Part shown: positions 1 through 64,000 of the stretch, one piece after another
Numbering within the stretch: position 1 is the stretch's first letter
How the letters are laid out: each line of letters begins with the position of its first letter
Assembly: GCA_030704615.1 (NCBI GenBank)
Contig: CM060734.1
Location: forward strand, 1,922,001-1,986,000
Source: Takakia lepidozioides
Taxonomy: Eukaryota; Plantae; Bryophyta
Direction of reading: 5' to 3'
Length of the DNA: 64,000 bases
The notes under the pieces: model-generated
What the model was told of the DNA's origin: nothing
Databases searched by the model: none
Seen by the model: only the letters and a program-made list of their open reading frames with translations
Position numbers and translations under genes: made by a program

Positions 1-379
1 GGTGGTTGCCATCTATGACTCATGTGTAGCAAGAGGGGAGTGGGTGTATTGGCATGATACTAGTGGGTTGCGAACCAATAGTTGTGGACAAAGCTCGTTG
101 GCACTTATCGATGGTTATTTGCATTAGGTGGACTTCGCAGATGTAGAGACACTTTCCAGCCTTCAGGTCATAAGTTTTCTGGATGACAATCGATTGTTTA
201 TTGAAGCCCCACTCCTTCTGCAAGCACCGCTCAAGGCAAAGTTCCATGTAGACGTCAGGAGATCCTTGGAGCTATACAGCCAAGCAGCAACCACCAAGGC
301 CATTAATTTGTTGGTGCATATTCACATCATTTAGGAGTTTTTGTGTCTCTAACAAGAACCCCCTGTCTGTCATAATCAT

Positions 380-800
380 ACCTTGAGAAGTTCGGCATCA
401 ACATAATTTGTTGCTAGCTACTAGTAGTGTCTAAGTTCCTGTTCTTGGGGATCCCATAGAGCAATACACCATGTCCAGTAGATAACAAATCACAGGAAGG
501 CATATAACCTGATCCACTGTCAGGCTTACCCAACGTTGCCAACACTGACATCAACCAATGTCAAGAAGATATCCCCTACTCTGCTAGAAAGTTCGTCCTT
601 CATATGTACAGCAGTTTGCGAAACAGAACATTTGTGAGAGGATCATCAATTACCTCAAGTGGGTCAGTTGATGCCAACACGAAGGACGAGTGAGCTCATA
701 ATAAGCAGTTCGATGGACTCTTGAGGCTCCATAATCTGTTCACTTAGCCCTCCAACAGCAGAGTAACTCACATTCCTTGCGTCCTCGCATGGGCCTTGAG
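380..800 (-). pseudogene. Degenerate fragment of 26S proteasome AAA-ATPase subunit (RPT4-like)
   Basis: ORF 664..855 reads '[36 protein letters not shown]', matching RPT4 '[39 protein letters not shown]'. A decayed 'GVLLYG.P..G..TLL...A..VDAELLK' Walker-A segment lies at about 380-470. Frameshifted. Confidence 0.7.
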
Positions 801-2402
801 AACTAAAGAATGTTCGAAGTACATGCTCGAGGGGATTATCAAACATGATCTGCAAGTTTCTGGTTATACCTCAATCCCACCTCAATAACTCCTCGGACCA
901 CAGATCTCTCTAGCTACACATACTTGACTTCAGAACTAGGTCCTAAGTACCACCCAGTCAGGAATTCCCAATGAGACGTTTAAACCATAGTACGATGTCC
1001 GATGATCTGCATGCCAAATTTCCTGCCATGAGCACCAAAAAGGTGTGTAGATTCATCCGACACTACTGTAAGTACATGGAGTGCCGTCAACTTTCTTCTA
1101 TGGTAAATGACATGTGAGGTAGCGTTGGTTGTGGATGCACCAAGTGATTTTGGTCAAAGCACATCACGTGCTCCACACATGAGGAGAGTGGTACTGATCC
1201 AACACAGGCAGTCTGAAAAGCCAAGCTAAAGCAACTGCGCTCTTCAGGTGGTGCTCAGTACACCGCAGGAACCAATATTCAGCAGGTATGAATTTTTCCT
1301 GGATTAAGATTTGATAATGTCCAATAGAGTGAGGGGAGAGAGATGGTGAGTGCAGAGTTAAGCCACATTTGCTTGAAGAATGGATGCTAACAATATGCCT
1401 TTATTGCATTTAGGTGAAGTGTTCCATTGTTATTTATTAAGGGAATGGTTGGGAAGCGTTGTAGATTTTGAGATGGTCATTTTTAACTCACAGTTGTGGG
1501 TATTTTGGACTTGCAGGCAGTGGGTAGAGTGGTGGATGAGCAGCACATGGAGAGAGGTCTGCACATGGAAGATCAATGTCAAGTCCATATCAGCCCCTAT
1601 GCCCAGTTATATTGCTTCCCCTTGTGCTCAATACCTCTACATTCTTTTGTACTGGAACCAAAGACTGATTGAAAAGCACATGGACAGAGGTCTGCACAGG
1701 AAGATCACTACCAAGTCCATATTAGCCCATACGCAAGTCACCACTTGTAGCAGACCTCTAACCTGCTTCATGACTGGTGATTCCCTTGTTCCTCAGATGT
1801 GGGAATCATGCAGAACATAATTCATCAACTAAGTTCTTTAAATCTTCCTCTTTGTTGCGGGATACTCAGATTGCAAACAACACGAGCAAAATGAAAACAC
1901 GGGGCTATGAAAAGAAGTAAGCAGATCGGATGGTCGTCCAGGACCATATTCAAATTCCAAAAGCTGCAAGAAATGGAAAACAACAAAATGCAGGTCAACT
2001 TCTCATGTATCCAGGTTTTGCCGTGGACTCACTCACTCAATCACTGAGATTTAAATTAACTTAAGTCTGCAATATGACTGGTTACTCAAAATTTGGTTCT
2101 CAGTGTGAGTAAAATTGATTAAATTGATGTCTCTAAACCGAAACTCTAGGTCAAATAGATATAAAAGCTGGTTTAAGGCACTGTGTACTGGAGAAAAACC
2201 AACCACCACAGTCACAAAGGTCTAGATCGGCCACATCCTAAAGCATCGACTGCCTGTTTCGCAGCTGTTGAATGGCTTCTAGTGGGTTTGGCACAATCAC
2301 GTCTGGATACTTCTGCTTAAAATCCTACAAATGCACAAGCACCAGATCAGCAACATGGCCAAAGAGTAAGTGAATTGGACTCCCAATGGAGGTTTACTAT
2401 TT

Positions 2403-2495
2403 CATGAGCAGAAACCATGAGCCATGAGCCATGAGCCGCATGAGCCGCATGAGCGGTGAGCCGAAGTCTAAGATACGCGGATTTCATGAGCGGAC
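2403..2495 (+). repeat. Left subterminal CATGAGC heptamer array of the MULE
   Basis: catgagc/catgagccg repeated about 6 times; mirrored as gctcatg at 7870-7936. Confidence 0.9.
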
Positions 2496-3241
2496 TCCTC
2501 CAAATTTGGAAATGCGGCAGATTAAACAAGTATTAAAATAATAGTTTTTTTATTTGACATTGCCGTTTTTGGACGTTCCAGATCATGTAATGCGGCGAAG
2601 ATATGTCGTCAGTAACAAGTCCGCTCATGGTTTTATAGATCCGCTCATGGAAATAAGTGACCGTGCAACGGGAAATCCAGTATACCACTGCAAAAGGACG
2701 TCGCATACTGGCCTGTATAGAGTATTCCGCGGTTTTACATGCCTTAACATTGGAATGAAGCTGACCCTTTTGCCGCGATTGAACCAATGGAGTCTGCACC
2801 AATACAGTCTGCAGTACTTCACAATTCTGTCTTCTTCGGGTATTCGGCGGGAAAGGTTTGCAACTGAACTGGGAAATAAGGTGCCGCATTAGGGTTTGCA
2901 CGTGCGAAATTTTGGAGCGGTTTGGTGTTGGCGAAGGCCGCCTCTACCAGTACCTACGACGATACTTGGAAATGCAGCACCGCATTTCCTTGTCGGAGGT
3001 CGAATGAGGAAAGCAAGATTTCGGAAAGCAGAAAAACATGAACCCTCCAACATACAAAAATACATGCACGTGGAAACAAGTGAACGATATAGTAATATCT
3101 TAGTTCGAGCAAAACAGGTTACTGGTAGGCAAGACATATGTCGGACCTTTCTGTGGCCAGAGTCTGAGGTACTGGCAGCAGTACAGTTCTACTATCCGAA
3201 AAAGGATGGGCGTACCATTGTATGGGGACCGCAAGCCAAGC

Positions 3242-5400
3242 TCACTGGTCCCCTGGATCCATATTCAGAAGAGTGTGAACCTCCTGGGGGCTCAACCCTG
3301 GTGCATGTATGAAGTGATGAGTTGTGGAATTACAACGGAGTCTCTTTAGGTACACATAGTACAAATGCTTGCAAGGGCAGTATGATGCCCCCTTGTTCGC
3401 CATGATCTGGAAGTCGGTGCAATTGCAGGTGGGTAATTCTGAAATGGTGATGGTGTACACCTCATTGCGAACAGCTGAGCCCGCCGTGGCCATCTGATAC
3501 ACACGCCCGAATCCTGGTGGGGGCACTTCTGTCGAGCTCTGGATTGTACAGTTCATCCGAAGTGCATTCCCCATCCTTGTCTCGTTCACTTTTGAGGGAG
3601 GTCGCCGCCTCTTCGGTTTCCCCCAACGGTGTGTAGGATGCTTAGAGCTGTCGTGTCCCATTGTTCTTGCTCTCACAGGGGTCGGTGGTGGAGGCTGTGG
3701 AAGCGGAAATGGTTCTCTGGGGACGTCAGTGCGCTGCACCATCCGAAATCCTGCGGCGGTAAGGGCGTCGGCCTCAACTTGACTCAGATCGCAGCCTGGT
3801 TCCACCGGCCACACCGGGGGAGCCTCTGGCATTGTTTGTATGCCGTACTTGGGCTTTCCATACACGCAAGTCATAATGTCGTGCCTGCAGAACTAGAACT
3901 GGGTGGTTGTCGCCTCCGCAAACTTTGCATGGACAAATCTTCCTGTAAAAGTAGGAGCAGGGACAGCCCCATCTGGATTCCTCCTTATCATCTCTAAACA
4001 ACGTTGCCGTGTATCCACACGAATTGCGGAACACCTTCCTCGAAACGACGGCTTTGTGCGAGCAATTCTCAGATTGGTTGTCTCCACTGCACCTAACGTG
4101 TTCCACCAAGCCTCGATGATAGCAAACTTAACCTCCGCGTCATCAAATGTGGGTGCATCCTTCCACGCCGTACAAAGGACACGGTGTTCAGCCTGGAATG
4201 AGCTAGCAACAAATTTGGTAGTGTAGTGGGATAGACTCTGCATCCAATGGAATCCACAGGATCTCTCTTTCCCCTCCATTGGAACATTGGGGTCCTCACC
4301 GTACACACGCTGCACCGCTGCCCAGTTGGCCTGAGCGTTGCCTGCCATGAATCCCCTGAAATTGGGCTCTGGCAATCCCGCCCTTGCCATCTGCTCGTTT
4401 ATGCCCTCCCACAGATGCATCTTGGACTGTGTGTCCTCCCCTTTCATCTCGCAGATTGCAATCGTCATGAGCCTCTTGGAGTGATAGTCATAAACATGCG
4501 CACCCATAGTCACCCACTGATGGTTTGTAATTCGCTTGATGTGATCAAACATCACCCAAGCATTCGACAAGTTTCCAGTTGTCATGCGAGTGACCAAGTC
4601 GACTCCACTCCCAGGCCCACACGTCGACATTTTGAAAATGTAACAACGATCGGATTCGCTGCCTTGCCCTGGAAACCTGCTACCTTGGATGTAGTCATAT
4701 CCAGTCATTCGTTTCACCTCCAGGATTGAGTACATGTCCGACCCCCTGCCGAACTCCTGCTTGCAAGATACGATGTGATTCCGCACATTCGGACTACAAA
4801 CGTGCGAGACGGACTCCAAGAGGTCACGCATCTCGTCTTCGGTCAAGGGCTCTCGGTCGGAACCATCTTCAGACATGATTTTGCCAAGAGCAATCTTATG
4901 GGCTGCCTTCAGCTGAATCTGCTTTGGTCTGGCTCCGGGGCTCAATTTCACCTCCTCTTTTATGATGTCGTGTGCTTCCTACACAGCCTCACGCATGTTG
5001 CCTCTCACCAAGGGGTGGCAGTGGACCCCAACGTGTATGCAAGCTCTAGTCAAGTCCGGGAGCAAATGGATAACGTAATATTGCTTGGCTCTGCACATGG
5101 ACATGCACGTCGGTGGTTCTTTGCAATGTGCACACTTGAAAGAACCCGTAGGAGCTTGGCTGGAGACAATGAATGGATGATGCGTTGTGCCAGTCCAATC
5201 CGTCTCGTTTCTCCGCCCTCCTTTGGAGAGAAAGTGGAAGTAGGTGGGATTGAGGCACCTCAGCTTCCCCGCACAGAGGACATATCGTACACGAACACCA
5301 TCAGCAATTTTCGTGCTACTGGTCTTCGTCACACACCAGTCGCCGCATTTGCAATGCCAACCTCGTTGTCTGTCCAATTTATAGACCCGTGTTGGTATTT
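3242..5400 (-). pseudogene. MULE transposase (Cys/His-rich N-terminus, DDE core, C-terminal SWIM finger)
   Basis: ORFs 4979..5530, 3893..4951 and 3242..3874 are one frame broken by two TAG stops. Motifs: VMFDHIKR, FMAGNAQANW (expected D altered), CGFHW, and SWIM CNCTDF...CPCKHLYYV. The catalytic E region appears to be missing after 'VETTNLR'. Confidence 0.85.
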
Positions 5401-5412
5401 CGTGTACCTGGA

Positions 5413-5546
5413 CGGAAATGATGCACCGCATTTCATTGTCCGACACTGAAATGCGGTTCATACATTTCCATGTCGGCATGGAAATTTGGCACCGCATTTC
5501 CTTGTCCGACATGGAAATGCGCCACCGCATTTCGATGCCGACATGG
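5413..5546. repeat. Tandem ~33-bp quasi-palindromic repeats (GAAATGCGG..CCGCATTTC) upstream of the transposase
   Basis: Four units such as ggaaatgcgccaccgcatttc followed by tgtccgacat; dispersed copies near 2509, 2871, 2968 and 6650. Confidence 0.8.
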
Positions 5547-5789
5547 CGTTACTCTGGTATATTCTTGACACATGACTCACATACCGGTTACTCTGCTATA
5601 TTCATCCGGACAGACACATTGTAGAAATGAGACATCAAATTGTAAACAGTGGGCCAATTCCGACAGTTATTCAACAGAATGAAACACAATCACACAGAAG
5701 TGAGGTACGATGGGTTTATTGATCGGACACGATGTCTCACATTTACCAACTGCAGACAAAACTAAGCCCTTCCTCCTTCTATATGGGCT

Positions 5790-6368
5790 TCACCAAGTCG
5801 ACGGAACTTCGATACCCTTGAAAACAAGCTCATCACTACTGCGGCACCTCGAGGTAAACTGCAATTCGGTCGTTATGCTGCCCTTGCTGGAGCCGACGAC
5901 AATGTCATGTCCATCAATGATACCACCATCATACATTGACAAGGTCACTGTGGGCCTCATGTGCCTGTGCGATTCGTCTTCGCAACTCAGCCGAATGTCT
6001 CCATACACTGGAAGAGCGGAGTGATCTGCACGTATATAGTTTTCCCCGGTGCCGTCCTCCCTGGTCCACTGGCAGCAGTTCCAGCGCCAAAGCGAGGCCG
6101 TGCGTGATCTGTCCGGCATCCCTTTCCAGCTTGGTATATCGAGGTCAACAATTTTCAGGACCCACGGACCGCATTGACCCTCGCCCTCACCTCGCTCAAA
6201 GCGGTAATAGCCCTCTAGATACTCCATTGCGCGCAAAGACTCTTGCTTGATTCCAGCAGCGTCTGTGAAAACAGAGAGCCAGACAATGATGTCTCCCGAT
6301 TCTGGTTTGAACATAGCATAATCGTGGCCATGATAAGGGCAGTCGGCTGGATTTCGGCGGCACGACAT
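5790..6368 (-). CDS. MULE accessory protein, paralog 1 (unknown family, ~192 aa from MSCRRNPADCP)
   Basis: Uninterrupted ORF that aligns end to end with 6925-7487 (DYAM..SGDI.W, EY..G.Y.FERG, PW.L.I.D, RWNCC.WT, P.YGDIR, DGG.I.G.DIVV, EVP). Confidence 0.75.
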   Translation of the reverse strand: MSCRRNPADCPYHGHDYAMFKPESGDIIVWLSVFTDAAGIKQESLRAMEYLEGYYRFERGEGEGQCGPWVLKIVDLDIPSWKGMPDRSRTASLWRWNCCQWTREDGTGENYIRADHSALPVYGDIRLSCEDESHRHMRPTVTLSMYDGGIIDGHDIVVGSSKGSITTELQFTSRCRSSDELVFKGIEVPSTW

Positions 6369-6924
6369 CCTTGAAAAAGAGTAGCGGAGTACGCTCAATG
6401 ACATCAGCTCCCGGATGGAGGAGGAGCAGCGCGGTGGCTGGAAAAAGTTCAAGCTAACGCTGCAATTCCTCACAAACACTCCAGGGCACATTTAAATTTC
6501 CCCCCTACAGGATCCTGGACCGATGAAGATTGGCTGCTTCATGAATGTAGCCGTTTCAGTTTCCTACCCTGCCATGCAAACTATGGGCACTCACTGCCAG
6601 GTGGGCCGATAGCCACTGGACACGACGAAGTCCATCCCCTCTTCGATGTAAATGCGGCGCCGAATTTCCATCCGGGGGGATGGACTTCGGTGGCAGATCT
6701 CAAACTATAACTTGTTGATGAGAAAGATGTATGGGTTCATCCACCGCCGGCGTGATGAACACATTCCACCTCCGTCGGTGGGTACGTGGGACCCAGATGC
6801 TCCATTATTGGAGGCCGGACTACTCTTCCGCTTCGCATCATTTCCAAAATCTAAGGGCTTCGTAGCTGTCCGCAAGGTCATTGTCATCTGCATCCAAGTC
6901 GTCCTCAGGTCCTCCTTTGCAAGG

Positions 6925-7487
6925 ATGCCATGCTTCCAGAACCGGGACGACTGCCCATTGGAGGCATCGATTATGCAATGTATTCGGCCACATCGGGAGA
7001 CATTGTTATCTGGTACACAGATTATAGAGAAGATACTGGTTCGATTGTGGAAACATTGGTGGCTTTTGAGTATATCCTAGGCCACTACGCCTTCGAGCGG
7101 GGTGACGATCTTGGTCTGAGGAGTCCGTGGCTCCTGCGCATCCTCGATTCCGATTTTCCCAGCTATGACGGTCACCCATGCAGAAGAAGGCGCACTGCTA
7201 TGCTGTTGCGGTGGAACTGCTGCCACTGGACGTGGGTGGACTCCATCGGAGAGACCTATTCTCCTCAAGGAGTGCGCTCCTCTTCTCCATTGTATGGGGA
7301 CATTCGCATTGGTGTGGACGACGAAAACGTGAAGATTTCCATATTCGATGGTGGTATGATTGAAGGGCAGGACATTGTGGTGAACATCACTAGGGGCGGT
7401 ACAACGGCTGCAATCGACTTTACATGGAGGAGCCCCATGACTCATGAGCTAGTTGTGAGAGCAGTCGAAGTCCCATTGACAACGTGA
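6925..7487 (+). CDS. MULE accessory protein, paralog 2 (1-nt frameshift near 6957)
   Basis: MPCFQNRDDCP/..GGIDYAMY matches paralog 1 MSCRRNPADCPYHGHDYAMF. Both ATGs are preceded by CAAGG. Confidence 0.72.
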
Positions 7488-7869
7488 CTTGTATTCAGTA
7501 GGCACGGGGCTAAAGATTTGATTGCACAATCAGCACAGTAGACGTGCTTCAAATGCAATTCATGTGGATCAATAAAAACCTCATTGTGCCCTCTTTTTAT
7601 TCTATTCTGTGTCCATCGTTCCCAGAATGCGTCATTGCTCATTTCGTTTGGGATTGGGAGTGTGGGTGGATTTTGCAAGTGGCTGGTAGGCTGAAATGGG
7701 CCCCCATTGTACAGAGCAGTACCACCCTACCATTCGCGAAACATTGCCTTTCAATATATAATTCTAAATAACATTGCCGAACCTCCTTCATCGGGAGGTC
7801 GTTCTCCCCCTATGACCGTGGCACCCTAAACCCTATTCCCGCGGACACTCATTTCCGGAAAATAGTGTT

Positions 7870-7950
7870 GCTCATGTTTTTTTCCACACTTACGACTCTG
7901 CTCATGGCTCATGCCGCTCATGGCTCATGGCTCATGAAATAGCAGCCCCC
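7870..7950 (-). repeat. Right subterminal heptamer array and TIR of the MULE
   Basis: gctcatg repeats ending gctcatgaaatagcagccccc. Confidence 0.9.
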
Positions 7951-8334
7951 CTCCCAATGTACCCATTTACATGCTTAATCCTAAAGCAGTCACTGTATCC
8001 ACAGCCTCAAAATATGTACATAGCCTCGGCCTACAACTTTTATGTTGTATGCACCCATTTAGCAAAGGTTCCTGGGAGCTATACTTGAGGCCAGGAAAAC
8101 CACCCGGCGCCTACACAGCCTGCAAACCACATTCCTCTAGGTAGGACAATAGCGACATAGCCTCCCTACAATGGAGTAGTGTAGTCCGTATCTTTGTACC
8201 ATTATTTGGGCACTTTTCTTAGGCAACTAGAATGTCAAAAAGAGAGTAAGAAGAAACATACAAACAAGTCTCAGAATTTTCTCCATACTTACAAGGTGAA
8301 GGTAGCCAAAAAAGAGGCCCTGATTCGATTTGTT

Positions 8335-9560
8335 CTACATTCCTTCCTCTTCATCATCATCATGCTCCTCCTCCTCCTCCTCCTCCTCCTCCTCGTCTTT
8401 TAATGTTGCTTCATCCTCATCTGCATCGTCGTCATCTGTTTCTTCCTCCTCTCCCTCCTCTTCCTCCTCATCCTCACCATCTTCTGTTTCTTCCTCCTCT
8501 CCCTCATCTCCTCCATCATTGTTTGTCCCTTCTTCATCCTCCGTGTTTGCATTGTCGTCATTGTCTAGTTTCTTGTCTACACAACATGGAAACAAAGTAC
8601 ACGTCTTAGAGTCCAATTTGCATGTTGAATAGAAACATAGCATGAAATATTTGACAAGTGAACACTCACACTTTTCACTTTTCTTGTAGCGCTCGGTCGC
8701 TAAAGCACACGCTTTGGCACGAAGGGGATCCACGAATCTCCACTTCTCTATCTCTGCATTGACGTACGTCTTGACAAACTCTGCCTTTGTCAATGTCAAC
8801 GCCACCGATCTACAAAATATGTCACAAGGGTTAGTTTGAAATCGCACTGATTGGTGAACACATGTACGATACAAACAAGAAGTATGCAAAGGCAGAATAA
8901 TACCTTAGTTTGCAGCTTTCTTCCTCATGGGAGGTTAGCAAGCTGTTTGCCACCTCTTTTCGCACCTTGCGACGAGGCATCTTCCAGTAATCCTTGCCAT
9001 CCCTATAGATTATTTTCAACCATGCCAAGTCTTGCTTGTAACCCCTAATCGGTTTGTACTGAGCAAGTTTTTTCCTCACCCACTTACCAGTCGCATTCGC
9101 ACCCACAATATCATCGAAGGTCTTAGCTGATAAATCACCCCTTCCCCATTTGCGAATCCCGAAGTGGTCGTACACATCTTCATCGAACAATGTTGCCAAC
9201 AATGGTGCTCGCTTGTTCTTGCTTTCCATGGCCATAGAACCACCTTGTGCCATTTCCCACATTCGCTCCGCTTTCAATTTGAACCTGTAACGCGCCTTGT
9301 TGTCGTACACCCTCTTTCTCTTATCTGCATCCCCATAGATCTTCATGTTCATTCTATGGTAGTTCTATTTTCTCTTCTTCCCATCCGTAGGGCGACCAGG
9401 CTTACCTGGAAGGAAGCGAGGACCTCCACACTTTACCACAAGGTGGTTTTGGAAGTTATGTTTGTCCTTCCAACCCATGGAAGGTCCTTCGCCGCAGATC
9501 AAACAAAACCAATGTCCATTCTCCCGTTTGTAGTGCACCCCCTCTTGTGCAGACGATCCA
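8335..9560 (-). pseudogene. Orphan ORF remnant: BED/C2HC-like Zn finger, basic middle, very acidic tail
   Basis: The frame upstream of 9352 reads EGVHYKRENGHWFCLICGEGPSMGWKDKHNFQNHLVVKC, then a TAG, then ORF 8831..9352 and ORF 8335..8889 with a poly-E/D tail (GAG/GAR microsatellite 8340-8560). Confidence 0.45.
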
Positions 9561-10424
9561 CCTAAATAACATAGATAGTGGATGTGTGAAATTAGGCATA
9601 CCAGGGTTTTAGAAATGGAGATTCACCTACATGATGATACCTTTGTAAAGATATTTGTCTCTAGGCATCTATTATACTTCTATGTTAGCACTACACCTAT
9701 CCTGCACATAATGTTGATACCTCTGTACAGAAAAGACACCTTTTAATACCTTTGTGGAAGTAAAGACGTTGCATACAATCCAAGCAATAAAAGAATGAAA
9801 ATGTACTTGAAACTAGGAATCCCCTAGGAGTCCCAAGAGTTGTAAATAAGCATGAACTTACTTCCTTCCCCTCCTAGCACTCCTTGCCCTCCTCTTGTTA
9901 GCGCCAGTTCTGTCGAGGTAACAGAAGTTGGTACGACGTCACTGTTTGCTACAACAGACACAACCAAAGATGAAGGGGCTTCATGACGTCTTGACTTCAC
10001 TTTGATACGCTTCCCTGTTTTGTTGGATCTTCCCATGTTTAGATACCTTCCTGTCTCCTGAAAAAAACAATGTTGTTTGAAAAGCTCGGTGCTCCGAGCT
10101 CGTAGCACTGGACCCCTATTCCTATCTTCACAAAAAGACAATGTTGTTATAGGGCAGAGAACACACCCTGAAGTTGTCTATTGCTGCCTGCAAGTTCTTG
10201 AGATGTGGCTCTTTTTTTAGCAGATTGGCCAACAACCTAAGCTTGCAGAGACAATAAACACTCAACACTCACACTGACCATCAACCTAAACTTAATTCCA
10301 AGCATTACAGACCAGCCATGACACAAACACTAACCCCTTCACTCCAATTGTTCTTCATGTGTTTTGCTCACAGACTAGTTTACCAGTTAGGGCCTTCTTG
10401 CTCACATCTTCAAAGAATACAAGC

Positions 10425-11054
10425 AGCTTTGGCTGCTCACCGGGACATAACGGTCCCCCTTTCTTCCCCCAACAGACCCTCCACCAATTTGGGCCTAGTG
10501 GAAATTCCCTTTGGTAAATTGCAGTCCGGAATAGCTCCCCACTCCTTGGTCGCTTTCCGGCTCGCTCGCTTACTCACTAGTTTTTTGTCACCAACGGGCT
10601 TGCACCGTTCTCGGGGTTACTACTCCCTATATATACTTCTGTGACTGTCCGCGGGGGTTCCACAAACAACACCATCATTTTATGGCAAACCACCACGAAG
10701 ACCCTCGATTCCCGGTGATGAGTCGCGGTGAGTCTCGGCCCACCCACCACGGCCCCATTGGACCGTGATGAGTCCCAAGACTCCCCACAACTCCAACCCA
10801 CAAGGTCTCCGCCCCATGGTGAGTCCTATGCCACCCCCACTAAGTCCCGCTAAGCTACCACCACCCCTCGTGGAACCACCCCCACCGCAACCCGGTGTGC
10901 GGGGGCTCCACCTAGTGAGCGCCTCCGCCTCCTTGAGTGCCTTGGGCACTCAAGGGTGCTTCAGCCCTTGCATCTATTGTTGCCACCGCCCCCACCACAA
11001 GGGCAGCCCCTCTTGTGTCCCGACCCCCTGCCCTCAAGGCAAAGGGCCGCGACA
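10425..11054 (-). mobile_element. Truncated LTR of chromovirus family A
   Basis: Reverse complement of LTR 12160-12891. It starts TGTCGCGGCCC at 11054, lacks about the last 100 bp, and abuts the LINE RT. Confidence 0.9.
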
Positions 11055-12159
11055 GGTATCCTAGGTTAGCGGGCAAACCAACGTAAGAGTGGTTCTAGAA
11101 AAATAATGAAGAGGTATGGCTTAGGGTATCACCCTGGTAGTGCCACATAGAATAGGGATAGGAGGGGTGGATCCGTAGTAAGAACCAGAGTATTCAGTGG
11201 TACTATCAGTATAGATATTGCTGATAAGTTGGATGGCGTCTAGAGGATAGCCGAGGTTATCGAAAGTAGTCTGGCATGGTCTAAGGAGCCGAATGCGTTC
11301 TTAAAGTCAATATACAGAAGGTAGATATCATGTTTAGTAAGTTTAGCATCCTTGAGGGCTGATAATACATACTGGATTTGTCTGGTGGTACTGCGAGTGG
11401 CACGAAATCCCTCTTGAGGGTCGCTGAGGATACGGTGCTGCTCGCCGTAACTGGATAGCATGGTAGTTAGTGTGATAGTGAAGAGTTTATAGATAGTGTT
11501 TGCGAGGGCTATAGGTTTGTAGTTGTTAAGGTCTGTAGGGTCCCCTTTTTTGAATAATAAGATGGTACGGCTATGCTTGGAATGTGGTATCCTTTGTAGT
11601 TGATAGCAGAGTTTAAAGAATTTGAAGAGGAGGAGATGAAGTCGGGGGTCAAGTGCTTGGAGGATAGCATTTGGGATTAGGTTAGGACCAGGAGCTTTAG
11701 ATTTGGATAGGGCTTTTAGGCATGAGTTATATAGGTTAATTGTAAAGAGGTCTTGGATGTGATCAGAGGGGGAGCCTCGTCGGTCTAGTGTAAATCCGTC
11801 TAGGTCATGCCATGGGTAGTGCTTGACTTTACACATGCAATTTTGGTTGCGATGGTTTGGGTGTAAGCAGTTAGTGGTAGTGGGCGTGTAGGAGGCTGAA
11901 GCTTGGATCCATATCTCATTCTTGATGTCATCAGGTTTAGTTAATAAGTGGCCAAGCCTATGTTTGAGGCAGTCAATGGGTGGGTTTAGTGCAGGATTGA
12001 AGATGGCTTTGTGGGGATGGTCATGCAGTAGCTGGTTGAAGGAGGCAACAATTTTTTTGTGATTGTCCATGGCTTTTTGTTTGGTGATCATGTAAGCTGC
12101 TTTTTTGAATTCTCTGCCCAGTTTGGATAGGGCAGCAATCCAGGAGGGAAGAGTGGCGG
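11055..12159 (-). pseudogene. LINE ORF2 reverse transcriptase (3' part of the split LINE)
   Basis: KAPGPN.IP, LLFKKGDPTDLNNYKPIAL, QEGFR..RST, LLYIDFKNAFGSLDH, and RGTTQGDTLS near 11120-11145. Confidence 0.9.
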
Positions 12160-12891
12160 TGTCGCGGCCCTTTGCCTTGAGGGTAGGGGTTTGGGACGCA
12201 GGAGGCGCTGCCCCTGTGGTGGGGGCAATGGCAGCGCTAGGTACGGGGGGCTGAAGCACCCTTGAGTGCCCAAGGCACTCAAGGAGGCGGAGGCGGAGGT
12301 GCTCACTAGGTGGAGCCCCGCACACCGGGTTGCGGTGGGGGTGACTCCACAAGGGGTGGTGGTAGTTTAGTGGGACTTAGTGGGGGTGGCATAGGACTCA
12401 CCATGGGGCGGAGACCTTGTGGTGGGAGTTGTGGGGAGTCTTGGGACTCATCACGGTCCAATGGGGCCGTGGTGGGTGGGGCAAGACTCACCGCGATTCA
12501 TCGCCGGGAATCGAGGGTCTTCGTGGTGGTTCGCCATAAAATGGCATGGTTGTTTGTGAAACCCCCGCGGACAGTCACAAAAGTATATATAGGGAGTAGT
12601 AACCCCGAGAACGGTGCAAGCCCGTTGGTGACCAAAAACTAGTGAGTAAGCAAGCGAGCCGGAAAGCGACCAAGGAGTGGGGAGCTATTCCGGACTGCCA
12701 TCTACCAAAGGGAATTTCCACTAGGCCTAAATTGGTGGAGGGTCTGGTGGGAGAGTAAAGGGGGACCGTTATGTCCCGGTGAGCAGCCGAAGCTCCAAGT
12801 TGGCCCGGCGGCCAGGTTGGGAGTTAGGCGCGCGCATCAAAGCGAGTAACTATGACTTGAAGGGGAACTTACCAAAGTGAGGTGCGCGACA
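12160..12891 (+). repeat. 5' LTR of A (732 bp)
   Basis: TGTCGCG...CGCGACA; homologous to 46754-47476 and to the split 3' LTR. Confidence 0.93.
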
Positions 12892-12893
12892 CT

Positions 12894-12905
12894 TGGTATC
12901 AGAGC
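12894..12905 (+). promoter_or_regulatory. Primer-binding site, tRNA-iMet type
   Basis: TGGTATCAGAGC, 2 nt after the LTR end. Confidence 0.92.
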
Positions 12906-12946
12906 TTAGAGTTCAGTACGCAATCGTCCTTGGGATCGGCCTCATC

Positions 12947-14300
12947 ATGGGGTCGGGCAAGCCAAAGCGAAAGCGGAACGGCCCGAAAGATGATGATCCT
13001 GGTGAGCCCGATGGGGGCGACGTGTCACCGAAGCGACCATTTGAGGAAGCGATGCATGCTTTTGAGAGCAAGGCCGCTCAAGAACGGGAGGAATCTGAGG
13101 AGTTGGAGCTCGAGGAATCCTTGAGAGCTCCGACAGACGTACAGATGCCTCCCATGCCAGCAGCCTTCTGGGAAGGGTTGTTGGCGCAGTTTGGCGGGAC
13201 GTTGAAAGACATTTTGAGGGCGGCTAATGCCACTTCCACTAAGGCAAAGTTTAAGGTGAAGCCTAAGGAACCCGGCACCTTTGAGGGCGTCCGAAATCGG
13301 AAAGCACTCAACACCTGGCTCTTGGAGCTAGAGCAGTACTTCCGGGCGGCCAAGTTGAGTGACGAGGATCGGGTGGAAGTGGCTCCCACCTATTTAAGGG
13401 GCTATGCTCAACAATGGTGGCAGAAACGCCTTCACGACCGAGGTCCAAACCCGGAAACCTTGAACTGGAGTGGGTTCAAGGAACTGATGAAGAGACAGTT
13501 TGTGCCCCTCAACGCGTCCTGGCTCGCCCGTGACAAGATGAGGAATCTGAAGCAAACGGATGACATTCAGGGATATATTCAGGCTTTCAATGTGCTGTTG
13601 CTCGAAGTCACGGACATGGCAGAACCATAAATGTTCTTCAACTTTGTGGCGGGACTGGCCCCATGGGCCAGACGGAAGTTGGAGGAGAAGCCACCTAAGA
13701 CTTTGAACGAGGCAATTGAGAGGACTGAATATTTCTCGGATGTCCCTAGGGGCGAAAGACAAGGCCGTACGGAGCTGAACCACAAGAAGACCCGGCGGGA
13801 GGGTGACTCCTTCCGACCGGAAAAGAAGTGGGATAGGCCACGCGGCGACAATGGCACGTGGAAATCGAAGGGAGGTCCTTCTCACGTCAAGGCGGCACCC
13901 GGTGCTCCGAAAGAATAATCAGGTGCGGTGGCTTATGGCGGACAGAATGTGACCTTCGATGGGGTGTGTTTTTATTGCGGGGAGCCCGGGCACATAGCTA
14001 AGAAATGCGCAAAACCCCGACAATTGAACATGACTCGGGCGACCACAGAGCTGTCGGAAGATTCCATCAGCCGCTTGGTGGAAGCGGTGGTCGCCAAGAC
14101 TTGCAAGGTAGGCAACTACTCTTGTGAGTTGTATCAGGAAACTGGTGCCCTGTGTAAAGGGAGTCAGTTATTTTTCGTGAGTGGGATAATTTCTGGAACT
14201 AACGTGTTGTCGTTGGTGGACACATGAGCGTCGCACTCCTTCATGACACCGGCAACGACACGGAAGCTGGGACTCCCGACAAGTGAGGTGGGGGCCTCTA
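12947..14300 (+). pseudogene. gag: A gag (capsid, CCHC knuckle) and protease, with premature stops
   Basis: PGTFEG..WL..LEQYF, YLRGYAQQWW, LKQTDDIQGY, CFYCGEPGHIAKKC, protease LVDT*ASHSF. Confidence 0.9.
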
Positions 14301-14389
14301 TGGACGTGAAAACTTCACCATTTGCGAGATCGATGGAGTGGATCTAATTTTGGGGATGACCTTTTTGAGCAGATCCGGAGTGGTCATAG

Positions 14390-17365
14390 ATGGCCGCAAG
14401 AGAGATGCTGCCGTGTGGGAATGGTGGTGAAGTTTTACGAGTGTCGGAAACGCCCAAACCCGTGGGAGGGCGAATAAACCTTCTGTCAACAAGGGAGTGG
14501 GCTGTGGAGGAGCCACACGAGCCCCAGTTTTTGCTTTACGTAAGACAAGTGAAAGGAGAAGGCGATGGAGAGCCGAGCCCATATTGGATCAAGGGGATCT
14601 TGGAGAAATACCAGGATGTGATGCCGGAGGATTTACCAAGCGGCTTGCCACCGCGAAGAGGACTTGACCACAAGATTGAGGTGATACCGGGATCGGAGCT
14701 GCCTGCCAAGGCGCCCTACCGGTTGAGCCACGGAGAGTTGGTTGAGCTGAAGGCTCAGCTCAAGGATCTAATGTCAAAGGGGTACATCCGGCCGAGTAAG
14801 TCACCTTACGGAGCCCCGGTGCTGTTCGCAGACAAGAAGGATGGGACGCTGCGGATGTGTGTCGATTACATGGCCCTGAATAAGGTGACTATCAAGAACC
14901 GGTACCCTTTGCCAAGGATCAACGACCTCTTCGATCGGTTGGCAGGAGCAAAGTATTTCAGCCGGATCGATTTGCGCTCCGGGTATCATCAGATCCGAGT
15001 GGCGGAAGGAGATGAGGAGAAGACCGCGTACAGGACAAGATATGGTTTGTATGAGTTCTTGGTGATGCCTTTTGGGCTCACCAACGCACCCGCGACCTTT
15101 AGCACGCTAATGAATAGCCTTTTCCAGGAGTGGTTGGATGACTTTGTGATCATATACATCGATGACATACTGGTGTACTCGAAAACAAAGGAAGAGCACC
15201 TGGAGCACCTCAAAAGGGTGTTCCAGAAATTGCGGGAAGGGAAGCTGTATGCCAAAGTTTCAAAGTGCGAATTCGGGGTCACAAAAGTGGAGTTCCTGGG
15301 GCATGTGATTACACAGGATGGGATCAAAATGGATGACAGAAAAGTGAGAGCAATCTTGGACTGGGAGCCTCTGACTTCGGTCCCGGGAGTGCGATCCTTC
15401 CTAGGACTCGCCTCCTATTACCGGAAGTATGTGAGAAATTTTGCCAAGATCACGGGGCCGCTATCAGACCTTCTGTGTAAATCCAAAGTCTCGGTATGGA
15501 ACACCTTTTGTGGCCAAGCTTTTGCCGAGTTGAAGCAGCGGATGGCAGAAGCTCCAGTCGTCAAAATCCCGGAGTTCGACCGTCCATTTGAGATTAATAC
15601 GGATGCGCCGGACTTCGTAATAGGGGGTGTACTCATGCAGGATGGACGTCCAGTGGCTTATGAAAATAAGAAACTGAATGAAGTGGAGCAACGGTGGCCT
15701 ATGCATGAGAAGGAAATGAAGGCGGTGGTGCATTGCTTTGAGCTTTGGCGCCACTATGTTGGTTCCAACCTGGTGAAGGTGTTCACGGACAATGTCACGG
15801 TGAAGTATATTGCCACGCAGCCTAAGTTGTCCCCAAAACAACTTAGGTGGCAAGATACTTTGGCGGTGTTCGACGTGGATATCCAGTACAAACCGGGACG
15901 AGACAATGTGGTGGCCGATGCTTTAAGTAGAAAGCAACAGCTCATGTTGGTGTACAGGGGCGAGACGACGCTCCCAAAGAAGATCCGGAAGGCTTACCGA
16001 AAAGATGAGATGACGAAGTCCGTGATGCGGGTTAAATCGCAGTTCTTCTTGCAAAATCGACTGCTCCGGTATAAGCAAAAGCGTCTCTACGTACCGAAGG
16101 GAGGGATCAGAGATAGTCTCTTGAAAGAATGCCATGATGGCCCGCTTGCGGGCCACGGCGGAGCCAAGCGCACCGCGGCACTCTTGAAGAAAGAGTATTT
16201 CTGGCCCAAACTGAGGGACGAGGCCGAGGAGTATGTCAAGACATGCACCACATGCCAACAAAACTGGAGCGAGTACAAAAAGCAAGCGGGGCTGTTACAA
16301 CCCTTGCCGATTCCAGAGGGGTCTTGGGAAAGTGTCTCGATGGATTTCATGATTGCTATGCCACTGTCAAAAGGATTCAATGCGATCATGGTGGTGGTGG
16401 ATAGGTTCAGTAAAATGGGCCCATCCCCACCAAGGAGACGACAACGGCGCAGGAGACGGGGCGACTTTACTTCAACTCCCGAACTGAAGAGAAACATCGA
16501 ACGCCAACCTCGTCGCCAATTGTGGTTCTCCTTTAGCAGAACGCCTCCAAGCATCATGGACTTCCGAAGGATATTGTCTCGGACCGTGATCCAAAGTTTA
16601 CGAGTAAATTTTGGAGGGCACTTTGGAAGAAGATGGGGACGAGGCTCAAGATGAGCACCACCTTCCAACCTACGACGGACGGCCAAACAGAAAGGGTGAA
16701 TTCCGTGGTGAAGCAAATCTTGCGGAATTACGTGTCGGCAGACCAATCGGACTGGGTGGAGCACTTGGATGCGGCAGAGTTCTGTTATAATAACACAAAA
16801 CACTCCGCAACGGGAGTTTCCCCTTTTGTATTGGTCTATGGAAAAGCACCTCTGGTGCCGACAAGTTGGGCCGCCCAAGACGTTGAGGAACCGGCAGCAG
16901 CAGCGGTGCTGGAAGAACGCGAGCGTTTTTTGAAGCTCGCAAAGTACAACATTGCCAAAGCTAGGAAACGGTATGAACGGCAGGCAAATCGGAAGCGGAG
17001 GGAAGTTAAGTTTGAAGCAGGCATGGAGGCCTGGTTGAACATCAAGAATTTCCGACTACCTCTGGAAGTGAGTCCGAAGTTCGTACCTCCGTATGCGGGA
17101 CCCTTGTGCATGAATGAGGATGTGTATGAATTGGAGGTGCCGGCAAACAGCAAGGTGCATCCGGTATTCCACGTCTCCTTTTTGAAGCCGTACTTCAAAA
17201 ATAAAGCACGTCCAAATCGGCATCAAGTGTTGCGTCCGCCACCTGTGCTGTTGGATCATGAAAATGAACCTGAGTACGAGGTGGAGGCAGTGCTTAAGTC
17301 GAGGAGGTTCAAGAATCGAGAAACGGAGTATCTCGTGAAATGGAAGGGCTATCATCATGTGGAGG
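14390..17365 (+). pseudogene. pol: A pol: RT, RNase H, integrase, chromodomain (frameshifted)
   Basis: [29 protein letters not shown], RNase H TDA.DF.IGGVL, H..P..GH.G/CxxC, SMDF, DGQTERVN, chromodomain EYEVEAVLKSR..EYLVKWKGY cut at 17365. Confidence 0.93.
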
Positions 17366-18439
17366 TCACTAAGTCCCACTAAGCTACCACCACCCCTTGT
17401 GGAGTCACCCCCACCGCAACCCGGTGTGCGGGGCTCCACCTAGTGAGCGCCTCCGCCTCCTTGAGTGCCTTGGGCACTCAAGGGTGCTTCAGCCCCCCGT
17501 ACCTAGCGCTGCCACTGCCCCCACCACAGGGGCAGCGTCTCCTGCATCCCGACCCCCTGCCCTCAAGGCAAAGGGCCGCGACACATACCCCTACCAACAG
17601 GGAGTCGATGTCCTCATCGATTTGTCCATTTTGTAGAAGCGAACATCCAAGTTGTGGCGTCCCACATCAAGGAGTTTGTTTCCATACCATGGCGTCCCAT
17701 GGCAAAGAACCAAACCCCACACTTGACTCTACTCTCCACTAGCTAGTTCGGCCGACTTCCTCCAAGTCCCGGCCAAGGGTGGAGCCTCTCAAGCTCCTCC
17801 CAGTGCACTCTTCTTGGCCTACTCCAAGGCCAATGAATGATCCTCCACGAGGATCGAATCGCCTTACTGCAACAACATTGCTTGCGACCGCTCATGATGC
17901 CACTTTTGGCATCACCTTTTTTTTACTATGAACCAACCGTGCGCCCCAATCACTATAATTGGGTCCGCCTTGGAATGCTGGCCTGAGGTACGGGAACACG
18001 CCGAAGTTGCACTATGTCTTCGTCCCGAGGCTACACAATTATAGTACGTGAACGGAAGCACGTAGCTTCCACGTTAGCCCGCACTACAAGGCAACCCCCT
18101 CGGTAACGCAGTTATAGTACGCGCACGCGCCAGGTGCGCACTAGCACGTGAACTCCCCTAGGAAGGCGCAAGTTTCCTTGCCCCTTGGATGGGAGTCACC
18201 CGATTTCGGCACTACGCAAACACACGATTAATCCAATTTACCTCTTCCACTTTTGTAAGCTAGCATGCATTCTACACACTAGTCAACCATACCATGCATC
18301 AACATTCCAAATAAAATAGGACGCACAACATTTGGAAACCATTTCATTTATAACAAAATTTGTACAATATATCGTGCGCATACATATCGCTACACAACTA
18401 CATCGCTGTCCAAAACCACACAACACATGTGCACACCAC

Positions 18440-18540
18440 ACACTAGTATACCACTAGTCCACCACTAGTCCAGCCACTAGTCCAACCACTAGGCTACAAC
18501 TAGTCAGTCACTAGCTGCCCACTATGGCAGTCACTAGTCC
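18440..18540. repeat. CCACTAGT short tandem array in the B 3'-terminal module
   Basis: About 7 imperfect cactagt units; absent from B-prime. Confidence 0.7.
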
Positions 18541-18805
18541 ACACAATCGCCCCCCTAGCTGGTGCTTAGGTCCCTCTAAGTCCAGGTAGCCACAAGATGT
18601 GATAGTGACCATAGCCTCACTAAGTCCTCCACCACTATCCCTACTACACTCAAACTCGATAGATCAAGAGGCCGGGTGCAAGAGTTGCCCCATCGTTAGT
18701 CGCCGTCTTGCAACCTGTGAACTTGAGCTTGGGATCTCATGTATTGACTCCTATGAGCTTGGCCTCCCATGTCTTGTTAGCTGCCTCCAGTCATGTCCAC
18801 TGCCA

Positions 18806-21250
18806 CTATCCCAAGCAGTGTGGACACAACCAATCTCCGTCAGGAACCTTCTCAAGAGGTGGTGTCAAGCATCCCATATGCCAACCCCTTGAGCATCGAT
18901 CACACACCAGCATGGTGGCTGCCCCTTTGGCAGACCCACAGAGCATGCACCTCAAACCTGCAGGTACCACTGCCAAGTTTGGGTCAACTCTGCCATCGAC
19001 ATTGGGAAGGTGACATGGCGCACAATTACGCACATGGTCCTTCCAAGTCATGCCATCCCGACCCTCCAAGATCAGGACCCCTGAGGGCAACACCTCTCGA
19101 ACCCTCAGAATAACACGCCCTGCAGTAACATCCAGAGTCGTAGGAGCAGTCTGCTGCAAATAAACATAGTCACCAGGGCTAAACCTCCGAACCCCAGGAC
19201 GATATCCTCCACCACGTATAGTGGCATACCTCAACGTATCACGGTGCTGTGCAATGGCAAGGTTCTCAAAAGCCATGGGCATGACTTTCTTGAACAACTC
19301 TGCACGCTGATCACATGCACGTACCCACACGTCCGGATCGTCAAGGTTAAGGACTTGAGCAGTGTCCCTACGAATGGCTGCAGGCAAATCCGGCTCTCGG
19401 CCAAAGAGAAGGAAATATGGTGAGAAGGAGGCAAGTGATGCTTGTTTGCTGAACCTGTAGCCCATGGCTAACCAAGGAACCTGAAGATCCCAATCTCCTA
19501 GGTGTCCCTTCTGCAAGCCATACTTGCGCAAACCCCTCTTCACCGTCTGAACAACTCTCTCTGCTAAGCCATCGGCCTCAGGATGATCCCGAGAAGTGGT
19601 GCGGTGGTCTATCAAGGCTTTATCACACAAAGCCTGAAACTCCCCCAAGAACTCTCTCCCTTGGTCCGTGAGTACCTCAGCTGGAGCACCAAATCGGCTA
19701 AGCACACGATCCAAGAATGCATACGCAGCCCCCTCACTAGCCTTGTCAGGCAATGGAACCAACTCAATCCACTTGGAGAAGTGCTCCACCATCACCAACA
19801 CATATCTGTGGTGGCGCATAGTCAGTGGCAACGGTCCTGCGAAGTCAAGACTCCACCTGTAGCCCAATCCCATGATTGGTAAAGGATGCAACTGTGGTGT
19901 AGGGGCGTTGAATGAAGCACGCACCCTGTCACACACCATGCACCTAGCCACGAACTGTTGCACCTCTGTATGCATACCACGCCACCAATACTGCCCCTGC
20001 AGTAAACTGTGAGTGCGTCGCACTCCAAAATGCCCCAACTCCTCATGGGCATGCCGCACTAACCGTGCACGCTGTGTGGGGTGAGGCACAATCCTCACCC
20101 GACCATCCTCCCACACTCGAAGTAGGTGTATCCCCTCCCACTTGAACCTCTTGGCTCGTTGCAGGATCCGATCCCTCTCCCTGGCAGTCACAGTGGCTGC
20201 CGTGTCTCCCGTGCGGAGGTAGTCCAACACAGCCGAATCCTCATGTATATCTCTGGCACCACCTGGCTCATCACTAGCCTCAGGGTCCTCAGACACTCCG
20301 TCTACAGTCATCCCTGTTGTAGGTCCAACCTGACCTCCCGATGCCAAGATACACAAAAATGCAGATGCGTGCCATCCCGGCACCATCTCCTCGTCCGTCT
20401 CACCATGCCACCGAGCTCCAGTGTCATCCTGCTGGCTCATGCATGGATTGCGACTCAATCCATCCGCATCCCGATTGACCAAACCCGGTCGATGCACAAC
20501 CTGAAAGTCATACTCCTGGAGTATGAGTGCCCACCGTGCAAGCTTCCCCGTAAGCTTGTCTGACTCCATCAACCACTTGAGTGGCTGGTGATCCGTGACA
20601 AGGGTGAAAAGATTGCCGTATAGATAGCACCTGAAGTGTGCCACGGCCCACACTGCAGCTAAGCACTCTCCCTCATATGAGCTGTACTTAGCCTCTGCAG
20701 CGTTGTTCGAGCGGCTAGCATAAGCCACTACGAACTCTCTTCCCTCATCATCCACCTGTGTGAGCACCGCTCCAAGCCCCAGCATGCTCCAATCCGTATG
20801 CAGCTGAAAGGGACGCCCCCTGATAGGTCGTCTCAGGATAGGCGCCGAGGTCAACCTCGCCTTGAGCTCTTGAAAAGCTCGTTCCTGCTCATCTTCCCAC
20901 TGCCACTCCTGGTCCACCTTGGTCAGCTTGGTTAGAGCCTTTGCAATGGTACTAAATCCCTTGACAAACCGTCTATAATAGTTTGCCAACCCCATGAAAG
21001 CTCGAACTCGGCTCACATCCGTGGGGCGTGGAATTTGTGCAATGGCCTCTACCTTAGTCTGCTGTACCCCCAATCCTCCAGGATATATCATGTGACCCAG
21101 ATACTCAATCTGGTTGTGGAAAAACTTGCACTTCCCCGGATGCAACTTCAATCCGTGCGCTCTCAAGCGCTCCAATACCACCTGAACGCATCCACACATG
21201 CTGAGGTGTCTCATGCTCCTCCATCGTAACACTAAAGATGATGATGTCAT
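18806..21250 (-). CDS. pol: B pol C-terminal part: RT thumb, RNase H, HHCC+DDE integrase, PHD finger (18806-18949)
   Basis: LHTDWSMLGLGAVL, YEGECLA, VTDHQPL; HAHEELGHFG..CMVC; SLDFAGP, TDQGREF, DGLAER; C4HC3 CMLC..MLVCDRCSRGWHMGCLTPPLEKVPDGDWLCPHC. Confidence 0.93.
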   Translation of the reverse strand: MTSSSLVLRWRSMRHLSMCGCVQVVLERLRAHGLKLHPGKCKFFHNQIEYLGHMIYPGGLGVQQTKVEAIAQIPRPTDVSRVRAFMGLANYYRRFVKGFSTIAKALTKLTKVDQEWQWEDEQERAFQELKARLTSAPILRRPIRGRPFQLHTDWSMLGLGAVLTQVDDEGREFVVAYASRSNNAAEAKYSSYEGECLAAVWAVAHFRCYLYGNLFTLVTDHQPLKWLMESDKLTGKLARWALILQEYDFQVVHRPGLVNRDADGLSRNPCMSQQDDTGARWHGETDEEMVPGWHASAFLCILASGGQVGPTTGMTVDGVSEDPEASDEPGGARDIHEDSAVLDYLRTGDTAATVTARERDRILQRAKRFKWEGIHLLRVWEDGRVRIVPHPTQRARLVRHAHEELGHFGVRRTHSLLQGQYWWRGMHTEVQQFVARCMVCDRVRASFNAPTPQLHPLPIMGLGYRWSLDFAGPLPLTMRHHRYVLVMVEHFSKWIELVPLPDKASEGAAYAFLDRVLSRFGAPAEVLTDQGREFLGEFQALCDKALIDHRTTSRDHPEADGLAERVVQTVKRGLRKYGLQKGHLGDWDLQVPWLAMGYRFSKQASLASFSPYFLLFGREPDLPAAIRRDTAQVLNLDDPDVWVRACDQRAELFKKVMPMAFENLAIAQHRDTLRYATIRGGGYRPGVRRFSPGDYVYLQQTAPTTLDVTAGRVILRVREVLPSGVLILEGRDGMTWKDHVRNCAPCHLPNVDGRVDPNLAVVPAGLRCMLCGSAKGAATMLVCDRCSRGWHMGCLTPPLEKVPDGDWLCPHCLG

Positions 21251-21956
21251 CTATGTAGCACCGAGCAAAGTCCACCCCTGCTAGAATCCTATCCATGACT
21301 CTCTGAAACTCTGCAGGAGCATTCTTAAGCCCAAATGGTAAGAACCGCCACTGATATAGGCAATCCTTGCCGTGCTCATTGATCCCCCAGAATGCCGTCT
21401 TCTGCTTGTCCGCCTCCTTGATTGGCAACTGGTGATATCCGGATCGTAAATCCAAAGTGCTAAAGGCCTTAGCATGCCCGATGGCATCAAAGATCTCCTC
21501 TGGTGTTGGCATGGCATACTTATCGGACTTGGTCTGACGATTTACAGGCCGGTAATCACCGCACATACGTCTCTCCGTCCAATTGCCATAGACATCCTTC
21601 TTGGCTGGCATCACTGTGGCTGAAGCATACTCTCCACCAGAGAGCTCCACCAAACCTGCCTCCCAGAGATCTTGAGTCCTCATCTGAATCAAAGACCTCT
21701 CCATGTCACTGTATCTATAGGGTCTCCGAAAGATTGGCGTGTCAGTGGCCAACTCAATACGGATCTCTTGACCCTTCAGTGCTCCCAAGTCCTTCAAACT
21801 GAAGGCAAAGCAATTCCTGTAAGCCCTCAGGAACCGCCGTATACGTCGTCTCTCTCCTCCGGTGACAATGGGTCCAATGTCAGGCTCCCAATTGTCCTCC
21901 GTAACTGCAACCTTAAGTCCAGTGGGCTTAGAGGTAGAGGACGCGTCCAGTGGTTG
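21195..21956 (-). CDS. B reverse transcriptase, in frame with the upstream ORF across TAG 21957-21959; frameshift after YIDD
   Basis: [45 protein letters not shown]. No stop between 21956 and 21797 (QPLDASS...FLRAYRNCFAFSLKDLG). Confidence 0.92.
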
Positions 21957-24713
21957 CTATGTTGCAACCTCTTGAGCAGTACTCCCTGCCTGCTCAGTCA
22001 ATGACAAGGCCTCATCCTGCCCCATCATCTCATCCTTGAGGACCTCCTCAACCCGAGAAGAATCCCCAACCTCATCCATCACAGCCGCCTTGGCTGCCAA
22101 CTCCCTCTGAACCTCGAGCACCTCCCACGTGTGCCATGGATGCATGCACCCCGTGGTCCTCACATGCTCGCCCCCACTCACTGCCTGTACCGTCTCGGTA
22201 GGCAGAGAGACCATTGAGGGAAGTGTACTCCGCACTCTGCGTTGCTCAGCCAGAGCCAAGCTGATAATCCAGGTCAAGCAATTGAGATCCATTGCTTGCC
22301 CCAACACTTGACGACGTGATGCCTCAGAAAGAGACGACACCGCCGTGGTACCAGTGGTAAAACCCATTGCCCGCTCACGCTCGTCAGCATTAGGCTCCAC
22401 TAACTGCTGCAACTGAGCATCCCACAGGAGGCCAGGTCCACTATCCCGGAAAGCATGCGATCCTGGGAAGCTGAGCAGTGTAGGTAATGCTGCTCGTGGT
22501 TGACCCACCTTGTTGACCACTGCCAAAGGCGAACGGTCATCGTGTCTCACACGCTGAGACTGCCTCCCTGTGTCCAGAATGTTATCCACTGTGAGATGTG
22601 CTGGCCGCTGCACCCCATCAAATGCACGCTTGAGCAGTGCGGGTGGCATCAAGTTAGTCCACCATAGCCGTGGACGATGAGCCCGTGACCCCACTGTAGC
22701 TGCATCTAGCAACACTGCTGACCCAAGCCACGACCGGACTTGATGCACACTGGCCATCACCCTGGCCCGAGAATCGCCCATCAGTGGCACATTCTCCAAG
22801 ATGTATGCTGGAGATACAGCTTGATGAAGCTGCAAGTGGCGCAAAACCCGCACCATCTCCCAAAACAGACCCGACCTCGAGTCTCGCAATCCATTGCCAT
22901 GCCCGGCTGATGAATGCCCTTGGCAGGGCCAACCTGCCACTACCAGATCAATGGAGCCAACCCGCTCCAAATCCTGCGCCCCCAGCAACGAAATGTCTGC
23001 TGGCAAGGCCTGCTGATATCCACGAATTGCAGACACCGACAACAACTCAGGGTACCGCTGCACCAACTGAGCAACATGGCGAAGTGAAACGCGTCGTGCA
23101 GTCTCATCCCTCTCCACATACAGGTAACGCCGAACTCGTACACCTGCTTGTAACACAGCAGCCAATCCGGTGCTGATCCCGCCAAACAAGTCCAGAAGAC
23201 AAATGCCTTCATCCGGATACTGCCACACAATAGGTGTGGTGTCCAATGGAGACAATTGAGGTGGTCCTGGTGCAATCCCCACACTCTCCTCCTCTCCTGA
23301 CGGTACAAAAGCCTCCACCCAGGCTTGTTGCACCCGTCGATCAGCATCCCGCTGCAAATCCTTGCTCGTGCCCCACAATGGAGTCTGAGCAACCATGGTA
23401 GGCAACTCCGCCATACCATACATGTCATCCTGCTCTCCCGGAGGTGGTACATCCTCTGAATGAGCATTGCCCTCAAGCAACTCTCTAGGCCAACTCACTG
23501 CCGCTGTGAATGCTGCTAGTGTCGGCATCTTGCCTCGCTGGGCAACCGCAACTCCTCCTATGAACGTCACAGGGAGCTGCACACGCCGGCCCTCCCCTGA
23601 CTGCCATGCAGGCCTATAGGAAGCTGACTCCTCCCAAAAATCCAGGGTGAAGCCCATGGGGTACAACACTGCCCCACCAACCAGGACATCGTATGAGACT
23701 GCGTCTGTCACAATGGCCTTGGCTCGCATCACTGAGCCATCTGTAGGGTGATCCGGCCGTAGTCTGATAGCCAACTCACGCCGTGTCATGCCCCGAGCCT
23801 GCTCCGATCCTCCCAGAGACGTCTGTATCTGGAAAGGACAAGGCTCCATATCCGCCTCCGTGAGGCCCAAGCCTGCAATAGCAGCTCTGCCCAGCATCAA
23901 TGGCTGAGCTCCCGAGTCCAACAAGACCCGCAGTGGCCGGTACCTCTTGCCTGCCGGTCCACTCAAACAGAAAATGTCATCCTGGTTGTCTAACATGACA
24001 ACTCCAGGTGTCACCATGGCGCGCTCAATGGCTGGCCTAGCTGGCAGCTCCATCAACCTGGCAGCTGCAGCTTGCCATGGCGCCGCCGTGGCAGTCTTGA
24101 CCCTCAAATCCGAGGATCCCTCCGGCACTACACCTCCCACTATCTCCGCAGAAGATGAAGTAACCTCCCCACTCTCACAGAGTGTAGCTGCCAGCCTGAA
24201 CACCTCAGCTGGTCTTACCCCCGGCGTCGCAATCATGGTAGCCGAGAACAATGGAGCCTGGCACACAGATGTGGCCGCTCCTAGCAGCACACTAGCTGCC
24301 GTAGCCTTGGCAACACTAGGTAGTGGTGCTACCCGTGTAGCTCTCCCCAATGGCATAGTAACCTCCGCCTCGGTAACAGTCGGGCGAGAACTAGGTGCCA
24401 TGGATGGCGTCGACACTGTCTCCGCCAATGTGAATGACTGAGGAAGCCTAGCCTGACGGCTTGCCTCCCCACGCTGTGGATCCAACTCCACCTCTGCACC
24501 TCGTGGCTCAGGAACTCGTGCTGCTCCTCGAGTCACGGCTGCAGCAGACTCCACCTGCACTAGTGGTAGTGCTGCTCCACACATGAATCCCATGCCTCCC
24601 ATATCTCCTCCCTCAGGAGCAGGAGGTGGACCATCCGGCCTTAGAGCCGGTACCACCTGAGCTGTAGCCATGGCAGCGAGCCTCTGCTCTAGCTGCTGAA
24701 GCCGGTTGGCCAT
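21957..24713 (-). CDS. B aspartic protease plus C5 cytosine DNA methyltransferase (DNMT3-like domain ~22260-23210)
   Basis: Protease LLDSGAQ. DNMT motifs: I LDLFGGIS, II VERD, III ADI, IV AGWPCQGHS, VI LENV, VIII AHRPRLWWTNL, IX ERERAMGF, X RRQVLGQAM. Confidence 0.93.
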   Translation of the reverse strand: MANRLQQLEQRLAAMATAQVVPALRPDGPPPAPEGGDMGGMGFMCGAALPLVQVESAAAVTRGAARVPEPRGAEVELDPQRGEASRQARLPQSFTLAETVSTPSMAPSSRPTVTEAEVTMPLGRATRVAPLPSVAKATAASVLLGAATSVCQAPLFSATMIATPGVRPAEVFRLAATLCESGEVTSSSAEIVGGVVPEGSSDLRVKTATAAPWQAAAARLMELPARPAIERAMVTPGVVMLDNQDDIFCLSGPAGKRYRPLRVLLDSGAQPLMLGRAAIAGLGLTEADMEPCPFQIQTSLGGSEQARGMTRRELAIRLRPDHPTDGSVMRAKAIVTDAVSYDVLVGGAVLYPMGFTLDFWEESASYRPAWQSGEGRRVQLPVTFIGGVAVAQRGKMPTLAAFTAAVSWPRELLEGNAHSEDVPPPGEQDDMYGMAELPTMVAQTPLWGTSKDLQRDADRRVQQAWVEAFVPSGEEESVGIAPGPPQLSPLDTTPIVWQYPDEGICLLDLFGGISTGLAAVLQAGVRVRRYLYVERDETARRVSLRHVAQLVQRYPELLSVSAIRGYQQALPADISLLGAQDLERVGSIDLVVAGWPCQGHSSAGHGNGLRDSRSGLFWEMVRVLRHLQLHQAVSPAYILENVPLMGDSRARVMASVHQVRSWLGSAVLLDAATVGSRAHRPRLWWTNLMPPALLKRAFDGVQRPAHLTVDNILDTGRQSQRVRHDDRSPLAVVNKVGQPRAALPTLLSFPGSHAFRDSGPGLLWDAQLQQLVEPNADERERAMGFTTGTTAVSSLSEASRRQVLGQAMDLNCLTWIISLALAEQRRVRSTLPSMVSLPTETVQAVSGGEHVRTTGCMHPWHTWEVLEVQRELAAKAAVMDEVGDSSRVEEVLKDEMMGQDEALSLTEQAGSTAQEVAT

Positions 24714-26127
24714 GCCTTGGTCAACACCCTGACCTCCGCGTCCTTGGCCACGTTGAGCTTGCCCTTGGCCTCGTGGCTGGCCACCTCGTCCTCTCTGGGC
24801 TGCTCCACCTCGCCCCGGCCACCATTGTTCCCTTGGAACTGGCCTGGGCGCAACTCAGGATGCAAACCATAACACTGGGCCTCTCCATGCCCGTGCTTGC
24901 CACAATGCCCACACTGCAACTGTGCAGGCTGTGCATGTGCCGACCCTTTGCCTCCCTCTGGGCAATCCTTCTTGACATGGGGTCCTCCACATGTCCAGCA
25001 CACCACATCCGCCCGTTGTTGGCCAGCAAATGAAGGGAGAGACCCCTGCATCTGAGGTCCTCTCTGCCCTTCCCTGAGCTTCACCTGAGCCCCCTTGTTG
25101 CCTTGAGCACGTTGAGGTAGTGGTTGGCTAGGAGCACCACTACCCCGTGGTGTCTCCTTAGCAAATCCCACCATGACCACTCGTTCCTCCACCATGTTGA
25201 GCTCTATCCGCTCTGCCAGCAAAAACACATTTGCTAAGGTGGGTTGGGCCGCTTGTAGGAGAGTTGCATCCCGCACCCTTCTCCTCAGCTCCTTGTCCAA
25301 TATCCCATACCAGAATTGGACTGCCTGAGCTTCCGTAACCCCTTGGGTTACATTTATCAAGCGCCTCATGCGAGTGAAAGCCTCCCTCAAGCTCTCGGTC
25401 GGCTTCCGTTGGAACTCTTGCAAGCTCCGCAACTTCTCTGTCCTCACCCCTTGGTAGTTCCCTCTCAACTCTTCGAAGAACTCCACAACAGGGTTGAAGG
25501 CAGGCACGGGTGCTAGTGCTGGTGCGGTAGTGGCTTGGGTGGACGTCGTAGCTACTGTACCACCAGTCCCACTAGTTCCACTGCTACTTGCTGAAGCTGC
25601 CGGTGCAGCGGCAGGTGTAGCCACTGCCCTCGTGGCTCTAGTGCCCCTAGTGATGGAGACATAGTCGGGTGACAAGTACATCCTCCACTCCTCGATCTCA
25701 ACCTCATGCCCCCACCTGAACTCATGGTAATCATCCATAGGCGGCCCCTCAAGGTGCTGAAACAGCCCTTTCCATGCCATGAACGGCGTAAATAGTTGTG
25801 GATTGCGCATTTGCTGCAAATCACACCAACTATCAAACTCTTGGATAAAATCATCCAACTCGATGGTGCCCACCCCCAGAGTACCTTCGTGGCCCTTGGT
25901 AGCTCCATACATCTCCTCCATTGTGTCCCACAACAATGACAAGAAACAACTTGCACCGCCGGTATGAGTCCTCCTGATTCACAATCCGAATCAGAACCTT
26001 CCGTGGAAGACACAGGAGGTGAAGGTGGCCTAAACCGCACACCTCGTCTCGTGTACCCACTAGTATCGCTAGTGCTCGAACCGGCACTGTCCCCAGCAAC
26101 TAGTGGCACCTCCGTGTTAACACTCAA
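24689..26127 (-). CDS. gag: B gag (two Zn knuckles, RGG-rich tail; 1-nt frameshifts near 24820 and 25940)
   Basis: LQEFQRKPTESLREAFTRMRRL, CWTCGGPHVKKDC, CGHCGKHGHGEAQC. A shifted frame RGGAAQRGRGGQPRGQG... runs into MANRLQQLE. Confidence 0.8.
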
Positions 26128-26504
26128 CCAGTCATGAACATGTCCCTAACCCCCTCTTCACAAGGTAACCGGGTAGAGAACCTGTTGCGGCTTATGGTTT
26201 GGAATACTAAGTTCCTAACATAGCCTACACCTGTACCTGCATCCACCGCAAGCACTCCTATGGTTGGCTGGTCATCACCTCCAACCTCACCACAGGAGAA
26301 ACAATGATGGTCTGGCTGGTCATCACCCCAGCCTCACCATCGACAGCATGCTCTAGGACTGGCCGGTGATCAAATCCGGACAATCACCTATAAAAACAAG
26401 CGCCCACACAAAACTAGCATGGCGCACAGTCAAGCATGCAGGTATGGAGGGGATCCAAACACAAGAAATCAGAACGACAACTCCCCCACACCAAAGGCCC
26501 CAAA

Positions 26505-26965
26505 GGCCCCACAGCCCCAAAGGCCTCAGGCACGGCCTGTCACAGCCTCTCACAGCCCATCACAGCCCCAAAGGCCATGGGCACAGCCTGTCACAGCCCG
26601 TCACAGCCCCACAGGCCACTGGGCACAGCCTGTCACAGCCCCGCCACAGCCCATCACAGCCCCACAGGCCACTGGGCACAGCCTGTCAAAGCCCCTCACA
26701 GCCAGTCACAGCCCCACAGGCCTCAGGCACGGCCTGACACACAGCACAAGCCCTCACAGCCCGTCACAGCCCCAAAGGCCTCAGGCACGGCCTGTCACAG
26801 CCCCTCACAGCCCGTCACAGCCCCACAGGCCTCAGGCACGGCTTGTCACAGCCCTCACAGCCCCTCACAGCCTCAAAGGCCTCAGGCACGGCCTGTCACA
26901 GCCCGCACAGCCCGTCACAGCCCCACAGGCCACCGGGCACAGCCTGTCACAGCACAGCCCATAGC
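26505..26965. repeat. TCACAGCCC-based minisatellite in the B leader
   Basis: Dozens of cacagcc/tcacagccc units with a higher-order aggcc..ggcac.gcctg structure. Confidence 0.9.
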
Positions 26966-27459
26966 CCATCCATGGCCGCTCTGGCCGTTTAGCCATTTCT
27001 CCAAGGGGTTTAGCCACGCCAAGCTAGGGTTTGTGTCTCTTGGACTCTAGGCTTCTTTCCACCGAGCTATGGCGGCTGTGAGGAAATCAGCAAGGTATTC
27101 TTGCTCTTTCGACTCCCACACACCACCATAGTAGCCCTAAGCCATGAGGTGGTTGCCACAAACCAAGCCTTCTTTCTCACTTAGCCTCCCCAAACACGCC
27201 ACTAAACTCAATGGCAAACAACCAAGCCCTGCTGGTTCCCAGCCCTTGTGAGCACTCATTCAAGCACTCTCCTTGGCCATAACATCTATCTTAGAGCCTA
27301 TTCCAGCCCCCTACACCTGCTGCTTCAAGAGTTGCGCTCCCTTCAAGCTTGAAGTTGAAACCCCAACTCACATAGGCCCTACAAGTGCTTTTCTTTCACT
27401 CCAAGTGGAAACCAGCCCTAGACCTTCCGTTCTAGCTCTCTAAAGCTTGAAAACAAGAG

Positions 27460-27800
27460 CCTCAATGGGCTGAAGGCATGCTCCACACATGCCCCACTCT
27501 CACCATAAGAGAATCAGCTCCTTTGCTTCATTTCTTGCACCCACAAACCTGAAAATACAAGCTTCAGCAGGCTGAAAGCATGCTCCACATGCCCTACAGG
27601 GAAACCAGCCCTTCCTTCCTTTCTTGCACTCCCACACCTGAAAGTGCAAGCCTTCACCAGGCTGATAGCATGCTCCACACATGCATTGCCCTCACATAAA
27701 GGGAAGTCAGCCCTTCCCTCTTCCTTGCTTGCCCTCCAAGCTTGAAGATGGAAGCTTCAATGAGCTGAATACATGCTCCACACATGCAACCTCTTCACAC
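27460..27800. repeat. Four ~95-100-bp degenerate repeats in the B leader
   Basis: gctga..gcatgctccacacatgc at about 27470, 27572, 27662 and 27763. Confidence 0.7.
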
Positions 27801-28981
27801 AAGAGATATCAGCCCCCTATCTTGGCTCCTTGGCTCCTTGATGCTCTCTAAGACAAGACTAAGCACTCCATAGCCTTTGCCAAGCTCCTGAAACCCTAAG
27901 GCTTACATTTCCAGCCACAAGACACTTCTCTTGTGGTGCAAGAGCTCTTCTTCCAAGCTCTGAAACCCTAGGTGCACATTCCATGGCCTTGCCGCACCTC
28001 TTAGCTCTGTTCCAGCCCTGCTCTTGCCATGACAAGAGCCCTCTCAATGCTGAAGCTCGAGATTGAAACCCAATCTCACCATACTCCACAAAGTGCACTG
28101 ATTTGCCCCAAGCCAAATCAGCCCTTTCGCTTGGTCTTGCAATTCTTCACACAATGAAAGCTCGCATTCCCAAGTCCAGTTCTCAGCTTTGCCACCAAAG
28201 CCACTATAACCTGCTCTTGACTGGTCCTCTTCCCAATCGTGCTTGCTCATGCATGTACACAATCTGAAACCATCAAGGTGCTCTGGAATTACCTGCAGCA
28301 TGGTGCTTTCATCTCTGAAGCTGAAGATCGAATGCCAAGGTCTACCACCTCGTAACCCACATCGCCTCCGCTTCTAACAACCAAGAGCTCCACGGTGCTC
28401 CTTGCATAACAACTTGGTTTCTCTCATTCTCAAGCAAAAACCACAAGTGCTACAACTAACTCGTATCTGGCACTCACAGATACGAGCTGATCTTTCTCGA
28501 GTGATAAAGAAGAAGAATACAAGCACGAGCTCACAAATCTGAAGCATAAACTCATGCATATATAACCTCATCACTCAAATACAAGTCAAGCCAAGTGCAC
28601 CCCACGCCATGGGGAATCCACACTACGGCGCCATAGCTAGGCGCGGTGAGGCTCAACTCGAGAAAGATGAGCCTTCCGCGCTTGCCGTGAAGATAACCAC
28701 TCCAGGGCCTAAATCTGCCTTGACCCCTGGATTGACACTTGGGCCAATCCCAAATGTCAATATGTAAAAGCTAGCTATTTCCTAGCTAGTTTCACACTAG
28801 TGGTAAAATAACTTGACAAATACAAGTTTTTGCAATCGGATTCCTGAGCTAGCTAAGCCGGGCTAAGCATGCATTTCCTCCCCCACGATCCAAGGTTGAT
28901 GTCCCCATCAACACTTCTTCTGCTTTTGAGGTCGTCCTTCGAAAGCTGCAACCGCCTCGGATGTGTTCCCCATTTTTGAGG

Positions 28982-29481
28982 TAGGACTCACCATGGGGCG
29001 GAGACCTTGTGGTGGGAGTCGTGGGGAGTTTTGGGACTCATCACGGTCCAATGGGGCCGTGGTGGGTGGGCCAAGACTCACCACGATTCATCGTCAGGAA
29101 TTGAGGGTCTTCGTGGTGGTTCGCCATAAAATGGCATGGTTGTTTGTGAAACCCCCGCGAACAATCACAGAAGTATATATAGGGAGTAGTAACCCCGAGA
29201 ACGGTGCAAGCCCATTGGTGACCAAAAACTAGTGAGTAAGCGAGCGAGCCGGAAAGCGACCAAGGAGTGGGGAGCTATTCCGGACTGCCATCTACCAAAG
29301 GGAATTTCCACTAGGCCTAAATTGGTGGAGGGTCTGGTGGGAGAGTAAAGGGGGACCGTTATGTCCCGGTGAGCAACCGAAGCTCCAAGTTGGCCCGGCG
29401 GCCAGGTTGGAAGTTAGGTGTGCGCATCAAATTGAGTAACTATGACTTGAAGGGGAACTTACCGAAGTGAGGTGTGCGATA
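28982..29481 (+). repeat. Remainder of the A 3' LTR
   Basis: Matches 12392-12891; ends GCGATA (mutated GACA) followed by the TSD. Confidence 0.9.
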
Positions 29482-29486
29482 GGCGG

Positions 29487-31100
29487 GGTCAGCAGGGGGG
29501 GCCATGAAGGCACGGCAGGCAGAGAGGGTGTTGAGGCTGATGATGCGGGGGTCAGACCTCCAGTTATTGTAAAGTGAGGGTAGTGACGAGTTGGGTACGA
29601 TAGTGAGGGCTCGACGAACAGTATGGTAAATATTGAGGTGGGAGGTCCAAGCACGTTTTTGTGATCTAGTAAGATAACTACCATTTTGTTTGGAGCGGGT
29701 GGTTTGAGGAATGTAAGAGGGGGGGGGGGGGGGGTAGAACATGTGGCAGTGACGCTATTTGTCATTTCTTGTATTAAGGATGATAGTGTGCACTCTGCAT
29801 CATGCCAAGTGGCATCAGGAGAGTGTGATATGTTAGTGTCAGAAAGGATGTGTGAGAGTTTAAGCGTGAGGATCGAGGCAGTTGGATGGAAGTGATTTTG
29901 GAATGCAACAATGTTTTGTTGTGGTAGCGGGGAGAGGATCCAGGGCTGCGGGGTGGAGGTTGGGGCTAGTGGGATTGGTCGGATAGGAATGAGGGATGAG
30001 GGAAGGGACACGGATACCGGGTAATGGTCAGAGTTACATAGATTGTCAGTGTGGATGTGGCTCATGAGGTACGTAGGGATTTGATTGCGTGTCCCGAGGT
30101 AGAAACCGTCAATAAGGCTTAAAGAAGAGTAGTGTAGCCCACCCTGTCGTGAGTAGTGGTGGTCTGCAGGGATGTAGGAGAATTGATGTTGTTGTATAAA
30201 TGTAGCCCAATCGTGGTCTAGTGGGGTTGGGGATTTGTGTAGACCATTGAATGTGTGTCCGAGTAGGGCAATGTCACGGTTGAAGTCGCCTGCTAGTATG
30301 CAGCGATAGTGTTGATATTCAGGGTGGGAGACAACGTTAGAGATAGTGTGTAATATGTCCGGTATCAGAGCTAGGTCTTCAGTGTGTGAGGGCATATATA
30401 GGTGGATTAAGGTAATGGGGTTAAGGGCGGGTAGGTGGATTTGGATGATCTGTAGATAAGAACGGAGGGGGATAGGTACGGATATTTGTGTAGTGCTGGG
30501 GGAGTGGTGTGTGCGGAGGATACCAAGTGCCACGCCACCATGAGTGGGACTATATGGGGCAGAGCGACGTTGGAGGCATTGTTGTGCGGTTAGGGGGGGG
30601 CCGTACAGGAGGTAGTAATCTGGCAAGAGTTTGTTGATATATGAGCTGTTCGAGTTGTTGGTGTGTAGTTTGGTTTCTTGTAAGAGAATACTGTGAGGAG
30701 GCATGGAGTCTGTGAGGAGGTGAATTAAGCTTTGGATGATTGAGGCTAGGGAGCCGACGTTCCAGGTAGTAATGTTAAGAGTGTGTGAGCATATGTCGGA
30801 GGGGTTAAGGGGATGACTAGGTGAGGTGTCCGGTGTGGGGAATTGAGGTTGGGTTGGGGGTGGAGAAGGTTGCGGGGGTATAGGGGCAGGTGGAGGTTGG
30901 TACTATTTGGGCAGAAGTAGAGTGCATATTTGTCCTGTTGGTCGGCTGGCAGTTGCCTAGTGATGTCATCTATGGAGGTAAGACCTGGATTGGGGTGGAT
31001 GTCTCCCCACCTGAGCAAGGTGAGAGTGATACAGAGGTTGCGGTACATGGTGTCAGGCGAGGGAGGATGGTGAAGTTGATGTTTGGATGTTACGGGGAGA
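29487..31100 (-). pseudogene. LINE ORF2 5' part: 2A-like peptide and APE endonuclease
   Basis: ITTWNVGSL (~30760), LLQETK, LAGDFN, SLIDGFY, SDHYPV; upstream LLRWGDIHPNPG. Confidence 0.88.
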
Positions 31101-31861
31101 TAGCGATAGCGCCCATGAGGGCAGTGGATAATGAGGTGATATTTTTTGAGTAATTCAGCGTGTGGTGTGGGAGGGTAGAAATGGTCGTGATGTGGTATAT
31201 TTATGCGGTTTGAAATGGTCTCAGAGGTGAGGGTGGAGCTAGTGTGTGGGAAGTGAGGGGTTGGTGTAATGGTAGATGAAAGAGGGGAGTGTCTGGTGTG
31301 GCGTGGAGAGCCCAATGGAAGTATTGTAACATTTGTGAGGGGGTGAAGACCACAAGTGGGAGCCATGCAGGGACGACCGTCCCACCATGCATGTGGTAGG
31401 GATTAATGGGGGGTAGGGTCAATTTCATGGGTCGGTGGTAAGGGTACGGTACATTTGGTGTGGGAATGGGAGCCAAATAGGAGGTCTTTAAGGGAGTGCT
31501 TGGTATGGTGTCCATGGTATATAAATAAAATGGTGGGGTTGGGTTGTTATGTAAGCTATAAATAAGTTGAGTGTTGTAAGTAAAAGTTACGGGTGCAGCA
31601 TAGTATCGAAGAGAGGTAGAAATTAATATGAAGCTGGGGGTTATGGGTAGAGTGGTGGTGTGAGTACTATAAAATATGGGGGTGAATATTTGAAGATGGT
31701 GACTACCTAGGATTAATGTGTATTGAGCAGTATTGGGAAGGGGAGTAAGAGCATTGCATAATTTGCAAGAAATTAGAATCAAACTATGAGCAGTGTTAAA
31801 TTTGTTCGGGATCAGGAGGGCCAAAGTATAAGTGATGTAGAACTGTTTTGAGGATAGCATC

Positions 31862-32019
31862 GATAATCACTTGAAAGAGAGCTGGAGAATGATGGATGAT
31901 AATCACTTGAAACAGAGCTGGAGAATGATGGATGACAATCACTTGAAAGGGAGCTGGAGAGTGATGGATGACAATCACTTGAAAGAGAGCTGGAGAATGA
32001 TGGATGATAATCACTTGAA
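31862..32019. repeat. 36-bp tandem repeat, ~4.4 copies
   Basis: Unit GATAATCACTTGAAAGAGAGCTGGAGAATGATGGAT. Confidence 0.92.
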
Positions 32020-32189
32020 GTCATAGTGCGACCCAGTGTTTATATTTCTGGTGAAATTTTGCACTTTTCGACCTCCTAGAAAAAATCAAATATTTTGTCG
32101 TAAATTCAGAGTTTGTAAAAGAGAGTGGTAATGTACCGCGTGATAAAATCCATGAGTGATAGTAAATGATGTGGATAGCAGTAAAGTGA

Positions 32190-32380
32190 GGTAGCATTTT
32201 CTTTTTCCCAGGGGTAACATTTTCCCAAGATAACATTTTTCCAAGGTAACATTTTCCCAAGGTAGCATTTTTTCAAGGTAACAATTTTCCCAACGTCGTA
32301 TTTTCCCAAGGTAACAATTTTCCCAAGGTAGCATTTTCCCAAGGTAACAATTTGCCAAGGTAGCATTTTGCCAAGGTAGC
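32190..32380. repeat. 16-17-bp tandem repeat, ~11 copies
   Basis: Unit GGTAACATTTTCCCAA. Confidence 0.9.
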
Positions 32381-33224
32381 CAGTAGCTCCGAATATCTTG
32401 TAAAAGAGAGTGGTAGTGTACTGAGTGGCAATCGTTCGAGAAATAGCATAGAAGAGCACTGTGGGGGTTAGAGCAGTAAAGTGAGGTAGCATGAGACCTT
32501 TCCAATCGAGAGTGGTTAAAAGCATCAGGCTTGATAAGCAGCGGATATGTAGGGAATTCAAGAACCCACAGCATAGATGAGGAGTCATGGGGTGTACATG
32601 AAGGCGATTCGAGCAAGAAATATGTAGATGAGACGAGGTGGTTACCTGTATAAGACATATAGTATGCATAAGACATATAGTATGGGAGAAAATCTGAGTC
32701 AGCTGTAAGTACTAGGATTGGAAACAGCTTGCTAGCAGAATTAAAAGCGTGAGACCCCAACCACCACCAACAGCAGCTATCGGTATTGTGACGATTATAC
32801 TTGAGGCACACCTGAGGACTGGTGTACTGGAAGTATTGCTTACTGACTTGCAACTGACATGGTTGAGGTTTCATGTATAGGAATATCTGCAGCCTCCACC
32901 AAACATGTTAGTAATTTTGTAGAAGCAGGCCCCGAGAGATTCTCTCTAGGAATTGTGTTATTTGGTAGAGGAGCACTTGGGGTATTTTCAATGATAGATT
33001 GAGCAGAGAGAAAAGTGACCAGCATTGAATCAGTGTTATGAATAAACATGGGCAGCTATGTATAAGGCCTAGTTGGTGGCAGTATTTTCAGGACTGTAAT
33101 ATTTATGGGAAGGCAGCTCGGAGAAGTGGGAATGTGATGGCTGTCAGGGAGCAAAAGATAATGGGATTGCATCTGAGAACATGGGAAAGTGAGGGCTGTC
33201 GAGCGGCTTTTACTCACCCATCCC

Positions 33225-34359
33225 GACCGCGTGCAGGACAAGGTATGGTTCATATGAGTTCTTGGTGACGCCTTTTGGGCTCACCAACGCATCCGCGACC
33301 TTTAGCACGCTAATGAACAGCCTTTTCCAGGAGTGGTTGGATGACTTTGTGATCGTGTACATCGACAACATCTTGGTGTACTCGAAAACAAAGGAAGAGC
33401 ACCTGGAGCACCTCAAAAGGGTGTCCCAGAAATTGCGGGAAGGGAAGCTGTATGCCAAAGTTTCAAAGTGCGAATTCGGGGTCACAAAAGTGGAGTTCTT
33501 GGGGCATGTGATTACACAGGATGGGATCAAAATGGATGACAAAAAGGTGAGGGCAATTTTGGACTGAGAGCCTCCGACTTCGGTCCCGGGAGTGCGATCC
33601 TTCCTAGGACTCGCCTCCTATTACCGGAAGTATGTGAGAAATTTCGCCAAGATCGCGGGGCCGCTGTCAGACCTCCTGTGTAAATCCAAAGTATAGGTAT
33701 GGAACACCTTTTATGGCCAAGCTTTTGCCGAGTTGAAGCAGCAGATGGCGGAAGCTCCAGTCCTCAAAATTCTGGAGTTCGACCGTCCATTTGAGATCCA
33801 TACAGATGCGTCGGACTTCGCAATTGGGGGTGTACTCATGCAGGATGGACGTCCAGTGGCTTACGAAAGTAAGAAAATGAATGAAGTGGAGCAACGGTGG
33901 CCTACGCACGAGAAAGAAATGAAGGCGGTGGTGCATTGCTTTGAGCTTTGGCACCACTATATTGGTTCCAACCCGGTGAAGGTGTTCACGGACAATGTCA
34001 CGGTGAAGTATTTTGCCACGCAGCCTAAGTTGTCCCTAAAACAAATTAGGTGGCAAGACACTTTAGCACTGTTCGACGTGGATATCCAGTACAAACCGGG
34101 ACGGGACAATGTGGTGGCCGATGCTTTAAGTAGAAAGTAGCAGCTCATGATGGTGTACAGGGACGAGACGGCGCTCCGAAGGAAGATCCGGCAGGCTTAT
34201 CGGAAGGATAAGATGGCGAAGTCCGTGATGCGGGACTTGAGGATGGGGGTTAAATCGCAGTTCTACTTGCAAAATGGACTGCTCCGGTACAAGCAAAAGC
34301 GTCTCTACGTGCCGAAGGGAGGGATCAGAGACAGTATCTTAAGAGAATGCCATGATGGT
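33225..34359 (+). pseudogene. Internal RT/RNase H fragment of another family-A copy
   Basis: Near-identical to 15022-16140, with premature stops. Confidence 0.9.
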
Positions 34360-35441
34360 TGTTAGAGGACTGTCTGGGACTTAGACACTTATACGGGATC
34401 TGTGGAGTACCCTTAATTTTTGCACAGACTGAGACCAACAGGAGCCTTAGGGGTGAGAGCAGTGCACTTTAGGGGGGGTTACACAGCCCGTCACAGCCAA
34501 CACAACCTAACACAGCCAGACACAGTCAACACAGCCCGTCACAACCAACACAGCCGACACAGCCAGACACAGCCAGACACAGTCAACACAGCTCGTCACA
34601 GCCGACACAGCCCATCACAGCCAACACAGCCCAACACAGCCAAACACAGTCGCACAGCCAGTCACAGCCCGACACAGCCGGTCACAGCCGGTCACAGTTT
34701 CACACAGCCAGTCACAACTTGACACAGCTGTCACGACCATAGGGAACGGGATAGCAGGACAGGAACGACTGTGGGGAACAACACCTGCGAATGGAACATG
34801 TTAGTTCACGGACGACGGTTAGTAGTGAGGGAAACGGTTAGAACAACGGGTAGGAAGATAAAGCGGGAAGCAAGGACTGAAAAAAGGATATATATATTCT
34901 TGGAGCACTTCGGGGGGAATCACTGCTGGAAGGGGGATTGGAGGAGCACTTCTGGGGGGGAGAACTTCGGACATCACTGGGGGAAAGGAAGAGGGAGCGT
35001 ATCTCTGAGCAGAAAGATGGAGAGCACGGAGTAGGAAGAAGAGCTTGTGATGCTTATGATGAATGCAGGCAGTATAGAATTGTAATGTAGAGCAGATTAG
35101 AGACTCCATGGCTTCAGCCTGATACTTGATAGATATTAATCTGATACACACCTCATACTCACACTGTGTAGAGAGATCTGAGTGAAGCTGTGGAATGAAT
35201 TGATGAGTTGATGGAATCCGATAAATTGATGAAGCCAACTGATACTTAAATACCAGCAGTAGGTAACTAGCTAACATGGATGGGGGAAGGAAAACAAATA
35301 GGAAACACCCCCATGATACACTAGCTGTAGGTCAAGACTGATTGTTCTGAGCGGGCTGAGTACTTAGAGATTTCCAACTCTTCTATCTTGGAGTTTCCGC
35401 CTTGGATAGCGAAGGGATGGGTGAGTAAAAGCCGCGCGACA
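34360..35441 (+). mobile_element. LTR of Gypsy family C (~1.08 kb) followed by a PBS
   Basis: TGTTAG...CGCGACA, then TT TGGCGACCATACTGGGACT (35444-35462). CACAGCC array at 34480-34730. Its last 28 bp recur inverted at 33197-33224. Confidence 0.75.
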
Positions 35442-35914
35442 TTTGGCGACCATACTGGGACTTGGGTCATGAACAACCAGATGTGACAGGCATCTGGTGG
35501 GATCATGGTGGATGGAGAATTAAAGATTGATGTGAATCAAATTCCTTGTGAAACTGAGAAGAAAGATAAGATTGTCCAAACGATTCTTCCAGAGGTTTTT
35601 GGATTGCCAGACGGTTTGTAAAGAAAACATTCTTAAGAGAGTGCATGATGCTGACCCAGAGTGGGGTCTGGAGAAAGGAGAGATAAAGATTATCAGGTGG
35701 CCTGTAGAGGAAGAGCACGTTGGTTACCAACATTGGTTTATGTGATAGCATGCTATCCATTAAGGGAGTAGAGTTTGAAGGCTGGGAGGAAAGAAAGGTG
35801 ATGTTTATACTCATATGCATGAAGAGCTTGTACTGGTAAAGAATTGGATTCCAAAGGATATTTTGTGGATCAAACTCACACCAAGAACAACTTTCCAGAC
35901 TTGTAAAAAAAATT

Positions 35915-36200
35915 AAAGCGACCGCCATTGGCGGTCGCTTCATTTAAATAAAATAAAATAGAAGCGAGGTCGCTTCCTTAAAAAATTAATGTAATTAGAA
36001 GCGACCGCCAGTGCCGGTCGCTTCAGTTCGAAAAAAACAATTAGAAGCAAGGCCCCTCATTTAAAAGAAACAATTACATGCGACCGCCACTTCTTTTAAT
36101 ATAATATAATAATTGGAAGCAACCGCCTTATTGGTGGTCGCTCTCTTTTGAACAATAAAACAATTTGATGCGACCGCCATGAGAACCGACAACCGACAAT
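35915..36200. repeat. AT-rich region with GCGACCGCC..GGCGGTCGC palindromic repeats (DNA-transposon subterminal-like)
   Basis: aagcgaccgccattggcggtcgctt and about 5 variants. Confidence 0.5.
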
Positions 36201-36449
36201 TTTGTGCAGAGTTGGAAGCATTGGCACAATTGTTTTTTATTACACATGTCACAAGCAAATCACCGAACACAAACATGAGCAAGTGACGATGCATTGGCTG
36301 ACATTTTGGGTGGTATATACATGGGCAACATATTTTATTTCCCAAGGCATACACAACAACAATACAAATACTCATAGTGACAAGGAACACACAAAAAATA
36401 CTTCACTACAGAAATGTAAACATATCCACAAAAATGTGTTGTTGGATGC

Positions 36450-36878
36450 CTAAAGTTGTTTTGCTTCAATTCCTTCTGCTGGTTCGATGAGAGCCTCTGC
36501 TATCTTCTGGTCCAGGGTGGTTTTATCAATCACCTCCTTTTTCCTTGGTTTGGGTTTTTCCTCGTCATCAGAGTCTTCCTCTTCCAGGGTGTCCTTGGAA
36601 TCCTTGTTTCTGCTCTGGTGGAACCCGAGTTCCAATTTCTTTGCAGTTGCTACTACTTCAGCCAAAGTGTTGTTGGGTAAAACTGTAACCATAGTTACGT
36701 ACTCAGGACAAAGTTCATTGACGAACCATGACTTCTGTAAGTCATCCCCTAGTGCTTGGTTTAACTTCCTGACCAAAGTTTTCATTCTCTCCAGGTAGTC
36801 AACTACCAATTCTTTCTTATTATGTCTCAGATTCTGTAATCCTGTAAAGATTTCAGATGTGGATTTGTTGGAATGATA
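36450..36878 (-). pseudogene. gag: 3' half of the family-D Gypsy gag (split by B-prime)
   Basis: Joins 51372+ to give ATWDDMKATFQERY|HSNKSTSEIFTGLQNLRH...WFVNEL. Confidence 0.85.
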
Positions 36879-37219
36879 TGTCGGGCGCATACGTATCGCT
36901 ACACAAATACATCGTTGTCCAAACAAACACCAACACATATATGCACAATAAAGTAGTCTGCCACAATTGCCCCCTAGCTGGTGGATAGGTCCATCTAACT
37001 CCAGATAGCTACAAGATGTAATAGCCACAGCCGTACAAGTCCTCTATCACTGTCCCTATCTGCTCAAACTCATCAACCAAGAGGCCGGGGGTATAAGAGT
37101 AGCCCATCGTTAGTCGCCGTCTTGCAATCTGTGAACTTGAGCCAAGATCTCGTGTGTTCAAGGTCTACTAGTAGTAGCTTGGCCTTGCATTTCTTGTTAG
37201 TCTTCCATGGTTGTACCAC

Positions 37220-40200
37220 TCCCATATCCAATGCAATGTGGACATAACCAATCCCATCCGGAACCATCTCAAGAGGTGGAGTCAAGCATCCCATATGCCA
37301 ACATTCTAGAGCATCGATCACACATCAGCATGGTGGCTGCCCTTTTAGCAGACCCACACAACATGCACCTCAAACCTGCAGATACCACTGCCAGGTTTGG
37401 GTCAATCCTGCCATCGACATTAGGAAGGTGACATGACGCACAAGACGCACATGGTCCTTCCAAGTTATGCCATCCAGACCCTCCAAGAACCAAGACGCCT
37501 GAGGGCAAGACCTCTCGAACCCTCAAAAATAACACGTCCTGCGTCACATCCAGGGTCGTAGGAGCAGTCTGCTGCAGATAGACATAGTCACAGGGTTGAA
37601 TCTCCGAACCCCAGGACGATAGCCCCCACCACGTATAGGAGAATACCTCAACGTATCACGGTGTTGTGCAATGGCAAGGTTCTCGAAAGCCATGGGCATG
37701 ACTCTCTTGCACGCTGCTCACAGCACGTGCCCACACGTCCGGATCGTCAAGGTTAAGAACTGTAGCAGCTTCTCTGCGAATGGAATTGTAGGCAAATCCG
37801 GCTCTGCCAAAAGAGAAGAAAGTATGGTGAGAAAGGAGGCAAGTGATGTTTGCTTGCTGAACCTGTCCCATGGCTAACCAGGGTAACTGAAGGTCCCAAT
37901 CTCCTAGGTGTCCCTTCTGCAAGCCATACTTGCGCAAACCCCTCTTTACTGTCTGAACAACTCTCTCTGCCAAGCCATCGGCTTCAGGATGATCCCGAGA
38001 AGTGGTTGCGGTGGTCTATCAAGGCTTGTCACACAAAGCCTGAAACTCCCCCAAGACCTCTCTCCCTTGGTCCGTGAGTACCTCAGCTGGAGCACCGAAT
38101 CGGCTAAGCACACAATCCAGGAATGCATAGCAGCTCCCTCACTAGCCTTATCAGGCAATGGAACCAATTCAATCCACTTGGAGAAGTGCTCCACCATCAC
38201 CAACACGTACTTGTTGTGGCGCATGGTCAGTGGCAACGGCCCTGCGAAGTCAAGACTCCACCTGTAGCCCAATCCCATGATCGGAAGAGGGTGCAATTGT
38301 GGAGTAGGGGCGTTGAATGAAGCACGCACCCTATCACCACACCATGCACCTAGCCACAAATGTTGCACCTCTGTGTGCATACAACGCCCACCAATACTGC
38401 CCCTGCAGTAGACTATGAGTGCGTCGCACCCCAAAATGCCCCAACTCCTCATGGGCATGCCGCACTAACCGTGCCCGCTGGTGTGGTGAGGCACAATTCT
38501 CACTCGACCATCCTCCCACACTCGGAGCAGGTGTGTCCCCTCCCACTTGAACCCTCTTGGCTCGTTGTAGGATCCGATCCCTCTCCTTGGCAGTCACAGT
38601 GGCTGCAGTGTCTCTAGTGCGGAGGTAGTCCAACACAAGTGAAATCTCATGTATATCTTTGGCGCCACCTTGCTCATTGCTGGCCTCAGGGTCCTCAGAC
38701 ACTTGATCTACAGTCATCCCTGTTGTTGCAGGTCCAACCTGGCCTTCCGCTGCCAAGATACACAGAATGCAGATGCATGCCATCCGGGCACAATCTTCTC
38801 TTCCGTCTCACCATGCCACGAGCTCCAGTGTCATCCTGCTGGCTCGTGCATGGATTGCGACTCAACCCATCTGCATTGTGATTGACCAAACCCGTCGATG
38901 CACCACCTGAAAGTCATACTCTTGAAGGATGAGTGCCCACCGTGCAAGCTTCCCCGTCAGCTTGTCTAACTCCATCAACCACTGAGTGGTGGGTGATCCG
39001 TGACAAGGGTGAAGAGATTGCCGTATAGATAGCACCTGAAGTGTGCACGGCCCACACTGCAGCTAAGCATTCTCCCTCATATGAGCTATACTTAGACTCT
39101 ACAGCATTGTTCGAGCGGCTAGCATAAGCCACTACGAACTCTCTCCCTCATCATCCACCATGGTGAGCACCGCTTCAAGCCCCAGCATGCTCCAATCTGT
39201 ATGCAGCTGAAAAGGAGCCCCCTGATAGGTCGTCTCAAGATGGGCGCCGAGGTCAACCTCACCTTGAGCTCTTGAAAAGCTTGTTCTTGTCATCTTCCCA
39301 CGCCGCTCCTGGCCACAAATGGTCAGCTTGGTTAGAGCCTTTGCAATGGCACTAATCCCTTAACAAAACGTCTTGTAATAGGTTGCTAACCCATGAAAGC
39401 TCGACACTGGCTCACATCCGTGGGGCGTGGAACCTGTGCAATGGACTCTACCTTAATCTGGTCCCCCCAATCCTCCAGGATATATCATGTGACCCAGATA
39501 CTCAATCTGGTTGTGGAAAAACTTGCACTTTCCCGGATTATAACTTCAATCTGTGCGCCCTCAAGCGCTCAAATACCCCCGAATGGTCTCTCATGCTCCT
39601 CCACAGTTAGTAGCACTAAGATGATGATGCATCTATGTAGCACCGAGCAAACTCCACCCTGCTAGAATCCTGTCCAGACTCTTTGAAAACAGCTCAGGAG
39701 GGAGCGTTTTTAAGCCCAAATGGTTAAAAACCGCCAATGGTATAGGCAATCCTTCCCGTGCTCATTGATCCACCAGAAATGCCGTCTTTTGCTTATCCGC
39801 CTCCTTGATCAGCAACTGGTGATATACGGATCGTAAATCCAACGTGCTTAAAGACCTTGGAATGCCCAATGGCATCAAAGATCTCATCTGGTGTCGGCAT
39901 GGCATACCTATCGGACTTGGTCTGACGATTTACAGGCCGGTAATCACCGCACATACGTCTCTCCGTCCAATTGCCCATAGACATCCTTCTTGGCTGGCAT
40001 AACTGTGGCTGAGCATACTCTCCACCAGAGAGCTCTACCAAACCTGCCTCCCAAAGATCTTGAGTCTCATCTGAATCAAAGACCTCTCCATGTCACTGTA
40101 TCTATAGGGTCTCCGAAAGAAGTTGCGTGTCAGTGGCCAACTCAATAAGGATCTCTTGACCCTTCATGTGCTCCCAAGTCCTTAAAATTGAAGGCAAAGC

Positions 40201-42365
40201 AATTCCTGTAAGCCCTCAGGGAACCGCCGTATACTCGTCTCTCTCCTCCGGTGACAATGGGTCCAATTTGTCGGCTCCCAATTGTCCTCCGTAACTGCAA
40301 CTTAAGTCTGTGGGCTTAGAGGGTAGAGCGCGTCCCGTGGTTGCTATGCTGCAACCTCTTGAGCAGTACATCCCTCCTGCTCAGTCAATGACAAGGCCTC
40401 ATCCTGCCCATCATCTCATCATTGAGACCTCCTCATCCCGAGAAGAATCCCCAAACCTCATCCATCACAGTTGCCTTGGCTGTGCCAACCTCCCTATGAA
40501 CCTCGAGCACCTCCCACGTGTGCCATGGATGTCTACACTCCGTGGTCCTCACCGGCTCGCCCCACTCGATGCCTGTACAGTCTTGGTAGGCAAGGAGACC
40601 GTCAAGGGAAGGCACTCCGCACTCTACGTTGCTCAGCCATAGCAAGCTGATAATCCAGGTCAAGCAATTGAGATCCATTGCTTGCCCCAACACTGACGAC
40701 GTGATGCTCAGAAAGAGAAGGCACCGCCGTGGTCCCAGTGAAAAATCCCATAGCCCGCTCTCGCTCGTCGGCATTAGGCTCCACTAACTGTTGCAAACTG
40801 AGCATCCCACAGGAGGCCAGGTCCACCATCCCGAAAAAGCATGGATCCTGGGAGCTTAGCAGTGTAGGTAATTTGGCTGCTCGTGGTTGACCCACCCTGT
40901 TGACCACTGCCAAAGGCGAACGGTCATCGTGTCTCACACGTTGAGACTGCCTCCCTGTGTCCAAAATGCTGTCCACTATGAGGTGTGTTGGCTGCTGCAC
41001 CCATCAAATGAAGCTTGAGCAATGCGGGTGGCATCAAGTTAGTCCCACCATAGCCGTGGACGATGGAGCCCGTGATCCCCCACTACAGCTGCATCCAAGC
41101 AGCACTGCTAACCCAAGCCACGACCAGACTTGATTCCACATGGCCATCACCCTGGCACGAGATCGCCCATCAGTGGCAAATTCTCCAAGATGTATGCTGG
41201 CGATTACAGCTTGATGAAGCTGCAAGTGGCGCAAAATCCGCACCATCTCCCAAAACAGACCCGTCCTCGAGTCTCGCAATCCATTGCCATGCCGGCTCAT
41301 GATGCCTTTGGCAGGGCCAACCTGCCACTACCAGATCAATGGAGCCAACCTGCTCCAAATCCGGCGCCCCCAGCAACGAAATGTGCTGGCAAGGTTGTTG
41401 GTACTCCACGAACTGCAGACACTGGCAACAAGTAGGATACTGCGTGTAACCAACTGAGAAATAGGCGCAGTGAGATGCGTCGTGCAGTCTCATCCCCTCC
41501 ACATACAGATAACGCCTTACCCGCACACCTGCCTGTTCGCCAGCAGCCAATACCGGTGCTGATCCGCCAAACAAGTCCAGAAGGCAAATGCATTTATCCG
41601 GTACTGCACAAATAGGTGTGGTATCCAATGGTGACAAATGAGGGGTCCTGGTGCAATACCTGCACTCTCCTCCTGACGGTACAAAAGCCTATACCCAGGC
41701 TTGTTGCACCCGTCGATCAGCAACTGCTGAAATCCTTGCTCGTACCCCACAATAGAGCGTGAGCAAACCATGGCAGGCAACTCCACCATACCATGCATGT
41801 CATCCTGCTCTTGCTGGAGGTGGGCATCTCTGCATGGGCATTGCCTTCCAGCAACTCTCCAGGCCAACTAACTGCAACTGTAAAGGCGGGCTAGTGTTGG
41901 TATCTGCCCTGTTGGGCAGCCACAATACCCCCAATGAATGTCACAGGGAGCTGTGCACGACGACCAGCCCCTGACTGTCATCCAGGCCTGTAGATGCTGA
42001 CTCCTCCCAAAAGTACCAGGGTGAAGACCCATGGGTATAACACCTGCACCACCACGAGGACATCGTAAGAGAACCGCATCTGTCACAATGGCCTTGGCTC
42101 GCATCACTAAGCCATCTGTAGGGTGATCCGGTTGCAGTCTAATGGCCAACTGATGCCGTGTCATGCCCCGAGCCTGCTCTGATCTCCCAGAGATGTCTGT
42201 ATCTGAAAAGGACAAGGCTCCATATCGCCTCCATGAGGCAAACTTGTAATAGCAGCTTGCCCAACATCAGTGGTCTGAGCTCCGAGTCCAACAAGACCCG
42301 CAGTGGCCGGTACTTCTTTGCCTGCCGGTCCAGCTCAAAGATAAAATGTCATGGTTGTTAACAAG
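37220..42365 (-). pseudogene. B-prime PHD-integrase-RNaseH-RT-DNMT-protease, indel-riddled
   Basis: Fragments ICLLDLFGG, DLVVAGWPCQ, GLFWEMVR, LGQAMDLNC, RMCGDYRPVN, WSLDFAGP, CMLCGSAK..CDRC. Confidence 0.88.
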
Positions 42366-42865
42366 NNNNNNNNNNNNNNNNNNNNNNNNNNNNNNNNNNN
42401 NNNNNNNNNNNNNNNNNNNNNNNNNNNNNNNNNNNNNNNNNNNNNNNNNNNNNNNNNNNNNNNNNNNNNNNNNNNNNNNNNNNNNNNNNNNNNNNNNNNN
42501 NNNNNNNNNNNNNNNNNNNNNNNNNNNNNNNNNNNNNNNNNNNNNNNNNNNNNNNNNNNNNNNNNNNNNNNNNNNNNNNNNNNNNNNNNNNNNNNNNNNN
42601 NNNNNNNNNNNNNNNNNNNNNNNNNNNNNNNNNNNNNNNNNNNNNNNNNNNNNNNNNNNNNNNNNNNNNNNNNNNNNNNNNNNNNNNNNNNNNNNNNNNN
42701 NNNNNNNNNNNNNNNNNNNNNNNNNNNNNNNNNNNNNNNNNNNNNNNNNNNNNNNNNNNNNNNNNNNNNNNNNNNNNNNNNNNNNNNNNNNNNNNNNNNN
42801 NNNNNNNNNNNNNNNNNNNNNNNNNNNNNNNNNNNNNNNNNNNNNNNNNNNNNNNNNNNNNNNNN
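42366..42865. other. Assembly gap (500 N)
   Basis: Run of N. It must hide several kb (B-prime gag plus the A-prime 5' LTR and gag). Confidence 0.99.
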
Positions 42866-45800
42866 TCACCGTCTGCGAGATCGATGGAGTGGATCTCATT
42901 TTGGGGATGACTCTTTTTTTGAGCAAATCCGTAGCGGTCATAGATGCCGCAAGAGTGTAGTCACGCTGCCATGTTGGAATGGTGGCGAGGTCTTACGAGT
43001 TTCGGAAACCGCCCAAACCCGTGGGAGGGTAATAACCTTCTATCAGCAAGGAGTGGCCGTGGAGGAGGCACACGAGTCCCCAATTTTTGCTTTACATTAG
43101 AGAGTGAAAGGAGAAGGCGAATGGAGAGCCGAGCCCAGATTGGATCAAGGGGATTTTGGAGAAATACCATGATGTGATGCCGGATGATTTGCCAGCGGCT
43201 TGCCACCGCGAAGAGGAGTTGACCACAAGATTGGAGGTGATACCGGATCGGAACCGCTGCCAAGGTGCCTATACCGTTTGAGCCACAGAGAGTTGGTCGA
43301 GCTGAAGACTCAAACTCAAAGATCTAATGTCAAAGGGGGTACATCCGGCCGAGTAAGTCACTTACGAGCCCCGGTGCTATTTGCAGAGAAAAAGGAGCGA
43401 AGTATTTCAGCCGGATCGATCTGCGCTCCGTCTATCATCAATTCGAGTTGGCGGAAGGAGATGAGGAAAGAACCGCGTGTAGGACAAGGTATGGTTCATA
43501 CGAGTTTTTTGGTGATGCCCTTTTGGGCTCACCAACGCACCCGCGACCTTTAGCACGCTAATGAACAGCCTTTTTCAGGAGTGGTGGATGACTTTGTGAT
43601 CGTGTACATCGACGACATCTTGGTGTACTTGAAAACAAAGGAGGAGCACCTGGAGCACCTCAAAAGGTATTCCAAAAATTGCGGGAAGGGAAGTTGTACG
43701 CCAAAGCTTCAAAGTGCGAATTCGGGGTCACAAAGTGGAGTTCTTGGTGCAGGTTATTACACAGGATGGATCAAAATGGATGACAGAAAGGTGAGGGCGA
43801 TCTTGGACTGGGGAGCCTCCGACTTCGGTCCCCGGGAGTGCGATCCTTCCTAGGACTCGCCTCCTATTACCGGAAGTATGTGAGAAATTCGCCAAGATCG
43901 CGGGGGCCGCTGTCCGACCTTCTGTGTAAATCAAAGTCTGGGCATGGAACACTTTTTGTGGCCAAGCTTTTGCTGAATTGAAGCAGCGGATGGCGAAGCC
44001 CAGTCTTGAAAATCCCTGAGTTCGATCATCCGTTTGAGATTCATACAGATGTATCGGACTTCGCATTGGTGGTGTACTTATGCAAGATGGACGTCCAGTG
44101 GCTTACGAAAGTATAAACTGAATGAAGTGGAACGACGGTGGCCGACGCAACGAAAAAGAGATGAAGGCGGTGGTGCATTGCCTTGAGCTCTGGCGCCACT
44201 ATGTTGGTTCCACCCCAGTGAAGGTGTTCACGGACAATGTCACGGTGAAGTATTTTGCCACGCAGCCCAAGTTGTCCCCAAAACAACTTAGGTGGCAAGA
44301 TACTTGGCAGTGTTTCGACGTGGATCCCAGTACAACCAGGACGAGACAACGTGGTAGCCGATGCTTTAAGTAGAAAGCAGCAGCTCTTGTTGGTGCACAG
44401 GGGCGAGACGGCGCTCCAAAGGAAGATCCGGAAGGCTTGCCGGAAGGATGAGCTTGCGAAGTCCGGATGCATGACTTGAGGATGGGGGTTAAATCGCAGT
44501 TCACACTTGCAAAATGGACTGCTCCGGTATAAGCAAAGCGTCTCTCTCTACGTGCCGAAGGGAGGGATCAGGGATAGTCTCTTGAGAGAATGCCATGATA
44601 GCCCGCTTGCGGGCCACGGCGGAGCCAAGCGCACTGCGGCACTCTTGAAGAAAGAGTATTTCTGGCCCAAACTGAGGGAGGAGGCAGAGGAGTATGTCAA
44701 GACGTGCACCACATGCCAACAAAACCGGAGCGAGTACAAAAAGCAAGCGGGGCTGTTACAACCTTTGCCGATTCCAGAGGGACTTGGGAAGCGTCTCGAT
44801 GGATTTCATGACTGCTATGCCGCTGTCAAAAGGATTCGATGCAATCATGGTGGTGGTGGATAGGTTCAGTAGAATGGGCCATTTCATCCCCACCAAGGAG
44901 ACGACAACGGCGCAGGAGACAGGACAACTTTACTTTGCCCACGTCTTTCATGGAGTCCCGAAGGATATTGTCTCGGACCGCGATCCAAAGTTTACCAGTA
45001 AATTTTGGAGGACACTTTGGAAGAAGATGGGGACGAGGCTGAAGATGAGCACCGCATTCCGACCTACGACGGACGGCCAAACGGAAAGAGTGAATTCCGT
45101 AGTGTGAAGCAATTCTTGCGGAATTACGTGTCGGCAGACCAATCAGACTGGATGGAACACTTAGACGCGGCCAGAGTTCTGTATAATAACACAAAACACT
45201 CCGCAACGGGATTTTCCCCTTTCGTATTGGTCTATGGAAAAGCACCTCTGGTGCCGACAAGTTGGGCCGCCCAGGACGTTGAGGATTCGGCAGTAGCGGA
45301 GGTACTAGAAGAACGCGAGCGTTTGTTGAAGCTCGCAAAGTACAACATTGCCAAAGCTAGGAAACGGTATGAAAGGCAGGCGAATCGGAAGCGGAGGGAA
45401 GTGAAGTTTGAGGCAGGCACGGAGGTCTGGTTGAACATCAAGAATTTCCGACTACCTCCGGAAGTGAGTCCGAAGTTCGTACCTCCATATGCGGGACCCT
45501 TTCGCATTCGGAAGTTCATGAATGAGGATGTGTATGAATTGGAGCTGCCGGCAAACAGCAAGGTGCACCCCAGTATTCCATGTCTCCCTTTTGAAGCCTT
45601 ACTTCAAAGACGAAGCGTCCGAATCGGCATCAAGTGTTGCGTCCGCCACCTATGCTGTTGGATCATGAAAATGAACCTGAGTACGAGGTGGAGGCAATAC
45701 TTAAGTCGAGGAGGTTCAAGAACCGAGAAACGGAGTATCTCGTCAAATGGAAGGGCTATCATCAGGTGGAGGCATCTTGGGTGCGTGCCTCAGAAATGGG

Positions 45801-47476
45801 AAACGCATCCGAGGCGGTTGCAGTTTTCGAAGGGCGACCTCAAAAGCGGAAGAAGCGTTGATGGGGACATCAACCTTGGAGCGTGGGGGAGGAAATGCAT
45901 GCTTAGCCCGCTTAGCTAGCTTAGGAATCCGATTGCAAAAACTTGTTTGTACAAAACGTGCTATAAATGAAATGGCTTCCAAATATTGTGCGTATTTTTT
46001 TTGTTTGAAATGTTGATGCATGGTATGGTTGGCTAGTGTGTAGAATGCATGCCAGCTTATAAAAGTGGGAGATGTAAATTGGGTTAATAGTGTGTTTGCG
46101 TAGTGCCAAAATCGGGTGACCCCCATCCGAGGGGCAAGGAAACTTGCGCCTTCTTTGGGAGTTCACGTGCTAGTGCGCACCTGGCACATACTATAACTGC
46201 GCTACCGAGGGGGTTGCCTTGTAGTGCGGGCTAACGCGGAAGCACGTGCTTCGTTCACGTACTATAATCGTGTAGCCTCGGGACGAAGTCGTAGTGCGGC
46301 TTCGGCGTGTTCCCGTACCTCAGGCCAGCATTCCAAGGCGGACCCAATTGTAGTGATTGGGGCGCACGGTTGGTTCAAGGTTATCTTCCTAGTGAAAGAG
46401 GGTTCCAGGTGAACCCTTGCTCAAGATGATGCCAAAAGCGGCATCATGAGCGGTCGCAAGCAATGTTGTTGCAGTAAGGCCATTCGATCCTCGGGAGGAT
46501 CGTTCCTTGGCCTTGAAGTAGGCCAAGAAGAGTGCACTGGGAGGAGCTTGAGAGGCTCCACCCTTGGCCGGGACTTGGAGGAAGTCGCCGAACTAGCTAG
46601 TGGAGAGTAGAGTCAAGTGTGGGGTTTGGTTCTTTGCCATGGGACGCCATGGTACGGAAACAAACTCCTTGATGTGGGACGCCACAACTTGGATGGTTGT
46701 TTCTACAAAATGGACAAGTCGATGAGGACATCGACTCCCTGTTGGTAGGGGTGTGTCGCGGCCCTTTGCCTTGAGGGCAGGGGGTCGGGACACATGAGGG
46801 GCTGCCCTGTGGTGGGGGCAGCGGCAGCGATAGGTATGGGGGCTGAAGCACCCTTGAGTTCCCAAGGCACTCAGGGAAGCGGAGGCGCTCACTAGGTGGA
46901 GCCCGGCACACCAGGTTGCGGTGGGGGTGGCTCCACAAGGGGTGGTGGTAGCTTAGCGGGACTTAGTGGGGGTGGCATAGGACTCACCATGGGGGCGGAG
47001 ACCTCGTGGTGGGAGTCGTGGGGAGTCTTGGGACTCATCACGGTCCATAGGGGCCGTGATGAGTGGGCCAAGACTCACCGCGACTCATCATCGGGAGTCG
47101 AGGGTTTTCGTGGTGGTTCGCCATAAAATGGCATGGCTGGTTGTGAAACCCCGCGGACAGCTACAGAAGTATATATAGGGAGTAGTAACCCCGAGAACGG
47201 TGCAAGCCCGTTGGTGACCAAAAACTAGTGAGTGAGCGAGCATGTCGGAAAGCGACCAAAGAGTGGGGAGCTGTTCCGGACTGCCATCTACCAAAGGGAA
47301 TTCCACTAGGCACAAATAGGTGGAGGGTTTAGTGGGGGAGCGAAGGGGGACCGTTATGTCCCGGTGAGCAGCCGAAGCTCCAAGTTGGCCCGGCGGCCAG
47401 GTTGGGAGTCAGACGCGCGCATCAAAGCGAGTAACTATGACTTGAAGGGGAGTTTACCGAAGTGAGGTGCGCGACA
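42866..47476 (+). mobile_element. Family-A chromovirus copy A-prime (pol, chromodomain, 3' UTR, PPT, 3' LTR 46754-47476) nested in the B-prime leader
   Basis: Homologous to A; chromodomain EYEVEAILKSR..YLVKWKGY..EASW; PPT TTGGTAGGGGTG; LTR TGTCGCG...CGCGACA. Confidence 0.9.
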
Positions 47477-47935
47477 CTAAGGGTCATATCCCAATGGCTC
47501 AGGGCACCTGCACCTGCATCCACCGCAAGAACGCCTATGGTTGGCTGGTCATCAACCCAGCCTCACCATAGAAGAAACACTGGTGGTCTTGCTGGTCATC
47601 ACTCCAGCCTCACCACCTACAGCATACTCTAGGATTGACCGGTGATCAAATCCGGCCTAATCCCTATGAAAGCAAGCGCCCACACAAAACCAACATGGCG
47701 CACAGTCAAGCATGCAGGTGTTGGGGGGGATCCAAACACAAGAAATCAAAACATGAACACCCCCACACCAAAATCCAGCTGCAATGCTGATCCTGCAGAA
47801 TAGCCCAGCCCAAAACCCCGGACTGACTGGCCTCTACCAAGAGAGGCTTTGGCAACTATAAGTACAAGGTTATGAAAGTAGTACAGAGATGGAGGGGAAG
47901 AATAGAAGCCCGACCAAGCAAGATCTAATCCTGAT

Positions 47936-48685
47936 CTATGCTATCCACTGCCAGACTTCTCTCAAAGTGCCTCGCTCTGCATGATGGTAAGGTGTAGGAG
48001 GTATATCTATGTCCAGAAACCTGCCACTAACCTTGTCCCAAGCTACAGTAGCTCGCTCTAACCAACCCTCCTCCTCTTTCTGCCAGGTAGAGACAAAGCA
48101 ATACTCCCCTATCTCCCGCTCACTGAACACTAAAGAAAACAAAGGTATGGTCTGATAGTCTCTCAACTCGAAAGCTTTGAGACGGTTGCGGGTGTCCTCA
48201 TTGCGAATGACTGCATCTCCTTCACGCACAACAAACATGTCATTGCTAATGAACCCCCGCTCGTGGTTGCCCTGTGCAGAGCGTATCCGGCTGCAACCAT
48301 GTCTGATTGCACAAACTTGTGTAGCTCCTGCTCCTCTGCTCCAGTACACCACGGCCTTGTGGCTGAACACCTTGGTCCCCGGGGCTGTCTTTGGCTGTGT
48401 TCCAAGCCTAGCTTTCACCCACTTTGGTATTTCACCTACAGCTGCAGAACTGCTGGCTCCAACAGAGTTCTGACTGTCCAAGGCGATATTGAGGCCCTTA
48501 ATGCCAACTACAGCAGTCTGTTGTCTATTGCTAATGCCTGTCTCCCAGTATGCAATCAACTCGTCTAACTGTTCTCCACTCAAATCAGTCTGAGTTCCTT
48601 GGGAAACATAAATCTTGTCCCCTTGTGTGCACAGGCTAAGAGATGAGACCTGCCCTTCAATTACGTCCTCATTTCCCCCAGCCAT
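47936..48685 (-). CDS. Orphan 249-aa ORF in the B-prime leader (sense to gag-pol)
   Basis: Intact ATG-to-TAG ORF with globular-looking composition; no family recognised. Confidence 0.55.
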   Translation of the reverse strand: MAGGNEDVIEGQVSSLSLCTQGDKIYVSQGTQTDLSGEQLDELIAYWETGISNRQQTAVVGIKGLNIALDSQNSVGASSSAAVGEIPKWVKARLGTQPKTAPGTKVFSHKAVVYWSRGAGATQVCAIRHGCSRIRSAQGNHERGFISNDMFVVREGDAVIRNEDTRNRLKAFELRDYQTIPLFSLVFSEREIGEYCFVSTWQKEEEGWLERATVAWDKVSGRFLDIDIPPTPYHHAERGTLREVWQWIA

Positions 48686-49477
48686 ACAAGGAGTACATCC
48701 CCAGATTTATCTCTCATGTAGACCAGAACAGGTTCTAGAAACAGGATTGTGGGTCTTTCATGGCACACTCACACTCTAAAAATTCCATAGATTTCTAGCA
48801 GAGTCCCAAAAACAAAAACCAGGTTTAGATAGGTAGATATCCCCTTTCTGCAGCTATCCCCTCAAAAACTGAGTCAAACGGAGCTCATTTGACAAAGATA
48901 TGACCAACCAGGCTCTTTAAACATAACACCAAAACTCTTTTTCTTTTTTCTTTTTTCTTTTTTTCTTTTTTAACACCAAAACGTTCTCGCCATTACAACC
49001 TGTTCCTAGGTTATCTACGGGTTCCCGAGGCCGTTCCCCCCGACAGGACTTCGCCAGTGAGATTCATAGTCCCTTGGGAGGCATTGAACAGTCTTTAACC
49101 AGCCAAGGGATAGATCCGGCACGGACTGTCAACTCAGCCTCTTCAGTGCAGGTGATTAGAGGATCTGTTGTGGAGGTGACAAAGGAGACTCAAGGAGCAG
49201 ATGGAGTAAATGGAAACACTGCCAAAATACTGGCTGCTGTAGTGACTTCCAATAGGCGACCAGCTGTGTCAGACTCCGAAGATGATGATTCAATCTCATG
49301 GTCAAGTTCAGGCAGCGAGGAGCATAACCGGAAAGAAAGAGGAAGTATCACAGATGAAGGAAAAGAACAGGTGAGTGTATCACGAGCATCTGCAGATGGC
49401 GTGGTTATGGACTCTCACCATCAGTTTGACCATTCTGGAAGTTCTGGGAGTTCTCTAAGGGATGCAGAGCTCCACTC

Positions 49478-49975
49478 TCAAGTGCTTGTGGCAGACACTG
49501 TATCAGAGGTGTATTCGCCTCCCAGCATAAACACACAGGGCTTTCTTGCTGGCGACACAAGGACAAGCACGGCACCCACAACATCCGCAAGGCTTGATCT
49601 TATAGCTCCTGTTCCTCTACTCATAACTGAGACTGTCCGTTTTTCAAGTGCTGATAGTGGTCGTAGGGGGCGATTGGCAGGGGCTGCCGAACTGGGCATT
49701 AAGGAACTCTTCACATACTGTACAGATTGCGAAATGGTGCCAGCCACTTTGTTCAGAACGCCTTCCCCTTGCTGAGGCCTTGAAGTAGAAGTTGAATCAG
49801 TTGGGCTGCCTGTCAATTGACCCACCTGCTCCTTGAAGGCGTCCTTGGCCAACACTGCAGACTGCGTAAGGCTATCGCCTCGTTTCCCTTCGCTGATCAA
49901 CTGTCTCTCGCACTCATCTTCGCCAATTCTGTTGTACAAATTTGTGGTACACCACACTAGGCCTTCTTTGTGCAC
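49478..49975 (-). pseudogene. LEA-like hydrophilic fragment (cargo)
   Basis: SLTQSAVLAKDAFKEQVGQL, GVLNKVAGTISQSVQYVKSSL: amphipathic LEA3-like repeats. Confidence 0.45.
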
Positions 49976-50021
49976 AAGCTTGCCGTTGTTGGGATTTTAA
50001 GAGCAACCCACCTCGCACAAA

Positions 50022-50852
<831 letters not shown>

Positions 50853-51371
50853 TCAAACTCACGCGCAGAGACGACAACTAAATCTGCGCGCACAGCCCAT
50901 GGCAACAGCAGGGCCAGATGGACTCCTGCCCCAAAATATATATTATAATAGTGCTAAAACAAACATTGTATCTAGCTTAGCACCAGCACACTAGATAACG
51001 GTCATCTCTCTCGAGTGATAAGAAAGCTAAAAGACACACTGTTCACACAAGAAACAACATGAATCCAACAGCATCACTCTTTAAAATAGAAGTCGAGCCA
51101 GGGGCACCCCAAGCTATGGGGACTCCACCCCACAACAACCTATCCTCCCATCATAAGCACACTCAGCTTCTAAACGCATGAAGGAGCTCGGTCGCGCAGG
51201 CTCAACTCGAGAGAGATGAGCTGCGCGACTGCCGCTCTCGTGAAGATAAGACGGGTCAGGTGTCAAACTAAACTTGACACCTGATTTAACACTTGACCTA
51301 AATCCAAGTGTTAAATACAAATAACTAGCTTTATTCTAGCTAGTTTCACACTGTGCTTATTTAACTTGACA

Positions 51372-52214
51372 GATATCGTTCTTGAAAGGTTGCTTTCATG
51401 TCGTCCCAGGTTGCAAAATGATTGGCTGGGAACGTTGCCAACCATTCCATGCCCTTTCTGGTTAATGAACAAGGAAATAATCGGATCATTTCCTGATCCG
51501 TGGCCTCATTGTAAATAGTGCACATGTTCTCGAATTGATTAAGATGGATATCTGGATCAGATTTCCCATCATACAGAGGAAATGGTGGTCGGGTTTTGCT
51601 TGCTGGTTGTCCAAACTAAATGGTCCAGCTGCTGTTGATGGTGTTGGTGTTGGGACTGTAACTACTAAGGGTGTTGCTGGTGTTTGTCTTCCAAACAAAG
51701 ATTCAAAACTCGGAGGTCCTTGTCCCAAAGATAGCCGCCTACCAGCTGTTGTCCCTACTAAGCTTAATGAATCTTTGAAAGCTTTGAGTGCGGTTCTGGT
51801 TATCTTTTTTGGAGAGGCAGTTTCACTTCTCTCACCTTCTTCACTCAGAATATTCTCAAACTTTTCTTCCAATATTTCAGCAAAACCTCGATTTTGACTT
51901 GTTACTGTAGAAGGTCCTTCAGATCTTTCTTGTGGTAACCATTCGCCAGGTGTATTGCTTGCAACTCCTTTTGGTGTAATGTTCTCACTTTCCGGAGATC
52001 TGATTTCCTGATCTTCTGGTTTTTCACTGTCAGTTTGTCTTGATGCCTCTCCTTGAATAATATTCAAGTTCTGTAATTCTGGGAACTCTTTTTTTAACCG
52101 AGCTTCCCTTTCTGCAGCATATTTCTCTATTCTTTCAGTTCTGTCTTGCTTAGCTTTTTCCTTATTTTCCTCATTCATTCCTACATCATATATAGAATTC
52201 CTTTTCAGTATCAT
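51372..52214 (-). pseudogene. gag: 5' half of the family-D gag
   Basis: Follows the PBS/leader; continues ...RLFPCSL...W..TWDDMKATFQERY up to the TSD. Confidence 0.75.
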
Positions 52215-52805
52215 TTCATAAGCCTTGGTATGTCAGTAAAGAAAATTATAGTGGTCTCTACCCTTTCTCCAAGATTACACCATCCTGCCAGAATCCGTAG
52301 CACGACTTAATTTTCCTTTACTGATTGATCACCAATCTTTTAATGGCCACAATAATTCCATTTGTCTTTTTCAGTGTATTTGACTTGTAACAAGTCTTTG
52401 GGTCCAGTACTCTACTGCTTCTATGATCATATGACAATATTCATAATTTGAACATCCTTCCCTGAAGATATAACTAGAGTAGCAAATTTTTCTGATTGGT
52501 AATAGAGTAATCAATAAAGCTAGACGAGACAGTCAATCCCCACTTCTGATTCCACATTCCCAAGGTGCTCGTGCAATACTGATCACTCCTCCCTTTAATC
52601 CCCATTTGTCATCTTCTTTCGCAATTGAAAGAAAGATCTTCTGTTGTATTGCTACTGATAAGCCATGAAATTTTTCCAGGAATGCTTCCATTCATTTGCT
52701 TCCGTTGACTCGTTCTTTCGTGATTTCAAGAAATCACTGAGTAACCATCCTTCCTTGAGTTTACTTGAACTTAACATACCGTTAGTCCCCAGTATGGTCG
52801 CCAAA

Positions 52806-53254
52806 TGTTAACCGCTGGTTTATGACTTAGACAAAACAGGCTCTCATCACTACTGCCCATTACCCAAGACATGCAATAGAGGTTGTCCGACAGTATGCCT
52901 TCGAAAATGATTACAGAGTAATCGTTTTAAGGATAGCTAAAACCTAGCAGTCCTCTGAATCAACATCTCTGCAGGTTGTTTAATCCTACTGATTAAGCCC
53001 GACTTGCAGTCCCATTAACCTAAAAGATCTTAGTCAGAAAGGCTGAAGCCGCTTTGTTCATACAGCAAGACAGTATACAAGACAACCAAGAGCTATTATG
53101 AGATGATGCACATTCTCTCTATCTCACGTTCAGTGCCGAGCACTTAGCATTTTCTGCCTCGTGGCCGGGTAGTGTGAAGTAAATCACTACCCGCCATGTA
53201 CCCTCGTGGCTTCAGCTGTCCTGCCCTCGTGGCACTGACACTTAGCCGTTATCA
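52806..53254 (-). mobile_element. Family-D LTR (449 bp) with PPT upstream and PBS downstream
   Basis: TGATAACGGC...GCGGTTAACA; PPT AAAAGAGGGGGGGGGGG at about 53256-53277; PBS TGGCGACCATACTGGGGACT at 52784-52803. Confidence 0.82.
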
Positions 53255-53299
53255 TTTATCCCCCCCCCCCTCTTTTGAAATTGTGTCCGCACAATTTCG

Positions 53300-54338
53300 T
53301 CAGTTCCGGTGTTTGTTGTGTCTCTTGGGGATGTAGGGTGGTGGCATGCCCGTCTGCTGGTTGAGAAGTGTGTCCCAGGATGGTGATGGTCGTGGTGGCA
53401 GCTTCTTGTTCCTGTTGTCCTCATTGTCTGGTTCCTCCTGTAGCTCATCTGTGGGCCAGCTTTCATCATCTGGGTGTTCTGATACTCCGTCCATGCGTAC
53501 CATGTCGATCTTGGTGGACAAAGTTTCTCGGTAGGTTTGCAGCTTCTCCTTGGTCCAGGGCATAATGTCTTTGGTCGCCCTGCTGCCCATTAACCAGTTA
53601 ACTGCTTGCGTCCCTGTCTCTCTGAAGGGGTGGTTTTTATCCAGTACCAACGGTGAAAAGTGGTCTTTTGCCCGGCGCCATGCTTCAGCATATAGTGGTC
53701 TGTTTTTATATGTTGAAGTGCTCGAGACTCTCTCTGGTGGCTGGAATTTGGGTAATTCCCATTGAGTATCCTTGTCAATACTCTCATAACGCTGCCAGCT
53801 TCCTCTCATTGTGACGAACATCCTGTACAGGTAGCTGCCAATATAAAAGCTTGGGAAGCCCATTACCACATCCACTGCTGGGGTGGGGTTGATCTTCAAT
53901 TGCCCCACTGCCCACATGTAAGCTACCAGCTCCTTGTACTCTAGGGGAGCCTGGCGCCAGAATTCAACCAATTCTGCTCTTGACCATGTCTCCTCCCTGG
54001 CCAGTGGCCTCATCCTGTATCTCAAAGGTATGAGCGTTTGATTGAGTAAATGTAATTGACCCAATGACTTGCAGGGGGTTAAGGCCTTGAATACCTTCTA
54101 TATCATCTCTGGGATTTGGTGGGCTGGGACTATCATCATTTCAAAGTATTCCTCTGAATACTTCAGTCGCTCCCCATCCTGCTTGCATGGCATGATTTGG
54201 AAATCATCCACTGCTACTGAAGTTGATGCCACCAGAATACTTGGTAATGGTACGGGGTTTACCTCCTGAGTAGATGGCCCTGCTGTGGCCTGTACCAGTG
54301 CCTGTTGACTTTGTGGTGGTTGTGTTGTTGGTGGTGTT
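53300..54338 (-). pseudogene. C-terminal part of a long accessory ORF just upstream of the D PPT
   Basis: 254-aa ORF plus upstream T-rich fragments that continue beyond the CACTA at 62434+. Confidence 0.5.
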
Positions 54339-55424
54339 CACTAGAAGAAAAATGCGGAATAACCACTCTGTTAACCACCCATTTTGAGTGGTAAAAGACA
54401 CTAAACCACTCTGGCCTCAGAGTGATGAAGAACCAGTGCATTAGGACAAGTGAGTGGTAAAAGACATTACGTGGCACCGGTGGTTAAGGTGGTTCGAACC
54501 ACTCACGTCCGGGTCCACCTGTTAGCTGAGGTGTCACAGTGGTAAATTAACCACTGTGACATGTCAAATGACGTGTCACTGAGGTAAACCAACCACTTAT
54601 GACGTGTCACAGTGGTAAACTGACGTGTCATAGTGGTAAAGTAACCACTTCCGTTTTGTAGTGGAGACGTGTAAGCCGGTGGTCCGTGGATGATATTAGA
54701 GATTATGTCGACACGTGGCGACACTCTCAGCATGGACACGTGTCGTGTGTCAGTGCTACGAAATGGATGGAGTGAAAAATTCAATGACTTCCGAAACCAC
54801 TTGTTGAGGTACCACAAAATGACTCATAGAGTCATTCTATGAAAACTGAGAATATACAATATCACTCACAGAGTGGTTATGTGAGTGGATGACGTCTCTC
54901 AGTAGGTCATTGGAATGATTACCCACAGAGTGGTGTGTAAGCTATTTGAGTCATTCATGGTGTCTCTCTGAGTGGGAACTATGGATTGGAGTCATTACTA
55001 ACCTAGTGGTGTGTAAGTGATTAGGAATACCACTGGAGAATTCATACCACTAGTACAATAATATATATGTGACTACTTATACCACTATACAAGTGGTAAT
55101 GTAGGCAATTGTGTGCATTTGGCTACTCCCACAGTTTTAAATTATACCACTATTACAGTGATGTGCAAGTGATTATGAACATGACTAGAGGAACACATAC
55201 CACTAGTGTAGTGTTTAAAGAAGTACCATTGGGGATTCAAGCTCCACAAAATAGAATAGAATCCCAGAGAGTTAAGTGCTGGAACACAGTCAACAAAATC
55301 CAGCCCTGATAAAAGCACTAAGCCTAACTTGTACACGGCGTCTCCGCATGCATGCCAGGAACACTAAACTGCTTTCATGCCTTCTTCTCACTGTCAGCAA
55401 TGTCTATGCCCAGGCGAACAAAAT

Positions 55425-55700
55425 CTAAGCCCTCTTCATGTTCTTCTCTGGCCAAAGACAATTCAGACCAACGACATCCTCCAACATTGTTTGCGGTGGG
55501 ACCTCTTCCTCGTTAGGGTGAGGCAAGACACAATTGGCAATATAGATATCATTCACCTCAACCCGCCACAATCCCTCAGGTATAACACGGCAGTGATATG
55601 TATCTTTGTCAGGCACACCAGTGACAATTCCACTGGCAGCCCTGTGTCGTGGTAAATGAGGATCATACAGGCTGATTTTGTCCTTCAACTTAAATTGCAC
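55425..55700 (-). pseudogene. TnpA/Tnp1-like CACTA ORF2 C-terminal exon
   Basis: A.G.V....H...IP....RV.V......LP.P......L..VG...LWP pattern. Confidence 0.6.
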
Positions 55701-57379
55701 ACAGCACCGACCATAAAACCCACATTAATCAACCCATGAAGACATACATGTACATTGAAAACTAGATAATGAGGACCACCCAGTATAAGCAATCACTGAA
55801 AGTGTAGAGTACTTTTGGTAGCATACGAATATCCGTCACTGTGGCAGGGGGTTGATATTTGGGGGTTGCCTTTGAAGGCGCCGCAGTTGGTGCACTGTCG
55901 GTGGCAGTATCAAGAGCGGCTTTCTCAGCCTGCAAACATCACGCCCAACACCCCTTAGCAGTTTCATTTAGCAATGCATCTACTAATAGTTTGAAGTACC
56001 CAACATGTAAATGGCCACATTGTACAGAACTGATAGCCAACAGGTGCATGCATGCTCACCTCTAGTACGAAAACTGCTGCATGGAGAGGTGCCTCCTGAA
56101 GGCCCACCTGACTCTTACTCCCGCTAGAACTTAGTGTTATGTCACCATTTGCATCAGTCAAGGACTTTGTGCCTTTGGCAGCAGTGGCTCTGGTTACACG
56201 CTCTCCTTTTCGCATATACTTCTTCTCAGCTCCCTTCACGATGGCTGGGGCAGGGTCCTCTGCTTTAGTCCCCTTCTACATGCCAACAAAACAACAAGGT
56301 ATAGTACATGAGTACGTCTTACCATACCTGATGCATAGAATTCATGGCACACACCAATAAATAGATCATTCATGAAATGTTTTCAGAGTAAAAAACAGAA
56401 AGCCCAAGGACAGGAACCAAGATAAAGTCTTTGAGGGCGTACCTCTTTCTGTGGGGAAGTTGGCTTCACATGCTGATCTGCCAACCCCCTACTGTCACCC
56501 TTACCAGCACTCTCGGTGGAGCAGACATCCTCACCAGCAGCCAATATTGTTGTCCCGCCAGCTCCACCTCCCTTCTTACGTGGCAATTTATCAGGAATTC
56601 CCTTGCGCCCCAATTTTACTTGGGTCACCACAAGGTCCTCAATGGTAGACGACTTTGGCTTTTCCCCAACCTCAAGAGGTTCTCCCTGCACCCAAGCAAA
56701 ACATACCAGAGCAGTAAACTTCAAAGTCAACTAACACTGAATGGATGACAACCACAAAAATAAGTTGGGGTGAAGGTGCACAAACCACCTTCTCCGTAGC
56801 AGTCTTGCCTCCCAAGCCTGCGTCGGAATCGCAAGGTTCAATAACAGTACATATTGGGATAGTAGTTGGAGGAGGGGCGGTTGCTGACATTCCCAACATC
56901 ATTGCCATCAATGCATCCAGTTGCAGCCTAACACAAGCCCCTCCACCCCACAAAGTTAGCAATTATGGAAAATAAGGTCAACTGGGCAACAAGCAAGGTC
57001 GGCAGTTTGTGAACGCATACAAACCTTGGTCCAACGTGCGAAAAAAAGTTTGGCATCCAATGGCGTGAATGCATGGAATGTCATGCTCTAGCGCCCTAGC
57101 AATGTTCCACATCCATTCAGTATTAAAACCCTAACACATGTTCTAACCCATAGTCCATGGGTGAAGCCATTCATCTTTCTAACAAGGTTTCCAGGTCATT
57201 CACATTTAGGAAAGAACCTTGGTTTGATATATAACATTTACCACCATATATGCAGATTGTAAACTCATCACAAAAGCAGATTGCAGGTCTGGAGATAAAT
57301 CTCCGGAACCAGGCTCAAAGCATATCAGGTTCGAAATGAAACAATCAGCCACTCATGCCTTAAGTTCATGAAGTTCTTA

Positions 57380-59760
57380 CCTCGGTTGTCCCACCATTGA
57401 CTGGGGTCAGAAAAGTATTCATTCCACTGCTTCTCCTTGTCACAGCTGTTACCTGTTTCTGGATACTTCCCTGTTGTCACATTGGCAATACCATGTCAAA
57501 GTCACTCCAAACTATCAAAGGCTCACTCAACCAGCTAACTTGCAGAATTCAACATGAAAATTTAGGGCCGATTATGATAAGATGGAAAAACAGGGTGAAA
57601 TGTGTTGAAGAAGGTGCCTTCATTACCAGTGCCTGAGTTTATCATTGTGCCACTGCTGCTGCGGCTTCTAGTTGAGCAGTCACCATCTACCCATGCAAGT
57701 TTCTTGTAGCTATTGATCCATCTGGTACATTTCCAGCTTTGGTGATGCAACCATGCACCTCCGATGCCCTTTTCCAGGTCGCTGCCAGGCATGCACACGC
57801 ACTGCAAACGCACACAAACATGATGTGGTTGAACTTCGCCCCTTCCCCCATCATTTGCTTTCAGGTCTCCAAAGCCCCATACATCGCCCCTGCTTTGCAC
57901 ACCCTGCAAACATCACATTCCACAACACCACATCTCATTCAGCCATAGTGTTGAACACTCCCTTGGCATCCTCAATGCTACCATATTTGGCATACATGGC
58001 CACCAGAGCAGTGTTGAGGATGACATCTGGAACAATTGCAGATTTGATCATGTCACCAGGGATCTCTTTGCCCTTTTCTAGGGCTGCCAGACACACTGCA
58101 AACACACACAAACCTTATGTCGGCGGGCTTCACCCCTTCCCCCATCATTTGCTCATAGGTTGGAGCCTCCATCCCGCACCCCTGCTGTGCATACCCCACA
58201 AGCATCGCACTCCACGACACCACATCTCGTTCAGCCATAGTGTTGAACACTCCCTTGGCATCCTCGATGCACCCACATTTGGCATACATGTCCACCAGGG
58301 CAGGGGCAGTGTTCAGAATGAAATCTGGTAATCTGACAAACATTCTCCTTTTAGAATTGTTCCAGCAAATGCCCCAACCCTACTGACTTAGAGGCTGTAG
58401 TGTCCAAAGCCATGTCCGTTTCCAGAAAATTGTTTGATGAAAATGAAGTTAGGCAGAAAACTTCCCTGGACTTGTTTCCAGTCTGTGACATGGGGGAGGA
58501 CATTATGGATGACCTCAAGGGTCTACCCACTCTCGGCACCAGACTGAAATTTAAACTAAGGGCAGGAATCCTACCTTTGAATAGCAAACAGAAGCAGAGA
58601 GGAAATGGAGAGTGCAATTGCACCCAACTCAACTTATCACACTAGTTCCTATGGTCAATTGCATCTGCTACACTCTGTAATCTGACAGGCATTCACCTTT
58701 TTTCCCTAGTTGTCCCACCAGTTACTGGGGTCAGAAAAGTATTCATCCCACAACTTCTTCTCATATCTGTTACCTGTTTTTGGATACTTGGGGACGACTC
58801 TAATAGCACGGGAATTCAGGGTGAAATATGTTGAAGAAGGTACCTTCATTAGCAGTGGGCCTTGTTCTATCAATTGCGCTGCTGCCATTGCTGTTTCCAG
58901 TCGACCATCGACCCACTCGTAGCCGTTGTGCTATTGAAGAAGGTGCCCTCCCTTCCCCCATCATTTGCTCATAGCTCTCCAAAGCCTCCATCCCACGTCC
59001 CTGCCGTGCATACCATGCAAGCATCGCACTCCACGACACCACATCTCGTTTAGCCATAGTGTCAAACACTCCCTTCGCATCCTAGATGCACCCACATTTT
59101 GCAAACATGTTCACCAGGGTTTTGTTCATAATGACATCTGGTACAATAATAACTCTGAAGATGTCGCCATGCACCTCTTTCCCCTAAGCTGCCAGGGCAG
59201 TGTTCAGATTGACATTTGGCACAATTCCAGCTTTGATGATATCCCCATGCACCTCTTGCCCTTCTCCAGGGCGGCTGTCAGGCTTGCACAAGCATTGCAA
59301 ATGCACACAAACATGATGTGCTTCCCCCATCATCTGCTCATAGCTCTCCAAAGCCTCCATCCCACGTCCCTACCGTGCATACCTTGCAAGCATCGCACTC
59401 CATGACACCACATCTCATTCAGCCATAGTGTCAAACACTCCCTTTGCATCCTAGATGCACCCACATTTTGCAAACATGTTCACCAGGGTATTGTTCAGAA
59501 TGACATCTGATACAATTCCAGCTCTGAAGATGACGCCATGGACCTCTTTCCCCTTTTCTAAAGCTGCCAGGGCAGTGTTCAGATTGATATTTGGCACAAT
59601 TCCAGCTTTGATGATATCCCCATGCACCTCTTGCCCTTCTCCAGGGCTGCTAGGCTTGCACAAGCATTGCAAATGCACACAAACACGATGTGCTTCCCCC
59701 ATCATTTGCTCATAGGTCTCCAAAGCCTCCATCTCACGTCCCTATCGTGCATACCCTGGA
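57380..59760 (-). pseudogene. Captured PLS-class PPR and OSB 'PDF'-motif gene fragments, duplicated
   Basis: ALVDMYAKCGCIEDAKGVFNTMAERDVVSWSAML repeats; LWDEYFSDPSNWWDN (58706-58760) and QWNEYFSDPSQWWDNR (57380-57435). Confidence 0.85.
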
Positions 59761-60448
59761 CCAAACTGACTCTCCCAAGAACCTTGTAAACATCAGCGAG
59801 GACTTAAGTGCACATCAGCGATAGGGCTTAGTGGGGCTTAGTGCTTCAGGGAAAAAAAAAACATCGCATTGGTCCATGAGAACCACCATGGTGCAGCTAA
59901 GCGAGCAGAGATTGAAACATGACCTGTTAAGACCAAGCTGACTCTCCCAAGAACCTTGTAAACATCAGGAAGAATACCAAATCATGGTACTAACAGGAGC
60001 CAAAAGCCCACATTTGCAGGATGGACAAACTTCTTCACATCCTACATTAAGAAAAAGCCACACCTTGCGACTGCGATTGTCCCACCGTCATGAAGGATCT
60101 GTAAAAAACTCATGCGAGCTCTGCTCCGTGCTGCAAATTCAGGGCCGAGTCTGATGAGAGGGCAAAACAGGCTGAAATAGGTTGAAGAAGAAGGTGCCCT
60201 AACCACATTGTCGTCAACCTTGTGTCATGACCCATGGAGGATTTGACAGACCATGAACCCAAACGGACCTCTTGTGTGTGCTGCTTGTGTCTGTAGTCAG
60301 GTAATGTTGGATTGTCCATGAGAACCACCACGGTGCAGCTGAGCGAGCAGAGATTGAAACGCGACCTGCTAAGACCAACCTGCACGAGGACTTAGATGCA
60401 CAGCAACGATAGGGCTAAGTGGGGCTTAGTGGGTTCGTGCATGAGGGG

Positions 60449-60525
60449 AAAAAAAACATCTCGAGGAGTTTGAACTCGCGACCCCGCGACACACAGAAAG
60501 AGCCCTTACCAGTACGCTACATGCG
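60449..60525 (-). other. tRNA-like Pol III unit (A box, B box, oligo-T)
   Basis: TAGCGTACTGGT ... GAGTTCAAACTC ... T8; a second, weaker unit lies at about 60787-60840. Confidence 0.5.
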
Positions 60526-60929
60526 CACATTTGAAATTCCCCCCCAAAAGTATGTATATATTGTACATACGTGATGGGCAACTTCTTAAGTTTTTTAACC
60601 TTTTCACAAACCCTATAAGCAATTTTATTTTATTTTATTTATTTTAATAAAATTTAAAGGAAACCTCAGGCCCTTGAGGAGGGGGAAAAATTAACTCCAT
60701 TTCATTTATGGGCCATAAGACCTACAGGAGGATCAACACCCAGACATACCGTCGTCAGAAACAATCCCACACATGGGGTAATACATCGGGTTTGAACCCT
60801 GAACCACCAGGGCGACACACTCTGCATTTACCAGCCGATGTGTTTTTTTTTAATCTTTTGCACTTTGATTTTTTTTTTTAAATTCATTTTAGTGGTTACA
60901 AGTGAGTACATAGATGTATTCCATGGAGA

Positions 60930-61266
60930 TAAACAAAACTGTTCATCTGGTGTCTTCACGGTGGATGTATCCCATGGAGTGTTACATGAAAGATCTTAAG
61001 GGATACATTAGGAATTACGCAAAGCCAGAAGGGAGTACGACGCAGGGTATGTTCTGGATGAGGCCATGGGGTTCAGGACTGAGTATATGCAATCATTTGA
61101 TGCAACTCAACGGCGGACTTGGGATGCAAATGCGGAGGAAGGGGTTGAGGATGAGGTCTTCGAAGGTGTCGGCAAAAAGCGGGACATGACTGGAGCTGGG
61201 AGAGATGCAGCACAAATTTTGTATGTGCTGAACAATACCAATGTCATGGCTCCTTGGGTGCAATGA
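60930..61266 (+). pseudogene. CACTA TnpD transposase C-terminal fragment
   Basis: RWMYPMECYMKDLKGYIRNYAKPEGS...EAMGF.TEYM. Confidence 0.85.
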
Positions 61267-62433
61267 GTACTTCTTTTCATTGCACCTTATTCATATCAAG
61301 TTCAATTTCAATTCTGACTGTCACCAGTGTAATCAAACCACCCACAAAGTCACAAATGTCAGTGGTTCATCCTGATTATAACCAATGCTGTAGTAACAGA
61401 ATGTCTGAGTGAGTGACTTGTTGGAAGAGCATGTTCTTTTACAAGTCATTCTGCTCACTCCTCCAGTGGTTTGAAACAGTGGTTTTCAAAGTATCATTCA
61501 TGCTAGGTATTTTTTGCTAAGTAATGCAATACTTCATTGCTAACATGTATCATTCTTGTTGCCATTTTGTGACAAAAAGTATGCAACAGAGAAGGCACAG
61601 TCACAACAGACAGAGAGGCATGTGGTGATGAGTGGCGTGCCAATCGACATCTACCTTATCAGATCAGCCAATACCTAGGTCATTAGATGGTCCCACGGCT
61701 CTAAATAAAGAAGCCCTGGCTATGTTGGCTACCATTCAAGCGGCATTTGTGCAACCAACCGCTATTCCAGTTGAGCAAAGTGATTTAGAGGGTGACGAAT
61801 ATGTTTCAGATTCAGAATAAAGTTTATTGTTGGACAAAGCTGCAACTCCAAGCTGCACAAACCACTTAATGTATCACCCAAAAAGTGGTACCAATCACTG
61901 TTGTGTAGGCAACCACTCATGAGCAACCACTAGCATAGTGGTTCCAATTACTGCAGTATCTTTCACCACCCACTCTCCACCACTGTCAAAGTGGTACAAA
62001 TCAATGAGGTGTCTTTAACCACTCAAGATCAACGTGCACTGTCCCTGGCCGCGTGGAATATTATATTTATAAATTAAAATATATTTTCAAATCATAAATC
62101 ACAAATATTATTTGAATTATTACACGTGGAGTAGTAAGTGGTTTCAACCACTTCCCATCACTGAGGTGTCTATAACCACTCACAATGTACCACTGCACTC
62201 GTCCACGTGGAATATTATATTATATTAATTAAAATGTATTACCAAATAAATTATAATAAACTATTACACGTGGACTACCGAGTGGTTGAAACCACTTCCA
62301 ACCACTGTTTGTGATGCCACCGTGGCATTTCATTGGGATTAACCATTGACAAGTGGTTACTAGTGGTTTATAGAGTGGAAAAAGACAGTATTGGTTAAAG
62401 GGCCAGTGGTTATTCCACGTTTTTCTTCTAGTG

Positions 62434-63070
62434 GTTTGTGCTAGTGTTGTTGTTGTTGATTGTATTGGTGCTTCTTGTTCATGGTCTTGCTCCCACCAAT
62501 TTCGCCAATTGACATTTCATTTGTCTTACTATTACCTTGTTGAGTTTCTTCATTTCCAGATCACTCCCTTCACTCAATCATGATTGGGCCAAGGCTGCGT
62601 CTGCTGCGTCCAACGCTGCTTGCAGTGTTAGCTTCTCCAGCTGCTGCTTCCATTCTTGTTCATTGTTTATGTCAATTTCTCTTTCTGTGGTGGCTGTGAA
62701 CAGCCTACTTTCCGCATTTTCCCTTTCTCTCAGCAGTATGGTATTGCATGATAGCCACTTAGCAGCCTTCAACTGCCCCTTGAGTGTCTCTACCTGCCTT
62801 TTGAGTGTCTCCACCTGCCCCTTGAGTGTCTCCACCTCTGTCTCCGTGTTTCAAGATCGTTCTCTTTCTGCATCGAGGTCGGCTTGGACATGGTGTGTTT
62901 CGTCCCTCTGCTTTTGCCACTTCTGTTCCCACTCGTCTCGGTGTTCTATCGAGGTGTTGTACTGGCGAAGCAAAGTAGTTTGTTGATCCTCTAATGCCGC
63001 AATTGTGACCTCGTGGTTACAACCTGTTCGTGCTGCTGCCAATTCCCTCTGGTGTTTTTCTTTGAGGTGG
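62434..63070 (-). pseudogene. Coiled-coil part of the D accessory ORF
   Basis: Heptad repeats VETLKGQ/VETLKRQ; EQKWQKQRDE. Confidence 0.5.
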
Positions 63071-63073
63071 TCC

Positions 63074-63690
63074 GGGGTTTGCTATTCTATCAGCTATCAG
63101 CCATCAGTCATCAGCCATCAGTGTGACGTGGATGCGCAAACGGCGGCCACATGGCAATATAATTTTTTTTTCTCGGGCTGCCCGTAATTGTATGCTTGGA
63201 TTTGTGAGAAACAATAATGAAAAATGACACGGGATTGTACTGACATGCCACCTTTGGCTGCCGAAGGTGGAGGCTGAGCGGGAGAACATAAAGGTAAAAA
63301 CGAAATAAATGGATGTTAAAATAAAAATAAAACCAACATTGTACTGACATGCACCTTTGGCTGACGAAGGTGGAGGTTGAGCGGGAGAACATAAAGGTAA
63401 AAACGAAATAAATGGATGTTGGGGAAAAAAAAACCAACATGAGATATGAACTTCTAACGTGGAAGAATTATGCACGAACATGGAAGAATTCTACATGTTT
63501 TTTAGCCGTTTTAATCTCTAGCTTGGATTATCGTATGCTACGGAAATGTCCAATGATGCTGGTGAAAAATATATATATTTGTTGGACCTAAGTTGAACGA
63601 AGGTAGCTCTTCTGTCCTTGTATAAGGTATTTTTTCGCTTTTTTGAATGTGATCTGTTAGTCAATTTCAAACTCTAAAATTTATTTATTT
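63074..63690 (+). mobile_element. One-ended MULE-like terminal fragment
   Basis: GGGGTTTGCTATTCTATCAGC plus CATCAGC heptamers, resembling the TIR at 2389; ~104-bp tandem duplication at 63235 and 63339. Confidence 0.6.
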
Positions 63691-64000
63691 CCGGGCAGGT
63701 TCGTTGGGCAGATTGAAATGTTCTTGTTCACCTTCGTTAACCTTCGTCACTGATGGAATTGCGTTGGTAATTGACAGAATAGGAGCTCTCGGGTGGTCCA
63801 TGATCATGGTAAGGTTCTCCGGACTTATGTAATCCTTGGCTCTGTCCATGTAGGCTGTTACTTGGCCCAACGCTTGTACTACCTGCAGAATTGCATTCGG
63901 TGGTGCTTCCTCCAAACCCGTGTCCCATGCTGTTATATCTAGGACCTGCTATGAGAATAATAATTCCAAATTACATTGTCTTGCTGCTGCTGACCTTGTA

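What the first reader, a model, noticed from the sequence alone, without database searches (positions are those of the whole stretch)
18370..28818. Gypsy-like element with RT and integrase but no LTRs: TGTC...GACA ends and 4-bp TSDs in two independent insertions
Seen: B is bounded by AATA/AATA and B-prime by GATA/GATA. Excising them restores the hosts (the A 3' UTR, and the gag frame TWDDMKATFQERY|HSNK). Left ends match each other and right ends match each other (...ctagctagtttcacact...taacttgaca), but left and right ends share only about 4 bp of inverted repeat. I found no tRNA PBS. Known: LTR replication regenerates identical LTRs, whereas TGT...ACA ends with 4-bp TSDs typify Ginger DNA transposons, which use Gypsy-like integrases but lack RT. 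Inference: this may be an intermediate class that copies itself without canonical strand transfer, or one that is mobilised by cut-and-paste.
Basis: partly seen in the sequence, partly recalled or inferred. Interest (0 to 1): 0.9.

Follow-up and report, generated by a model that had tools for sequence, protein, structure and literature searches.

The report
Gypsy-Dnmt3 retrotransposon copies lacking terminal repeats
The two "LTR-less" elements are real insertions of a plant/algal Gypsy retrotransposon lineage that carries a DNA methyltransferase, and whose relatives have split direct repeats instead of LTRs; the priming signals suggest its integrase cuts a palindrome inside the LTR, not at the DNA tips.

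Summary
B (18370-28818) and B' (36879-51371), both coding on the minus strand, have 4-bp target duplications (AATA, GATA). Their ends are T(A/G)TC...GACA. An empty paralogous site exists, and no terminal direct, split or inverted repeat rises above chance.

They are not a new LTR-less class. They encode gag, protease, a Dnmt3-like methyltransferase, RT, RNase H and an integrase with a PHD finger. This is the lineage published as KnitGypsy-Dnmt3. Relatives in liverworts, mosses and Klebsormidium have the form A1-internal-B1-NN-A2-B2, with the same ends and 4-bp duplications. B and B' are the A-internal-B form, which recurs with duplications at five or more moss loci.

Two priming signals are new here:
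- A Tf1-like self-priming site lies directly after A.
- A polypurine tract lies directly before B.

These imply a reverse-transcription product with LTR = B-NN-A. The integrated ends are then the two halves of an internal palindrome, GACA-NN-TGTC.

I infer that B and B' are dead-end products lacking the 3' R region. They arose either at integration or by later B1xB2 recombination. Cut-and-paste transposition is unsupported.

The parts
18366..18369 (.). Left copy of the 4-bp target-site duplication of B (AATA)
   Evidence: empty site in A'
18370..28818 (-). Element B, 10,449 bp, of the form A-internal-B with no second A or B copy
18370..18546 (-). B-segment of element B. It is the 3' terminal block, ending ...CGCACGATA in sense, and is homologous to the B repeat of relatives. 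It contains a ~12-nt tandem at about 18440-18540 that B' lacks
   Evidence: its last ~55-75 nt match both B1 and B2 of the Marchantia and Riccia copies
18547..18556 (-). Polypurine tract AGGGGGGCGA, directly upstream of the B-segment
   Evidence: the same motif sits at the same place in L001, L013, L014, L050 and L075, and a G-run does so in K. nitens L086
18806..21250 (-). ORF for the end of RT, RNase H, integrase (H2C2 + rve) and a C-terminal PHD finger
   Evidence: Pfam; the closest solved structure is Ty3 (E 4e-59)
21105..21797 (-). RT ORF, separated from the next ORF by a frameshift
   Evidence: frame 2 changes to frame 3 at sense 7606/7632
21957..24713 (-). ORF with an aspartic protease motif (LLDSGAQ) and a Dnmt3-like cytosine-5 methyltransferase. 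Motifs FGGISTG, PCQ and ENV are present
   Evidence: Pfam PF00145; the best solved relatives are DNMT3A (E 1e-9)
24689..25942 (-). gag with zinc knuckles
25943..28489 (-). Long variable leader with tandem arrays at 26487-26986 and 27264-28125
28490..28501 (-). Self-priming primer-binding site CTCGAGAAAGAT, directly after the A-segment
   Evidence: RNA fold
28502..28818 (-). A-segment of element B (317 bp), beginning TGTCAAG in sense. I infer that it holds the promoter, R and U5
   Evidence: the A boundary is set by analogy with A2|B2 junctions in relatives
28657..28668 (-). Segment ATCTTTCTCGAG, complementary to the primer-binding site. It is the inferred first bases of the transcript, which would serve as the primer
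28819..28822 (.). Right copy of the target-site duplication of B (AATA)
36875..36878 (.). Left copy of the target-site duplication of B' (GATA)
36879..51371 (-). Element B', of the same A-internal-B form. It is degraded by many frameshifts, and part of gag is replaced by a nested A-family fragment
36879..36966 (-). B-segment of B'
36967..36975 (-). Polypurine tract of B' (AGGGGGCAA)
42364..47504 (+). Truncated A-family Gypsy copy (A') nested in B'. It replaces the stretch equivalent to B 23996-26227 and contains the empty site for B at 45946/45947
51004..51015 (-). Self-priming primer-binding site of B' (CTCGAGAGAGAT). It differs from that of B by a change that is compensated in its partner
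51016..51371 (-). A-segment of B'
51206..51217 (-). Partner of the B' primer-binding site (ATCTCTCTCGAG)
51372..51375 (.). Right copy of the target-site duplication of B' (GATA)

Best explanation
**What the elements are.** B and B' belong to a Ty3/Gypsy lineage of streptophytes. The lineage encodes gag, protease, a Dnmt3-type methyltransferase, RT, RNase H and an integrase with a PHD finger. Its full-form copies carry split direct repeats, A1-internal-B1-NN-A2-B2, rather than LTRs.

**What is shown directly.**
- Every form ends TGTC...GACA (TGCC...GGCA in Klebsormidium) and has a 4-bp duplication.
- B1 and A2 abut as a palindrome, GACA-NN-TGTC.
- A polypurine tract lies directly before B.
- The bases directly after A are complementary to the middle of A. 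Their sequence differs between species but the pairing is kept.
- The A2|B2 junction is exactly 'end of A' joined to 'start of B'.

**What I infer about replication.**
1. Transcription starts inside A, and the RNA primes itself as Tf1 does.
2. Ordinary two-jump reverse transcription then yields a linear DNA with LTR = B-NN-A at both ends.
3. The integrase does not use the tips of this DNA. It makes a staggered cut at the internal palindrome, which produces a processed ...GACA end and a processed TGTC... end.
4. If the two tips are first joined, as in a 2-LTR circle, and one palindrome is cut, the product is A-int-B-NN-A-B. This is the only form that can replicate again.
5. If both palindromes of the linear DNA are cut, or the single palindrome of a 1-LTR circle is cut, the product is A-int-B. 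This is the form seen in this window.

**What follows for B and B'.** They keep the promoter, primer-binding site and polypurine tract but lack the 3' R. They are therefore dead-end copies that cannot replicate on their own. I lean slightly (about 55:45) towards them being primary integration products rather than later B1xB2 deletions.

**How the confidence splits.** The family assignment and the anatomy stand at about 0.9. The internal-palindrome integration scheme stands at about 0.6.
For: - **Domains:**
- **Family and its repeat layout in the literature:** (PMC5890265, Fig. 4c legend).
- **Split repeats with 4-bp duplications:** L001 GTCA, L013 TCTC, L014 AAGG, L075 CATA and K. nitens L086 TCTT.
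- **Palindromic B1-NN-A2 junction:** about 30 loci.
- **Polypurine tract before B1, and precise A2|B2 junctions:**
- **Complementarity of the primer-binding site at offset 0 after A:** 11 nt in L001, 16 nt in L014 and L041, 15 nt in L086, 12-13 nt in B and 14-15 nt in B', with a compensatory change between B and B'. Random 30-mers reach 10 nt in 5 of 2000 trials.
- **RNA fold:** the 5' end pairs with the primer-binding site, z = -5.7.
- **Snap-back right ends:** L064/65 and L081 end as B1-NN-A2-PBS-rc(A 1..~163). This is the structure of a plus strong-stop DNA folded back on itself, and it ends at ...ATGACA next to flank. It shows that A is followed by the primer-binding site in the DNA product, and that the half-site is chosen wherever it lies.
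- **A-int-B form with duplications elsewhere:** L007 TGTT, L018 TACA, L058 TGTG, L079 ACTA, and L012 with 3 of 4 bases matching.
- **Counts:** about 15 single-form and 12 split-repeat distinct loci in one moss family.
- **Tree:** the two forms are interleaved.
Against: - No transcript, cDNA or enzyme data were available. The transcription start, R, the linear product and the cleavage are all inferred.
- Random cutting of a 2-LTR circle predicts equal numbers of the alternative form A-B-NN-A-int-B. None was seen among about 13 observed 5' ends. So either the choice of palindrome is directed or the A|B joint is made in another way.
- All six liverwort copies sampled have split repeats, so the single form is not universal.
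- Single-form copies have slightly longer terminal branches (0.062 vs 0.046; not significant, p = 0.13). This would fit later deletion.
- No other copy from the window's own genome could be examined.
Confidence: 0.65

Rival explanations
1. B and B' were inserted as full split-repeat elements (A-int-B-NN-A-B). Each later lost NN-A2-B by unequal recombination between the ~100-bp B1 and B2 repeats, in the same way that solo LTRs form. Replication and integration are otherwise as in the best explanation.
For: - B1 and B2 are direct repeats only ~340 bp apart, and the product keeps both target duplications, as observed.
- All six liverwort copies sampled have split repeats.
- Single-form moss copies trend older.
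Against: - Split-repeat copies persist with B1/B2 identity down to 84-91% without collapsing.
- Of the 12 moss loci seen in more than one sample, none occurs in both states.
- The age difference is not significant (p = 0.13).
- It needs two independent deletions in this one window.
- Repeats of ~100 bp are short for efficient recombination (general knowledge).
Confidence: 0.4
2. B and B' represent a self-sustaining retroelement type without LTRs. It would regenerate its ends without the usual strand transfers.
For: Two insertions 12% apart both lack repeats. The same form recurs in mosses.
Against: - The transcript inferred from the self-priming site starts at about sense position 151. It therefore lacks the first ~150 nt of A, and nothing in A-int-B can restore them.
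- Single-form copies do not form their own clade.
- B has frameshifts and B' is heavily degraded.
- The primer-binding site and polypurine tract are in the positions used for standard jumps.
Confidence: 0.04
3. Integrated copies are moved as DNA, by cut-and-paste using the element's integrase, in the manner of Ginger transposons.
For:
- If the integrase really cuts internal sites in duplex DNA, excision is conceivable.
Against: - There are no terminal inverted repeats beyond 4 bp.
- No excision footprints were seen. The empty site is a diverged paralogue.
- A full retrotransposon gene set and priming signals are present.
- The snap-back and A|B-junction forms are signatures of reverse transcription.
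Confidence: 0.04

Closest known systems
KnitGypsy-Dnmt3 of Klebsormidium nitens (de Mendoza et al. 2018, PMC5890265)
   Same: - Both have Gypsy domain order with a Dnmt3-type methyltransferase in the polyprotein.
- The K. nitens copy fetched here (L086) shares the PHD-integrase, A-int-B-NN-A-B repeats, a 4-bp duplication, a palindromic junction, a G-rich tract before B and a self-complementary primer-binding site after A.
   Different: - B and B' lack A2-B2.
- Integrase identity to K. nitens is only about 43%. The closest relatives are bryophyte copies, at 72-79%.
- The paper notes only that the repeats are arranged 'as in DIRS'. In the parts of it that I read, it does not describe the duplications, the junction palindrome, the priming signals or the single form.
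Tf1/sushi and plant Tcn1 chromoviruses (self-priming Gypsy elements; Neumann et al. 2019, PMC6317226)
   Same: The primer-binding site is complementary to a segment of the element's own 5' region rather than to a tRNA.
   Different: - Those elements have ordinary LTRs and a chromodomain.
- This lineage has permuted (split) repeats, a PHD finger and a methyltransferase.
- Phylogenetic placement relative to Tcn1 was not tested.
DIRS / Ngaro / PAT elements with split direct repeats, including TOC1 of Chlamydomonas
   Same: They share the A1-internal-B1-A2-B2 layout, in which an internal B-A junction carries the information for both ends (PMC8969392; TOC1 is classed as DIRS in PMC9940879).
   Different: DIRS elements use a tyrosine recombinase and make no target duplication. 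This lineage has a DDE integrase (Pfam rve) and always a 4-bp duplication.
Ginger1/Ginger2 DNA transposons
   Same: They have a Gypsy-like integrase, TGT..ACA ends and short duplications (recalled, not tested).
   Different: Ginger has terminal inverted repeats of tens to hundreds of bp and no RT, gag or protease. B has no such inverted repeats and has the full retrotransposon set.
Retroviral 2-LTR circle junctions, and abutted-end junctions of IS30/IS911-type insertion sequences
   Same: Two element ends lie head to head with a 2-nt spacer, forming a palindrome that a DDE enzyme can cut. This is recalled from the literature on integrase cleavage of circle junctions and on (IS30)2 intermediates.
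   Different: Here the abutted ends are a permanent, inherited part of the element, lying inside its U3, rather than a transient by-product.

Membership tests
Ty3/Gypsy LTR retrotransposons (Metaviridae) | gag, protease, RT, RNase H and integrase in that order | tested here: met
   (Ty3 is the best solved relative)
Ty3/Gypsy LTR retrotransposons (Metaviridae) | Identical long terminal direct repeats at both ends | tested here: not met
   nothing above chance in B or B'. Relatives have split repeats, not LTRs
Ty3/Gypsy LTR retrotransposons (Metaviridae) | TG..CA ends and a 4-6 bp target duplication | tested here: met
Ty3/Gypsy LTR retrotransposons (Metaviridae) | A primer-binding site next to U5 and a polypurine tract next to U3 | tested here: met
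   A self-priming site follows A and a polypurine tract precedes B. Their function is inferred
KnitGypsy-Dnmt3-type elements | A Dnmt3-type C5 methyltransferase inside the Gypsy polyprotein | tested here: met
KnitGypsy-Dnmt3-type elements | Repeats arranged A-coding-B-A-B | tested here: not met
   Absent from B and B'. Present in L001, L002, L003, L087, L088, L089, L086 and 12 moss loci
KnitGypsy-Dnmt3-type elements | Sequence relatedness to K. nitens copies | tested here: met
   K. nitens proteins P0063, P0064 and P0093 match at E 1e-153 to 1e-188
DIRS-order retrotransposons | A tyrosine recombinase instead of an integrase | tested here: not met
   Pfam finds rve and Integrase_H2C2 and no phage-integrase domain
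DIRS-order retrotransposons | No target-site duplication | tested here: not met
   4-bp duplications in every complete copy
Ginger DNA transposons | Terminal inverted repeats and no RT | tested here: not met
Tf1/sushi-type self-priming elements | A primer-binding site complementary to the first bases of the element's own transcript | tested here: inconclusive
   The complementarity is strong and co-varies. The transcription start itself was not observed
Tf1/sushi-type self-priming elements | Phylogenetic position within the Tf1/sushi/Tcn1 branch | not tested
   No reference RT/integrase set was at hand

The most novel reading that the evidence does not exclude
This lineage is a DDE-integrase retrotransposon whose attachment site is an inherited pair of abutted ends (GACA-GC-TGTC) inside its LTR. 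Integration would then proceed by cutting an internal palindrome in linear or circular cDNA. This is a working version of the abandoned 'circle-junction' model of retroviral integration. Under it, the repeat-less copies in this window are direct products. The same ability to cut ends embedded in duplex DNA would make this lineage a plausible stepping stone towards Ginger-type DNA transposons.
Probability: 0.45. Interest if true: 0.8.

Novelty: new variant of a known kind. Interest (0 to 1): 0.6.

Why it matters
A Gypsy lineage with DIRS-like repeats was reported once, in a single figure legend, with no mechanism. The anatomy found here turns that oddity into a testable replication scheme. That anatomy consists of the priming signals at the repeat boundaries, the palindromic abutted ends, three kinds of right end that all stop at the same half-site, and frequent repeat-less insertions.

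If the scheme is right, three things follow:
- An integrase can use internal sites in duplex DNA.
- LTR-finding software will miss or mis-annotate a family that is widespread in bryophytes and charophytes.
- It offers a route from retrotransposon integrases to DNA transposases.

The element also carries a Dnmt3 and a PHD finger, which bears on how transposons interact with host chromatin.

Tried and rejected
- **Terminal repeats in B and B'.** I searched for LTRs, split repeats and inverted repeats with BLAST at word sizes 11 and 7 and with Smith-Waterman. Nothing exceeded shuffled controls.
- **Abutted-end junction in the window.** I looked for GACA-NN-TGTC. The two hits are at chance level and lie outside the elements.
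- **tRNA primer.** ARAGORN found no tRNA genes in the window, so tRNA complementarity could not be tested.
- **Age test of single versus split-repeat copies.** I compared terminal branch lengths and distance to a column majority over a 1.5-kb 3' region of 25 moss loci. The majority was computed in memory only and was neither printed nor saved. The result was not significant, so the test was inconclusive.
- **A locus present in both forms across samples.** None was found.
- **The alternative permuted form A-B-NN-A-int-B.** None was found.
- **Literature on integrase-bearing elements with split repeats or internal attachment sites.** Searches returned only de Mendoza 2018.
- **Source organism.** It was not identified. 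No protein hit exceeded 80% identity. It is not human; the nearest relatives are bryophytes.
Full report
**Setting.** The window is eukaryotic and is a nest of retroelements. It is not human. The nearest proteins to the element come from liverworts (Calypogeia, Riccia, Marchantia; 77-79% identity) and from moss-associated metagenomes. Klebsormidium and Closterium come next. The source species was not identified.

**The observation.** Element B is 18370-28818 and element B' is 36879-51371. Both code on the minus strand.
- B is flanked by AATA/AATA. A second copy of its host element (A') is continuous across the same point at 45946/45947, which fixes the inserted block to the base.
- B' is flanked by GATA/GATA and ends TGTC...GACA. 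The two flanks read together give an unbroken gag-like frame.
- B and B' are 88% identical over 5.4 kb of coding sequence. Their left ends match each other, and so do their right ends.
- Neither element has any direct or inverted repeat between its ends and the rest of the element beyond what shuffled sequence gives.

**What the element encodes.** In sense order it encodes:
- gag with zinc knuckles;
- a protease motif;
- a cytosine-5 methyltransferase, whose best solved relatives are DNMT3A (E 1e-9);
- RT and RNase H;
- an integrase with H2C2 and rve domains, followed by a C-terminal PHD finger.

Ty3 is the closest solved polymerase-integrase. B has a frameshift in RT, and gag is separated from the next ORF. 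B' has many frameshifts, and part of its gag is replaced by a truncated A-family element.

This gene set matches KnitGypsy-Dnmt3. De Mendoza et al. 2018 described that element in Klebsormidium nitens as having Gypsy domains but repeats arranged 'as in a DIRS retrotransposon', A-coding-B-A-B.

**Relatives.** I fetched chromosomal copies from Calypogeia, Marchantia, Riccia and K. nitens, plus 80 loci from moss-associated metagenomes.
- The Calypogeia copy L001 is A1 (341 bp) - internal - B1 (99 bp) - GC - A2 - B2. A1/A2 are 99.4% identical and B1/B2 are 100% identical. Its ends are TGTC...GACA and its duplication is GTCA.
- The same layout with a 4-bp duplication holds in the moss loci L013, L014 and L075, and in K. 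nitens L086, where the ends are TGCC...GGCA.
- In about 30 loci, B1 ends ...CGCACGACA, two bases follow (most often GC), and A2 begins TGTCATGA.... The junction is thus the palindrome GACA-NN-TGTC.
- The last 55-75 nt of B in the window match both B1 and B2 of the Marchantia and Riccia copies.

So B and B' are A-internal-B: the same element without NN-A2-B2.

**Priming signals.** Two features sit exactly at the repeat boundaries.
- *Polypurine tract.* AGGGGGGCGA, or a G-run in K. nitens, lies directly upstream of B1 in every lineage. It is present in B (18547-18556) and in B' (36967-36975).
- *Self-complementary site after A1.* The bases directly after A1 are complementary to a segment in the middle of A. 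The match is 11 nt in Calypogeia, 16 nt in moss L014/L041, 15 nt in K. nitens, 12-13 nt in B (28490-28501 with 28657-28668) and 14-15 nt in B' (51004-51015 with 51206-51217).

The paired sequences differ between species, yet the pairing is kept, and B and B' differ by a compensated change. Random 30-mers reach 10 nt in 5 of 2000 trials. The RNA from the partner segment to the site folds with its 5' end on the site (z = -5.7). A TATA-like motif lies about 30 nt upstream of the partner segment in the moss copies (read from the sequences).

This is the arrangement of Tf1-type self-priming, which is known in Tf1/sushi and proposed for the plant Tcn1 clade.

**What this implies.** With the primer-binding site after A and the polypurine tract before B, ordinary reverse transcription would give a linear DNA whose LTR is B-NN-A. 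In that LTR, U3 is B plus the first ~150 nt of A, and R-U5 is the rest of A. Three observations fit this:
- In split-repeat copies, the A2|B2 joint is 'last base of A' next to 'first base of B'. It is exact in most loci, and one locus has an 18-nt filler. This is what joining the two tips of such a DNA would give.
- Two independent moss loci (L064/65 and L081) end as B1-NN-A2-PBS-rc(A 1..~163). That is a plus strong-stop DNA folded back through the self-complementary site. The copy stops exactly at ...ATGACA next to flank.
- All three kinds of right end (single B, A2-B2 and snap-back) stop at a GACA half-site.

I therefore infer that the integrase cuts the internal palindrome rather than processing the DNA tips. 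A staggered cut there would yield one processed ...GACA end and one processed TGTC... end.
- Tips joined and one palindrome cut gives A-int-B-NN-A-B.
- Both palindromes of a linear molecule cut, or the single palindrome of a one-LTR circle cut, gives A-int-B.

**Status of B and B'.** The A-int-B form is not peculiar to this window. Five further moss loci have it with matching duplications: L007 TGTT, L018 TACA, L058 TGTG, L079 ACTA, and L012 with 3 of 4 bases. About ten more end at a single B followed by unrelated flank. After merging loci seen in several samples, one moss family has about 15 single-form and 12 split-repeat loci.

In a tree of 25 of these loci the two forms are interleaved, so the single form is not a lineage of its own. 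A transcript starting inside A of an A-int-B copy would lack both the first ~150 nt of A and any 3' R. Such copies should therefore be unable to replicate by themselves.

Whether they arise at integration or by later B1xB2 recombination is not settled.
- *For direct formation:* old split-repeat copies, with B1/B2 identity down to 84-91%, have not collapsed. None of the 12 loci seen in more than one sample occurs in both states.
- *For later deletion:* there is a non-significant trend to longer terminal branches in single forms (0.062 vs 0.046, p = 0.13). All six liverwort copies sampled have split repeats.

**Open problem.** If two-LTR circles were cut at random, the form A-B-NN-A-int-B should be as common as the split-repeat form. 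None was seen among about 13 observed 5' ends. Either the palindrome next to the primer-binding site is preferred, or the A|B joint is made by another route, for example an end-to-end template switch. This is unexplained.

**Comparison and novelty.** The lineage itself is known from a single report. As far as my searches show, the following are not described:
- the 4-bp duplications;
- the palindromic abutted ends;
- the self-priming site and the polypurine tract at the repeat boundaries;
- the snap-back form;
- the frequent repeat-less form.

The element is not a DIRS member, because it has a DDE integrase and makes duplications. It is not a Ginger transposon, because it has RT, gag and protease and no terminal inverted repeats. 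I file it as a new variant of a known kind.

Noticed in passing
window 17367-28981 vs 45788-46968 and 12159-12893: In host element A, the block from 17367 to 28981 (which includes B) is inverted relative to the A' copy and to A's own 5' LTR. The first ~224 nt of A's 3' LTR lie inverted at 17367-17584. A therefore suffered an inversion with one breakpoint inside its 3' LTR.
   Followed up: partly
window ~50650-50850, minus strand (leader of B'): A captured piece of a host gene lies here. Its 63 residues match rice monodehydroascorbate reductase (5jcm residues 294-356, E 4e-21). B has unrelated tandem arrays at the corresponding place, so the leader between the primer-binding site and gag seems to accept foreign sequence.
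   Followed up: partly
window 26487-26986, 27264-28125 and 18440-18540: B carries tandem arrays that B' lacks: a ~51-nt unit and a weaker longer unit in the leader, and a ~12-nt ACTAGTGG-type unit inside the B-segment.
   Followed up: no
L064:3361-3880, L065:1412-1930, L081:1283-1800: The right ends have the form B1-NN-A2-PBS-reverse complement of A(1..~163), stopping at ...GGTCATGACA next to flank. This looks like a plus strong-stop DNA that folded back on the self-priming site and was then integrated at the A-start half-site.
   Followed up: partly
L052:6852-7107, L054:11556-11811: There is a deletion across the B1|A2 junction at the shared string GTATGAC, which removes the palindrome.
   Followed up: no
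L013:10830-10860: The A2|B2 joint carries an 18-nt filler that copies nearby A sequence. Other loci have an exact joint.
   Followed up: no
window 29427-30704 (minus) and 31826-32394: A LINE-like ORF (weak Exo_endo_phos_2 match) lies just beyond A's 3' LTR. It is followed by 36-nt and 16-nt tandem arrays.
   Followed up: no
window 33225-34358 and 10425-11054: A third A-family pol fragment is present, and an extra A-family LTR lies in inverted orientation upstream of A.
   Followed up: no
window 57700-59760: A block of ~370-nt repeats at 64-93% identity. Its nature was not examined, and Pfam gave no hit for the ORF at 57753-58331.
   Followed up: no
L089:15793-22101 (Marchantia): A2 is truncated and the matching B2 lies ~6 kb further on, which suggests another insertion inside the A2-B2 region of this copy.
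   Followed up: no

Follow-up and report, generated by a model that had tools for sequence, protein, structure and literature searches.

The window, by which we mean the whole 64,000-nucleotide stretch of Takakia lepidozioides DNA that was analysed, carries a 10.4 kb Ty3/Gypsy element (copy 1; 18370..28818, 10,449 nt) whose domains are ordered Gag–protease (PR)–DNMT–reverse transcriptase (RT)–RNase H (RH)–integrase (INT)–PHD. All features described below lie on the minus strand. The Gag-PR-RT-RH-INT order, together with an HHCC and DDE integrase, places the element in Ty3/Gypsy. Its limits were given by empty-site joints linking 18353-18367 to 28819-28822. It starts with TGTC, its CA-type end is altered by one base, and a 4-nt target duplication, TATT, is found at 28819-28822 and 18366-18369. 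The insertion site is the LTR of another Gypsy element.

No complete LTR pair surrounds the element body; its repeats are instead split, and TG...CA ends as well as 4-nt duplications are present. Terminal repeat A1, the 5' half of the split repeat, occupies 28502..28818 (joints 18539-18548 to 28502-28504; layout as in loci L074, L077 and L044) and terminal repeat B, single in copy 1, occupies 18370..18546. The full DIRS-like pattern A1...B1-A2-B2 was found in loci L074 and L077, and the B1-A2 junction in 7 of 80 comparison loci. The window copies have the reduced A1...B form, as do 6 of the 8 loci inspected, and reads of copy 1's family contain joints, B-A and A-B, that belong to fuller copies.

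Between the repeats, a long 5' untranslated region contains a tandem array with a unit of about 51 nt (26510..26953). Gag follows at 24813..25921, with two Cys/His knuckles and a weak match to PF03732 (E 0.002, below the cut-off); its relatives have GAG matches. The DNMT-bearing ORF extends stop-to-stop from 24854 to 21957 (965 aa). The original prediction had placed its start at 24713, a methionine that is not the true start, since Gag precedes it, separated from the rest of the frame by a one-base break near 24812. This break is absent from the other copies in four read runs, and in Marchantia relatives Gag-PR-DNMT is a single protein. A programmed gag/protease frameshift was considered and rejected, the relatives being continuous and the other copies free of the break.

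The aspartic protease (23565..23984) was recognised by its sequence motif, LLDSGA at 23924-23907; it has no Pfam match in copy 1, and relatives match PF13650/PF13975. The DNMT3-like C5 cytosine methyltransferase domain (22245..23210) and an in-frame TAG followed by CAA CCA (21951..21959) come next. Beyond the stop lie the reverse transcriptase (21210..21956; PF00078, E 2.8e-20; YIDD at 21257-21246), the RT C-terminus with RNase H (20410..21175; PF17917, E 9.1e-36), an integrase with H2C2 zinc finger and rve core (19030..20245; PF17921, PF00665) and, fused to its C-terminus and followed by a stop, a PHD finger (18806..18949; PF00628, E 1.2e-10). The RT frame is broken near 21209-21240, with loose ends of read contigs at 21209. 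A purine-rich tract at 18547..18560, likely the PPT, adjoins repeat B, and the same motif occurs in relatives.

A second copy spans protease to PHD at 36879..42363, with 88% nucleotide identity to copy 1 over 5531 columns, and its 5' part is lost to an assembly gap, a run of N at 42366-42865. The DNMT of copy 2 (about 40640-41600) sits in the same place as in copy 1, with 206 gap columns and a shattered frame; the stop motif TAG CAA CCA is retained at 40346. A third relative, which is non-autonomous, is represented by a related A1-type repeat (71%) at 51016..51371, its pre-gag piece resuming at 47772-47505. Copies 1 and 2 are both broken.

The methyltransferase domain and its lineage

The original prediction of an intact DNMT within the polyprotein holds for copy 1, where all the motifs it quoted occur in order: I (23195-23166), II (23117-23106), IV (GWPCQG, 22934-22917), VI (22799-22788), VIII (22682-22650), IX (22382-22359) and X (22304-22287). 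It does not extend to the shattered frame of copy 2. The PF00145 search that had been proposed as a check gave 47.8 bits, the cut-off being 22 (E 1.7e-12). The proposed DNMT3 resemblance was borne out by sequence, profile and fold comparisons, all of which favour DNMT3A/B. Among solved relatives compared by sequence, DNMT3A/B was best (E 9.9e-12), ahead of DRM-type enzymes (3.9e-6) and M.HhaI (4.6e-4). Profile comparison gave 1.3e-24 for DNMT3, 2.3e-16 for DRM-type enzymes, 2.9e-8 for M.HhaI and 6.5e-6 for DNMT2-type RNA enzymes. The predicted model (pLDDT 93.5) was closest to 6brr_A (Z 29.0, rmsd 2.5, 273 aligned), with M.HhaI at Z 24.2. The circular permutation of DRM-type enzymes is absent. 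As judged from solved-relative sequence and the predicted fold, the domain is DNMT3-like.

Relatives were found in Marchantia, Calypogeia, Sphagnum, Klebsormidium, Closterium and chlorophytes, the DNMT matches at E<=1e-30 forming 268 clusters at 50% identity. The position of the DNMT in the element is common to liverworts, Sphagnum, Klebsormidium and Closterium, so that the expectation of a family trait, based on the second copy, was confirmed. Of 247 DNMT-bearing proteins, 61 are DNMT-only. The top 150 representatives of the DNMT matches included no recognisable host DNMT3 or DRM. Because relatives spread from bryophytes to chlorophytes, the DNMT lineage is old and not a one-off capture.

In the RT tree, the element falls with Klebsormidium and chlorophyte types in a 69-row clade (0.98) whose inner nodes are weak, the tree having a single outgroup. 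The stop-bearing elements described below cluster in both the RT tree (7 rows, 0.93) and the DNMT tree (38 rows, 0.95), the deep nodes of both trees being weak. The DNMT tree comprised 173 rows, the window and 172 of 214 proteins, all of them retroelement-type domains without host DNMT3/DRM; matches shorter than 270 or longer than 420 aa were omitted, the Klebsormidium model P0060 among them. In four read runs, the summed read-contig depth, which is not equivalent to copy number, gave ratios of DNMT to RT-RH-INT of 0.64-1.10, the values for Gag being 0.65-1.91. The 80 comparison loci were chosen by their DNMT, and the share of DNMT-less family members cannot be read from them. As for a placement with Phygy/Selgy, the available part of Neumann 2019 (PMC6317226) names no PHD, methyltransferase or Marchantia.

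The dN/dS check also pointed to purifying selection. Compared with 47 loci, pN was 0.21 and pS 0.75 for the DNMT, and 0.17 and 0.74 for RT; on the 14 unsaturated pairs out of 47 distant pairs, the DNMT Ka/Ks was about 0.09. Between the two window copies, pN/pS was 0.38 for the DNMT, 0.23 for RT, 0.24 for RH and 0.16 for INT, and close moss-type copies gave 0.56 for the DNMT versus 0.39 for RT. The DNMT is thus under purifying selection, weaker than that on RT. Most copies have decayed: only 7 of 48 unbroken DNMT matches are free of stops.

These data bear on the reading of the DNMT as a passenger, picked up recently and by chance from a host DNMT3 or DRM and now decaying neutrally. The broken state of both window copies and the weaker constraint on the DNMT than on RT would suit it, but the number of clusters, the shared position in liverworts, Sphagnum, Klebsormidium and Closterium, a pN far below pS and the lack of a DRM-type permutation all speak against it, and we consider it hardly credible.

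The in-frame stop between DNMT and RT

The DNMT frame of copy 1 ends at the TAG at 21959-21957, and RT continues in the same frame. The original prediction set the DNMT between protease and RT, which is correct for domain order; the TAG nevertheless ends the ORF, leaving the DNMT on the Gag side and not inside Pol. TAG CAA CCA follows the DNMT in both window copies. Among the 80 loci, 59 contain the end of the DNMT as well as the beginning of RT; a single frame was found in 41 of these, and all 41 have a stop. A CAR codon comes next in every one of the 33 single-stop loci, the exact CARYYA in only 4 of them. Altogether, 53 of the 59 loci have TAR-CAR at the DNMT/RT junction, against a background of 3.3%; these 53 loci are not independent, belonging mostly to one Sphagnum-type family, with about five families in all. 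Consistently, 54 of the 247 DNMT-bearing proteins are Gag/PR-DNMT proteins ending at the junction, and four Marchantia and Sphagnum gene models fuse DNMT to RT only by skipping it. In algal relatives, DNMT and RT are continuous, with no stop.

The retrotransposon SIRE1 uses a UAG-CAR-YYA motif. The same motif is the Type I (tobamovirus, TMV-type) readthrough signal (PMC3542737), and it is present exactly in both window copies and in loci L006, L021, L022 and L033, with a polymerase downstream as in tobamoviruses. By contrast with the viral signal, the element's stop does not directly follow Gag, since two enzymes, the protease and an accessory one, come before it, and readthrough is here a prediction. 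The moss-type family deviates from the signal at +6: the Sphagnum-type sequence reads CAA CCC ATG at 47 of 58 sites, lacking the last A of the motif and gaining an in-frame ATG. From these sequence contexts we consider the stop codon likely to be leaky, with RT and integrase made by predicted readthrough. With the stop placed after it, the DNMT, like the protease, would then be produced at the level of Gag.

Alternatively, Pol may be expressed by reinitiation, from a spliced RNA or from a promoter at the junction, the CAR codon being incidental and the role of the DNMT as proposed below. The ATG three codons past the stop in the Sphagnum-type family would serve reinitiation. For Candida Tca2, the expected readthrough context failed in a yeast reporter, and a junction promoter and non-canonical bypass provide a precedent (PMC2194720). 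The consensus RNA stem downstream of the stop is weak (-0.33 kcal/mol, 5 pairs). The z values for this RNA varied, at -2.6 for copy 1 alone and -0.55 to -3.3 over 10 sequences. Against this, the ATG is missing from the window copies, L006, L021, L022 and L033, CAR is retained across otherwise unalignable linkers, and the stop and RT remain in frame. Moreover, the first methionine past the stop in copy 1 is codon 85, beyond conserved RT-proximal sequence at codon 23, so that simple reinitiation would truncate RT in copy 1's family. We therefore regard expression without readthrough as quite improbable; it would in any case leave the DNMT on the Gag side. In one read run, a contig spans the stop region; the run was guessed to be RNA and may be DNA.

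Known relatives and a proposed role for the enzyme

DIRS-class elements carry a tyrosine recombinase. SymbioDIRS-Dnmt3, likewise a retroelement-borne DNMT3 with split repeats, belongs to that class and represents an independent capture, whereas the window element encodes a DDE integrase and is flanked by 4-nt target duplications. The closest known system is KnitGypsy-Dnmt3 of Klebsormidium nitens, named 'Gypsy-DNMT3' of streptophytes in the available text of bioRxiv 10.64898/2026.05.21.726589. It shares with our element the Gypsy domain set, purifying selection, repeats split in the DIRS manner and, ahead of RT, a DNMT3-type domain that is non-permuted and lacks introns; the Klebsormidium protein KFL_009030040 (46% identity, E 1.8e-54) has the order PR-DNMT-RT-RH-INT. 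The Ka/Ks of its DNMT is below 0.2 (PMC5890265), a limit above our value for distant pairs and below that of the window copies. The differences are that the DNMT of KnitGypsy-Dnmt3 lies inside the Pol ORF, whereas an in-frame UAG-CAR here parts Gag-PR-DNMT from RT; that its host is an alga and ours a land plant; and that PHD and protease, both present in the window element, are unmentioned in the main text of PMC5890265. According to that paper, the domain was captured within the K. nitens lineage, whereas the relatives found here occur across green plants. As its DNMT is not in the RT/RNase H ORF, the window element is a variant of the KnitGypsy-Dnmt3 kind and not the same family.

Two further systems are known to us from the available parts of preprints. 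Chlamydomonas Gypsy-7a_cRei (bioRxiv 10.1101/2022.06.16.496473) has a PHD in a Gypsy polyprotein, with a proposed effect on insertion site, and, unlike the window element, no methyltransferase listed there. The EpiLTRs of Cymbomonas and Euglena (bioRxiv 10.64898/2026.05.21.726589) are likewise LTR elements in which a chromatin reader accompanies a cytosine DNMT, but their DNMT is sister to DNMT4 and occurs together with DAM and a chromodomain; the EpiLTRs are held by the authors to be distinct from Gypsy-DNMT3. The supposed novelty of the full architecture was thus only partly upheld: the KnitGypsy-Dnmt3 kind, split repeats included, was already described, and no land-plant case, nor such a stop, was found in the literature searched, most subscription papers, figures and bioRxiv supplements being outside its scope.

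On balance, the probable reading of these sequences is a broken member of a high-copy Ty3/Gypsy family with a Gag-PR-DNMT frame closed by a leaky UAG, the DNMT being made at capsid level and likely methylating the new cDNA. Readthrough at a few percent would yield RT, RNase H and integrase-PHD, and the protease would free the DNMT inside the particle, with many DNMT copies per particle. By integration at the latest, the enzyme would have methylated cytosines in the reverse-transcribed DNA, and the new copy would arrive marked like host DNA. Its target need not be CG. In the target-recognition loop, the site that we take to be the CpG-reading Arg of DNMT3 is mostly Y/F (137 of 230; register set by eye, the DNMT3A profile alignment breaking off there). 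The closest solved relatives of the element's PHD presumably bind H3K4-unmethylated nucleosomes, and the PHD would likely steer integration to nucleosomes of this kind. Packaging and cDNA methylation were already put forward by de Mendoza 2018 (PMC5890265), and the Gag-side layout of the DNMT fits that idea well.

Alternatively, the domain could owe its retention to a role that is non-catalytic or directed at RNA: it might bind nucleic acid within the particle, or methylate element RNA. KnitGypsy-Dnmt3 gave no methylation in yeast, a result its authors call inconclusive, and an RNA role has been suggested for LINE DNMTs (PMC5890265); a Gag-like stoichiometry would suit a structural part. Yet the catalytic C, E, R and R are retained in 213 of the 227 homologues spanning all four sites, DNMT2-type enzymes rank far below DNMT3 in profile comparison (6.5e-6 against 1.3e-24), and the DIRS-borne relative SymbioDIRS-Dnmt3 performs de novo CG methylation in yeast (PMC5890265). 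We judge such a role very unlikely.

The DNMT might also act mainly in trans, a nuclear enzyme made at Gag level that methylates its own family or other host DNA, limiting the element itself or damping its rivals. Self-limitation was raised in PMC5890265, and output at Gag level seems beyond the needs of one 10-kb cDNA. The two window copies have CpG observed/expected ratios of 0.52 and 0.51, as against 0.85 for a neighbouring Gypsy element, but this contrast is unspecific, the region 48000-57000 standing at 0.46. CpG depletion was rejected as a trace of self-methylation for the same reason, that region being equally CpG-poor. That the enzyme is fused with Gag and protease points rather to packaging, and the DNMT chain has no chromatin reader of its own, the PHD belonging to the integrase. 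A main role in trans is, in our estimation, unlikely.

Building on packaging and cDNA methylation, a wider and more doubtful scheme can be tentatively outlined. An ancient green-plant lineage, ranging from chlorophytes to liverworts and mosses, would have kept one DNMT3-type enzyme throughout; its land-plant branch would have shifted the recoding site downstream of the DNMT, so that active DNMT at capsid stoichiometry delivers methylated cDNA, and a PHD-guided integrase may open a two-repeat circle at the internal CA-NN-TG junction.

Why transposons carry a host silencing enzyme has been an open question since 2018, the known cases residing in algae that are hard to manipulate. Element DNMTs inflate the DNMT counts of bryophyte annotations, in which gene models splice across the stop. 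The placement of the stop is a matter of dose: it would couple the enzyme to the structural protein and not to RT, predicting many molecules per particle and a particle-bound substrate. Marchantia polymorpha harbours a near-identical architecture, which brings the question into a plant with genetics and methylomes. If the proposed reading is true, the Marchantia copies would make retrotransposon self-methylation testable in a genetic model.

Organisation of the element and its copies in the window

The minus-strand frame 24854→21957 (965 codons) carries a protease motif followed by the C5-methyltransferase motifs I, II, IV, VI, VIII, IX and X in canonical order, exactly as the original prediction had read them, and the domain matches PF00145 at 47.8 bits for a cut-off of 22. 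Gag lies upstream of this frame, and a Pfam scan identified RT, RNase H and integrase downstream, ending in a PHD finger at the C-terminus. The proposed placement of the DNMT between protease and RT was thus recovered, but not its inclusion in a single polyprotein with RT, since the frame stops at TAG 21959-21957.

The bounds of copy 1 (28818→18370, minus strand) were set by joints in read sets whose contigs show other copies of the family. It starts with TGTC, is flanked by a TATT target duplication and sits in the LTR of a second Gypsy family, several copies of which (12160-17584, 33225-34358 and 42866-47478) show no methyltransferase match. LINE-like endonuclease and RT fragments adjoin Gypsy LTRs at 11240-12376 and 29427-30902 on the minus strand (endonuclease E 1e-4). 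The anticipated second copy is present at 36879-42363, 88% identical to copy 1 over 5531 columns (206 gap columns), and ends in an assembly gap. The frame of copy 1 is broken near 24812 and near 21209-21240; these breaks are specific to copy 1, because contigs of four read sets show other copies differing at both sites.

Relatives follow an A1...B1-A2-B2 repeat plan, also the plan reported in the excerpted description of KnitGypsy-Dnmt3, with a purine tract ahead of B1 and 4-nt duplications. A CA-NN-TG junction separates B1 from A2 in 7 of 80 loci, and reads of the family of copy 1 contain both B-A and A-B joints. In one reading, a putative cDNA with B plus A at each end would be circularised and reopened by integrase at the inner junction. 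Both window copies stop after a single B, as do 6 of the 8 loci inspected, a form likely derived from B1/B2 recombination. Just inside A1, where a primer-binding site is expected (28450-28490, minus strand), lies a 10-bp hairpin; no tRNA-type site was seen there by eye, so self-priming is possible.

A non-autonomous relative at 47505-51371 (minus strand) comprises an A1-type repeat, a captured exon with other ORFs and a pre-gag region, and is interrupted at 47478 by the LTR of another element. The monodehydroascorbate reductase exon (50655-50843; over 63 residues, 92% identical to Riccia, 90% to Calypogeia, 84% to Diphasiastrum and 79-80% to Sphagnum) is regarded as a captured piece because it lies inside this element; by these identities the host would likely be a liverwort. 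Elsewhere in the window, degenerate PPR-like repeats alternate with a WWDN-type motif at 57385-59758 (minus strand); this stretch contains many stops, consists of several copies in tandem and may represent a PPR array that has decayed or is mobile. Three in-frame ORFs with single stops between them, Cys/His motifs and transposase-like stretches occupy 3242-5548 (minus strand), and two related ORFs form a facing inverted pair at 5790-6491 (minus) and 6855-7487 (plus), with arms at 6036-6104 and 7191-7259.

Identity, spread and selection of the methyltransferase

The DNMT3-like character noticed initially was borne out by sequence, profile and predicted fold. The nearest solved structure by sequence was DNMT3A (E 9.9e-12), followed by DRM-type enzymes (3.9e-6) and M.HhaI (4.6e-4); a 29-sequence profile gave the same ranking (1.3e-24, 2.3e-16 and 2.9e-8), its output containing no alignment of the target-recognition loop to DNMT3A. 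The model predicted from a 57-row alignment (pLDDT 93.5) retrieved DNMT3A first in Foldseek (E 2.2e-20), and VIA-align gave Z 29.0 with 6brr_A (rmsd 2.5, 273 aligned) and Z 24.2 with M.HhaI.

Among the 71 matches are numerous Marchantia copies (up to 76%), together with Calypogeia (76%), Sphagnum, Monoraphidium and Klebsormidium KFL_009030040 (46% identity); longer matches added Closterium and Cymbomonas, and Scenedesmus was also named. Matches at E<=1e-30 formed 268 clusters at 50% identity. Among 247 DNMT-bearing proteins, the domain lies after RNase H and before integrase in 101 (chlorophyte type), 54 are Gag/PR-DNMT proteins ending there, 29 continue into RT, 61 contain DNMT alone and 2 are other. 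The chlorophyte-type branch (the related proteins P0079, P0089 and P0092 with 98 others, Scenedesmus, Monoraphidium and Cymbomonas being named) also has a terminal PHD, and no description of it was found in the literature searched.

In a DNMT tree (173 rows of retroelement-type domains, midpoint root, deep nodes weak), the window, Marchantia and Calypogeia sequences form a group of 15 rows (support 1.0) nested in a 38-row clade (0.95), whose members are proteins ending after DNMT, fragments, or four gene models jumping the junction. The same stop-bearing elements cluster in an RT tree of 82 rows with one outgroup and weak deep nodes (7 rows, 0.93).

That the DNMT is a mere passenger appears extremely improbable. 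Compared with 47 metagenome loci picked by DNMT, the window DNMT gave pN 0.21 and pS 0.75 (33 pairs saturated), and RT 0.17 and 0.74. Between the two window copies, pN/pS was 0.38 for DNMT, 0.23 for RT, 0.24 for RNase H, 0.16 for integrase and 0.59 for the tail. Ratios were higher among close copies (0.56 for DNMT, 0.39 for RT); decay inflates them, as just 7 of 48 DNMT and 10 of 42 RT matches are free of stops. Summed depth of DNMT relative to the RT side was 0.64-1.10, similar to Gag, contig depth being a rough guide only.

A stop codon between DNMT and RT

The stop at the junction is a feature that the original prediction overlooked. Beyond the TAG, RT continues in the same frame, and both window copies read TAG CAA CCA. 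This context fits UAG-CAR-YYA, the motif of type I readthrough (PMC3542737, in excerpt). A putative RNA stem downstream of the stop had z -2.6 in copy 1 and z -0.55 to -3.3 over 10 sequences, with a consensus energy of -0.33 kcal/mol. We surveyed the junction in 80 loci, the best among 178 metagenome loci that had been confirmed; in 59 of the 80, the end of the DNMT and the start of RT are both covered. DNMT and RT are in frame at 41 of these 59; none of the 41 is stop-free, and CAR directly follows the stop in all 33 single-stop loci among them. Reading back from RT, TAR-CAR was found in 53 of the 59 loci, for a background of 611 in 18,402 TAR sites.

From these sequences, readthrough at the UAG is predicted as probable. 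In its favour we counted that CAR is retained where linkers no longer align, while the ATG after the stop is not, and that the first Met after the stop in copy 1 is codon 85. Against it we counted that one family dominates (the Sphagnum type provides most loci, with CAA CCC ATG at 47 of 58 sites), that CARYYA is matched exactly in only 4 of the 33 single-stop loci, and that kinship reduces the loci to about five independent families. In Candida Tca2, moreover, a context that should permit readthrough proved ineffective in yeast (PMC2194720, in excerpt). Production of Pol by another route is judged unlikely.

Proposed function and relation to known elements

With readthrough as the source of Pol, Gag-PR-DNMT would be the abundant product, and the protease would release the DNMT within the particle, where the freed enzyme would methylate the new cDNA; we hold this scheme as a whole to be moderately probable. 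Action of the DNMT in trans is rather unlikely. A non-catalytic or RNA role seems quite improbable: the catalytic C, E, R and R are retained in 213 of 227 homologues. The Klebsormidium enzyme was inactive in yeast, a result that its authors deem inconclusive (PMC5890265, in excerpt). The nearest solved relatives of the PHD finger are those of CHD4, KDM5B, PHF12, KDM5A and ATXR5. As these fingers are readers of the unmodified H3 tail, the PHD would likely guide insertion.

Capture of a DNMT by a Gypsy element is already published. De Mendoza 2018 (PMC5890265, in excerpt) describes a Klebsormidium element of the same kind and already proposes cDNA methylation; there the DNMT lies inside Pol, whereas in the window element the stop sets it on the capsid side. 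Excerpts of PMC12344493 and bioRxiv 10.64898/2026.05.21.726589 cite the Klebsormidium kind as a type found in streptophytes, with no case in bryophytes named there; the excerpt of PMC5784723 lists five host DNMTs in Marchantia and none that an element carries, and that of bioRxiv 10.1101/2021.11.30.470311 treats PHD-TE fusions in general. Our literature search returned no mention of a land-plant case or of the junction stop. The land-plant range, the second-position chlorophyte variant and the conserved capsid-side stop thus appear undescribed in the literature searched, and bring the function within experimental reach in Marchantia.
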